A stretch of DNA of 64,000 nt from NCBI RefSeq assembly GCF_964355755.1, contig NC_092672.1:25364437-25428436 (forward strand), given 5' to 3'. The position numbers and the translations under genes were made by a program. This stretch comes from Antedon mediterranea (lineage: Eukaryota; Animalia; Echinodermata). The stretch's first letter is position 1. Every line of letters starts with the position of its first letter. Positions 1-64,000 of this stretch are shown one piece after another. Below the pieces are notes generated by a model that ran no database searches, was not told where the DNA came from, and saw only the letters and a program-made list of their open reading frames with translations.

Positions 1-808
1 ACGTCGTGGTGGTGTATCGTTACATGTACTTTACTATTTCAATCGACTATGACAGTGACAATTTTAACAGTTATTAAATCGGAAATGTTTTACTCTATTT
101 TTAGTGTTATGTTATTTATAGGCCTATTAAAAAAAAACCCCAACCCTCAATAATGTTAGATACAAAATACAAATTGGGTTTGTTTAAATGAGTCCAAATG
201 AAACATTTGGACTCATTTTGTGAGAAGTTTCTGTTTTGGAAGTAATTAGCAGGGTGCTAATTTTGGTTGACTACATAAATACATAAATAAATGTTTTATA
301 GTCATGCGGTACGTAGGCCTACATTTTGAAATCGCCAGTTTTTTTACGCTGAAATTACTCGGTATTCGTTTCAGTAAATCGCGCGTAACCTTTTTTTCTC
401 AATGCTTTAGAAAGTGAGTTCATACTTTCCGTAATAAGTTGCAACAGCAATTGAAAACTATTAGGCCTACTAATTAAGTTGAGTTAGATAATTATTCATT
501 GATGATTAAAGTGAATAGAAGTGCTTTATATGTAATTGTGCTTCGATGGTTCAAATACATACGTCCTTTATGTTATATTTACACATCGTTTGTTTTCTTC
601 TTCCGACTGTGTAGACAATAAAGAACAACATAAAATTGACAGGATACGATACATTCATAGGTAATAATAGACAACAATTGAAAAGTAAATTACGGCTATA
701 CAAATGACATGCTGCTTGTTTGCCGGTCTGTGGATGAGAGAGAGAGAAACATCTTTTGTTCTTACATAGTCTTTCAATGGAGAAAGGGCTAATGTATAAT
801 TATTTTAG

Positions 809-1078
809 GTTTTTCAACGGCGTGTGGGGGCAATTCAATATATTATTTTTATCGGTATTGAAAGGAGTATAAATATGGATTTGGAAATGTGGGCGGTGAG
901 TTCTGGGTGGGAAATGACGATATAAATGAGATGACGTCATTTAGAAAGTACAACCTTCGAATTGATATGAAAACGGTTTCTGGTGAAGCATACTATACAG
1001 TATACGAATCCTTCAGAATCAGGAATGAAAGTGAATGCTACACTTTGGAACTTGGAAATCTAATAAACGGCAACACTG
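809..1078 (+). pseudogene. Fibrinogen-related domain (FReD) exon, decayed (copy 1)
   Basis: Acceptor ttttag|GTT at 809. Reads VFQRRV, then after a frameshift FYRY*KEYKYGFGNVGGEFWVGNDDINEMT...YNLRIDM...YYTVYESFRI.NESECYTLELG, the classic FBG/FReD core. TGA replaces the conserved Trp. Phase-1 donor G|GT at 1078/1079. Confidence 0.85.
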
Positions 1079-2123
1079 GTATAATAATGCAGAGATTGTT
1101 ATTAATGTTAAACCTGCATTATTAACTAATTTTTATACAAACCAAAATCAGACCAAATTTGTTGAAGATAAGAGCAATTTTCAAATTGTATGTTTTAATT
1201 TGATTCCAATGTTTAAACTCGCGCGGGAAATGCTATGGGCATACATTTATTTAATTTTGGGTTTTCCACTTCTTGCTTTCATCACATGAAAGTGCCTGGG
1301 CGTTATACTAGTTCACATCCGTACCGACCGTATCATGACTAGAATTCTAGTGATAATATTTATAAACTGAATTTAGCTTGAGCGGCTATTACAGTAAATA
1401 AATAAGAGGCTTATATAAGATATACTATTTAGTAAAATATCACTGATTAAAAATCTAAAGAAGCTTGGTTCCACAGGACGTGTTTCATATGGAGAGTTTG
1501 AAATAAAGTTGAATTGAATTGTAATGCAGCACGTGGTGACCTATTACAAGCAATATTACGATCTGTCTACACTATCAAACTGGTTGTCAGAGTTTGGTAG
1601 TGTAGACAGAGATTTATTTGAATTATTGCTTATGTTTCGTCCTCCCATCAGAGACACAAAGTAAGGACGTAGACTCATACTTTTAAACAAACTTGTCGTA
1701 TTTTGTAATAACCTGTCGTGTATTATAAAACAAACTTGTATCAATTGAGATGTGGTTTTTTATAATATATAATAATTTCATTCTTTTTAATCCAATCAAA
1801 TATGATCAATAACAACAATGATTTGTTTTATTCTCAATTTATAATTTCTCTTACTAATCATAATGTCATTTGATTGAACTTATTATACTATTTTTATTTT
1901 CATCAAAAGCAATATAATGGTTATTATCCTATAATGAATATAGGATGAAAACTGTTTCGATTTTGTTTCTTTTATGCGGTGAGAAATGCATTATTTGTTT
2001 AATTATCGTCGATCGCTATCGTCCTAGTATAAATGGGCCATAAGTTAGTTCTGATGGACAAACAATGAGGCGATTCAACAATCAGATCTGTAAACTGTGG
2101 TATTCTGCAGTTTCTTGTATCCT

Positions 2124-2971
2124 AACAAGGCCAACAGCCATTAAGTCGCGTGCTACAATGCATAGTGATACCGGACCGACAGACAGACCGACAGACAGAC
2201 AGACAGACAGAGAGACGGACCGACCGACATAGTGAACTATACTGACCGAAATTACTGAACATGTTTAAAAATGTTGAAATGTTTAAAAACATTTATTTTT
2301 TTTAATTTACACGTGCGTAGCCTGTCAATTTCGACGTGCTCGTATAACGTAATTTCGAGTTGAAAAGTAAGTCAAGAAAACAGAAATCGGGCAAAAAGAG
2401 TGCGTAATAACATTTAACGCGCAGTGCGCGCGCAAAAATATGCGCACTCATGGCAATTTTGTAAACGCTTAAAATTGCCTGAAATGTACTCTTATTTCAT
2501 CGAAAATAAATTTTGAAAATGTTAAGCACGCGTACGCATGCGTTACATGCGCTACGCACGTAATTGTATTGCCATATGATGATATTTTATGCCCTGAAAT
2601 TTATGAGTACCAAATTTTATTTAATTGTGATTCATGGTTGTGAAGATATGATTACAAACGTGATTTCGTTAAATCGTGCGTAGACCGCGTAATTTTTTAT
2701 TGCGCACCGTGAAAACATAACCACATTGATTCCTGGCCATAAGGAATATACTGTGAAAAATTGACCTAGCTAGATTAAACTGATATCAAGATAAGGTCAG
2801 AAAGCGATAAAACGCATAGTGATACCGGACCGACAGACAGACAGACAGACCGACAGACAGACCGACAGACAGACCGACAGACAGACCGACAGACAGACCG
2901 ACAGACAGACAGACAGACAGACCGACCGACCGACTTAGTGAACTATAGAGTCGCTTCCACGCGACTAAAAA
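2124..2971 (-). mobile_element. Non-autonomous Helentron-associated (HINE/DINE-1-like) element with GTCY microsatellite
   Basis: On the minus strand it starts TTTTTAGTCGCGTGGAAGCGACT (hairpin), then (GTCG/GTCT)n. SubTIR AGTCGCGTG (~2144) pairs with CACGCGACT (~2958). Small hairpin and AACAAG terminus at 2124. The microsatellite block is duplicated (2160-2240, 2815-2947). Confidence 0.75.
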
Positions 2972-4959
2972 TACAGTATAACTTCTCCCTCTATATAATC
3001 GGCTGCAGGTATATCTTTGTCATTATTTCTTTTTCATAATGTTGGTATCAATTCTTTTATCAAATTGCAATGACACTAGGATTAGTCAGTTTAATCGTGT
3101 TCATTTTTTAAATGTTGTATGATTGTAAGCATTATTCTGCTTAACTTTTCGTATCATTATAAAAGATTCAATATTGTTTTTTCTCTTTATGGGCTATACG
3201 ATTGGAGTTATTTTCAACATTCAATGTATTTAAATGAATATCTCGGTGGATAAAATTGATAAATTGATAACAATTAAAGAGCACTAGCATTCATCAGATA
3301 GTTGTTGAGAATTGCTTTATTTATCAAACCAGTTCTTTCTATCTTATGAATGAACTTCGTTATCTCAGATATAAACAAATACTTTATTTTGAAAACTGAC
3401 ATAAGTTACACTTTCAAAGAGCACGTTTGATAAATACAATAAAATGAACACAACATCCTTCTTTTTTAAAGTTTAGGAAAACATACTCTCTGTATTGATT
3501 GACACTCCCGCAATTTATGGACATGGTAGATAGTGTGATTTCTGTTATTATTAGATATTGTACGCAATCTAATCATAACACATCAGTAAACCGAACAAGT
3601 CATTAGTAACAATGCGCGTATTGATTGATAGATATAAATTTTTTTTACTAGCAATTTCAATTGATTTTTAAAAAGCCGTTCTTATTCTTATTATCAATAC
3701 TGGATGGTACGCTTGCTTAGCTCGCGTACCATCTAGGTCGTGTCCACATATGGTTCTTGAATACACAGTAATTTCAGCGTAAAAATGTACGTACCACAGG
3801 ACTATAGTACATTGTCATTTACAGAAACGAATAAATAGACATGATGATTTATGTAAAATTAGCACCCTGGGATTTAGGCCTTGTCTTAAAAAATTAGTCC
3901 AATTTTTTTATCTCAACTCATTTAAACAAACCCAATTTGTGTTTTGTATATAACATTAGAGTTGAGGGATGGGGAAGAAGATGGGAAGAACAATTTTTAA
4001 ATATATTCTCTATCCACTCAGTAACGAAATATTGTTTTAAATGTTTTATAGGCCTATTAATAATATACCACTTAAACACAGTAAAACATTTACGATTTAT
4101 AATGCTTTTTTAAAACTTTCCGTGTTATAGATAGTCGATTGAAATAGTAAAGTACATGTAACGATACACTACTACGACGTTTATATTTTTTATAATTATT
4201 AATTACTAAAACGTTGAGAAGCAACTGTCAGTAATCTACCCACAGTCACAGTAATAAATGTTCTTTGTATATTTTGTTTATATATCTAACAGTAACCACA
4301 TTCACAGTAAGACGATTTAGATTCAAATGGCGAACACTAAATGGTTAATACGTACAGTATTTACAATATTGTCAAAGTATTGCAATAATATATATAAGTT
4401 TTATTCTCCACGGGCCCATAAATTTACCTACTTGTGTTAAACCAATGGCTCATAAATTTAACTACAAACTGGGAATCTGAGAGATTGGAATGTTCCATTC
4501 ATCGCAAATCAATACATTTGTTTAAACGTATATTAAATCTATCAAAATAGTATTTTTTAAAGAAAATCGGCCGGTCTTCAACATTATGATACTGTACTCG
4601 AGCTGTTCAATCGGTTTTCAGCTATCAAAAACAATTATCATAGGAGGAGATAGGAAAATGCGAAGTATCCTCGAATTATTGTGTGCAGGTATTTTTCATG
4701 AGGACATCCATTAGACAGTATGTACCACGATCGGAAAACACCCCTATTTGAGACAAATCGTTGAACCTAAATTCGTTTTAATTGTCAATAACTAATTATC
4801 TAACTAAATTTAATTAGTAAACAGGGTTACATCAGGTGGTTAAAATCAGTACCGAGATTCTAACCAACTTTACATACCATCGAGTAAAAATTCTAGAAAT
4901 AACGCGCGATTTACCGAATTTTGCCCTTACGTAAATTTATATATAGATGACGCGTACGC

Positions 4960-5260
4960 ATTTTTAAAACCATATTTTATTAAAATAGAAACTACGAACG
5001 AATATTATATATTTGCCGATGGTAAATATTATGTATTGAGAATTATATGCTTTGCAGTAGTAGGGTTGTTGATGGGGTAATAAAAAAGTGCAAGGCAACG
5101 GTGCAAGTCAAAGATTTATGCGAGGCATCGTTTTTAAAACAATATTTTATTAAAAATAGAAACTACGTACGAATATTATATATTTGCCGATGATAAATAT
5201 TTTGTATTAAGAACATACGCTTTGCAGTAGGGTTGATGATGGGTTGTAACAGTGCGAGGC
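4960..5260. repeat. Tandem duplication, two ~170-bp diverged units
   Basis: TTTTTAAAAC(C/A)ATATTTTATTAAAA...ATTTGCCGATG...TTTGCAGTAG occurs at ~4960 and ~5130. Confidence 0.75.
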
Positions 5261-5484
5261 ATCGTTTTGAATCCACCAAAAAATGCGAGGCATCATTATC
5301 CTTTATCAAAAGTGCGATGCAGAGGAAATCAACGAAATTGATGATGTAGACTAGGGGCCGGATTTATCAAACTTGCTTAGCAAAAAAATCGTCTTAACTT
5401 TGCCTTAAATCCTTGATTTTGCCTAAGTCAGATTTATCAATATATCTAAGCAAAAAAATTTGCCTAATTTTGTCTTAAATCATA

Positions 5485-8400
5485 CGCCCGTATTCTTAAA
5501 CCGGACTTTAGTCGTAGTTCGAAGTTCGACTTGGAAAGTCATAGTTCGAGCTATTACTTCAAATTCGATTCAAAAACGAAGTAGTCGAAGTTTGCAGTTC
5601 GACTTAATGAAGTCGAGCTTTTAGTCGAGTTGCACACGTCTGGGTAACAAAGGCTATACATTGGCCAATGACAAGAGAGTATTGAGGAGCAGACGAAATT
5701 TTGCGCATTGATATCACTTTCCATTTCTTACAACACTTTTTACGCATCAGGACTATATACATGAAAAATAATTTTAATCGTTAATTATTAGAACAATATC
5801 AGTATTAATTTAACAGTGAAGTATATTTGATTAACAACAAATAAAATCTTTAAAATATATTTAGGAACCATGGCGGTACGGTAACTTTTATATTTTCTAG
5901 GCCCCCAACAAAGTATGATCACCACGAACCACGCACTTCATAGCGTGACAAGAAAGCGCTAGGCCCCCTAAACATTCCATCGCGTGGTGAATTGCCGCAT
6001 CTCCCATTGTCGCTATGGCGTGACGTAGCTCAAGTCGGACTTGCGCGAAGAAAATAATGTAATTTGTATACAGTTGTAAATAAAGATGATTTTCATTATT
6101 ATAATTTATACCAATGTATATTTAATTAAGCTAATATAAATATAGATATTTCATTCTTCAATATCTGGCCAATATAACAACTCAATGACTGTTACGTTTT
6201 TTATAAACATCGTTTAAAAACCATTTAGTCGACCATTTAGTCTGCCCCCTCCAGGACTAAAAAAATCGATCAAAATCCGTCTCGATTTAGTCGAGGTTGG
6301 CCTGATTTAGTCGGTGATTTAGTTGAAGTTCGGTTTATGAATTAAAATGACGTCATTTTTTTAGTTTTAGCTCGAACTACGACTAAAGTCCGGTTTAAGA
6401 ATACTAGTGGAGTCTGTTAGGGATATTTTGGTTCACTTTTTTCCAAAAGCACCAAATTTGGTATACAGGTTGCCCACCCTATACAAATTCAATTTTTGAT
6501 GGGCGCCAAGCAAAATGACCCCTTGGGTCACCTAATTTGCATAATTTAAAATGGCGGACATTTTCGCTTAAACAGTCTATATCTCAAAAAATATTGGTCA
6601 TAGGGAGTTGATTTTTAGCCCAAAATGTTCAGAACATAAACATTCCTATTTACTCTAATGAAGTATTTTTGAAAAAAATGACCGGAAGTACCAGTTTTAA
6701 CCTTTGACCCATATTTTAAGGAATTGCCATATCTCAGTAAATAGTTGTCACAGACAGTTTATTTAAGTGTCAAATTGTTCAGAATATATATGTTACTATT
6801 TAGTTTAATGAAACATTTTATCCAAAAATGACCGGAAGTACTCAGTTTTGCCTTTGACCGTTACGATGTAATTACCAACCTTGTTACGGTTAATATATTT
6901 TGATATCCATAAAACTACTTGTCATAGAGAGTTAATGTTGGTGTCAAAATGTTCAGAACATAAATATTTCTATTTACTATAATAAAGTTTTTTCTCAAAT
7001 AATGACCAGAAATACCATATTTGACCTTTGACCTGTTTTTTTAGGCAAATTGCTATATCTCATTATTGGGTTGGCGTGGAAAGTTCATTTTGGTGTCAGA
7101 TTGTTCAGAATATATATGTTACTATTATGTTTAATAGAAGATTTTTCCAAAAAATGTCAGGAAGTACAGTTGACCTGTTACATACATAAAATTATAAATT
7201 TGTTCAAGTTAACTGTATATTTATATTATTTTGCAATCCACTTTTGAGCACTTGTCGAAGATGGCTACTTGCATGTGCAATTGAACGAAGTATACTGAAT
7301 GAAGTTGAATAGATTGTCCTATTTGTAGTGAGTCTAGAGTAACGCAAATGAGAGAAAATTGTATAGACAAAAAATACCCAATCTCATTCTCATCTAATCG
7401 AGTACTTAAATGAAGTCTTCTACACATTTAGCAATAATGTTTACTGATGAAATCTATTCAAGTTTTGTTTTGGAAAGTTAGTGTTTCCATCACTTGTGTT
7501 TGTTTGGTTGTTACATTCAGGGTAATTGTCCTATATTGCATTGCTTCGCTGAGTATCTTTCTTTAAAGGGCCTTCAAACTGGGGTATAACCTACTAATTA
7601 AAAGGATGGACATTTTCGGGATGCACAATATAAAAACTAGACTACTGTTGCCATATCACGAACCACAACTGAAATATATATTTTTTTCCACCAGACCTAA
7701 AGTAATCCTTGGTCCGCCAAACTTGGCAGAATTCTCGAATTTTAATTTTTTTAAATTTGGCCATCATCTGGACACGATTTGGGTATTACAGTTTTGTTAC
7801 TTATGACATTACGCCTTAGTATCATCTTTTTCATTAAGCCTTTTTACTTGATTTTTGGTTGATTAGTAAATGTTAAATTGTTGTTATATTGGAATTGGTA
7901 ACAACTCTTGGCTTGTGTAACATAATGTATTGATGAGCTGTTTTAACCTCATTAACAGATTTACTTTTATTACTTTCATTTCTTTTTTTTACATTTTCAA
8001 AGTATTGAATGATGTGTCCTTTCTCATATCGAGTATTTGGAAAATAATGGCTTATTCAAACTTCTTTAGCAATCCTTGAACAGTCTGGTTGGTTCAGTCA
8101 CCATAAGCACATGTATGGTAATTGTAATATTTTCAGTGTTCTCGTAAAGACGAAATGCCCCATCATGTTCTGAGCTTGAGTATGATATTGTTTCTTAGAA
8201 ATGAGGCTAAACCTTTTTGTTGATTTTTGCACAACATTTCCATTCATAAAATTTGCATTGTTTACATAGTCAAGGACATGCAATACAGAGTTCATTTTAA
8301 GTTTGAAAAAAGGGCAATATATGAAAAAGAGGATACTAGAGCGTAACATGTCATTAGTAACAAAACTGTTCCTATTCATCCAATCTCTTCTAGATGATTA

Positions 8401-9712
8401 CTGTATATGGTCGGTTTCTTTTTTTTTTTTATTTGAAAATCGTTGAGAACCACCAATCTGGACGGTCCTTGGATGACTTAGGTCTGGAGGACAGAAATCT
8501 TCGGTGTCTTTTCCCCATTCAGTGGTTGTTCGTGTTATGGCAACAAAGAGAAATGTAGCAACATGAAATTGTTATGCAACAGCAAGCACAAGTGACGGAA
8601 ACACTAACTTTCCAAAACAAAACTTTTTCTGGATTTCATCAGTAGGCCTACACATTATTGCTAAATATGTGGAAGACTTCATTTAAATACTCGATTAGAT
8701 GAGATTGGGTATTTTTTGTATATACAATTTTCTCATTTCTCATTTACATTACTCTAGACTCACTACAAATAGGACAATCTATTCAATTTTGTTCAGTATA
8801 CTTTGTTCAATTGCACATGCAAGCAGCCATCTTCGACAAGTGCTCAAAAGTGGGTTGCAAAATAATATCATAAATATACAGTTAACTATACAATTAACTG
8901 AACAAATTTATAAATTTTATGTATTTAACAAGTCAATAACTATACTTCCTGAAATTTTTTTGAAAAATCTTCTATTAAGCAGAATAGAAACATATATATT
9001 CTGAACAATTTGACACCAAAATGAACTTTCCACTCCAACCCAATAATGAGATATGGCAATTTGCCTGAAAAAACAGGTCAAAGGTATTTCTGGTCATTAT
9101 TTGAGAAAAAACTTTATTATAGTAAATAGAAATGTTTATGTTCTGAACATTTTGACACCAAAATTAACTCTCTATGACAAGTAGTTTTATGGATATCAAA
9201 ATGTATTAACCGTAACAAGGTTGGTAATTACACCGTAACGGTCAAAGGCAAAACTGAGTACTTCCGGTCATTTTTGGATAAAATGTTTCATTAAATTAAA
9301 TAGTAACATATATATTCTGAACAATTTGACACTTAAATAAACTGTCTGTGACAACTATTTACTGAGATATGGCAATGCCTTAAAATATGGGTCAAAGGTT
9401 AAAACTGGTACTTCCGGTCATTTTTTTCAAAAATACTTCATTAGAGTAAATAGGAATGTTTATGTTCTGAACATTTTGGGCTAAAAATCAACTCCCTATG
9501 ACCAATATTTTTAGAGATATAGACTGTTTAAGCGAAAATGTCCCCCATTTTAAATTATGCAAATTAGGTGACCCAAGGGGTCATTTTGCTTGGCGCCCAT
9601 CAAAAATTGAATTTGTATAGGGTGGGCAACCTGTATACCAAATTTGGTGCTTTTGGAAGAAACTGAACCAAACACCCTTATTTCAGCCCTAACAGACTCC
9701 ACTATACGGGCG
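5485..9712. mobile_element. MITE with ~38-bp TIRs and TA TSD; right TIR interrupted by an Academ-like element
   Basis: CGCCCGTATTCTTAAACCGGACTTTAGTCGTAGTTCGA at 5485. The reverse complement is split between ~6372-6404 and 9708-9712. TA on both flanks. Confidence 0.8.
6405..9704 (-). mobile_element. Internally deleted Academ (AcademX-like) DNA transposon with >1.1-kb TIRs
   Basis: TAGTGGAG...CTCCACTA termini and 3-bp TSD TAC (6402-6404, 9705-9707). Arms 6405-~7550 and ~8580-9704 are near-perfect inverted copies. The spacer's minus strand reads LHVLDYVN...FMNGNVVQKSTKRFSLISKKQYH, then in other frames LYEN...EFE, resembling the Academ transposase FVVQK..FS.I..DQ.HEQ region. Confidence 0.8.
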
Positions 9713-10545
9713 TAAGACAAACAACACCCTGCCTTAAGATGAAAAATTTCGTCTTATCTCATTTCTGCAACAGAAACATTCTTTTTTGACAACGCGAGCG
9801 CGCTAGGTCGGAACATTGAACATTCGGAAAGGCTACGCTAGTGCGTTTTCCGCTGTACTACGGACGCTAAAATAATGATATCGATCTTCATAAAGATGGC
9901 CTAGAAATTGGACGAGCAAAACTAATATTTTCGGGATAGGTACGACCCAATTGACTAACTTTTAGAAAACTGTATCGGCTGCCAAGGGTCGCTGTCATTG
10001 ATAAAAATAAATGAATGTTGATTTGATTTAAGTTTAGAGCGAATGATTTTCGTATGTATTTCCGACTGTTGTGCTCTTTCTCTATTTTAAGTAATAAAAA
10101 CAATAGTAGCCAGAATGCGCCCTCTCTTGTTGGGAGTGAAAATACGAAGATAAAATGTTATAGCGCCGCCATCGCTAAGAGAAAAAAGGTAATACGCATG
10201 CGTAAGCAAGAAGTTTTCGTCTTAAGACATAAGTTGCTGCCCTCTAGAGTTTAATTTTGCGCATGTGCAAAGTAAAATTTACCTAAGACAATTTTTCTGC
10301 TAAGACATTGCTAAGACGGTTTGATAAATAAGATTAAGATATTTGCTTAAGCACTTCTTAAATATTTCACCTTAAGCAAAAATATAAGCAAATATTGATA
10401 AATGCCAACCTAGGTCTTGTACATGGACATCGTTCGTACTACTGAAGGAATATTGTATGAATACAGCAATAATTATTATAAAACATTTATTAAAATATTT
10501 TCTATAGCTACATAGGCCTCTAGGTTAGGGCTAAGCATAATTGCT

Positions 10546-10758
10546 AAAGTGTGATTTTAGGCATAGAATATGTTGATTTTCGAACGATCGAGTGCAGACG
10601 ATTGGTAATCACAACATTATGCTCCGAAATGACAGAGAGAAGTCTGTGCGTTGCTAAAAACCATGTGCCTCACATGAAATGAAAAAAATGAAATGATGAA
10701 ATGATGTGCGTGGTATCATTTCATCAATCATCATATACTATGCCTAAAATCACACTTT
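10546..10758. mobile_element. Small MITE-like inverted repeat (~210 bp)
   Basis: AAAGTGTGATTTTAGGCATAGAATATG pairs with CATATACTATGCCTAAAATCACACTTT. Confidence 0.6.
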
Positions 10759-12884
10759 CGCAGCCTCACACTTTTTCTTTATATATGTGAACTTTATTCA
10801 ATCAATCGTACATTTGTTATAATGGTAACCATAATAAGATATAATATTACAGTAGATTTTTACAAAAAACAAAACCAATATAAATAAAATATTAATTATA
10901 AAATATATATAATGATTATTTACAGTAATGATAATAGTAAAAATTAATTGTTTATATTGACTATTATTCGAAACAGAAGTTGAATAATAAAATACTGAAA
11001 AGTTTAATTAGAGGTTTACAATCAATGGAAAAGATGAAAAAATATAATATTGTAAGTATTAAAAGTAGCAGATAGTGGTTAGTAAGATTACTGTATATTG
11101 CAACGACCTACAGATGAACATGGTTATAAGCAAAAAATATATATCGATTGATTAAATCGGGCATCACTATAAGCAAAGCTTTAAAATGTGATGTCCTATG
11201 TAACAATTAAAAATTGGAAAAAAATAAATAAATAAATAAAATTACAATAAAAACAATAACAATAAGTAAATATATATGTAAACAATAGAGACAATAAGCA
11301 ATAATCATAAATGACAAAATATTATTAATACATTTAATAACAATTTCAAATATATGACCAGAATAGATCATTCATTAAAAAAAAAATCGACAATGATAAA
11401 TATTTTGTTCATAATACGTTGTGATTTTTGGTATTAGAATATTTTTTGAGGAGATTAGTATGAATTGTTTTTTTAAATAAACCTACGCTCTTGATTTCTC
11501 TTACTGAGTTTTCAAGGCTATTCCATGTCTTGGCACCCAATAGCATATACTCTGTTGTCCTATTTTGGTTCTTTGTAGTACAGTGGTATAGTTTTTTTTA
11601 TTCCTGGTATCATAATTATGTGTTGATTCAATTGTTTGAAAGAAAGTGTCAAACGTAATTGGGAGCTGTTTATTATAAAATTGGAAGAGTAGTATTGCCA
11701 TATACTTTTCATAAAGATCGAATATATTTAATGTGTTGGTTTGTATAAATAGCGGTTGGGAAGGATGTTGATAGTGGACTTTGCATATAATCCGTAGTGC
11801 TTTTTTCTGGAGGATGTGAAGTCGGTTTAATTTACTTGGTCTGAAGGAGCCCCATACTACTATTGCATACGTTAAATGGGGAAGGATTATAGATTTATAA
11901 ATTTGCAATAGAGTCATATATGGTAAAAAATACTTTAATTTATTCAGAATTCCTATTATCTTTGAAACTTTGTTTGCAATGCGATCAATATGAGTACAAA
12001 AGGACAAAAATTTGTCTAAGGTAACTCCTTAGAATTTGATATTTGACCTCTTTGAGTGTTGTGTTATAGTCCAGTCAATCTAATGATATACCCACCACAA
12101 ATTGCAATAGTAACAAAGCTAGTATTTTTGAATTCTATATAAAGTGTAGAACGACATACTAAAAGTCACCGAAAATCCAAGCATTGGGTCAAGGGGTCAG
12201 AGATCAATAAAGGTCATTTTAAGTCAAAATTAATATGCCCCATTAATTACATATATTTAACCATTTTAAATACATTATATACAATTGTGATTTATTTCAT
12301 TCGAAAGCTTATTAAATTTCCTATTCAGTGATATCAAACTTATAGTCATAACATTTTATTTAGAATGTCATTTTTGCGGAAAAACACAACATAATGTGTC
12401 AATTTTGGGTAAACATTTTGTTTTCGCTGTAAACAACAATGGTATACACACAGGGATACCCTGGGGTGAACATTTCAGTCCAACGCGATACACATGACCA
12501 GTTCAAGATGCAGATGAGTGACATCTCTGTTCCTGTTGCTTCTGGATGATCTACATTCCATTTTTTCCAGATGGCATTTGTGTTGCCATGGTTACACTAT
12601 TTATATTGGAATGTATAAATATTTTAACGATTTTTTAACCAGTAGAAATACTAAGATGTTCAACAGCAGTTTGACAATGACCTCCATGCTGTATGACGTT
12701 CGGACCATCTGGGCTGGATTGTCAACAGACCTGGTGATTGAAAAAGTTTCTATGAGAAGCCTCAAAGAAAACCAGAGGTTTGACAAGAGATATAGGAATG
12801 CGTACATCCAGACCAAATCTGCGCTGAAATGTATGTAATGCCTTGCAATAGTATCAGGACGTTACTCCAGCAGCGGCCAACATA

Positions 12885-13045
12885 AAGCCGATTTTCTACT
12901 AGGTGAATTTGTTCGCGCGAATCAAAGGCGTCAGCTAATACGCATGCGTAGAGAAGGATTTGGAAGATGTAAACATGAATACACATGCGTACAAGCTGGC
13001 GCGTTCGATTCGCGCGAACAAATTCGCCTAGTGGAAAATCGGCTT
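12885..13045. mobile_element. ~160-bp MITE, TA flanks, inside the Academ element
   Basis: AAGCCGATTTTCTACTAGGTGAATTTGTTCGCGCGAATC pairs with GATTCGCGCGAACAAATTCGCCTAGTGGAAAATCGGCTT. Confidence 0.85.
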
Positions 13046-14436
13046 TAGACCTTATGGTCACACGTCAGGAACACAATGGCAATTGAAAAATCCATTTGGT
13101 TATTACTTCATACCATTGACACGGGAGTTACTGCAGGTAACTCGGAATATTCAATGTGGTATTAAGCATTTAATTTTTTGGCCAGAAAGTCTTGCAATGT
13201 ATTCAAGATCCTGGCAATAAAGTCATATGTGTGCATCAATCCTACAGTTCCAGAGGAGACTCGAGGTGACTTTGTTATCCACCAGCACTTTTTGAAACTA
13301 CCAACTTACAATACTTTCAGCTAATAAACCAACATGATGCCATGTGAAAACAACTTCTTCTGAAGAGTCTAATACATCCAAATCACTGAATGATGTCCAG
13401 TAGGCCTAAATTTTAGATGGTAGCGCTCTACTGCACAGCATTTCATGGAATAGTGTAGAGGTCTGTAAAAAATATTGCTCTGCCATCATAGTCTTTGATA
13501 ATTATGAAAGCGGCTCATCCGCCAAAGACGGCGCACATGGTAAGGCGGGTCAGGTGGTAGTGTCCCTGTACATTTTACCAGTGACATGTTCCACGAAATA
13601 GGATCACTTTCTGTAACAAACAACAATTTATAAATCTTCGTAACTATTATTTAAACAACATGGCAATGAGTGAATGCAGCTGCTGATGCAGATGTTCTTT
13701 CGGATAGTACAAAAAACCATTGAATCAGCAAACAGGAAAACATCTGTCATTATCCGATTACACGGATCTACTAGTGCTCCTCTGCAGTCAAGCATTTAAA
13801 TTATCTTGTGATATTCTTTAGACTGGAACTGAGATGCTGGACTATCAAACTGGTTCAAACAGTACATTTGAGAGACATCTGTGATAACCTTCTGTTTGCT
13901 CCTGCGATACTGGTGACACAACATCCAGCAGAGTTTTCGGAATTGGAAAACAAGTGGCTCTAAAAAAAGCTTGTCATTGCACTTATTTCTGACATTATGC
14001 TGTAGTTTTCAGATGCAAACAAGCTACAAAGGATGACATTGTGGTTGCTAAAGAAAGTGATTTAGTGCGTCTGTACAATAGACTACCTGGACAACGTGGA
14101 ATGCCTTTGACTCCATCCTATCTATAAGTACAACCTCGCATATCGCCAACTTCATAATCGTACCACAACCAAGGTACTTAGCATCATGTTCAAGTTCAAG
14201 TTATCTTTTAGCAATTAGGGTTGATATGTGTACCGAGGATTGGGGATGGAAGATCAGATGATGGAAACATGGTTCCTCTACACACAGACTTAAAGCTAGA
14301 ACCTGAGTACCTCCTTGGAGCATTCAGGGGTAACTAGAACTACATGTTGTGAATGCAATGACATTGCACTGTACTAATACCCGAACAAAAAGGTGATACT
14401 GATGACATATAAGTTGTGAGTCTTTTTCTATTTGAA

Positions 14437-15183
14437 GGATTAAACAATATCATCCCACACGGAGCAATTCAAATAAAAAGGTCTGGATTAAAATGATCTT
14501 ACAAAATATACAAAAATATCACAATATACAGTACAATATAACAAGAGTCAAAGTTCAAGAATTTAAGAGTCGGATGGCAACTGGCAAAAACGAATTTCTT
14601 TTCCAGTTTGTTCTACATGCCGGGCATTGAAAGCGACGCCCATGAGGCATGAGCTCGAAATCACTGAACAAGGCATGGTTAACATTTTTTAGAATAGCTC
14701 TATAAAGGAAAAAAGTTAAAACGTTCTCAATAAAGGAATTATAAAAAACCATGAGAATTACTTTATCGGCATTAAAATGGTTCAGCTTCCTTAACAGATA
14801 AAGTCTCTGGTGTCCTTTCTTTACTATTGCCTCTGTATTTAATTCCCAGCTGAGATTGTCCTCAAATATAGTACCTATAGGTATTTAAAGGAATGGACAA
14901 TATCGCTGGTTCGTCAGTGGGGGATACCAGATGGCTGCGTCCTTTCTCTTTCCTAAAATCTACAATTATCTCCTTGGTTTTGGTCACATTGAGTTCCAAG
15001 TAGGAGTTTCCAAAATTGGATAGAACCATCTAATGCGGAACCATGACCGTCCGGTGAATTTTGAAGGAGAGACAGCAAGACAGTGTCGTCAGCAAATTTG
15101 AAAAGATGACTATTGTCCTGTTTGCTCCGACAGTCATCCGTGTATATAATATACAGGAGAGGAGAGAAGACGCAACCCTGCGA
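14437..15183 (-). mobile_element. 5'-truncated LINE fragment (L2/Rex1-like RT C-terminus)
   Basis: Minus strand reads QGCVFSPLLY, KFADDT, ELNVTKTKEIIVDFRK and MPHGRRF...RTNWKRNSFLPVAIRLLN. Confidence 0.8.
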
Positions 15184-18100
15184 AGATCAAATACTTGTCA
15201 TTACGTACATTCGTTGATACTAAAATTATCAAAAATCTATCTATAGTAAATCATGAGTTGATTCCAAATTATCAAGACTCATTAATTAATCAACAATAGC
15301 ACATACCGCTAATGAATTTCAATTTTCTTCTAGCTAACATCATTTTTCCTATTTCATGACGATACAATAGGAAATACAGGAAAAACATTATTTGCACCAA
15401 ATACTTCCAAAATATAAATATAATATATATAAACATAATTTAGTTTTACGCTATTTTAAGAAAATTTGAGTTTTTGTAAAAGGTCAATGACCTTTTGACC
15501 TCTAGTTACGTATAACTGTTGTATTAATTGTTTTTTTAATGTATATTATTAGTAGGATATATATATTCTACACATTGGTACTAAAGCTATTTAGATATGA
15601 TTATAAAACAATGGATTATAGGCATAAACGCTACCCCCTACCCCAAAATTGTTTACATTACGTTTAATCAAGAATCAATTTTAATAAGAATAGTACATCA
15701 TTACTTTTAAAATTCTTCTAGTTAACATCATGTTTTCTATTTCATATATCGATAGGTACAGATAAAACACAATTTTGATTAAATGCATATACAATTATGG
15801 CATAATATTACAGTTAATCATTTTTTAAAGGAAAAAAATGAGTTTTTGTAAAAGGTTAATAACCTTTTGACCTCTAGTTATATAAATAAATGTTGCATTT
15901 TGTTATTTTAAATTGCATATTAGAAGGAAATATATATTCTACACATTGATATCAAGATTATTTAGATTGGATTATAAAACCACAAGTTATGGGCATAAAT
16001 GTTACCCCCTACTCCAAAATATTTATGGAATAAAATAACTATATAGTTGTTGAGATTACGTAAAAAATAATGTGTTCCAATGCTTCAATTTTCGTTGACT
16101 TTTAATATGTCATTATAAACTACATTTGGAATGAAAAAATTAATGTTTCGTTACTATTGCAATTTGTGGTGGGTTTACCTCTAAATATCACTAGATTGAC
16201 TGAACTTTATTATTTGCGTATAGTTGCATGTCTGTGAAGTCTGGCGCCCTCTAAAAATTAATATTTAGTTTTATTTGTATTAATTGAGAGTTTGTTAAGT
16301 GGTTAGTCGTTGTAATTCGCAGTTTAGTATATTACATGCAACTATGGGGCCTTTATGTTTGAGGAATATGTTTGTATCGTCCGCGAATATAATAAGTTCG
16401 ACAACTTTGCTTCAAAAAATATGTCATTAATAAATAACAAAAATAGCAATGGGCCAATGGTAGATCCCTGTGGAACACCAACTTTTACTTCTCTTTTTAT
16501 TGATTTGTGTGATTCAATAGTAACATACTGAGTTCTGTGGTCTAGGTAACTCCTAAACCAGTCTAACACAATACCACGTATGCCATAGAATTCCATTTTA
16601 TTGATTAGTATTCTATAGTGATCGATCGTATCGAAAGCTTTCGACAGATCTAGGAAAACACCTATAATGAATGAGTTGTTATAAATTGCTGATGTTATTT
16701 TTTCTAGTGTGTGTAGTAGAGCATGTGCATTTGAATGTTTTTGTCGGAATTCATATTGATATTGATTTATTATGTTGCATTTATTAAGGTATGAAATGGT
16801 TTGGTCGTAGACAACTCTTTCATACATTTTAGAAAGACATGGTAAGATTGATATGGGTAAATAATTATTAGGGTTTTGCCTATCGCCACTTGTAAATACA
16901 GGTATAGTTTTGGCACATTTTAGGGGAACATCAGAGAATCGGCCAGTGGCGAGTGAAACGTTTATTAAGTGTGAAATAGGTTTTGTAAGGTAGACGGAAT
17001 TTTACTTGATATAGTGAGCACTGATATCATCGTGACCTGGTGTTTTATCTGTTTCTAATTTATTAATGTATGTCATTATTTCGTATTCTGTTGTGGGTCT
17101 GAAATACATAGAATTAAGGTAGTTACCAGTCAAATATGACGTTGGATCAATGGCAGGGTTGTTATCATGGTTAATTTTGTCAGCTAATTGTTTTCCAATA
17201 TTAATAAAATAAGAATTGAATGCATCGGATTTTGTTTCTGGGTTAGTGTATGTCTCTGTCCCATGTTTGCAGTTTGGATTTTTTCTTCCTACCTAAAAGT
17301 TGATTAATGGCATTCCCCGTTTCTTTCATATTGTTTTAATTTTTTTCAAATTATTAAAATAGTATTCCTTTTTTCGTTTTCTAATAATATTTGTAAGTAC
17401 GTTTGTATATTTAACTTTATTTATGTTTGTCGGTCTACGTTTGTATTTGCTATATAATTTGTTTATAGTAACAATTGACTTAGCAATTGATTCCGTTATC
17501 CAAGGAGATTGAAGTTTATTAGCTTTGAGTTTAATCTTTTTTATTGGAAAGCATATATTAACTAATGATTGCAGAGTTGTGGAAAAATGTTGATATGCTT
17601 TGTTTGCGTCATTTGATTCTAGGACATCCTGCCACTGTTGATTTGCAAGTTCATGCTTAAAATGATCAATATTGTACTGTTTATTTTCGCGTTTATAACA
17701 GTATACGTTGTTATGATAATGGTGAGTTTCGGATGTGTTTATGCAGAATATTGGAAGGTGGTCGGATGTATCCAAATATAATTATGATACCAGTATTTAT
17801 ATTATTTGTTAGATGGGAATTGTAGAGAATATTATCTATTATGGAAGCATAGTTTTTTGTTATTCTTGTGGGCTTATTAATAAGAAAAGTAAAGGACTGG
17901 GACTGGATATTGTCAAGGTGGGATTCGATGTTTTTGTCTCTCATGTGTTGGCTAATGTCTAGGTTCATATCACCAGTAATGTATGCTGGCTTATTTTCTT
18001 TGTTAATCATATGCATGACTATTGACAACTAATCGTTGATACATTTGTATCAGGGGGACTATATATTACTCCGCAAGATATTGTTTTATTTTCTATTTTA

Positions 18101-18463
18101 ACATCAATAAATATAGATTCTCCTTCGGTCAGTATTGAAGAGATGTCATTTCGCATCTCGTAACTATGGGTTTCTGATAGATAGAGAGCAACGCCTCCTC
18201 CCTTTCGTCCTACCCTATTATTATGGATAAATGTATATTTTGGTATTTCGTACAGTGATGTTGTAGAATATGGAGAAATCCATGTTTCTTTTAGGGCAAT
18301 AATTGAAAAGGAGTGATTTATTGAATTAATCAGATTCAAAATATCATCGAATTTGTTGACCATGCTACGGCAGTTCAGGCTTAGAATGGAGAAGTGATTG
18401 GCATGTATCGAGTTTTTAAAACTTAGATTAAAATCGTTTATCTGGTAATATTTAATTTCTTCA

Positions 18464-18765
18464 ACTTTGGAACTTGGAAATCGAAGAAACAATGGTAAAT
18501 GCAGAGATTGTTATTATTAATTAAGCCTGCACTATTAACTAACTTTCAATAAAAGTTAAGTAGAATATGAGAAAAAAAATGTATTAAATATTATTATTGT
18601 TGCTGTGTTGTTATGTAATATAGACAAGAGCTTTTAGTTTTGTATATGACGATTTTCCAATTTTCAAGCTAGCGCGTGAGATGATGTGGGCCTATAATAA
18701 TTTGTTTACTTTAGTTTGTTTTTTTCTTTCTTTCTTTTTATTTGTTTCATCTCATGAAAGTGGTG
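18464..18765 (+). pseudogene. FReD paralog copy 2: 3' end of the same exon plus homologous intron start
   Basis: ACTTTGGAACTTGGAAAT (TLELGN...NN G|GTAAAT, donor at 18495) and the following intron (GCAGAGATTGTTATT...CCTGCA.TATTAACTAA; GCGCG.GA.ATG.T.TGGGC; CATGAAAGTG) match 1042-1295. Confidence 0.75.
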
Positions 18766-19625
18766 ACTTGGGATATTTCTTTGGCACAATAACTAATATA
18801 AAGACATTGAAACATCAATTCCCAAAATAAATATTTCACTTTGTTAAGATTTCGAACAATGACTTAAGATGACAAAACATAATCAGATGTGATTATACTT
18901 GTTGACAATAATGGTAGAAGTATCATACCAACATTTAAGAAAAAAGAATTACTCTAGTAGCTAGATCAACTTTCGTATGCACTTTGAGTTCCAGAGAATT
19001 TGACTTCAGAAATTGGTTTAGGATGGTCAAACAATCATTATTTGCTTGGTTACACATTTTGAAAATGTGGCGAAAGGTCAAAAGGTCAGGGTGAAAGGTT
19101 ATCAAACTAAACACCAATAGGTCCTTAAATCTCGACAACCACTGGTCACAGCGAGGTAATTTTGGTCTCAAATTGATAAGAAGGTTACATTTATATTCAG
19201 TCTAATGAGACATTTTAGTCAAAAATGACCGGAAATGCCATTTCTGACCTTTGACCCACACCCCAGGGCATGTATGTATCTCCGTAACTACTGATCGTAG
19301 ACACTTGAATTTGGTCTTAAATTGTTTGAAATAAACATTTAGTTATTTTTTTGCACATTTTTAAAAATGTTACAAAAGGTGAAAGGGTCAGGGTCAAGGG
19401 TTATATGAACAAATATAAATAGATACTTGTATCTCGGCAACCACTCGTCGCTGCAAGTCAATTTTAGTCTCAAAATGTTCAGAAGGCATGCTTTCATATT
19501 CAATCTAATGAGACATTTTAGTCAAAAATGATCAAAAATGCAATTTCTGACCTTTGACCCACATATCATGGCATCTTCATATCTCTGTAAGTACTGGTCG
19601 TAGAAACTTAATTTGGTATCAAATT

Positions 19626-20060
19626 TGTTACGGGCTTCGCATGAGTCCGAGCGGTTTGCTTATATAGTCATATAGGAGAAACTTCCGAGCGGTTTAATAT
19701 TTAAAGTTATCCAACAAACATGAACATCAAAAATGCAGTAAAGTTAAAGTAAAAGTATATTTCTTTAATGAACAGGCGCTCTTGCTGGCCTGTGTCTGTT
19801 CACCTTCATACCAAAACTAAAACTAAACTTAAAACATATCATCTTAACTATTTAAAAAACCCACCCTTACTTCTGATTGGCCAACAATATTCCAAGTAGT
19901 TTGATAAGTTAGCCTTTTTCAAAAATTGAGACAAAATTACCGTTAACTTTGTCTGGGGCTTTTTTTCTAGGCCACATGGTACCATATGATATGTATAACT
20001 GTAAGAGGAGTAACTAAAGGTTACTGGATAATAACCTCTTTAGCATGAGTTATTATCACA
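19626..20060 (-). repeat. 3' LTR
   Basis: Direct repeat of 25860-26294; about 4 substitutions seen by eye. Confidence 0.95.
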
Positions 20061-20072
20061 CCCCCCTACTGA
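20061..20072 (-). promoter_or_regulatory. Polypurine tract
   Basis: Minus-strand AGTAGGGGGG immediately upstream of the 3' LTR. Confidence 0.8.
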
Positions 20073-20968
20073 ATAAAAGAGTGTGTCACTCTTCTAAAAA
20101 TAGTATGTCCTTAACTACAGTACTTAATAACTAAACCAATATAATATGAGAATATAAAACTGAAATGTTCAAAGTAGTTTCAAATGTTTAGCTTGCAGTA
20201 TTAAAATTAAAAATGCATTGTTTATAATTTCTACTGCTACATCATCAAAATGTAAAGTTCATTGTTCAAGTTATTGTTCATCAATGGTATGGTGTCCACT
20301 GTGTTAAATTTAACTTCAAAATCATAAAGTGTTCTGCAGTTCTGCAAAAATCACGCTGTCAAAAGTAAAATATCAATCAAATTAATTACATAAAAGTTTT
20401 TCTTCAATGCTCCTCATTTCACTGTTGCACTGCTGTCAATCATAAATGTAAGAGTTCATAAACAGGTCACAGTGTTCAAAGTTTGTATAAAAGAAGATGA
20501 TGGGGTTAATGGTCACATTCATAACATTTTATGGCAACAGTTCGAGATGCACTTTATGCTTAATTCTACATCTTAAATAATATAATATCATAATAAAGCT
20601 GTACTACAATACAGTAAAGTGTCTAATACCAAGTGTAAGTTGGTAGTACATATAACCTTCAATATTGTGAAGTGCTCTGGCCAATTGTTAGTTGGTGATG
20701 CTAAATATAATCTTTACTGACAATATAGATATTATAATTTTTTTTTTTTTTTAACCAATTTTACACAATTTTTATAATGGTCACAATATATATAGATTCT
20801 TTGTGAGAATCATTTCGTTTGTATCTTAATACTTAATTTTACTATATAAAGTGGGATTATTTGTGATAATCCTTATAACATACACATTTTGGTCTGATGA
20901 AGCTTGTGTACTCACTTAACTATAAATTAAAATAATGCGATGTACCGTTCCGTATGTTCCCTGAATTA

Positions 20969-23956
20969 CTAACATCGACGTGACAAACTGTCAGCATTGG
21001 TGTTTGTTATACCTTTGCGGTATTGTATATCAAAAGTAAATTGTTGTAGAGTCTTTGACCATCTAATTAGTCTATTATTTGAATGGCGGGTATTGTTAAG
21101 CCATTTCAACGCCTTGTGGTCAGTTATAACTGTAAATTTGTGCCCTTGTAAGTAATATCGTAACTTGTTAATTGACCATACTATAGCTAAACATTCTTGT
21201 TCAGCAACTGAATAATTTAACTCATTGGGCAACATCCTTCTACTAAGGTAAACAATAGGATGTTCATTACAATCAGTATCTAACTGGCTTAAAACAGCTC
21301 CAATTCCTGTTTTCGATGCATCAGTTTGTAGTAAAAATGGTTTATCAAAGTTTGGTGCTCTTAAAATGGGGTGAGCAATAAGCTGAGATTTTAAATCTGT
21401 GAATGCTTTATCACACTCAGGCGTCCAATTTACTCTCTTAGGTTCGGCTTTTTTAGTCAAGTTTATCAAGGGTCTTGCTATGTCATCATAGTGTAGAATA
21501 AACTTCCTATAATACCCTGTCAATCCCAAAAATGACCTGACATTCTTCTTAGTTTGAGGGGTAGGGAATTTCTCTACCGACTCTATCTTATCTAACATAG
21601 GCTTTATTTGGCCATCCCCTATGGTATGTCCAAGGTAGTTTACAGTGCTGTTAGCAAATTTCGATTTAGATGGCTTAATAGTAAGACCAGCTTCTGAAAT
21701 TTTACTTAATACAATATCTAAATGATTTAAATGATCTTGCCACGTATTAGAGAAAATCGCAATATCGTCAATATATTGTCTGCAAAATGCGGAACATCCC
21801 ATCAACACAGTATCAACTAGCTTTTGAAATGTCGCACTAGAATTCATCATACCGAACGGCATGACCCTATATGCAAACTGCCCAAAAGGTGTCACAAATG
21901 CTGATTTTGCTTTAGCTTGCGGATCTAGAGGTACCTGATAAAATCCCTTAGTCAAATCTAGGGTTGAGATATATTTAGCTTTAGCTACTTCATCAAGTAT
22001 CTGATCTATCCTAGGAATAGGATAAGGATCAAATTCAGTTATCTTGTTCAATGCACGGTAATCAGTGCACACGCGAATATCACCGTTAGGTTTTGGTACA
22101 ACGACAATAGGAGATGCATATGCACTAGTTGACCTCTCAATGACCCCTAGACTCAACATACTGTCCACCTCTTCTTTGACTTTTGTCATCATTGAATGTG
22201 GTGTCCTGTAAGCACGTTGTCTGATTGGTGTTTCATGAGTAGTTTTTACTGTATGTGTAAGTACATTAGTTTTTCCAGGCACATCAGAAAATGCCTTAGT
22301 ATGTTTCTTAAGTGTATTGGTTAGTTCCCGTTTTTGTTTTGTAGAAATGGAGTCTGCAATTTTTACATCTTTCCATGTTTGTGTTTGTTTATAGGATGGA
22401 CCTATACTGTCATCAAGAAATTGTGTTTCGAGATCATAATCAACAGGCTGAACAAGTGATTCATTGCCTATTTCTTGAATTACCCCAGTTACACAGTAAC
22501 ATTGAGATATTTGCCGAGCGTCTTCTTGTGTGTACCATTTCTTGATTAAGTTAGCATGTATAATTCTATGAGATTTACGTTTATCAGGCATATGTATTTC
22601 ATAATCCACCTCACCAACCTTTTTAGTGATTTTATATGGACCTTGCCATTTCGAATCCAACTTTCCCGCGCCTTCTGGGAGGAAAATTAAGACCTCTTCA
22701 CCGACTTTATAGTGTATATCTTTTGCAGTTCTGTCGTAATAAGATTTCATTTTCTGTTGCTTTTTCTGTTTAGTGTGATTTGCACTAGCCATCCATTTAG
22801 TTAAGTTGTGAGCTATCCCTAACAAGTGTGAAGGTATGTCTGTTTGAGTGTTCTCGCCAAGGAATCCTTGCTTAATTAAGCTTAAGGGACCCCTTATTTG
22901 TCTACCATATAGTAAGTGAAATGGTGAATATCCTGTGAATTCACACGGTACTTCTCTATAAGAGAATAACAGCAATGGAATATACCTATCCCAGTTTTCT
23001 CGTTGGACATGAGACAGCGAATTAATCATAAGTTTCAGTGTACCTATAAAACGCTCCGTAAGTCCGTTAGTCTGTTGGTGATAAGGCGTAGTAGGAATTT
23101 TCTCAATTCCCAATTTTTTGCATAGTTCTACGATAATTTGAGACATGAAGTTGGTACCTTGGTCATGAATAATTTGACTAGGTAAACCCACTCTCGATAA
23201 TACAGTGATTAAACTCTGTGCTACAGTTACCGCGGTTTGATCGGGTATTGGAATGGCTTCTGGATATCTAGTTGCATAGTCGCACAATACTAAAAGATAT
23301 CTATTTCCATCCTCTGTAACACAAAATGGACCTGCAATATCTATTCCAATTCTTTTAAACGGAATATCAATGATTGGTAATGGTCGCAATAGTTGTTTTT
23401 GTTTCTTTGTTTTTGTCAAATACTGACATTGAGGACATGTTTTACAATGTTCTCTAACTTGATGGTTTATTCCAGGCCAATAAAAATGTTGGGTTATCCT
23501 ATCCTGTGTCTTTTGGACACCTAGACGTCCAGTTTTGTCATGAGCTATATTTATAATGTGTTCTCTGTACTCCTGTGGTACAACTATTTGGTCATCGATT
23601 TGTTTGCGGAAACGTGTCTGTGGTTGGCATTTTCTCATTATAATCCCATTTTCTTTATAAAAACAGACATCTTGATCTTTTGTGCATGATTTATCTTTTA
23701 CCTCACTTCGAATAAATTTCAATGTTTCATCTTTTTCTTGTAGTTTTATCAAGTCTTTAATGTCGCTGTGCAACAAGGATTTTGCCTCTGGTGTGTTTGG
23801 CAAATTGTAATCAAGTGATTCTTTGAAATCAAGTGCCACATTTTCTGATGTTGTTTGATTTTGTTCAAGATATTGTCTAATACAATCCTGAGCTTTTATT
23901 TCGGGCAATACACGAGTTTGTGCTCTAGTAACTACTAGTACATCTTTTGGTTTGTC
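20969..23956 (-). CDS. pol: Pol: integrase, then reverse transcriptase, then RNase H (Gmr1 order)
   Basis: Integrase Zn region H..(R)..CKTCPQC and core IGIDIAGP, HDQGTNF, TNGLTERF. RT YPIPRID, LDLTKGFYQV, YIDD. RNase H LQTDASKTGIGAVLSQ, TDHKAL, NADSLSR. The frame stays open back to the TAG at 23957-23959. Confidence 0.92.
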   Translation of the reverse strand, partial: DKPKDVLVVTRAQTRVLPEIKAQDCIRQYLEQNQTTSENVALDFKESLDYNLPNTPEAKSLLHSDIKDLIKLQEKDETLKFIRSEVKDKSCTKDQDVCFYKENGIIMRKCQPQTRFRKQIDDQIVVPQEYREHIINIAHDKTGRLGVQKTQDRITQHFYWPGINHQVREHCKTCPQCQYLTKTKKQKQLLRPLPIIDIPFKRIGIDIAGPFCVTEDGNRYLLVLCDYATRYPEAIPIPDQTAVTVAQSLITVLSRVGLPSQIIHDQGTNFMSQIIVELCKKLGIEKIPTTPYHQQTNGLTERFIGTLKLMINSLSHVQRENWDRYIPLLLFSYREVPCEFTGYSPFHLLYGRQIRGPLSLIKQGFLGENTQTDIPSHLLGIAHNLTKWMASANHTKQKKQQKMKSYYDRTAKDIHYKVGEEVLIFLPEGAGKLDSKWQGPYKITKKVGEVDYEIHMPDKRKSHRIIHANLIKKWYTQEDARQISQCYCVTGVIQEIGNESLVQPVDYDLETQFLDDSIGPSYKQTQTWKDVKIADSISTKQKRELTNTLKKHTKAFSDVPGKTNVLTHTVKTTHETPIRQRAYRTPHSMMTKVKEEVDSMLSLGVIERSTSAYASPIVVVPKPNGDIRVCTDYRALNKITEFDPYPIPRIDQILDEVAKAKYISTLDLTKGFYQVPLDPQAKAKSAFVTPFGQFAYRVMPFGMMNSSATFQKLVDTVLMGCSAFCRQYIDDIAIFSNTWQDHLNHLDIVLSKISEAGLTIKPSKSKFANSTVNYLGHTIGDGQIKPMLDKIESVEKFPTPQTKKNVRSFLGLTGYYRKFILHYDDIARPLINLTKKAEPKRVNWTPECDKAFTDLKSQLIAHPILRAPNFDKPFLLQTDASKTGIGAVLSQLDTDCNEHPIVYLSRRMLPNELNYSVAEQECLAIVWSINKLRYYLQGHKFTVITDHKALKWLNNTRHSNNRLIRWSKTLQQFTFDIQYRKGITNTNADSLSRRC

Positions 23957-25525
23957 CTATTTATTTTCTGGGTCTAGATCATTGCCCAATAGACCATCAC
24001 TACCAAGGCCTTCTATTACACCAACGATAACTTTGGTAATATGTACCTCAGCGGTAGGAATTTCTATGTTAGTGCGGCCTATGCCTCGGACTAAGGTATA
24101 CGAACCTGTGAGACTCTTTTGGGGAATAAACTGTTTATCAATCAATGTAATTGACGATCCTGTGTCTCTCAAAAATGTTATGGCTTTACCCTCAAGTATA
24201 CCATTAATTAAGAAAGCTTTGTTCAAAGGCTCAGTCTTTGATGAGCCACTATGCACCGTGATGCACTTTAAGGAATCGTGCGGTCGTTGATTTTTTTGTC
24301 TTTGATTTTGATTTTGCCGACCTTGTGTGTTGCTAAATCGGGGAGGTTGTTGAGGAATAAATTGCCTGTTTAATGAATTCAGATCTTGCTGATAGCTAGC
24401 ATTAAAGTTTGGTCTGAATTGATGCTGATTTTGTGGATTTGTAGCCGGCCTGTTAAATGCACTGTGATTTGGTGCAGAAGGAGGCGGGTTAAACCTTGGC
24501 CTGTTGTAAGTTGGTCTGTCAAACCTTGGTGGTTTGCTATTGTAGGGCTGCGGTCTGTAATGACTATTTGTGCCTATTTGCTTATTATTTAGCTTATGGC
24601 GTTGCCAATAATTAGGTATTATGCTGGCATACTCCTCCGCCTCTCTGGCAAAGTCAGCTGTATTTAATACTTTCTTTTGAAGTAAATGCTGGCGCATATC
24701 ATTGGGAATGTTCTCTAAAACCTGTTCGCGTATTATTAATTGCGAAATACCTGCCGCATCATCAGCCGCAATGCCAGAGTATCTCACCCAACAATCAAAA
24801 TTATGCCCAACCTTTGTAATGTAGGAACGTATGCTTTCATTGTCATTTCGCTTTAAGTTCCTAAATTTTTGTCTGTAATGTTCTGGGGTCAGTTGAAACA
24901 CTTCCAGTATCGTACATTTTAGGGTTTCGTAATCAAAATTTTCGTCCATGGTGGTATTCATGGAGTCTCGAGCCTTTCCCTCAATGCATTGGGAGATGCG
25001 TCGAACCCAAGTGGATTCCTCCCATTGTTCCCTTTTAGCATAACTTTCGAATGCCGTAAAATAAGCGTCAGCATCGATATTATTAGTTAGTTTTTGTTTA
25101 TATCGATCTATTTTTGTGGAGGCATATGAACTTGTGGTGCTATGACCATCATTACTCTCTCGTTGTATTTGAGCTCTTATAGTTTCAACATTTTCGTCTC
25201 GTGCTAATGTCTTATTTGCAATCTCTCTATCATATTCAATCTTTTTCCGTTCTAATTCTAACTTTTCTTTTTCCATTTCGATTTTTTGATAGGCCAACCA
25301 ATCATGCATGTGCATCAAAATCATTTTACCCCCAATTTCTACAGAAATTTTATCAAGTACCATATCCGGAATGTCGGTCTCGTTACCAGTATTTTGAGTG
25401 GTTTCAGGTATAGCTGGTACAACAGTACTATTTTGAGAAGCAGCCTGAGAAGTTTGTGCTTCATCGGTATTCATTATGGAACTTTGTTGAGATCTTAAGA
25501 TCCTACTTGACTTATGTTTAGGCAT
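23957..25525 (-). CDS. gag: Gag with SCAN-like capsid region + aspartic protease
   Basis: 522-aa ORF with FESYA...W, YETLK..IL..FQLTPEHYRQKFR and LIIREQVL (SCAN-like), followed by the protease motif LRDTGSSITLI and LLGND. Confidence 0.88.
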   Translation of the reverse strand: MPKHKSSRILRSQQSSIMNTDEAQTSQAASQNSTVVPAIPETTQNTGNETDIPDMVLDKISVEIGGKMILMHMHDWLAYQKIEMEKEKLELERKKIEYDREIANKTLARDENVETIRAQIQRESNDGHSTTSSYASTKIDRYKQKLTNNIDADAYFTAFESYAKREQWEESTWVRRISQCIEGKARDSMNTTMDENFDYETLKCTILEVFQLTPEHYRQKFRNLKRNDNESIRSYITKVGHNFDCWVRYSGIAADDAAGISQLIIREQVLENIPNDMRQHLLQKKVLNTADFAREAEEYASIIPNYWQRHKLNNKQIGTNSHYRPQPYNSKPPRFDRPTYNRPRFNPPPSAPNHSAFNRPATNPQNQHQFRPNFNASYQQDLNSLNRQFIPQQPPRFSNTQGRQNQNQRQKNQRPHDSLKCITVHSGSSKTEPLNKAFLINGILEGKAITFLRDTGSSITLIDKQFIPQKSLTGSYTLVRGIGRTNIEIPTAEVHITKVIVGVIEGLGSDGLLGNDLDPENK

Positions 25526-25840
25526 TAATGTACTTATACAATATATAATGACTATGACTTAAGACTTAGTAAGATATATATAACAAAACTTAAACTATAG
25601 TGCATCACAAACTTTTACCACAAAATGAAAAATGTACCTTTAACTTGGAACTCATTGATGATATAGACAGAAAGTTTTCCTTCCCTTAGCGTTTCTGGCA
25701 TGAAAACAATGTCATCCACAATGTTGGTAAAGTCTTGTTTCAGATCAAAATTCAAGTCAAACAATCCATCAAAAAAAATTGTGAAGTGGTCCACCACAGC
25801 ACAGTTCGTCTAATGTTAATAGTAACGGGTTAAAAACGTT

Positions 25841-25859
25841 TCCAGCACCGCTGCCACCA
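25841..25859 (-). promoter_or_regulatory. Primer binding site, tRNA-Leu-type
   Basis: TGGTGGCAGCGGTG directly follows the 5' LTR on the minus strand, complementary to the ...ACCGCTGCCACCA 3' end of tRNA-Leu(AAG/TAG). Confidence 0.75.
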
Positions 25860-26294
25860 TGTTACGGGCTTCGCATGAGTCCGAGCGGTTTGCTTATATA
25901 GTCATATAGGAGAAACGTCCGAGCGGTTTAATATTTAAAGTTATCAGACAAAGATGAACATCAAAAATGCAGTAAAGTTAAAGTAAAAGTATATTTCTTT
26001 AATGAACAGGCGCTCTTGCTGGCCTGTGTCTGTTCACCTTCATACCAAAACTAAAACTAAACTTAAAACATATCATCTTAACTATTTAAAAAACCCACCC
26101 TTACTTCTGATTGGCCAACAATATTCCAAGTAGTTTGATAAGTTAGCCTTTTTCAAAAATTGAGACAAAATTACCGTTAACTTTGTCTGGGGCTTTTTTT
26201 CTAGGCCACATGGTACCATATGATATGTATAACTGTAAGAGGAGTAACTAAAGGTTACTGGATAATAACCTCTTTAGCATGAGTTATTATCACA
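25860..26294 (-). repeat. 5' LTR
   Basis: Direct repeat of 19626-20060. Confidence 0.95.
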
Positions 26295-27815
26295 AAATTG
26301 TTCGAAATATACATATTTACATTCATTGTAATAGAAAATGTGGTTAAAAGATGAACAGAAATACTATTACTAATGTTTCAAACAAAAACCATATCTCTAC
26401 ATAACTTATCCTTAGACAGTAATGTTATGCAATAAATGATACTTTAAATTGTTTCAATTTCAAGTACTAGTTATTGCTGTCCCCAAGAACATTTTGATAT
26501 AAACGTCAAGCTCAACAGTTCTTTTCAGAATGCTAGAAGTAACTTGCCATGTGTATCCGATTAAACACCCCGGGCATTTATTGTTCAAAAGGGTTTTTAG
26601 GGGGAGGGGAGGCATCTTTATGTATAATCAAATAAATACCACCTAGATGTAAAAAAATACAGCACAATTAATATCAAAAAATGATAAAATTATTTCAAAA
26701 TGCTTGGTAAATTGTAGATTATGGTAGTTAATGAAATGTGTTGTGATGCAATTATTGTGTAAATGCATGTGGCGAGCGTATTCGATTCCACATGATGTTC
26801 TATTGGAGGGAATGGTGGCGTTTATTTGAGGGAGGCTTTTTTTCAAAGCGGGTTTTAATTCGAATAAATACTCTAATTTTAATAATTATAATTCGTTTCT
26901 CAACTGATAAAAGGTGCTTTACATGATTCGTTTTCTTTTTTTATGCATTTTAACGAAATGTTTCTGTCTTTTAGAATAAAAGTGACACTCATAGATAACA
27001 TTAAATGGATCTTCTCCTCCAGGTGCCAGTATAATGATATAAAACAATGACATATCATTATCCTGACACGATTGCACTCATAATGGATCTTCATTCTATT
27101 ATCATCTGTTTGTTTGTGACTACAATTTGACAACAATCTTTTGCATATTTTTAAATGCCAATACATAGTTTCATTACTATTTTACAATATGTCCAGTTTT
27201 CCTGAAAACACACTTGTGTACTGTAGTATAGTGTTGTAGTATGATTTTATCATGATAACTTTTGATGCTTTTATTGTCAATGCATTCAGTACCTAAAACA
27301 TGTCAAAGTTTCTAGTGGTATTGATAATAAATCTCCAGAAACATATTTGTTTTATTATCTACACTGGGAACAGACGTGTATAATATACCATTCAAAAATA
27401 TTATGCAACAGTGTTACGGAATAATGACAATGAATTGGTCTATTATAGTTGTCTCTGATTGTACTTGCACCAGGATAGAATGAGGTTTAATCCAGTTATT
27501 ATTCTTATTATATTAATTAATTTTTGTTATCTGGGGTGTATTTATTTGATTATACATGTTACCATTATTACACCCAATCAAAATAAACGCCTTCCCTGAA
27601 TAAATAATTCGGGTAAGTATGGTACTGTAAGTTACTTCTAGCATTCTTAACTGTTGAGCTCGAGTATTTATTCGAATTAACACCCGCTTTGAATAAAAGC
27701 CTCCCTCAAATAAACGCCACCATTCTCTCCAATAGAACACCATGTGGAATAAACGCTCCGCCACATGCATTTACAAAATAATTGTATCACAACACATTTC
27801 ATTAACTACCATAAT

Positions 27816-28410
27816 TTTTATTTATTTTATTTTATTTTATTCAAACTCATTCAACAGCGGGAAACCCGCCCCTTACAGAATGGAATAAACTATACCATAT
27901 AAAAATATATAAAAATCTTAAAATCTAGCAACACAAATTTATACAATTTTACTAATTTTATTACAAAAACAATTATAACGGTCAAAAAAGAGATCAATAG
28001 AATTATCTTTAACAACACAATTATTAAAAAGAAGACAAATACGTGAAATAAATCCATTCTTGGTAACATTAACACGACAATACGGCACATAAAGAAGATT
28101 ACATTTGGAATTACGAGTACGACAACCAACAGCTTTAACATGAAAGGAAAACAAGGAGATAAAATTACAATTGAAACGGGAATTCATACATTTATACAAA
28201 AACTGAAGATCGAACACAGAACGACGAGAGACAAGCGAAGGAAGAGAGACAGACAAAGGAGGACAGTGACAAGTAGAATACACAAAACGAACAAAACGAT
28301 CTTGGACTCTTTGAAGACGGGTACTATGAACAGACGAAAACGAATTAGACACAACACTACAGTATTCAAGATGGGGACAGACAAGAGAAACATATAAATT
28401 TATTAAAGTA
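27816..28410 (-). mobile_element. 5'-truncated LINE 3' fragment with (TAAAA)n tail, inserted in the right TIR arm
   Basis: Minus strand reads PHLEYCSVV and RLQRVQDRFVRF...RRSVFDLQFLYK; (TTTTA)n at 27816-27842. The flanks rejoin as CCATAATCTACAATTTACC, matching the left arm at ~26700-26730. Confidence 0.8.
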
Positions 28411-29550
28411 TTAATCTACAATTTACCAAGCATTTTGACATAATTTTATCATTTTTTAATATTAATTGTGCTGTATTCTTTTACATCTAGGTGGTATTTA
28501 TTTGATTATACATGTTACCATATTATACCCCAAATGAAGATGCCTCCCCTGCCTCTAAAAAACCCTTTGAACAATAAATTCCCGGGGCCTTTAATCGGAT
28601 ACACATGGCAATTCTGAAAAGAACTGTTGAGCTTGACGTTTATATCAAAATGTTCTCGTGGACAGCAATAACTAGTACTTGAAATTGAAACAATTTAAAG
28701 TATCAGTTATTGCATAACACTGTCTAAGGATAAGTTGTGTAGAGATATGTTTTTTGTTTGAAACATTACTAATAGTATTTTCTGTTCATCTTTTAACCAC
28801 ATTTTCTATTACAATGAATGTAAATATGTATATTTCGAACAATTTGATACCAAATTTAAGTTTCTACGACCAGTACTTACAGAGATATGAAGATGTATGG
28901 TATGTGGGTCAAAGGTCAGAAATGGAATTTCTGATCATTTTTTTACTAAAATGCCCCATTAGACGGAATATAAATGCATGCCTTCTGAATATTTTGAGAC
29001 CAAAATTGACTTGCTACGACCAGTGGTTGCCGAGATACAAGTACCTTTAATTATTTGTTCATATAACCCTTGACCCTGACCCTTTGACCTTTTGTAAAAT
29101 TTTTCAAAATGTATAACAAATAACAAAATATATATTTCAAACAATTTAAAACCAAATTCAAGTGTCTACGACCAGTAGTTACGGAGATAAATACATGCCC
29201 TGGATTGTGGGTCAAAGGTCAGAAATGACATTTTCGGTCATTTTTAACTAAAATGTCCCATTAGACTGAATATAAATGTATACCTTCTAATCAATTTGAG
29301 ACCAAAATTACTTCGCTGTGACCAGTGGTTGTTGAGATTTAATGACATATTGGTGTTTGGTCTTATGACCCTTCACCCTGACCTTTTGATCTTTCGCCAC
29401 ATCTTCAAAATGTGTAACCAAGCCAAAAATGATTGTTTGACCACCCTAAACCAATTTCTGAAGTCAAATTCTCTGGACCTCAAAGTGCATACGAAAGTTG
29501 ATCTAGCTACTAGAGTAAATTCTATCGTTGTTCATTTTTTTCCTAAGCAG

Positions 29551-29770
29551 TTGATGGCAAGGAAAAACATCGAGGGAAACGTTTTTTTTTTCGATACGTG
29601 AGGTAATTAAAATGTGCTGAATATTATGAAGGCGATTGGAGATTGTTTCCATTGTCGCTTAAAGTGGCAACGGAAAGTGTGGTAACTCATTGCAGTGTTT
29701 TAAATTTATTTCCACAATATAATAACATATATACAGGATAAAATCAGTGTTATGCTGAATAATTTAGACA
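29551..29770 (+). pseudogene. Probable degenerate last FReD exon of copy 2
   Basis: Pyrimidine tract + AAGCAG acceptor. Phase-1 reading (V)DGKEKHRGKRF, then KCAEYYEGDW, resembling FReD D...H.G..FST and CA..Y.GGWW. Frameshifted; end approximate. Confidence 0.5.
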
Positions 29771-30625
29771 AAACAATCTGTGATCGTCACACATCAACAC
29801 GGAGCGTACAAAGACTATAAACATTTATTCTCTGTAAGCGCTTCATAACCCAATTTATCATGTGACTAAAAATGCAATGAACTGAAAGCAGAAATGTGTT
29901 TTATTCAATAATCCATGTATTTACCAATAGGTTATTGCTATTATGACAAATTATAGATAGAATTGGCCATAGTTATTGGAATTAATTAGTCTAATTGCTT
30001 GAAAACCAATCCATACTTGTTATGTTCTATCTGTATCAAATTCAGATCGTCCGGATGAAAGAATATTCTATTTATTATTTACAGCCTGCGTGACATGAAT
30101 TTTTTTAAATTGTATATTGATGTAAAATGTATTAATTAATTTTCTACACTTTTTGTGCTGCACCTCATGATTAATTTATCTTAGAGTCCTACGTGAAAAT
30201 AACAATAACAATTTAATTATTGTATTTTCATATAAAAATTTGTCTATTCTGCAATGTTTTATTAGTTCCTGTTATATTGCAATTTAATTAAAACTGCAAG
30301 AATAAATTAATTATAAAAACAGGAAAATAATAACACAGCGTGATGTATTGTACAAGATAATAATGATAGCACTACTTAATTAATATTTATTACGCGTGCG
30401 TGCCGAAATGTGCGTCAGTAAAATAAATTTGCAAACTGTTCTCATCAAAATCATCGGTTGGTGTAAACCATTTTTAAAGTCATGATTATAATATTCATGT
30501 TGATGTAAGTTATAAGAACTCTAAATAAATTACATCTTTACCAATTTGAAGCCATTTTGCATTACAGTAACATTATTAACTGTGTGTTAGCAGTAATGAT
30601 CAGATCAGGAGGACAACATTTCGAC

Positions 30626-30698
30626 ATGTTTTACGGATTCAATCTGATCATTATCATCGGTATCTTTATACTAATCTGTATCATTTCAACCACATCAG
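30626..30698 (+). CDS. Putative first exon encoding a signal peptide (MFYGFNLIIIIGIFILICIISTTS)
   Basis: ATG in a GACATG context, 24 mostly hydrophobic codons, then a consensus phase-1 donor CAG|GTAAGA. Confidence 0.5.
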
Positions 30699-32117
30699 GT
30701 AAGAATGCAAGCAATTGTTAACAGAAATTTGCCGAGGCATCGAAAATAATATTCATTCATTCAGGCTTATCGCCTGACTTTATTTACTTTAGGCCTCTGG
30801 CCCCTAGTTATTAACAAAATAATAATTACATTGAAAAATAAAGCAATTTATGGTCACAAGATAAATGAATTAATTAATTTTGCTCTCTAAGCAAAACATA
30901 TATCTTAACTTATAAGGATGATAAATATATTTAGATAGATTATCAATAATTATTGGATCCTGTGATGATATTAAACGGTAGAATTTAAAAGTATTTGGAT
31001 TTTCAAAAAATAAAGAAGGTATAAATTTTTTTCTGATTTCCTTGTAACGAGAGCAAACCGTAATAAAATGATATTCATCTTCAACTTTATTTACATTACA
31101 TATTTTACATAGCCTATTGCTGGACTCTATTCTTTTCCATCTTTCCTTTTCTACCTCTAGTTGAAGTGTGCCCAGTCTTAGTTGACTTAAAGCTCGCTTA
31201 TATCTATTATCAAGGGTCTGTAGTAAGTATCCATCTACTCCGAAATTGTTTTTGAACATTTTATAATATCTTAATTTTGAAGAAATATTTATGCTTTCAT
31301 GAAAGGATTGGCGTTCCATATCGGTTAGCTTTTCTTTTATTTTATTAATTATATAAATTTATCAAGGACATGTGAAAACCATAATATGGTCATGGAAGCA
31401 TATTATGCTTCCATGACCAATAGAGCATAACATATGTTTTACATCGCTTACCCAACAATTACTATTATTTGGCGCTTTGTGAAGTTGAGATTTATAACAT
31501 TTCTTTGCATATTTGTCCTCGTTCATATTTACTAGTCTTACCCAATAACGGATAACATTGAGTACACTTTCGATTGATAAAGAGAATCGTCCACATTCTC
31601 CTATAATTGAAACATTTGCGGCTGATTTCTCGACACCTAAAACATATCTACAGAAATTATTTTGAATATCATCAATTTTTTGGTTGTTTAGTTTTCCCCA
31701 TATTTCGCTACCATACAGTATAATTGGGTTTATTTTAACATCAAATAAGCAGTTCCAAATATTCACTGGTAGATGACCATATTTCTGATATACTATATTT
31801 TTGAGTGAGAAAAGTGCTTTATTAGTCTGTGTATTATTTTGTTCTCTGGCCTTTTCCCAATTTTTTTTATGCATTGACGATCAAACCATGTATTCTTAGG
31901 ATTTTTTTTGCATTTTTTTTTGTAATTTTGTTTGTTTTTTTTGTATTCTAAAGTTCTATAAAGTAATTAGGGATTCATCAATATCCTTTTTTTTAATATT
32001 TTCATTAATATCATCAAGAAATTTGAAAATGTGTTCATCATTAGGTGATCATTTAGAATAAAATGATCACCTATTGTTATTGTACAAAATCTTTATTATT
32101 ATTGTTATTATTATTAT

Positions 32118-32330
32118 TGGTTATCCGCCTCAAGCGGATAACCTTCGTTATTGTAGTGTTTCTTTTTGGTTATCCGCCTCAAGCGGATAAGCCCTTGGAA
32201 TTGTAGTGTTTCTTTTTTTTTATTGGTTATCCGCCTCAAGCGGATAAGCCCTTGGAATTGTAGTGTTACTTTTTGGTTATCCGCCTCAAGCGGATAAGAA
32301 TTTGTTATTGTAGTGTTACTTTTTTTTTTT
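32118..32330 (+). repeat. Four stacked family-A 5' heads (~32118, 32167, 32224, 32274)
   Basis: TGGTTATCCGC-CTCAA-GCGGATAA hairpin + TTGTAGTGTT + T-tract, repeated four times with variants. Confidence 0.92.
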
Positions 32331-33836
32331 TTTTATTATTCTTCTTTCTTTCTCAGATTTTGTGTACGCGTTTTCCCTTGAACATGTTAACGTAACGTGT
32401 TGTAACTTGGTCAACATATTGACAATTAACTGAAGATGTACTGCCAAGCTTTTTGACAATGTCAGATCCGCGTAGCGTAAGTTACGCGCGATTTTCTGAA
32501 AATCTTAAATCGGTCATAACTTCGAAACCGATAAATATTTTTTAACGAAATTTTCAGCCACGTTTTCTTCACATCAATGGCTAACTTTTGGAATGTTTAA
32601 CAAATTTTTGGAGATTAGAAAGTTTTCGCGTAAATTGCGTTTGAAATATTTTACTCTTCTTATTTTGTGCACGCTGTTTCTCTTCAACGTGTAAACATAA
32701 TATGTTGTAACTTGTTCAGCATTTAGACATTTTACTGAAGTTGTCCAGGCAAGCTTTTTGACGATGTCAGAGCCGCGTAGCGTAAGTTACGCGTGATTTT
32801 CTGAAAATCTTAAATTGGTTATAACTTCGAAACAAATGAATATTTTTTAACGTCATTTTCCGCCACGTTTGCTTCTCATCAATAGTTAACTTTTTTAACG
32901 CTACCGCAATTTGTAACATTAGAAAGTTCGCGCGTAAATGGCGTTTGAAATTTTAAAATGCTTCAAATCAATTTCTGATTAAATTAGAGCACGATTCAGG
33001 TCATTTTAAGCGTTAAAAAAATTGCCACTGGTGCGCACATTTTTACGCGCGCACGACGCAGGGAACACGTATGAACATTTCTTTTGCACGATTTGTGTTT
33101 TTAAATCTTCGGTTAACAATTTTACGTTATTTTATTCACTTTTCAACTTGAAAACGAGCACGTTAAACATAACAGGTTGCGCACGAAAACGTCAACAAAT
33201 TGTGAAAATGTTGCAAAATATGTCTACTTTTAAAAATGAAACATTTCATCAGAATGCAAGGTTACCCCCATTTTTTATTTTATTTTCTTGCAGTGTATTA
33301 ATCATAGGTCTAATTTATTATAGTCTTGAATGTTAAAAAGTGTTTGATAGCTACATTATTTGCATATTAAATGTAATTTTTGAAATAATTATCATCAAAC
33401 TAACATAAACATATTCAAAGAGTAAAACAATATACATAACGTTTATCTTTTTTCTTTACATGTTAATATATAAAACTTGAAAGTATGCACTTTCATAATG
33501 TGTAACTGTTTAAAATTTGTGAAGATTTCATCATAGTAAAAATTATGATTTAAGTTTGATATGTAATAATCAACTTGCATCGAGGGGGTTCACGACATAC
33601 CGAATGAACGAGGACTCTTTCTTCGGATTTTCTTCAGCAGGTGCTCATATGGCTCGATGTGTAGTGCAACCGACTTTGGTATCAGAGGTACCAGGATCGA
33701 ATCCCATCACGGGAAAGCAATTAAATAAAAAGATTTGTTTGGTTTACACTGAAAGGACAGTTTTAATTTTGAATAGATATGTTTTGTTGCGGGCGGATAA
33801 CCAAACTCGTCCTCAAGTGACGAGTTTAGATCTAGT
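32274..33836 (+). mobile_element. HINE family A element (~1.6 kb)
   Basis: Head, two tandem ~300-bp core units, a tRNA-like segment (~33643-33714), subTIR GCGGATAACCAA, hairpin AAACTCGTC-CTCAAGT-GACGAGTTT, end AGATCTAGT. Confidence 0.85.
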
Positions 33837-33909
33837 TGGCGGAGGCGGGTAGGAGGCGGATAACCTTTGTTATTGTAGTGTTACTTTTTTTTTTTTTTTT
33901 TTTTTTTAT

Positions 33910-35536
33910 TGGTTATCCGCCTCAAGCGGATAACCTTTGTTATTGTAGTGTTACTTTTTTTTTTTTTTTTTTTTTTTATTATTCTTCTTTCTTTCTCGGA
34001 TTTTGTGCACGCGTTTTCTCTTTAACGTGTTAACATAACATGTTGTAACTTCGTCAACATATAGACATTTAACTGAAGATGTACTGCCAAGCTTTTTGAC
34101 AATGTCAGATCCGCGTAGCGTAATTACGCGCGATTTTCTGAAAATCTTAAATCAGTCATAACTTCGAAACCGATAAATATTTTTTAACGAAATTTTCAGC
34201 CACGTGTTCTTCACATCAATGGCTAACTTTTGGAATGTTTAACAAATTTTTGGAGATTAGAAAGTTTTCGCGTAAATTGCGTTTGAAATATTTTACTCTT
34301 CTTATTTTGTGCACGCTGTTTCTCTTCAACGTGTAAACATAATATGTTGTAACTTGTTGAGCATTTAGACATTTTACTGAAGTTGTCCGGCCAAGCTTTT
34401 TGACGATGTCAGAGCCGCGTAGCGTAAGTTACGCGTGATTTTCTGAAAATCTTAAATTGGTTATAACTTCGAAACAAATGAATATTTGTTAACGTCATTT
34501 TCAGCCACGTTTGCTTCTCATCAATAGTTAACTTTTTTAACGCTACCGCAATTTGTAACATTAGAAAGTGCGCGCGTAAATGGCGTTTGAAATTTTAAAA
34601 TGCTTCAAATCAATTTCTGATTAAATTAGAGCATGATTCAGGTCATTTTAAGCGTTGTAAAAATTGCCACTGGTGCGCACATTTTTACGCGCGCACGGCG
34701 CAGGGAACACGTATGAACATTTCTTTTGCACGATTTGTGTTTTTAAATCTTCGGTTAACAATTTTACGTTATTTTATTCACTTTTCAACTTGAAATGGCG
34801 TTCTACGAGCACGTTAAACATGACAGGTTGCGCACGAAAACGTCAACAAATTGTGAAAATGTTGCAAAATATGTTTACTTTTAAAAATGAAACAGTTCAT
34901 CAGAATGCAAGGTTACCCCAATTTTTTATTTTATTTTCTTGCAGTGTATTAATCATAGGTCTAATTTATTATAGTCTTGAATGTTAAAAAGTGTTTGATA
35001 GCTACATTATTTGCATATTAAATGTAATTTTTGAAATAATTATCATCAAACTAACATAAACATATTCAAAGAGTAAAACAATATACATAACGTTTATCTT
35101 TTTTCTTTACATGTTAATATATAAAACTTGAAAGTATGCACTTTCATAATATGTAACTGTTTAAAATTTGTGAAGATTTCATCATAGTACAAATTATGAT
35201 TTAAGTTCGATATGTAATAATCAACTTGCATCGAGGGGGTTCACGACATACCGAATGAACGAGGACTCTTTCTTCGGATTTTCTTCAGCAGGTGCTCATA
35301 TGGTTCGATGTGTAGTGCAACCGACTTTGGTATCAGAGGTACCGGGATCGAATCCCATCACGGGAAAGCGATTAAATAAAAAGATTTGTTTGGTTAATAC
35401 ACTGAAAGGGCAGTTTTAATTTTGAATAGGCTACTTTTTGGAAAAGTCACAACTGAAAAGTACTTGAATGCGCAAGATATGTTTTGTTGCGGGCGGATAA
35501 CCAAACTCGTCCTCAAGTGACGAGTTTAGATCTAGT
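33910..35536 (+). mobile_element. HINE family A element, complete
   Basis: Same head, body and 3' hairpin as 32274-33836; nearly identical to 44639-46259. Confidence 0.85.
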
Positions 35537-35730
35537 TAGGTTATATGCATGATATGCATATAACCTCTTGATTCTGTCAAAATCTTTATTTATTTATTTA
35601 TTAGGTTATATGCATTATCATGCATATAACCTCTTGATTCTGTCAAAATCTTTATTAGGTTATATGCATGATATGCATATAACCTCTTGATTCTGTCAAA
35701 ATCTTTATTTATTTATTTATTTATTTATTT
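35537..35730 (+). repeat. Three stacked family-B 5' heads (~35537, 35602, 35656)
   Basis: TAGGTTATATGCAT..ATGCATATAACCT hairpin + CTTGATTCTGTCAAAATC + (TTTA)n, three times. Confidence 0.92.
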
Positions 35731-37144
35731 ATTCTTTCCTTAGCACTATTTTGTCCGTGCATTATCTTGGCATCAGTTTAATCTAGCTAAGTCAAGTTTT
35801 CAGAGTATATTCCTTATGGCCAGGAATCGATGTGGTTATATTTTCACGATGCGTAATCAAAAATTACGCGGTCTACGCGCGATTTTACGAAATCACGTTT
35901 GTAATCATATCTTCACAAGCATGAATCACAATTAAACAAAATTTGGTACTCATAAATTTCAGGTCATATTTCATCATATGGCAATACAATTACGTGCGTA
36001 GCGCATATAACGCTTGCGTACGCGCGCTTAAAATGTTCAAAATTGTCAAAATTTATTTTCGATGAAATTAGAGTACGTTTCAGGCAATTTTAAGCGTTTA
36101 AAAAATTGCCATGAGTGCGCAAATTTTTGCACGCGCACTGCGCGTTAAACGTTAATGCGCACTCTTTTTGCCCGATTTCTGTTTTACAATCTTTCTTTAA
36201 TAATATCATCATATTTGATTCAGGTTTCAACTCGGAATTGCGTTATACGAGCACGTCAAAAGTGATTGGCTACGCACGTATAAGTTAACAAAATGGTGAA
36301 AATATGCTAAATTTTTAAATTAATATATATCGTCAGAATGCAGGGGAACACCTATTTTTTATTTCATTTTCTTGAAGTGTATGTATCATATGTATGATTT
36401 ATTATCAAATTAAGAGAACCAAAGTTGATTAAGTCATCATTAATTGCATATTAAATTTAAAAAAAATAATTTCGACAATCAAACAAATTATGACATTTTC
36501 TTAGGCCAAAATAACAAACTTAACATTAACTTTCTTCCTTCAAAAGTTCATATATTAAAGTTAAAAGTATGTAGTTTGACAGTGCATCATTTGTTTACAT
36601 TTTAAAGATGTCATCATAGTAAAAAATTATAATTCATTTCGGTATGTAATAATCTATTTGCATCAAAGTGGTTACTGCATAGTAAATACACGGAGGAATC
36701 TTTCTACAAATTTTAGTCAGTTGTGTATGGCTCGGTGGTCTGTGCTCGTGTCTATGGCATTCAAGGTACCGAGATCGAGTCTCACCTTGGGAAACGAAAT
36801 AAGATTTTTTTTTTATTATCCGTATTGTTTGTTCAAATTTATTTCTTAGTGTATAGATTATACACATGATTTATAATGAAATCTAGATAAAAATTAACTT
36901 ATGTCTTTATTATTATGTAACAACAAATGTGGTTTATGACATTATACGCATATGGATCTTTGATCGGATTGTGATACCGGCTATGGTGTTCGCGTTAGCA
37001 AGGTACTAGGTCCTATCATATATTATAAATAATTAAAGATTCTGAGAAAATCAATCAATCAATATATCTTTAAAAAATCAATTATCTTTATTTAAATCAA
37101 TGCATATAACCTATAATTCGTCATAGTGACGAATTAAATCTAGT
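35656..37144 (+). mobile_element. HINE family B element (~1.5 kb)
   Basis: Head, body with a tRNA-like segment (~36720-36795), subTIR ATGCATATAACCTA, hairpin TAATTCGTCA-TAG-TGACGAATTA, end AATCTAGT. Confidence 0.85.
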
Positions 37145-37148
37145 TTAT

Positions 37149-38767
37149 TGGTTATCCGCCTCAAGCGGATAACCTTTGTTATTGTAGTGTTACTTTTTTT
37201 TTTTATTATTCTTCTTTCTTTCTCCGATTTTGTGTACGCGTTTTCTCTTGAACGTGTTAACATAACATTTTGTAACTTGGTCAACATATAGACAATTAAC
37301 TGAAGATGTACTGCGAAGCTTTTTGACAATGTCAGATCCGCGTAGCGTAAGTTACGCGCGATTTTCTGAAAATCTTAAATCGGTCATAACTTCGAAACCG
37401 ATAAATATTTTTTAACGAAATTTTCAGCCACGTTTTCTTCACATCAATGGCTAACTTTTTCGCTCTTCAGCAAATTTTTGAACACTAGAAAGTCTGCGCG
37501 TAAACTGCGTTTGAAATTTTAAAATGCTCCTAATTTGTGCACGCTGTTTCTCTGTAACGCGTTAACATAACATTTTGTAACTTGTTCAACATATAGACAT
37601 TTTACTGAAGTTGTCCAGCCAAGCTTTTTGACGATGTCAGAGCCGCGTAGCGTAAGTTACGCGTGATTTTCTGAAAATCTTAAATTGGTTATAACTTCGA
37701 AACAAATGAATATTTTTTAACGTCATTTTCAGCCACGTTTGCTTCACATCAATAGTTAACTTTTTTAACGCTATCGCAATTTGTAACATTAGAAAGTGCG
37801 CGCGTAAATGGCGTTTGAAATTTTAAAATGCTTCAAATCAATTTCTGATTAAATTAGAGCACGATTCAGGTCATTTTAAGCGTTTAAAAAATTGCCACTG
37901 GTGCGCACATTTTTACGCGCGCACGGCGCAGGGAACAGGTATGAGCATTTCTTTTACACGATTTGTGTTTTTAAATCTTCTGTTAACAATTTTACGTTAT
38001 TTTATTCACTTTTCAACTTGAAATGGCGTTCTACGAGCACGTTAAACATGACAGGTTGCGCACGAAAACGTCAACAAATTGTGAAAATGTTCCAAAATAT
38101 GTCTACTTTTAAAAATGACACAGTTCATCAGAATGCAAGGTTACCCCCATTTTTTATTTTAATTTCTTGCAGTGTATGAATCATAGGTCTGATTTATTAT
38201 AGTGTTGAATGCTAAAACGTGTTTGATGGCTACATTATTTGCATATTAAATATAATTTTTGAAATATTTATCATCAAACAAACATAAACTTATTCAAAGA
38301 GCAAAACAATAAACATAACATTTATCTTTTTTCTTTACATGTTAATATATAAAACTTGAAAGTATGTACTTTCATAAAATATCAGCGTTTAAAATTTTTG
38401 AAGATTTCATCATAGTAAAATTTATGATTTAAGTTTGATATGTAATAATCAACTTGCATCGAGGGGGTTCACGACATACCGAATGAACGAGGACTCTTTC
38501 TTCGGATTTTCGTCAGCAGGTGGTCATATGGCTCGATGTGTAATGCAACCGACTTTGGTATCAGAGGTACCGGGTTCGAGTCCCGTCACGGGAAAACAAT
38601 TAATTAAAAGGGTTTAGTTGGTTATTACACTGAGAGGGCAGTTTTAATTTTGAATAGCCTACTTTTTTTGGAAAAGTCATAACTTGGAAGTACTTGAATA
38701 CGCAAGATACGCTTTGTTGCTGGCGGATAACCAAACTCGTCCTCAAGTGACGAGTTTAAGTTCTAGT
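37149..38767 (+). mobile_element. HINE family A element, complete, nested among the B elements
   Basis: A head, A body and A 3' hairpin. Confidence 0.85.
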
Positions 38768-41596
38768 TTATTTATTCTTTCCTTAGCACTATTTTGTCCG
38801 TGAATTATCTTGATATCAGTTTCATCTATCTAAGTCAATTTTTCAGAGTATATTCCTTATGGCCAGGAATCGATGTGGTTATATTTTCACGATGCGTAAT
38901 CAAAAATTACGCGGTCTACGCGCGATTTTACGAAATCACGTTTGTAATCATATCTTCACAAGCATGAATCACAATTAAACAAAATTTGGTACTCATAAAT
39001 TTCAGGTCATATTTCATCATATGGCAATACAATTACGTGCGTAACGCATATAACGCTTGCGTACGCGCGCTTAAAATGTTCAAAATTGTCAAAATTTATT
39101 TTCGATGAAATTAGAGTACGTTTCAGGCAATTTTAAGCGTTTAAAAAATTGCCATGAGTGCGCAGATTTTTGCACGCGCACTGCGCGTTATACGTTAATG
39201 CGCACTCTTTTTGTCCGATTTCGGTTGTACAACCTTTCTTTAATAATATCATCATATTTTATTCACTTTTCAACGCGTAATTGCCTTATACGAGCACGTC
39301 AAAAGTGACAGGCTACGCACGTGTAAGTTAACAAAATGGTGAAAATATGCTAAATTTTAAAATTAATATAGATCGTCAGAATGCTCGGGAACACATATTT
39401 TTTATTTCATTTTCTTGAAGTGTATGTATCTTATGTATGATTTATTATTAAACTAAGGGAACAAAAGTTGATTAAGCCATAATTAATTGCATATTAAATT
39501 AAAAAAAATTCATTTCGACAATCAAACAAATTATGACATTTTCTTAGGCCAAAATAACAAACTTAACATTAACTTTCTTCCTCCAAAAGTTCATATATTA
39601 AAGTTAAAAGTATATAGTTTGACAGTGCATCATTTTTGTACATTTTTAGAGATGTCATCATAGTAAAAAATTATAATTCATTGCGGTATGTAATAATCTA
39701 TCTGCACCAAAGTGGTTACTGCATAGTAAATACACGAAGGAATTTTTCTACAATTTTTAGACAGTTGTGTATGGCTCGGGGGTGTGTGCTCGTGTCTATG
39801 GCACTCAAGGTACCGAGATCGAGTCTCACCTTGGGAAACGAAATAAGATTTTTTTTTTTATTATCCGTATTGTTTGTTCAAATTTATTTCTTAGTGTATA
39901 TATTATACACATGATTTATAATGAAATCTAGATAAAAAATAACTTATGTCTTTATTATTATGTAACAGCAAATGTGGTTTATGACATTATACGCAGAGGG
40001 ATCTTTGATCGGATTGTGATACCGGCTATTGTATTCGCGTTAGCAAGGTCCTATCATATATTATAAATAATTAAAGAATCTGAGAAAATCAATGAATCAA
40101 AATATCTTTTAAAAATCAATTATCTTTATTAAAATCAATGCATATAACCTATAATTCGTCATAGTGACGAATTAAATCTAGTTTATTTATTTATTCTTTC
40201 CTTAGCACTATTTGTCCGTGAATTATCTTGGCATCAGTTTCATCTATCTAAGTCAATTTTTCAGAGTATATTCCTTATGGCCAGGAATCGATGTGGTTAT
40301 GTTTTCACGATGTGCAATCAAAAATTACGCGGTCTACGCGCGATTTAACGAAATCACGTTTGTAATCATATCTTCACAAACATGAATCACTTTTAAACAA
40401 AATTTGGTACTCATAAATTTCAGGTCACATTTCATCATATGGCAATACAATTACGTGCGTAGCGCATATAACGCATGCGTACGCGCGCTTAAAATGTTGA
40501 AAATTGTCAGAATTTATTTTCGATGAAATTAGAGTACGTTTCAGGCAATTTTAAGCGTTTAAAAAATTGCCATGAGTGCGCCGATTTTTGCACGCGCACT
40601 GCGCGTCAAACGTTAATGCGCACTGTTTGTGTCCGATTACTGTTGTATAACCTTTCTTTAATAATATCATCATATTTTATTCACTTTTCAACGCGAAACA
40701 GCGTTATATGAGCACGTCAAAAGTGACGGGCTACGCACGTGTAAGTTAACAAAATGGTGAAAATATGCTAAATTTTAAAATTAATATATATCGTTAGAAT
40801 GCTCGGGAACACCTATTTTTTATTTAATTTTCTTGAAGTGTATGTATCATATGTATGATTTATTATGAAATTAGAAGAACAAAAGTTGATTAAGTCATCA
40901 TTAATGGCATATTAAATTTAACAAAATTAATTTCGACAATCAAACAAATTATAACATTTTCTTAGGCCAAAATAACAAACTTAACGTTAACTTTCTTCCT
41001 TAAGAAGTTCATATATTAAAGTTAAAAGTATATAGTTTGACAGTGCATCATTTTTTTAAATTTTTAAAGATGTCATCATAGTAAAACATTATAATTCATT
41101 GCGGTATGTATTAATCTATCTGCACCAAAGTGGTTACTGCATAGTAAATACACGGAGGAATTTTTCTTCAACTTTTAGTCAGTTGTGTATGGCTCGGTGG
41201 TCTGTGCTCGTGTCAATGGCATTCAAGGTACCGAGTTCGAGTCTCACCTTGGGAAACGAAATAAGATTTTTTTTTTATTATCCGTATTGTTCAAATTTAT
41301 TTCTTAGTGTATAGATTATACACATGATTTATAATGAAATCTAGATAAAAAGTTACTTTATGTCTTTATTATTATGCAACAACAAATGCGTTTTATGACA
41401 TTATACGCAGAGGGATCTTTGATCGGATTGTGATACCGGCTATGGTGTTCGCGTTAGCAAGGTCCTATCATATATTATAAATAATTAAAGATTCTGAGAA
41501 AATCAATCAATCAATATATCTTTTAAAAATCAATTATCTTTATTTAAATCAATGCATATAACCTATAATTCGTCATAGTGACGAATTAAATCTAGT
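38768..41596 (+). mobile_element. Two headless family-B bodies (38768-40182, 40183-41596)
   Basis: Each starts in the (TTTA)n tract at TTCTTTCCTTAGCAC and ends with the B subTIR, hairpin and CTAGT. They match the two unpaired heads at 35537 and 35602. Confidence 0.85.
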
Positions 41597-43155
41597 TATT
41601 CTTCTTTCTTTCTCAGATTTTGTGCACGCGTTTTCTCTTCAACGTGTTAACATAACATGTTGTAACTTGGTCAACATTTAGACATTTAACTGAAGATGTT
41701 CTGCCAAGCTTTTGGACGCTGTCAGATCCGCGTAGCGTAAGTCACGCGCGATTTTCTGAAAATCTTAAATCGGTCATAACTTCGAAACCGATAAATATTT
41801 TTTAACGAAATTTTCAGCCACGTTTTCTTCACATCAATGGCTAACTTTTGGAATGTTTAACAAATTTTTGGAGATTAGAAAGTTTTCGCGTAAATTGCGT
41901 TTGAAATATTTTACTCTTCTTATTTTGTGCACGCTGTTTCTCTTCAACGTGTAAACATAATATGTTGTAACTTATTCAGCATTTAGACATTTCACTGAAG
42001 TTGTCCAGCCAAGCTTTTTGACGATGTCAGAGCCGCGTAGCGTAAGTTACGCGTGATTTTCTGAAAATCTTAAATTGGTTATAACTTCGAAACAAATGAA
42101 TATTTTTTAACTTCATTTTCAGTCACGTTTGCTTCACATCAATAGTTAACTTTGTTAACGCTACCGCAATTTGTAACATTAGAAAGTGCGCGCGTAAATG
42201 GCGTTTGAAATTTTAAAATGCTTCAAATCAATTTCTGATTAAATTAGAGTACGATTCAGGTCATTTTAAGCGTTTAAAAAATTGCCACTGGTGCGCACAT
42301 TTTTACGCGCGCACGGCGCAGGGAACACATATGAACATTTCTTTTACACGATTTGTGTTTTTAAATCTTCGGTTAACAATTTTACGTTATTTTATTCACT
42401 TTTCAACTTGAAATGGCGTTCTACGAGCACGTTAAACATGACAGGTTGCGCACGAAAACGTCAACAAATTGTGAAAATGTTGCAAAATATGTCTACTTTT
42501 AAAAATGAAACAGTTCATCAGAATGCAAGGTTACCCCCATTTTTTATTTTATTTTCTTGCAGTGTATTAATCATAGGTCTAATTTATTATAGTCTTGAAT
42601 GTTAAAAAGTGTTTGATAGCTACATTGTTTGCATATTAAATGTAATTTTTGAAATAATTATCAACAAACAAACATAAACATATTCAAAGAGTAAAACAAT
42701 AAACATAACGTTTATCTTTTTTCTTTACATATTAATACATAAAACTTGAAAGTATGCACTTTCATAATATGTCAGTGTTTAAAATTTGTGAAGATTTCAT
42801 CATAGTAAAAATTATGATTTAAGTTCGATATGTAATAATCAACTTGCATCGAGGGGGTTCACGACATACCGAATGAACGAGGACTCTTTCTTCGGATTTT
42901 CTTCAGCAGGTGCTCATATGGCTCGATGTGTAGTGCAACCGACTTTGGTATTAGAGGTACCGGGATCGAATCCCATCACGGGAAAGCAATTAATTAAAAG
43001 TATTTATTAGGTTATTACATTGAAAGGGAAGTTTTAATTTTGAATAGGCTACTTTTTTGGAAAAGTCATAACTGAGAAGTACTTCAATACGCAAGATACG
43101 TTTTGTTGCGGGCGGATAACCAAACTCGTCCTCAAGTGACGAGTTTAGATCTAGT
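41597..43155 (+). mobile_element. Headless family-A body
   Basis: Starts TATTCTTCTTTCTTTCTCAG with no hairpin head; ends with the A 3' terminus. Confidence 0.85.
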
Positions 43156-44631
43156 TAGGTTATATGCATGATATGCATATAACCTCTTGATTCTGTCAGA
43201 ATCTTTATTTATTTCTTTATTTATTCTTTCCTTAGCACTATTTTGTCCGTGAATTATCTTGATATCAGTTTCATCTATCTAAGTCAATTTTTCAGAGTAT
43301 ATTCCTTCTGGTCAGGAATCGATGTGGTTATGTTTTCAGGGTGCGCAATCAAACATTACGCGGTCTACGCGCGATTTAACGAAATCACGTTTGTAATCAT
43401 ATCTTCACAAGCATGAATCACTTTTAAACAAAATTTGGTACTCATAAATTTCAGGTCATATTTCATCATATGGCAATACAATTACGTGCGTAGCGCATAT
43501 AACGCATGCGTACGCGCGCTTAGAATGTTGAAAATTGTCAGAATTTATTTTCGATGAAATTAGAATACGTTTCAGGCAATTTTAAGCGTTTAAAAAATTG
43601 CCATGAGTGCGCAGATTTTTGCACGTGCACTGCGCGTCAAACGTTAATGCGCACTGTTTTTGTCCGATTACTGTTGTATAACCTTTCTTTAATAATATCA
43701 TCATATTTTATTCACTTTTCAATGCGAAACAGCGTTATACGAGCACGTCAAAAGTGACAGGCTACGCACGTGTAAGTTAACAAAATGGTGAAAATATGCT
43801 AAATTTTAAAATTAATATATATCGTTAGAATGCTCGGGAACACCTATTTTTTATTTAATTTTCTTGAAGTGTATGTATCATATGTATGATTTATTATGAA
43901 ATTAGAAGAACAAAAGTTGATTAAGTCATCATTAATGGCATATTAAATTTAACAAAATTAATTTCGACAATCAAACAAATTATAACATTTTCTTAGGCCA
44001 AAATAACAAACTTAACATTAACTTTCTTCCTTAAGAAGTTCATATATTAAAGTTAAAAGTATATAGTTTGACAGTGCATCATTTTTTTCAATTTTTAAAG
44101 ATGTCATCATAGTAAAACATTATAATCCATTGCGGTATGTAATAATCTATCTGCACCAAAGTGGTTACTGCATAGTAAATACACGGAGGAATTTTTCTCC
44201 AACTTTTAGTCAGTTGTGTATGGCTCGATGGGATGTGCTCGTGTCTATGATATTCAAGGTACCGAGTTCGAGTCTCACCTTGGGAAACGAAATAAGATTT
44301 TTTTTTTATTATCCGTATTGTTTGTTCAAATTTATTTCTTAGTGTATAGATTATACACATGATTTATAATGAAATCTAGATAAAAAGTTACTTTATGTCT
44401 TTATTATTATGTAACAACAAATGCGGTTTATGACATTATACGCAGAGGGATCTTTGATCGGATTGTGATACCGGCTATGGTGTTCGCGTTAGCAAGGTCC
44501 TATCATTTATTATAAATAATTAAAGATTCTGAGAAAATCAATCAATCAATATATCTTTTAAAAATCAATTATCTTTATTTAAATCAATGCATATAACCTA
44601 TAATTCGTCATAGTGACGAATTAAATCTAGT
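43156..44631 (+). mobile_element. HINE family B element, complete
   Basis: B head, B body and B 3' terminus. Confidence 0.85.
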
Positions 44632-44638
44632 TTTTTAT

Positions 44639-46259
44639 TGGTTATCCGCCTCAAGCGGATAAGCATTTGTTATTGTAGTGTTACTTTTTTTTTTTTTTTA
44701 TTATTCTTCTTTCTTTCTCAGATTTTGTGCACGCGTTTTCTCTTGAACGTGTTAACATAACATTTTGTAACTTGGTCAACATATAGACAATTAACTGAAG
44801 ATGTACTGCCAAGCTTTTTGACAATGTCAGATCCGCGTAGCGTAAGTTACGCGCGCTTTTCTGAAAATCTTAAATCGGTCATAACTTCGAAACCGATAAA
44901 TATTTTTTAACGAAATTTTCAGCCACGTTTTCTTCACATCAATGGCTAACTTTTGGAATGTTTAACAAATTTTTGGAGATTAGAAAGTTTTCGCGTAAAT
45001 TGCGTTTGAAATATTTTACTCTTCTTATTTTGTGCACGCTGTTTCTCTTCAACGTGTAAACATAATATGTTGTAACTTGTTCAGCATTTAGACATTTTAC
45101 TGAAGTTGTCCAGCCAAGCTTTTTGACGATGTCAGAGCCGCGTAGCGTAAGTTACGCGTGATTTTCTGAAAATCTTAAATTGGTTATAACTTCGAAACAA
45201 ATGAATATTTGTTAACGTCATTTTCAGCCACGTTTGCTTCTCATCAATAGTTAACTTTTTTAACGCTACCGCAATTTGTAACATTAGAAAGTGCGCGCGT
45301 AAATGGCGTTTGAAATTTTAAAATGCTTCAAATCAATTTCTGATTAAATTAGAGCACGATTCAGGTCATTTTAAGCGTTGTAAAAATTGCCACTGGTGCG
45401 CACATTTTTACGCGCGCACGGCGCAGGGAACACGTATGAACATTTCTTTTGCACGATTTGTGTTTTTAAAACTTCGGTTAACAATTTTACGTTATTTTAT
45501 TCACTTTTCAACTTGAAATGGCGTTCTACGAGCACGTTAAACATGACAGGTTGCGCACGAAAACGTCAACAAATTGTGAAAATGTTGCAAAATATGTTTA
45601 CTTTTAAAAATGAAACAGTTCATCAGAATGCAAGGTTACCCCAATTTTTTATTTTATTTTCTTGCAGTGTATTAATCATAGGTCTAATTTATTATAGTCT
45701 TGAATGTTAAAAAGTGTTTGATAGCTACATTATTTGCATATTAAATGTAATTTTTGAAATAATTATCATCAAACTAACATAAACATATTCAAAGAGTAAA
45801 ACAATATACATAACGTTTATCTTTTTTCTTTACATGTTAATATATAAAACTTGAAAGTATGCACTTTCATAATATGTAACTGTTTAAAATTTGTGAAGAT
45901 TTCATCATAGTAAAAATTATGATTTAAGTTCGATATGTAATAATCAACTTGCATTGAGGGGGTTCACGACATACCGAATGAACAAGGACTCTTTCTTCGG
46001 ATTTTCTTCAGCAGGTGCTCATATGACTCGATGTGTAGTGCAACCGACTTTGGTATCAGAGGTACCGGGATCGAATCCCATCACGGGAAAGCAATTAAAT
46101 AAAAAGATTTGTTTGGTTAATACACTGAAAGGGCAGTTTTAATTTTGAATAGGCTACTTTTTGGAAAAGTCACAAGTGAAAAGTACTTGAATGCGCAAGA
46201 TATGTTTTGTTGCGGGCGGATAACCAAACTCGTCCTCAAGTGACGAGTTTAGATCTAGT
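44639..46259 (+). mobile_element. HINE family A element, complete
   Basis: A head, A body and A 3' terminus. Confidence 0.85.
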
Positions 46260-49076
46260 TATTCTTCTCTATTTCCGCCGATTTTTGTGTTCAGCTTTTC
46301 TCTGCAACCTGTTAACATAACATGTTGTAACTTGGTAAACATTTAGACATTTAGCTGAAGATGTGCAGCCAAGCTTTTGGACGCTGGCAGAGCCGCGTAG
46401 CGTAAGTTACGCGCGATTTTCAGAAAATCCTAAGTTGATCATAACTTCGAAACAGATGAATATTTTTTAACGTAATTTTCAGCCATGTTTGCTTCACATC
46501 AATTGCTAACTTTTTTATCGCTACCGAAATGTGTAACATTGGAAAGTGCGCGAGTAAACGGCGTTTGAAATTTTAAAATGCTCTAAATCAATTTCTGATT
46601 AAATTAGAGCACGATTCAGGTCATTTTAAGCGTTTGAAAAATTGCCACCAGGTGCGCACATTTTTACGCGCGCACGGCGCAGGAAACACGTATGAGCATT
46701 TCTTTTGCACGATTTGTGTTTTTCAATCTTCGGTTAACAATTTTACGTTATTTTATTCACTTTTCAACTTCAAATGGCGTTCTACGAGCACGTTAAACAT
46801 GACTGGTTGCGCACGTAAAATGTTAAAAAATTGTGAAAATGTTGCAAAATATGTATACTTTTAAAAGTGACACAGTTCATCAGAATGCAAGGTTACCCCC
46901 ATTTTTTATTTTATTTTCTTGCAGTGTATGAATCATAGGTCTGATTTATTATAGTGTTGAATGTTAAAACGTGTTTAATGGCTACATTATTTGCATATTA
47001 AATATAATTTTTGAAATTTTTATCATCAAACAAACATAAACGTTTTCAAAGAGCAAAACAATAAACATAACGTTTATCTTTTTTCTTCACATGTTAATAT
47101 ATAAAACTTAAAAGTATGCACTTTCATAATATGTCACTGTTTAAAATTTTTGAAGATTTCATTATAGTAAAAATTATGATTTAGTTTGCTAAGTAATAAT
47201 CTATTTGCATCGAGTGGTTCACGACATACCGAATGAACGAGTAAACTTTCTTCGGATTTCCTTCGGCAGGTGCTCATATGGCTCGATGTGTCGTGCAACC
47301 GACTTTGGTATCAGAGGTATCGGGTTCAAATCCCGTCACGGGAAAACATTTAATTAAATGGATTTATTTGGTTATTACACTGAAAGGGCAGTTTTAATTT
47401 CGAAAAGGCTACTTTATTGGAAAATTCATAACTGAGAAGTACTTGAATACGCAAGGTACGTTTTGTTGCGGGCGGATAACCAAACTCGTCCTGAAGTGAC
47501 GAGTTTAAGTTCTAGTTATTCTTCTTTCTTTCCGCCACTTTTTGTACGCGACGTTTCTCTGCAACGTGTTAACATAACATGTTGTAACTTGGTAAACCTT
47601 TAGACATTTAACTGAAGATGTGCAGCCAAGCTTTTGGACGCTGTCAGAGCCGCGTAGCGTAAGTTACGCGCGATTTTCTGAAAATCTTAAATTGATCATA
47701 ACTTCGAAACCGATAAATATTTTTTAACGTAACTTGCAGCCACGTTTTCTTCATATCAATGGCTAACTTTTTCAATCTTTAGCACATTTTTGGACACTAG
47801 AAAGTTTGCGCGTAAATTGCGTTTGAAATTTTAAAATGCTCCAAATTTGTACACGCTTTTTCTCTGCAACGCGTGAACATAACATGTTGTAACTTGGTCA
47901 ACATATAGACATTTAACTGAAGATGTGCAGCCAAGCTTTTGGACGCTGTCAGAGGCGCGTATCGTAAGTTACGCGCGATTTTCTGAAAATCTTAAATTGA
48001 TCATAACTTTGAAACAGATAAATATTTTTTAACGTAATTTTCAGCCAAGTTTGCTTTACATTAATTGTTAACTTTTTTATCCCTACCGAATTTTGTAACA
48101 TTAGAAAGTGCGTGCGTAAACGGCGTTTGAAATTTTAAAATGCTTTAAATCAATTTCTGATTAAATTAGAGCACGTTTCAGGTCATTTTAAGGGTTTAAA
48201 AATTGCCACTGGTGCGCACATTTTTACGCGCGCACGGCGCAGGGAACGCGTATAAGCTTTTCTTTTACATAAAATGTGTTTTTCAAACTTAGGTTAACAA
48301 TTTTACGTTATTTTATTCACTTTTCAACTTGAAATGGCGTTCTACGAGCACGTTAAACATGACTGGTTGCGCACGAAAACGTCAACAAATAGTGAAAATG
48401 TTGCAAAATATGTCTACTTTTAAAAGTGATACAGTTCATCAGAATGCAAGGTTACCCCCATTTTATATTTTATTTGATTACAGTCTATGAATCGTAGGTC
48501 TGATTTATTATAGTGTTGAATGTTAAAACGTGTTTGATGGCTACATTATTTGCATATTAAATATAATTTTCGAAATTGTTATCATCAAACAAACAATAAC
48601 ATATTCAAAGAGCAAAACAATAAACATAACGTTTATCTTTTTTCTTTACATGTTGATATATAAAACTTGAAAGTATGCTCTTTCATAATATGTCACTGTT
48701 TAAAATTTATGAAGATTTCATCATAGTAAAAATTATGATTTAGTTCGATATGTAATAATCAACTTGCATCGAGGGAGTTCACGACATACCGAACGAACGA
48801 GTAATCTTTCTTCGGATTATCTTCGGCAGGTGCTCATATGACTCGATGTGTAGTGCAACCGACTTTGGTATCAGAGGTACCGGGATCGAGTCCCGTCACG
48901 GGAAAACAATTAAATATAAGGATTTATTTGGTTGTTACACTAAAAAGGCAGTTTTAATTTCGAATAGGCTACTTTTTTGGAAAAGCCAAAAACTGAAAAG
49001 TACTTGAATGCTCAAGATATGTTTTGTTGCGGGCGGATAACCAAACTCGTCCTCAAGTGACGAGTTCAGATCTAGT
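46260..49076 (+). mobile_element. Two headless, more diverged family-A bodies (46260-47516 with one core unit; 47517-49076 with two)
   Basis: No heads; both end in the A subTIR, hairpin and CTAGT. They share subfamily variants such as GATGTGCAGCCAAGCTTTTGGACGCTG. Confidence 0.85.
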
Positions 49077-52000
49077 TATTCTTCTTTCTGTACACTTTTT
49101 GTTTAGCAATTATCTCAAAAAGTTGAATAACAATGATCACAAAAATGTCACAATGTCTTTCAAGTACTTTAACTTAGCCATAATAAGCTTTTCAGCGTGA
49201 TCACTCCACCGTGACGTCACGTATACGCGATTTTGTGAAATCACATTATCAATCATATGTCCATAATTGATTATCACATATTTATGAAATTCTCTACACG
49301 TCAATTTCAGGTCAAGGTAAAAAATATTAGAAAATAAAAACTCGCGCGTCTCAAGGTCATGCACGTGAAATCGCGCATAAAGATTTTAAAAAGCTCAAAA
49401 TTAAGTTTTGATCAATTTAGAGTATGAATTAGGCCAATTGCGTGTTTCAAAAAATTACTGCGCAAAAATACGTTTTTGCGCACGCAATCCTTAAAAAGCG
49501 GTAAAAAATAAAATTTGATGTATACATCACATTCTACACACAATCCTTAGTACATTCTCCGATTTTGAGTCCAGTCCGACTTAAAATAACGGTATACGAG
49601 CACGTTAAACATGACAAAATGCGCACATTAATTGTACAAAAGTGCTAAAAATGGTAAAAAGTAGGGCCCTTTTAAAATGAATATAACTCTTCAGAATGGA
49701 AGATGACCCCCAATTTTTTAAACTTAATATGGAAGCCAATGAGTTGTAGATATAAATGTATATACACATTAGACGTACAAAATGGTATGACGTCATCAAA
49801 TGGCCACTTGAATTTAAAAATTAGTAATTTTTATCTTTTTGTGTGGGTTATCACATTCAATAGAGCGCATCTCCGTTATTTGAACCCAATTTTAGCTCAA
49901 CTTTTAGTATGTGCTTGCTCAATTAATTATCTTTCTCATGAGTTGTCAACATTTTCATTTTGATGACGTCATCATGCGTAAAAACTTGAATAACCTAGGT
50001 CGTGTATTTTCAGCTACACCATACATTTGAATATCTTACAGCTCTTCAGAATTAAAGGTGACCTTGAAGATTATAACTTATTATGAAAGCTGATGAAATG
50101 TAGATATGAATTCATAAAAAATTAAGCCTATTGGATGTTGTGACGTTATCTTATGGCCAGTTGAAGTTAAAAAGTAGTTTTTAAATTTCTTTAGTTGAAG
50201 TTATACAAATTTCAAAGAGCGCGCATTGCGCTTCTACGTGTCAAATTCTCTTCCAATCCTTATATTTATTTGCTCAATTCATTATCTTTCGAAATTGTCA
50301 TCTTCGAGTTTATTTTGATAATTCCATCATACCAAAAATTTAGAACACGATGTGGGTCCCGTAATTTCACCTATGCTACACTGTATATAGATATACAGTA
50401 TATACTGTACATATTGTATATGAAACATAATAGGTACAACTCAGCACTATAAGTGTATATGCATCATGTCATAGGATGGCGTACATCAATTTTTTACGAT
50501 CGTATGTTAACGTACGTGCATGTTTAAAAAATGTTAATTTCATTAAAATAATAAAAATGATCACCTATAATTCGTCAAAGTGACGAATTAAATTCTAGTT
50601 CCATTTGTCATTGGCTTTATTCACCTTTGTTTCGGACCATTGAAATGTTTCATGTGTTTTCCAGATTTCTTTTTTTAAATCGTTCGTGATTTCTTTTTTG
50701 TTTTGTTTAGTCTCTAATAAAATTTCAAAATGTAAAGGCATATGGTCGGATTCTATCCTAATATCCACTTTTGGTCTTATTATTTTATCAAAATTAACTG
50801 GAAAAGTAATAATGTAGTCAACAACACTTTTGCAAAATTTTCAAAAAAAGTAAAGCACCTACTAAATTCCCTATTTATCCTACCATTTAATATTCTCATC
50901 CCTGTTTTTTTTTGCAATGATTTAATAAATTAATTCCATATTCATTGACTATTTGATCTTCATTACTTCCTATATTACTATCCATTTCATTATCTTCTTT
51001 ATATATATCATTATCCCAATTGGGTGGACATTCATCTGTAATAAAATCATTCATTGTACCTGTTCTTCCATTCAAATCTCCCATTACATATATATTATTT
51101 CCAAACTTTTTTTGTGATTTGTTAGGTCATTAGAAATAGTTCCAAAAAAATTTTGATTATTTATAGCATGTGTTGAATTAACTGGTGGTCTATATACCAC
51201 TGCTAAGGCGATATTTTCAGAATTATGCTTGATAGATAACCAACATATATAATTTGATGTACTGGGAAGTTCTTTAACATCTAAATTTGTTTTATAATAA
51301 ATAATAATACCGCCACTCTTTCTACCCCCTGCTTTATGTCTTATGGACAATTTACTAATACAGTCATATCCTTCTATATAACAATTTTCTACAGGTCCTG
51401 TCCATGTTTCTACTAAACATACAATATCATATTTTTAAATATAGTTCACAAAATCAGAGTCGTTTATTTTATTCTGTAAACCATTCACATTCCAGTGACA
51501 TATTAGTGACCACACAGTAAAATGAATGCTTGAAATAACCAGAATATCATAAATATATTAAATTGTTATATATATCTTATGATTTATATTATACAGATAT
51601 TGACTGCTTAGAGGTTAAATATAAGATTTGACATCCCCGAGGGAATGATATTATGTTCGAGGGAATATATAATTCCCAAGAACTTAATATCATTCCCGAG
51701 GCGATATCTGTTATATTACATAGCCAACAACAAGTAGAATATCTGCTTGGTGGGGTAGCTAGGCCTAGTATGTAAAAACGATGCCCAGACACCTTACCTT
51801 TCGAAGAATAATATACAGATAATTACTACGGTACGGTAATTAATGATTCCTCGACAATGAAATATTCACTAGCCTAGGTCGTTTAAATAATAACAGAAGA
51901 ATTTCCATCAATAAGCCTACATTAATAATAATATTATCAGGTAGGCCTAGCCTAGGCCGAATAAATAATAATTCGTCTTCATATTTTGAGCCGAATCACC

Positions 52001-52461
52001 GGATGTTCAGTGCGTCGCGCGCGTACCAGTTACTACTGTGAGTATTAACCAATCACAAACGGTGTTTCATCACATCTAGGGAGGACTAAAAATAAATGAG
52101 GGCGCTATGTATGCATAGTTTAAATAGTTTAGATGATTACATTCTTCAAGCAAGCTCCGTGGCGCAGTGCATGAAGCGTTGTCTTGTGATGGAGTGACAA
52201 TTTCATCGCGAGTTCAAGACTCAGTAGATGACTTTTGTTTATTTATCGGCAAACGCGAGTGTTGCCACACGAAATTTACACAGTCAATATCATCGTACTC
52301 GAGAATTTATATGATTAATGACAGGGGGACACGATAATTACGCAAAAAATACTCAGTCAATATCATCGTTCTAGAGGATAACAAGCACGAATGTGCAATA
52401 CTCGGGGTACAGCGAAAGAAGCTGTATACAGACGTATACAGTTAGAAAGTTAAAGAAAAAT

Positions 52462-52533
52462 AGGTTTCGCCAGGGCTCGAACCGGGACCTTCTGCGTGTT
52501 AAGCAGACTTGACAACCACTACACTACGAAACC
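52462..52533 (-). tRNA. tRNA-Val(AAC)-like, probably pseudo
   Basis: GGTTTCG-TAGTGTAGTGG...TCTGC-TTAACAC-GCAGA-AGGTCCCGGTTCGAGCCCTGG-CGAAACC, followed by a T-run. D and T stems imperfect. Confidence 0.65.
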
Positions 52534-52744
52534 TCTTACATTGAAATTGTGGGTTACAGAAAGTTTTTTAATCCATTTAAATTACAAATAAATGGTAATA
52601 AGCACAAAGCAAAATAAACATGTGTAAAAGTGATAATTACCGATTACACACAAAATAAGTATTTAAAAAAAGAATAATAAGATATACTGTGTATAATTAT
52701 CATATTGCGTATACAGTACTTTTCACCATAAAGTTAAAAAAAAA

Positions 52745-52817
52745 AGGTTTAGCCCGGGCTCGAACCAGGTACCTTCTGCGTATTGAGCAAACGTGATAAC
52801 CACTACGCCAAGAAGCC
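52745..52817 (-). pseudogene. Second, more degenerate tRNA-Val-like copy
   Basis: GGCTTCTTGGCGTAGTGGTTATCACG...GGTTCGAGCCCGGGCTAAACC; acceptor and anticodon arms mutated. Confidence 0.6.
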
Positions 52818-53171
52818 GCATATAACCATATAACTACATAACGCTGTGGTGTGTGTCACACATTGTGGATTCTTAATTAAACAAATTAATTAACAAAAAA
52901 TTAAAAATCCGGCTCTATAGCTTTGAGGACATGTCCCTGTAGTATGTTCATGCCAAATCCCAGCTCAATACTACAACTAATAAGGGAGGAGTAGTACTTT
53001 AAAAATCGCACTTTTTACTCAATAGTGTCCAGATGGTGGAGGAGAAAATGAGTAAGTACTAGACTCGGGTACCCCGAGTAAAAACGATTTACGATCCTCG
53101 CAGTGGTAGTCATGTGATGCAGTTTCAACCAATCACGTTTGCGTATTTACATAGGCTATGTAATATATATA

Positions 53172-53438
53172 GAGGACTAGTGCTGTTCCGCCGTACCACG
53201 CCGAGAATGTTAAAGAGTCGCTATCCAATCGAGTTAGAACAATACCATGAAAGCCCCAGTGGTCTAATGGTTAGGACATCTGCATATCAAGCAGGCGGTC
53301 CGAGTTCGAGTCTCGGTTAGGGCGACTTTTTCTCATTCTCACAGATTTCCTCATCTTTATCGTTTCAAAATTAATTAATTAAATATCAGTATATCACCGG
53401 GCGGTTTAGAATTAATGTTCTTTGCTGATTTGTTTATA
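53172..53438 (+). repeat. ~370-bp TA-flanked repeat family with an internal tRNA-like cloverleaf (copy 1, 5'-truncated; cloverleaf 53253-53324)
   Basis: Homologous to 55655-56012 (-), 57002-57177 (-) and 58958-59560 (+). A box TGGTCTAATGG, B box GAGTTCGAGTC, then a T-run. Confidence 0.8.
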
Positions 53439-53460
53439 TATATATATATATATATATATA

Positions 53461-55513
53461 CGTTAAGTCTGGAAAAGAAGTAAAAACTACAGTTTGGTCT
53501 CTACAGGCTTGTTTCGTGAGTCGTGAAACTCACTCATCAGGAGACTATAATGAGAAGAATCAATCACAACGTTGCTTATAAGCACATTTACTTGTAGAAT
53601 TAGCATTTACAGGTAATATGTTTTGGAATGTCAGCTGTTATGTAACAATGCTTTCTTTCTGTGCCGGCAGGCGGACACAAGTTTGTTACGTTTGTTTAAT
53701 GTCGATAATTCAGGGTGGCGGATGATAAATAATTTCTTTTTGAGGCAGAGGTTTCATTTTTTGTTTGCGCTACTATATGCTTTAGTAGATGCCAAGATGC
53801 GCCATGAGATTGAATAGTCTGTGTTGTTGTCCTTGAGTGTCCAAATATGTTTACTGAGTTCGGTTGAGTTTCTAGAACGTGTATTACGGAATGATGAGGT
53901 GTGATTTCTGTATCGTGTTTTAAAATCATTTTCAGTGAGTCCGATATAAGTTTCCGAGGTGGATTTGTCTTTGCGTGTAACTGTGGCTTGGTATATTATA
54001 GATGATTGTAAGTAATTTCCGTTTTAGCGGGCATGTGTTTTTCTGTCTGCAGTTGCATGTTTTGTTTTCTTGAGTGTTTTCCACGGATGTTGTTTCGGGC
54101 TGGTTGAGTATTCTCTTGTTGTGACTGTCTATTATCTGTTTCATATTGTTCATAGAACTATAGCTAATCTTGATAGTGTTTCAGTTGAAGATTTTTCTTA
54201 GTTTGTTATCTTTTGGAAAATGTTTGTCTACTAGGGATAGGAATTTCTGTCCGATGTTTGTGCCGACGTTTTTGCTGAACGGTGGTTTGTACCACAGAAT
54301 GTCGTTTCGTTTACTATTTTTTCGTCTTGTCTGGGTTACCGGCTCGTATTTTAGTGTGTTTAGAGTTTTTTGGTATACAGGGGCGGCTTGGTTGAATGAA
54401 TTCTTGTCGGATGACAAGGACGAGAGTCGTTTGTTTATTCCGGCGGGTATATTCTTTAGGATGGTCGGTGGGTGGTTACTTTGTTGATGGATATACTTTA
54501 ACGTGGCGTTTGGTTTGGTGTAGGGCTGGTATGTGTTCTTCGCTAGGTTGAGTGTGACGTCTAAGAAGTTGATGACTTGTTCTATGGTAATGCGTAGGCC
54601 GTTGTCTTTGAATATTTGGCATATGTCTTTTTAAATATTTTTTGTGCTTTTAGGTGTTGTGTCTGTGACTGCAAGGCCGTCACCTCTGTAAAGTCCTATG
54701 TTGATTCCTAGTTTCTGTTGTAATTGGTGTAACAGGAAGCTTCCAACAAGTTCACATGTTTCTGCGCCATCATAACTACCCATAGTCACATCGAATGCTG
54801 TGGGGCCTTTCTTTTGCCATGGTTGCTGTTTGTGTGATAGTACGGATTTGTTGGTATGTACGATGATGTCTCTTTCGTCGTTGGTAATATCATCGTATCT
54901 ATTAGCAAAGTCTAGTGATTTATTCAGCAGGTTATTGCTGATAGAGGGGTAAAATTCTACGATGTCGAAGCATATAAAGTTGTGTTGTTGTTTCTTGTCG
55001 ATGCTCTTAAACCATTCGATGACCGATGAGGTATTTTTCCATTGATTGGTGCGTAGTTTTGATGTAATTTTGCTGTTAATACGATCGAGTATAGTTTTGC
55101 TTATCTTGCCTATCTCGGATTTGGTCGGGTTTATTAATCGGCAAGTAGGTTTGTTAGTGAAGTTCGGTTTGTGGTCTTTGAGGGTTATGAAAGCATCTTT
55201 ATTTGCAGTTGTATCCACTCTCTCAGCGATGTTCAATTTTGTTGCAATACTTTTGTTTTTTTCTACGAATCGTTTGTACGAGTGCAGGTTCTGCTTTCAT
55301 GTATGATTTGGTGATGTTTTTTTCTAGAAGGTTGTCATACGTCGGTGGGTCTAGTTTGTAGAAATTTGTGGTTTTGTCGGCTGCAATTAAAAGTTTGGGC
55401 TCGTTTTCAATTTTCTTGGAGTCAGTTTTTAACTTGTTGAGTAGAGGGTTGTCTGCGTTTTTGTATGTTGTCGATTGTATCAGATGGAGTATGTCATTTT
55501 TGAATTCGTATAG

Positions 55514-55517
<4 letters not shown>
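53461..55517 (-). mobile_element. Penelope-like retroelement (RT + C-terminal GIY-YIG; probably Hydra clade), frameshifted, within (TA)n
   Basis: TLKDHK, CRLINPTKSEIGK, FDIVEFYPSI, MGSYDGAETCELVG, LYRGDG (normally YRDD), W..PPFS, linker CNCRQKNTC, YIGLTENDFKTR, CNLC/CRH region. (TA)n at 53435-53460 and 55517-55582. Confidence 0.9.
53497..53545 (-). ncRNA. Type I hammerhead ribozyme in the PLE 3' end
   Basis: Minus strand GTCTC-CTGATGA-GTGAGT-TTCACG-ACTCAC-GAAAC-AAGCCT-GTA-GAGAC: intact CUGANGA and GAAA cores, stems I and II paired, GUA cleavage triplet. Confidence 0.8.
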
Positions 55518-55585
<68 letters not shown>

Positions 55586-55654
55586 ACATTAGGCAATGAA
55601 CATTAATTCTAAACCACCCGCTGATATACGGAAATTTAATTAATTAATTTAAAA

Positions 55655-56012
55655 TAAACAAATCAGGCAAAGAACAGTAATTCTAAACCGCCTGGTGATA
55701 TACTGAAATTTAATAAATTCATTTTATACGATAAAGATGAGGAAATCTGTGAGAATGAGAAAAAGTCGCCCCAACCGAGACTCGAACTCGGACCGCCTGC
55801 TTGATATGCAGATTTCCTAACCATTAGACCACTGGGGCTTTCATGGTATTGTTCGAACTCGATTGGATAACGACTCTTTAACATTCTTGGCGTGGTACGG
55901 CGGAACAGCACTAGTCCTCAGTTGTACGCACGCGCAACAGAGATCAAATTGATACGCCCTCATTTTTCAGTAATTTTTTCACGAGGCGGGATCTCAGAAG
56001 AGATACTTTTAT
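55655..56012 (-). repeat. tRNA-like TA-flanked repeat, copy 2 (cloverleaf 55767-55838)
   Basis: Reverse complement of copies 1 and 4; extends to the AAAAGTATCTCTTCTGAG start next to (TA)n. Confidence 0.8.
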
Positions 56013-56027
56013 ATATATAAACAAATC

Positions 56028-57001
56028 TAGTCTGGGTTCCAGACGGAGTTTTGTCTTAATTTAGTTAAAAGATAAATATTTTGGCACATATGGCGTTTCC
56101 TACGTATACTCCTTGATTTTGGATACTCCGTCTGGGGAAACACGCACAAGTCACGTGGTTTGACACCAAGAATTCTTGGTGCATACGATTATCCGGTTGA
56201 CTAGTTTCAGCTGCATGCGATTGGCTACTCACTCGTACACTGTTTTAATATTCATATTTCAGAATTTCAAAGACTCAACGACTAAGATGATGCGCATGCG
56301 CTATGTTACGTTTAGACAATGTGTACTTGGGTACATTTATAAAAGTTTCTGAAGGCTAGAAATAATTTTATATGCCTAGTAGTCTGGTAAACATTTGATG
56401 GGGTTTTTCCCAAGAACATGAAAACTCGTCTTGATAATATGATAGGCTATTAGCTTCTCCGCAAATCAAACATTGAATAGATCATTTATTACGCGGAGAT
56501 AAATTTGATTTAATTCCCACCCAGACCCTGTCCTGTTCTGTGTGGTGGTACATGGTGTAGGCCCTAGCCCTGTTTTGTGTACCGGTGGTATATAGGCCTA
56601 CTTTATTGGCGTTTTATTTGGCAGGTCATACGTGCGAGTTGAGTAGGACCTACGAAAGAGGCCTAGGCCACCAAGGACTAAACAAGTAATAAACAAAACA
56701 ACTTGGCATTACGATTTTATATTTCAACAGTCTCGATCATACATATTCAGCACTAGTACTCGATCTTTTTCATTTTGAAACAAAATGATCAATGGTTGAT
56801 TCGAAATCCATATTTACATACCGCCCGCCCCATATAGCCAAATACGGTATGATAACCTACGTCATTCTTATCGGATGTTTGTGGTCTGCAAATTGATTTA
56901 TATACGTGTTTCACAAGTCTGTATTTTCAGACAAAAATCGCGGTCGAAATAAAAACAAATAACTTTTAAAAAAAAGATAATACAGACTTGGGGCAAGTCT
57001 A
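56028..57001. mobile_element. Non-autonomous element with 9-bp TSD and hairpin termini (AcademH-like)
   Basis: TAG...CTA termini; terminal palindromes GTCTGG-GTT-CCAGAC and AGACTTG-GGG-CAAGTCT; perfect TSD AAACAAATC (56019-56027, 57002-57010). Confidence 0.7.
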
Positions 57002-57317
57002 AAACAAATCAGGCAAAGAACAGTAATTCTAAACCGCCTGGTGATATACTAAAATTTAATTAATTCATTTGAAACGATAAAGATGAGGAAATCTGTGAGA
57101 ATGAGAAAAAGTCGCCCCAACCGAGACTCGAACTCGGATCGCCTGCTTGATATGCAGATGTCCTAACCATTAGACCATTTATATATATATATATTTAATC
57201 AATGATGTTGCGTAGCACTGTGTAAATTATATAAATCATACTGTAAATTATAGAAACGGTGCTCATATCATATATATACCAGGCGGTTTAGAATTAATGT
57301 TCTGTGCCTGATTTGTT

Positions 57318-58879
57318 TACCCGATCTGGCAAAACCCTACTTTTGTCGAAAATTTTCATTTTTGTATTTTATATATTTGGATTATTTGAATCATAAGCTT
57401 TGTAGTGGTGTTTATTTCATAAAAATTGAGTAAATATTTAAAAAGTTATTACATTTTAAAAACTTACAAATCATTCGATTAGTTTACGAGAAAATCGCGT
57501 TTGAAGTTTGCAATGAAATTCTTTTTGATACGCGCTGAAAACTCACTCCGTAGCAACGCGGTATTTTGGTCTAAGGCACAATGACGTCATACCAGGAAGT
57601 GTGTGCGATATAATAGCAGCGTGCACATCATAGTCAATTTGACTGATTTCAGACGCCGTTTTAACCTATTTAGTCACTCGAATTAACTATTTTGCACTAT
57701 TGAAAAGCAGCATTATAACGTCAAGCTTATTTTAACTGGTTTCGGAGGTGTTTACGATATCAACAGCGAAAAACCAAGCAGGCCTAGGCCTAGCTAGGCC
57801 TTTTCAGATTTTCGCCGTCATCGCCTGTACTGTATTAAGACCTACTGATGGGTGTTTATCAGGCCGTGTATGGCAGCGGTGCATCGACATTGGAGCTGGC
57901 GTTAGTAGTAAACTAGCCCAGACAAGTTTGGCGCCTTGCAGAGTCACACCTTGCTAGCTACTAACATTGTATTGACGATTTAATACATTTATTTTTTTTA
58001 TAACGTGGAAGATTCGTTGTAATGTTTGGACTTGAATCCAATGAGTTTAAAAAACATTTAAGATAAAAGGACTGGACAATAAATTAAATAAATTATTAAG
58101 AGCCGATTGGATATATAAAATGTATAAAGAAAACTATTTATTGACAATAAAGCTAGGCCCAGAAGTAGTAGTAGGCCTACAAAACCATAATAAAATTAAG
58201 GCCTAGGCCTAGCCCAAAAAAATATAGAAAATACAATTGAATTTATGACGTGAATTGTCTATTTTACTATGGTATAAACAAATACAGGCTACAGCTATTG
58301 CAGAACACGCCGAACACTTTACTTTGAATATTAAAATCGTTTTTATTCCAATTTACGACATGCTGTGTGTAAAATGAAAATAACCTCACAAAAATGTAAA
58401 CAACTTTTTATTTCCGCGCGTAGAGCGTATAACATCTAGCGCGTTGACCAATAACGTTTGTTATTGCGATGATGCGCCATAGCAACACACGCAGTTCACT
58501 GTTCCAGAAACTTCGAAGGACCGAATTTTCTGAAATTATGTCATAGTAAATCAAAGTTTTCATTGGTTCCTTCTTTAAGCTCCGCCCTAAAACTTCCATA
58601 TTTGGAATGTCAAATGGATGAGCTTTATTTTGATGTGTGACCTTTCAACATTGTGCAGCGAACTGGCGAACAAAATGTCGTCAAACTCGGCAACTTTCAA
58701 CTGAATTTACGCAAAATGTTAGCGTAGATCGTGAATTTGTTAGGCTTGATGAAAATACATGTTTTTAAAACTCTCTTTTTTCATAATTTTAATTAAATTT
58801 CGGAAGTTTAAATCAGGTAGACGTATTCTTAAATAGTGAAACATTTCGAAAATGCAAAAACATGTAATCTGCCAGGGTA
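57318..58879. mobile_element. Possible non-autonomous DNA element
   Basis: Weak termini TACCC(gatc)TGGCA / TGCCAGGGTA, bounded by copies of the tRNA-like repeat. No coding signal. Confidence 0.35.
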
Positions 58880-58957
58880 GTCGATTTGGACTTATTCTGA
58901 CTGATTACGTGAATTTTGAATTGCCGACAAAGAGAGGGTTTTGCGAGATCGGGTCAC

Positions 58958-59560
58958 TATAAAAGTATCTCTTCTGAGATCCCGCCTCGTGAATAAAAAT
59001 ACTGTAAGATGAGGGCGTATCAATTTGATCTCTGGTGCGCGTGCGTACAACTGAGAACTAGTGCTGTTCCGCCGTACGTACGCGTGTTTTTTTTTTCCAG
59101 GACGAACGTGGGCAGAAGTCATGAATAATTCATTACCTTAATTATTTTCTATTATAAAGAATTGAAAGATAGCTGATCAACTTCCTAAATATACTAAACC
59201 TAACCCTCTAAATAATCTAAAGCCTTTACCACTAGACCAAACATTTCGGTTGGCAAACGTTGTTTACACTAATTATTTAATCTCTCTGCATTCTTATACA
59301 GCGCCCTTTATAATGTTCCCTATTATGTCATAATTAATCATGAATTATTCATGATTTCTGCCCACGTTCGTCCTGGAAAAAAAAATTACGCCCGCCGTAC
59401 CACGACGAGAATGTTAAAGAGTCGCTATCCAATCCAGTTCGAACAATACTATGAAAGCCCCAGTGGTCTAATGGTTAGAACATCTGCATATCAAGCAGGC
59501 GGTGCGAGTTCGACTCTCGGTTGGGGCGACTTTTTCTCATTCTCACAGATTTCCTCACTC
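58958..59560 (+). repeat. tRNA-like TA-flanked repeat, copy 4 (cloverleaf 59457-59528), interrupted by a MITE
   Basis: Matches copy 2 in reverse orientation once 59078-59391 is removed. Confidence 0.8.
59078..59391. mobile_element. MITE with ~45-bp TIRs and 8-9-bp TSD
   Basis: TTTTTTCCAGGACGAACGTGGGCAGAAGTCATGAATAATTCAT with its reverse complement at 59340-59385; CCGCCGTAC duplicated at 59069-59077 and 59392-59400. Confidence 0.8.
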
Positions 59561-59562
59561 TT

Positions 59563-59599
59563 GCACTGACGAAGGGCTAGTGTTGCCCGAAAGCTCTGC
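59563..59599 (+). ncRNA. Minimal hammerhead ribozyme motif in a Penelope-like pLTR remnant
   Basis: GCA-CTGACGA-AGGGC-TAGTGTT-GCCC-GAAA-GCTC-TGC. Confidence 0.7.
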
Positions 59600-59690
59600 T
59601 AACTTTTCTGGCTGTTTACTTTATCGTTTTGATTTAGCTTTTCGCTTTTTATTTTTGTATCTCCATTGAGATCCAGCCACTGATACCCAC

Positions 59691-62600
59691 CAGTGGGAAA
59701 GCCACTTCGCGTTTTGACCGTTAAATCGTGTAAAATCGACTTACTTCCACATTGACGATTTTGAAGCGCCACCTATCGTTGAAAACTGAAACCACGATTT
59801 TTCGTCGCCTAGCAAATAAGTGCTGTTTTATTTTAAGCTCTCAAGAATATTTAAGAACCGCCCAACATTACCTATTATGGTAAAAGCATTTCCTAATAAG
59901 TATAATTGAATAACCAATCGGTTTTCTTCAAAGAAACCGAAGCTAATACAATACATTCGGCGACTGAAGTCGGGACTCGTGAAATTTATAAATGTGGTAC
60001 GATTTGACTACTGTTTTGTTGTCCATTTTCTGAATAGTCGGAGGTGCATCCCAACAAATTAAAAAAATTGTAATCAATTGTTTTATCAAGAATAATATTA
60101 GTTTAATCGAGTATGATATATTTCTATCCTGTTCAAAATGTGTTGGTGTATTCTCAGGCCTCGAAAGGTAGGTACATTTTCTAGCTGTGAGCGTAGTTTC
60201 GGCAACGCGAGACACGTGTGTCAGTATAGGCGATAGCGAGACGTGTGTTGGTACTGTGTTGATGCTGATCCGATAGTCGTTAAGTTGTACTGATTACGAG
60301 TATCATTGCTCCTGGCCGGCCTAGCCTGGTGATCTGATCCCCCCCAAAAAATACTTTTTTTCAATCAGTATTAATATTATTTTATTTTTCATTTATTATT
60401 TGATTTATTAGGCTCAATAGATGCCTAGCTAGGCTACTAGTAGGCCTAGATTATATAAATAATACTGTAATAGTAAATACTGTAATTTAATTAATAAAAT
60501 ACAGCTTCCATTTGCCTTACTTTTATGGGGTGTCACGAAAGCTCAGACCACGAAAGCTCAGACCCCCTAAGACCTAAGATCACGAAAGCTAAGACCCAAC
60601 ACCTAAGATTACAAATATTTATCTTTCGCACCTGCCTTGTATTTTAACTCCCAACATTTATTCTGAATACCACACCTTAGAATTGGCACTTTCATGAAAA
60701 AGAATCACATATAAAGTAACAAATACATTTTTAAATTGATGATTTTACAGACGTTTTTCTCGCACACAAAATGACTAGCCTACAGTACAGTAGGCCTACC
60801 CCATGGGCCATGTTCAATGTTTTTGTTTCTATGGAACGTCAAAAGAGCAAAAATTATATAGAGGGCTGAAAACTCTGTGGAGTCCATCTACAGTGTGGAT
60901 GGAACAATGTAAAATTAAAATTGTAATGATAATAGTATAATCATGCAAGTACGAAGAAATAAATACTGGCAAATAAATTTTAATTTAAAAATCATGATAA
61001 GTTTTTTTGTTTCGTTTTCTTTCTGTTTTTATACTTGTACTATTATTGTTGCTCTTTTGGCGCTCCATAGAAACAAAAACATTGAGTCGACGAGTTTCAT
61101 TACAGTATACAAAGAAACACATCTGTAAAATCATCAATTTAAAGGATTTATTTATTTGTTATTATGTGTTTCTACTTCTGAAAGTACTTATAAGTCCTAA
61201 TTTTAAAGTGTGGTGTTCAGGATAAAGTTAGTCAACAAATTTGGAGTCAAAATACAAGAAAGGCAGGTGCGTAAGAAAAACATCCCCTGAAGCAACACAA
61301 TGGAGTAAATATATACCAACAAACAACCCGTCAAGTTTGTTTGTTGTAAAGAAAAAATATACATTTACTCAACGGGCGAAAATAATGTGAGTTTATTTAT
61401 GTTTTGCGGTAGTATTAAATTATATTTATGGTAATAAATGAAACCTACTGTGTTTAAAATTATGTATGGATAAACAAGTATTGTTTTTAAGCTGTAGTAT
61501 ATCTTAGTATTTGTAATCTTAGGTGTTGGGTCTTAGCTTTCGTGATCTTAGGTCTTAGGGGGTCTGAGCTTTCGTGGTCTGAGCTTTCGTGACACCCTAC
61601 TTTTATGTCATCATATAACATTATAATTATATATACAACCAGACATTAACATTTTTTAAAAATAATATTTATTATTTTTTCTGACACTTTCAGGAATCGT
61701 TGATGATGCAGAGTTCTTTGTCTTTGTGACTTCAAACTGAGAGTGAAGTGGATAAAAAGATGACACCGGTACCTACCGACATTGTCATACCCAAACTATA
61801 ATTTAATTATTTAAAACAAAATGTTGAATTACAAATATATATGTATGTTGCAGAGGATTTAGATGAATTACAATACAAATATTTATGTTGAATGCAAACC
61901 TACTACACTATACTCTGTAAATGATGTTATTGTCATGTGGTAGACCTTAAAAATTGAATATTTATTGTATGTTAGGCCTATTTTATATTTTATTAATACT
62001 GTATTAGTTTAATATTACTATTAATTTATATTATACAGTACTAGGCCCCTAGGCCTAGCCTAGTTTGTACATGTTTTTACCCCAAAAAATGAATAAATAA
62101 TTTGTTATTCAATCTAATTGCTTGTTTGTTCATCAATAACAAAACAATTGTAAGCAAGTATATAACAGTTCTTGTTAGCCGCTTATTTCAGGTCATATTA
62201 TTAATATTAGCTAGGCCCGACGCGCCCGATCACAACGTCACTAAGTGACTTTCCGCCCCTGGAACAATCGCTCGCTAATAGGGCTAGGCCTCGGACTCGT
62301 ATAAAAGCTATTATAATAGTTATGATAAATATTCCTCAACTAAAATGTTTACTGTGATAAATAAACAAGTAATAATATACGTTGTATTGGAATGTATTTA
62401 TTTATATGAATTCTTATACGCGGACAATTATAAACATCGCGTATATCGTTCGCTATAAATAAATTCATAAACACGATGACGATGTGTTTACAAAATGGCG
62501 GTTTCGCTAGTTTTCGATGGAACAAATAGTGGTACCTTTAGTTTGAATAGTCGGAGCTGCATCCCAACCACCGAATTTTGTATCTTAATATCGTATTCTG

Positions 62601-62952
62601 TAGATTATTAATTTTTCTAACAGGGATTTTAAATTCAGGACTGTTCAATTTTTCTAAATATTTTATTTTAATGATTTTCTAGGGTACAATTTCGGAAAAA
62701 AGACATTGGTTGATTTTGCCGTTAAATTACAGATTATCGTTTTGTTCAAATACATTTAATTTTACATGACAATATATTAAAACCATTTATGAATTTATTT
62801 CACTAACAACATTTTTCCGATAATCAACTAAATTTACAAATATTGTGTTTTTCCAACACCCTAAAATTTAGCCATTTTGAACTAAATTAGAAAAGTAGGG
62901 CGCCCTCTCCGAGTCGAAATTTGACACGATTTGTCGACTGGCTGTCCCACTG
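59691..62952. mobile_element. 3.3-kb non-autonomous TIR element with 4-bp TSD
   Basis: CAGTGGGAAAGCCA...AAATCGTGT pairs with ACACGATTT...TGGCTGTCCCACTG. TSD CCAC (59687-59690, 62953-62956). Internal direct repeat TGAATAGTCGGAG.TGCATCCCAAC (~60031, ~62544). Superfamily uncertain. Confidence 0.65.
60528..61597. mobile_element. Mutator/foldback-type MITE with 10-bp TSD
   Basis: ~90-bp perfect TIRs GGGTGTCACGAAAGCTCAGACC... built from CACGAAAGCTCAGAC subrepeats, extending imperfectly inward. TSD TACTTTTATG (60518-60527, 61598-61607). Confidence 0.88.
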
Positions 62953-63068
62953 CCACAGCATTGTCATTTTTTCAGTAATTTTCCTTTGGATTTATATATA
63001 TATATATATACAAAAATAAAAAGCGAAATGCTAAATCAAAACGATAAAGTAAACAGCCAGAAAAGTTA

Positions 63069-63105
63069 GCAGAGCTTTCGGGCAACACTAGCCCTTCATC
63101 AGTGC
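63069..63105 (-). ncRNA. Minimal hammerhead ribozyme motif, inverted copy of 59563-59599
   Basis: Minus strand GCA-CTGATGA-AGGGCTAGTGTTGCCC-GAAA-GCTC-TGC; 63010-63107 is the reverse complement of 59561-59660. Confidence 0.7.
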
Positions 63106-63153
63106 AAATGTAAAATTCTCCTACATATATATATATATATTTTCTCATGAATT

Positions 63154-64000
<847 letters not shown>

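Follow-up and report, generated by a model that had tools for sequence, protein, structure and literature searches.

A seven-layer nest of Helentron-like elements within a LINE-like remnant of Antedon mediterranea

How can 13 transposon heads and only 12 bodies come to lie in one 18.5-kb block of DNA in which heads and bodies each occur in runs? We addressed this question in a window of 64,000 nt of the Antedon mediterranea genome (assembly GCF_964355755.1, contig NC_092672.1, positions 25,364,437–25,428,436, forward strand); all coordinates given here are positions in this window. The block (32043–50598) is made up of copies of three related non-coding families, A, B, and C, all on the plus strand. 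Heads and tails were located by motif search and their order was then parsed. With an opening bracket for a head and a closing bracket for a body, the order is C( A( A( A( A( )A O( A( )A B( B( B( )B A( )A )B )B )A B( )B A( )A )A )A )C, as had been written in a preliminary description of this DNA, in which O was an "odd half-head". The search yielded 7 A, 4 B, and 1 C exact heads and tails of 7 A, 4 B, and 1 C copies, each with a CTAG end.

Each element consists of a 5' hairpin, a T(n)/(TTA)n/(TTTA)n pad, a body of approximately 1.3–1.6 kb, a 3' subterminal repeat, a hairpin, and CTAG. The subterminal inverted repeats (subTIRs) measure 11 bp in A, 13 bp in B, and 12 bp in C. The 5' copy pairs with an adjacent inverted repeat to form hairpins of –11.3 to –11.7 kcal/mol in A, B, and C (destroyed in O), and the 3' copy ends 31–33 nt before the CTAG end and is followed in all three families by a stem-loop with a stem of 9–11 bp. 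Heads open with TT and then GG or AGG, not with the 5' TC of canonical Helitrons (HLE1), whereas the 3' hairpin and CTRR end of that class are matched by 12 of 12 tails (hairpin plus CTAG). Inverted repeats at the very ends, which define MITEs, were not found, the 3' repeat being set inside with the hairpin beyond it. TT precedes 13/13 heads and follows 12/12 tails, and each insertion adds two T; within the stack, T carried by the element and a TT duplication are indistinguishable, an ambiguity also present in the available text of PMC2374699. The longest stop-free frame was 91–108 amino acids in the one copy of each of the three families that was tested, which leaves the elements without coding capacity. 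Of the 13 long ORFs or frames in the window, 11 were scanned, and none of these encodes a Rep/Helicase partner, so that class membership is judged on structure. By that measure, the families are Helentron-like, of the HINE/DINE-1 type (nonautonomous Helentrons, HLE2): the subTIRs, 5' hairpin, 3' hairpin, and microsatellite that the preliminary description had listed are all present, and they match the type as described in the accessible parts of PMC4067079, PMC2374699, PMC7492417 (oyster Cg_HINE), and PMC11417382 (HELIANO).

Families A and B have approximately 770 bases in common at 69% identity, and C shares short blocks with both as well as a 39-base tail with B (92%). Two central 300-bp repeats are present in A (84%) and two of 250 bp in C (69%); B has none of that size. 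A segment with two boxes was detected by pattern in eight of the 11 A and B bodies (36728–36783, 38529–38584, 41190–41245, 42919–42974, 44221–44276, 46024–46079, 47279–47334, and 48839–48894) and nowhere else in the window. We take it to resemble the internal promoter for RNA polymerase III of tRNA-derived SINEs; neither ARAGORN nor Rfam made a call for it. ARAGORN called no tRNA in the stack, and five Rfam matches, all far below the gathering score and four of them on stacked B hairpins, were rejected. A fourth HINE-like copy, D, lies outside the block on the minus strand (2110–2970) and is 84% identical to the B body over approximately 530 bases. It has its own hairpin head, with two (GTCT)n arrays in place of the T-rich pad and no nested copy, and its body start forms a loose end in the public run X1.

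The order of heads and bodies is that of a nest. Only 20 of 2,000,000 shuffles of the 24 tokens of the preliminary description closed last-in-first-out with matched families (exact probability, 1.9e-5), and, for a given bracket shape, the six detached bodies would fall in this order with a chance of 1 in 60. The stack contains three runs of heads and two of bodies, and no head-to-tail repeat units were found in it. Bodies differ by 1.2–10.2% among A copies and by 2.3–5.8% among B copies, with no identical pair. Token order, body divergence, and the shuffle test thus speak for nesting rather than for a rolling-circle concatemer or an unequal-crossover satellite, as the preliminary description had held. 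A misjoin in the assembly, or a tandem array produced by either of those processes, is very improbable. A concatemer would also be expected to give tail-to-head joints of TT only, and no contig bridging the stack or the junction between flank and C was among the pieces listed, although absence of cover proves nothing. Such origins are opposed, however, by the lack of identical bodies, by pads and flanks that rebuild to the base of the nest, and by the fact that two of the three TT-only joints connect an A tail with a B head, a product that is impossible from a single circle. We conclude that the block is a nest of 12 elements, seven layers deep, within a single TT of a LINE remnant. Compared with random-attachment trees of 12 copies, its depth was not significantly different (P = 0.056).

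The base of the nest was examined by translating the two flanks separately. Both belong to a decayed LINE-like ORF2 remnant on the minus strand: the left flank (30870–32042) is its downstream part and gave no Pfam hit, and the right flank (50599–51520) is its upstream part, in which Pfam detected part of an endonuclease domain (Exo_endo_phos) at E = 3.4e-4, short of the curated cut-off. We take the left flank to be the later part of the decayed ORF2. The two frames meet if one TT is kept. The block therefore represents one clean insertion that added two T, and C landed at an ordinary TT rather than in a tract. The host seems to be without its reverse-transcriptase part, its frame jumping, after the stack, to the terminal region, and a contig of run X1 leaves the window at 31860–31900 for its last 116 bases.

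The window also contains other repeats. An LTR retrotransposon (19626–26294) with 435-base LTRs that are 99% alike, and with integrase before reverse transcriptase in a long frame, splits a 1.1-kb repeat (18945–19625 and 26295–26721), an inverted copy of which is located at 28412–29523. Another 1.1-kb element is present twice in inverted orientation (6405–7502 and 8583–9704; 91%), with 150-bp internal repeats related to those at 18945–29523. To the right of the block, several copies of a tRNA-like repeat (53253–53324, 55767–55838, 59457–59528, and 57002–57177; three called as Asp with an ATC anticodon) probably represent a SINE. Two of them flank a remnant at 53.5–55.5 kb that gave no Pfam hit and that is presumably a Penelope-like reverse transcriptase. 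A tRNA-Val was called at 52461–52534.

The nest unfolds from the outside as follows. The outermost element is C (depth 0), with its head, a 12-bp subTIR in a hairpin with a 13-bp stem, and (TTA)n pad at 32043–32118 and its body, with 3' subTIR, hairpin, and CTAG, at 49076–50598. Within it lie A1, an extra 5' end without a body according to the pad test described below (32119–32167), and A2 (depth 1; head and pad 32168–32224, body 47516–49075). A2 encloses A3 (depth 2; head and left part of pad 32225–32274, body 46259–47515), which has a single 300-bp core repeat rather than two and which hosts A4 (32275–33835), O (head 33838–33910, body 41596–43154), B4 (43157–44630), and A7 (44640–46258), all at depth 3. 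O in turn hosts A5 (33911–35535) and B1 (head and (TTTA)n pad 35538–35602, body 40182–41595) at depth 4; B1 contains B2 (depth 5; head and pad 35603–35656, body 38767–40181), and B2 contains B3 (35657–37143) and A6 (37150–38766) at depth 6. A4, A5, A6, A7, B3, and B4 are uninterrupted.

This tree departs from the preliminary description with regard to the outer A copies. Behind its hairpin, O is equal in sequence to A5 and A6; its 3' arm reproduces, exactly and in inverted orientation, the first 13 bases of a normal head, and only its 5' arm is destroyed. Judged by these bases, O is a real, eighth A head. There are thus eight A heads for seven A bodies, and the reported balance of 7 A, 4 B, and 1 C heads and bodies, which is correct for exact heads and tails, is not exact for the block. 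The segment 33838–33866 carries the inverted 13-base copy together with a degenerate repeat of the same, an arrangement resembling the outcome of template switching at a hairpin that had been broken. To find the head without a body, we relied on the pad, which in 4/4 uninterrupted A copies reads as a T run, then ATT twice, then CTT. Guests were removed, and the interrupted A copies were checked for a return to this solo form. With A1, A2, A3, or O as the bodiless head, the solo pad was restored in three, two, one, or none of the three interrupted A copies, respectively. The bodiless head is therefore the outermost A head, A1, and not O, and the earlier pairing of the three outer A copies, which rebuilds the pad in 0/3 copies versus 3/3, is set aside. 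A clean (TTTA)n pad was rebuilt in both interrupted B copies. With A1 bodiless, the bodies assigned to A2 and A3, which share a head variant, form one group (support 1.0), and the body assigned to O is 3.3% from A7. The body of A1 may have been lost by recombination between adjacent bodies, or A1 may have arrived as a second head, as proposed in the accessible text of PMC5148889. When the body at 47516 was checked for a recombination seam, its last informative sites leaned to the A7 type, with a mixed pattern. In run X1, one contig has a 47516-type body start behind the A2 pad at a loose end, which fits the corrected pairing but would also be compatible with an A1-type head, and which we do not count as proof.

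Where the elements entered is consistent throughout. All 12 inner heads lie in pads and none lies in a body, and pads of A, B, and C are all occupied; the preliminary statements that every inner junction falls in the T-rich pad behind a head, and that the three families have this pad in common, therefore stand. At each insertion, TT remains on either side and no base is lost. Individual bonds were used repeatedly, one by A4, O, and B4 in A3 and another by A5 and B1 in O, as is expected where a target survives insertion (PMC5932611, in the portion available). Counted on the six uninterrupted copies of the 12, pads make up 16% of short T-motif sites, which gives P = 2e-10 for 12/12 inner heads in pads, and 58% of long tracts, which gives P = 0.0016 for 12/12 or 0.008 for 9/9 if only nine events are independent. 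A T9–10 tract resembling the A pad is present in all four B bodies and was used in none.

These counts bear on the possibility that the head itself guides insertion, with a transposase that binds or melts the resident 5' hairpin and places the donor in the adjacent T-rich strand, so that position would count beyond sequence. We consider this unlikely, but it has the concentration of inner heads in pads and the unused T tracts of the B bodies in its favor. O, on the other hand, hosts insertions despite its destroyed hairpin (the damage may predate or postdate them), and C entered a plain TT.

Public contigs allowed the same junctions to be sought beyond this locus. Nine public runs contain part of the window, all as contigs; X6 to X9 are from one sample, and X5 (share 0.07), with short matches only, was left out of one stretch comparison. 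Among the matches listed, the depth in X6 was 3244.4 and 2196.4 for joints from a B pad to an A head, 4904.8 for an A tail to a B body, and 5502.7 and 3651.9 for an A tail directly to an A head, and that in X9 was 404.5 for an A tail to an A body start. A joint from the T tract of a B body to an A head was absent from the matches listed, which we do not count as evidence. Recurrence of the same junction types at high depth in an independent sample indicates that nesting is not confined to this locus, as had been suggested. The depth of A in X6 was taken as 50,000–73,000 (the lowest per-position sum, or X1 scaled by flank). About 7–11% of this depth enters a B pad and 12–18% of tails touch a head, rough shares given that depth is not copy number. 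In X1, the path from head through pad to body had a depth of 57.5, compared with 75.1 for the body, so that solo copies make up about three quarters of A and solo copies with a single head are the rule, in agreement with the usual form assumed earlier. A metagenome scan with the B and C tails gave no match, and that with the A head gave one of 25 bases, which was rejected as chance: the contig shares nothing else with the window and reads like a bacterial ribosomal-protein region.

The share expected to enter B pads genome-wide is 0.03–0.3% if a six-base motif suffices and 0.6–6.5% if a (TTTA)n tract is needed, as calculated from 184 and 3 background sites, respectively, in 45,441 bases and an assumed genome of 265–500 Mb. 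Compared with the observed share of approximately 7–11%, a plain TT preference is thus not enough, whereas a preference for long tracts is nearly sufficient. The excess over the six-base expectation also favors guidance by the head, but the (TTTA)n expectation, which rests on three background sites in 45 kb, comes near to the observed share, and the counts are inflated by amplification of composites.

Such amplification is suggested by the joints themselves. The commonest entry (3244) and exit (4905) joints in X6 spell the unit B2(A6) as it would have been before B3 arrived, and each of the two junctions of A6 is found again, at high depth, among the public contigs. The distance of A bodies to the nearest copy was 9.3% at depth 1, 8.9% at depth 2, and 1.2–3.3% at depths 3–4; A6, the deepest copy at depth 6, is 6.6% from its nearest relative in the stack and looks old, too diverged for its depth. 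Depth and distance were not significantly correlated for all seven A copies (Spearman rho = –0.56, p = 0.19), and without A6 they were (rho = –0.89, p = 0.016, six of seven copies). The joints together with the divergence of A6 suggest that a B(A) composite probably spread as a unit and that part of the nest arrived preassembled, in which case the contig shares are inflated and the stack records fewer separate insertion events. The earlier estimate of about 11 successive insertions is weakened to that extent, since B2(A6) and the A1–A2 double head may both have come ready-made. That the stack is mostly the product of composite amplification, with a few nesting events copied as units by read-through transposition or duplication and assembled as modules, we regard as improbable. 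The B2(A6) joints, the age of A6, and the double head, which fits the chimera with two 5' ends in the available text of PMC5148889, agree with it, but the two B()A() pairs of the stack have different spacers and are of different subfamilies (5.8% and 6.6%), the contigs contain two or more forms of entry and two or more types of tail, and, even with modules, most stack junctions are distinct pad insertions.

We favor, with some reserve, a preference for T tracts with pads that renew themselves, in elements that likely move by rolling-circle transposition, as the account of the nest, over guidance by the head. The non-coding elements would likely depend for mobilization on an enzyme of the Helentron type whose gene lies elsewhere, and TT within long T-rich tracts is their likely insertion site; a preference for T-rich DNA or TT is reported in the accessible parts of PMC4067079, PMC2374699, and PMC7492417, and double insertion at a preserved site is known for other transposons (PMC5932611, available portion). 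The pad would be the best target that an element offers, and it would survive each insertion on both sides while each newcomer brings a new pad, so that the nest would feed its own growth and, the T-rich strand being fixed, would keep one orientation. Some layers would have been ready-made, namely a B copy already bearing an A copy and an A copy with two heads. This account is supported by the match of order and family, by the rebuilding of pads, by the agreement of head subtype with body group, by the greater divergence of the outer A bodies (with A6 left out), by the in-frame flanks, and by the external junctions. The unused T9–10 tracts of the B bodies are less well explained by plain tract preference, and the nonsignificant trend of age with depth for all seven A copies, the head without a body, the absence of a partner from the window, and that of a spanning contig from the pieces listed also count against it. 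An extra pull towards a resident head is possible and is not needed for most of the data. It is conceivable, but doubtful, that Helentron-type enzymes aim at the strand directly behind a resident 5' hairpin, whichever related family it belongs to, and recognize element ends in a family-specific manner. An outer element could then carry an inner one past its stop signal, and nests would be both purposely built and mobilized as whole units.

Target choice and copy termination of Helentron-type elements are biochemically unsettled according to the accessible text of PMC4067079. A nest that rebuilds to its base provides the insertion order, the exact target bonds, and a built-in control in the unused T tracts of the B bodies, and it makes targeting by sequence alone and guidance by a head testable against each other. 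Runs of heads and headless bodies that would be annotated as fragments or satellite can be intact nested copies.

In the literature covered, mostly freely accessible main texts, we found no description of Helentrons nested this deep within their own microsatellite. Self-insertion near the 5' end had already been proposed in the accessible part of PMC5148889. HINE/DINE-1 elements, as described in the available portions of PMC4067079, PMC2374699, PMC7492417, and PMC11417382, have a GTCY microsatellite, whereas here the microsatellite is itself the T-rich target, and those portions describe no seven-layer stacking such as that of the copies in the window. Elements with two left ends in Xenopus, shuffled loci in oyster, and plant arrays cited in the review PMC12628747 are on record in the accessible accounts, and the available text of PMC12001565 adds nothing further on self-insertion. 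In accessible accounts of maize Helitrons, nesting followed by mobilization from one end likewise yields extra termini, but those elements are of the canonical type and a defined internal pad is not described there. Tandem dimers in Drosophila (PMC5932611, available portion) are similar in that a target preserved after insertion draws a second insertion to the same site; that target is host DNA, however, and not carried by the element, and the word Helitron does not occur in that text. The closest likeness is with FoHeli of Fusarium oxysporum, for which the accessible part of PMC5148889 proposes self-insertion within the first 31–85 bases and predicts a chimera in which a single 3' end is combined with two 5' ends, as fits the A1–A2 double head. 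FoHeli is represented there mainly by spare ends and one nested case, whereas in the window heads and bodies persist together in three families. Self-insertion is thus known for this class of elements, and the stack is a deep, readable case of it rather than a new element class.
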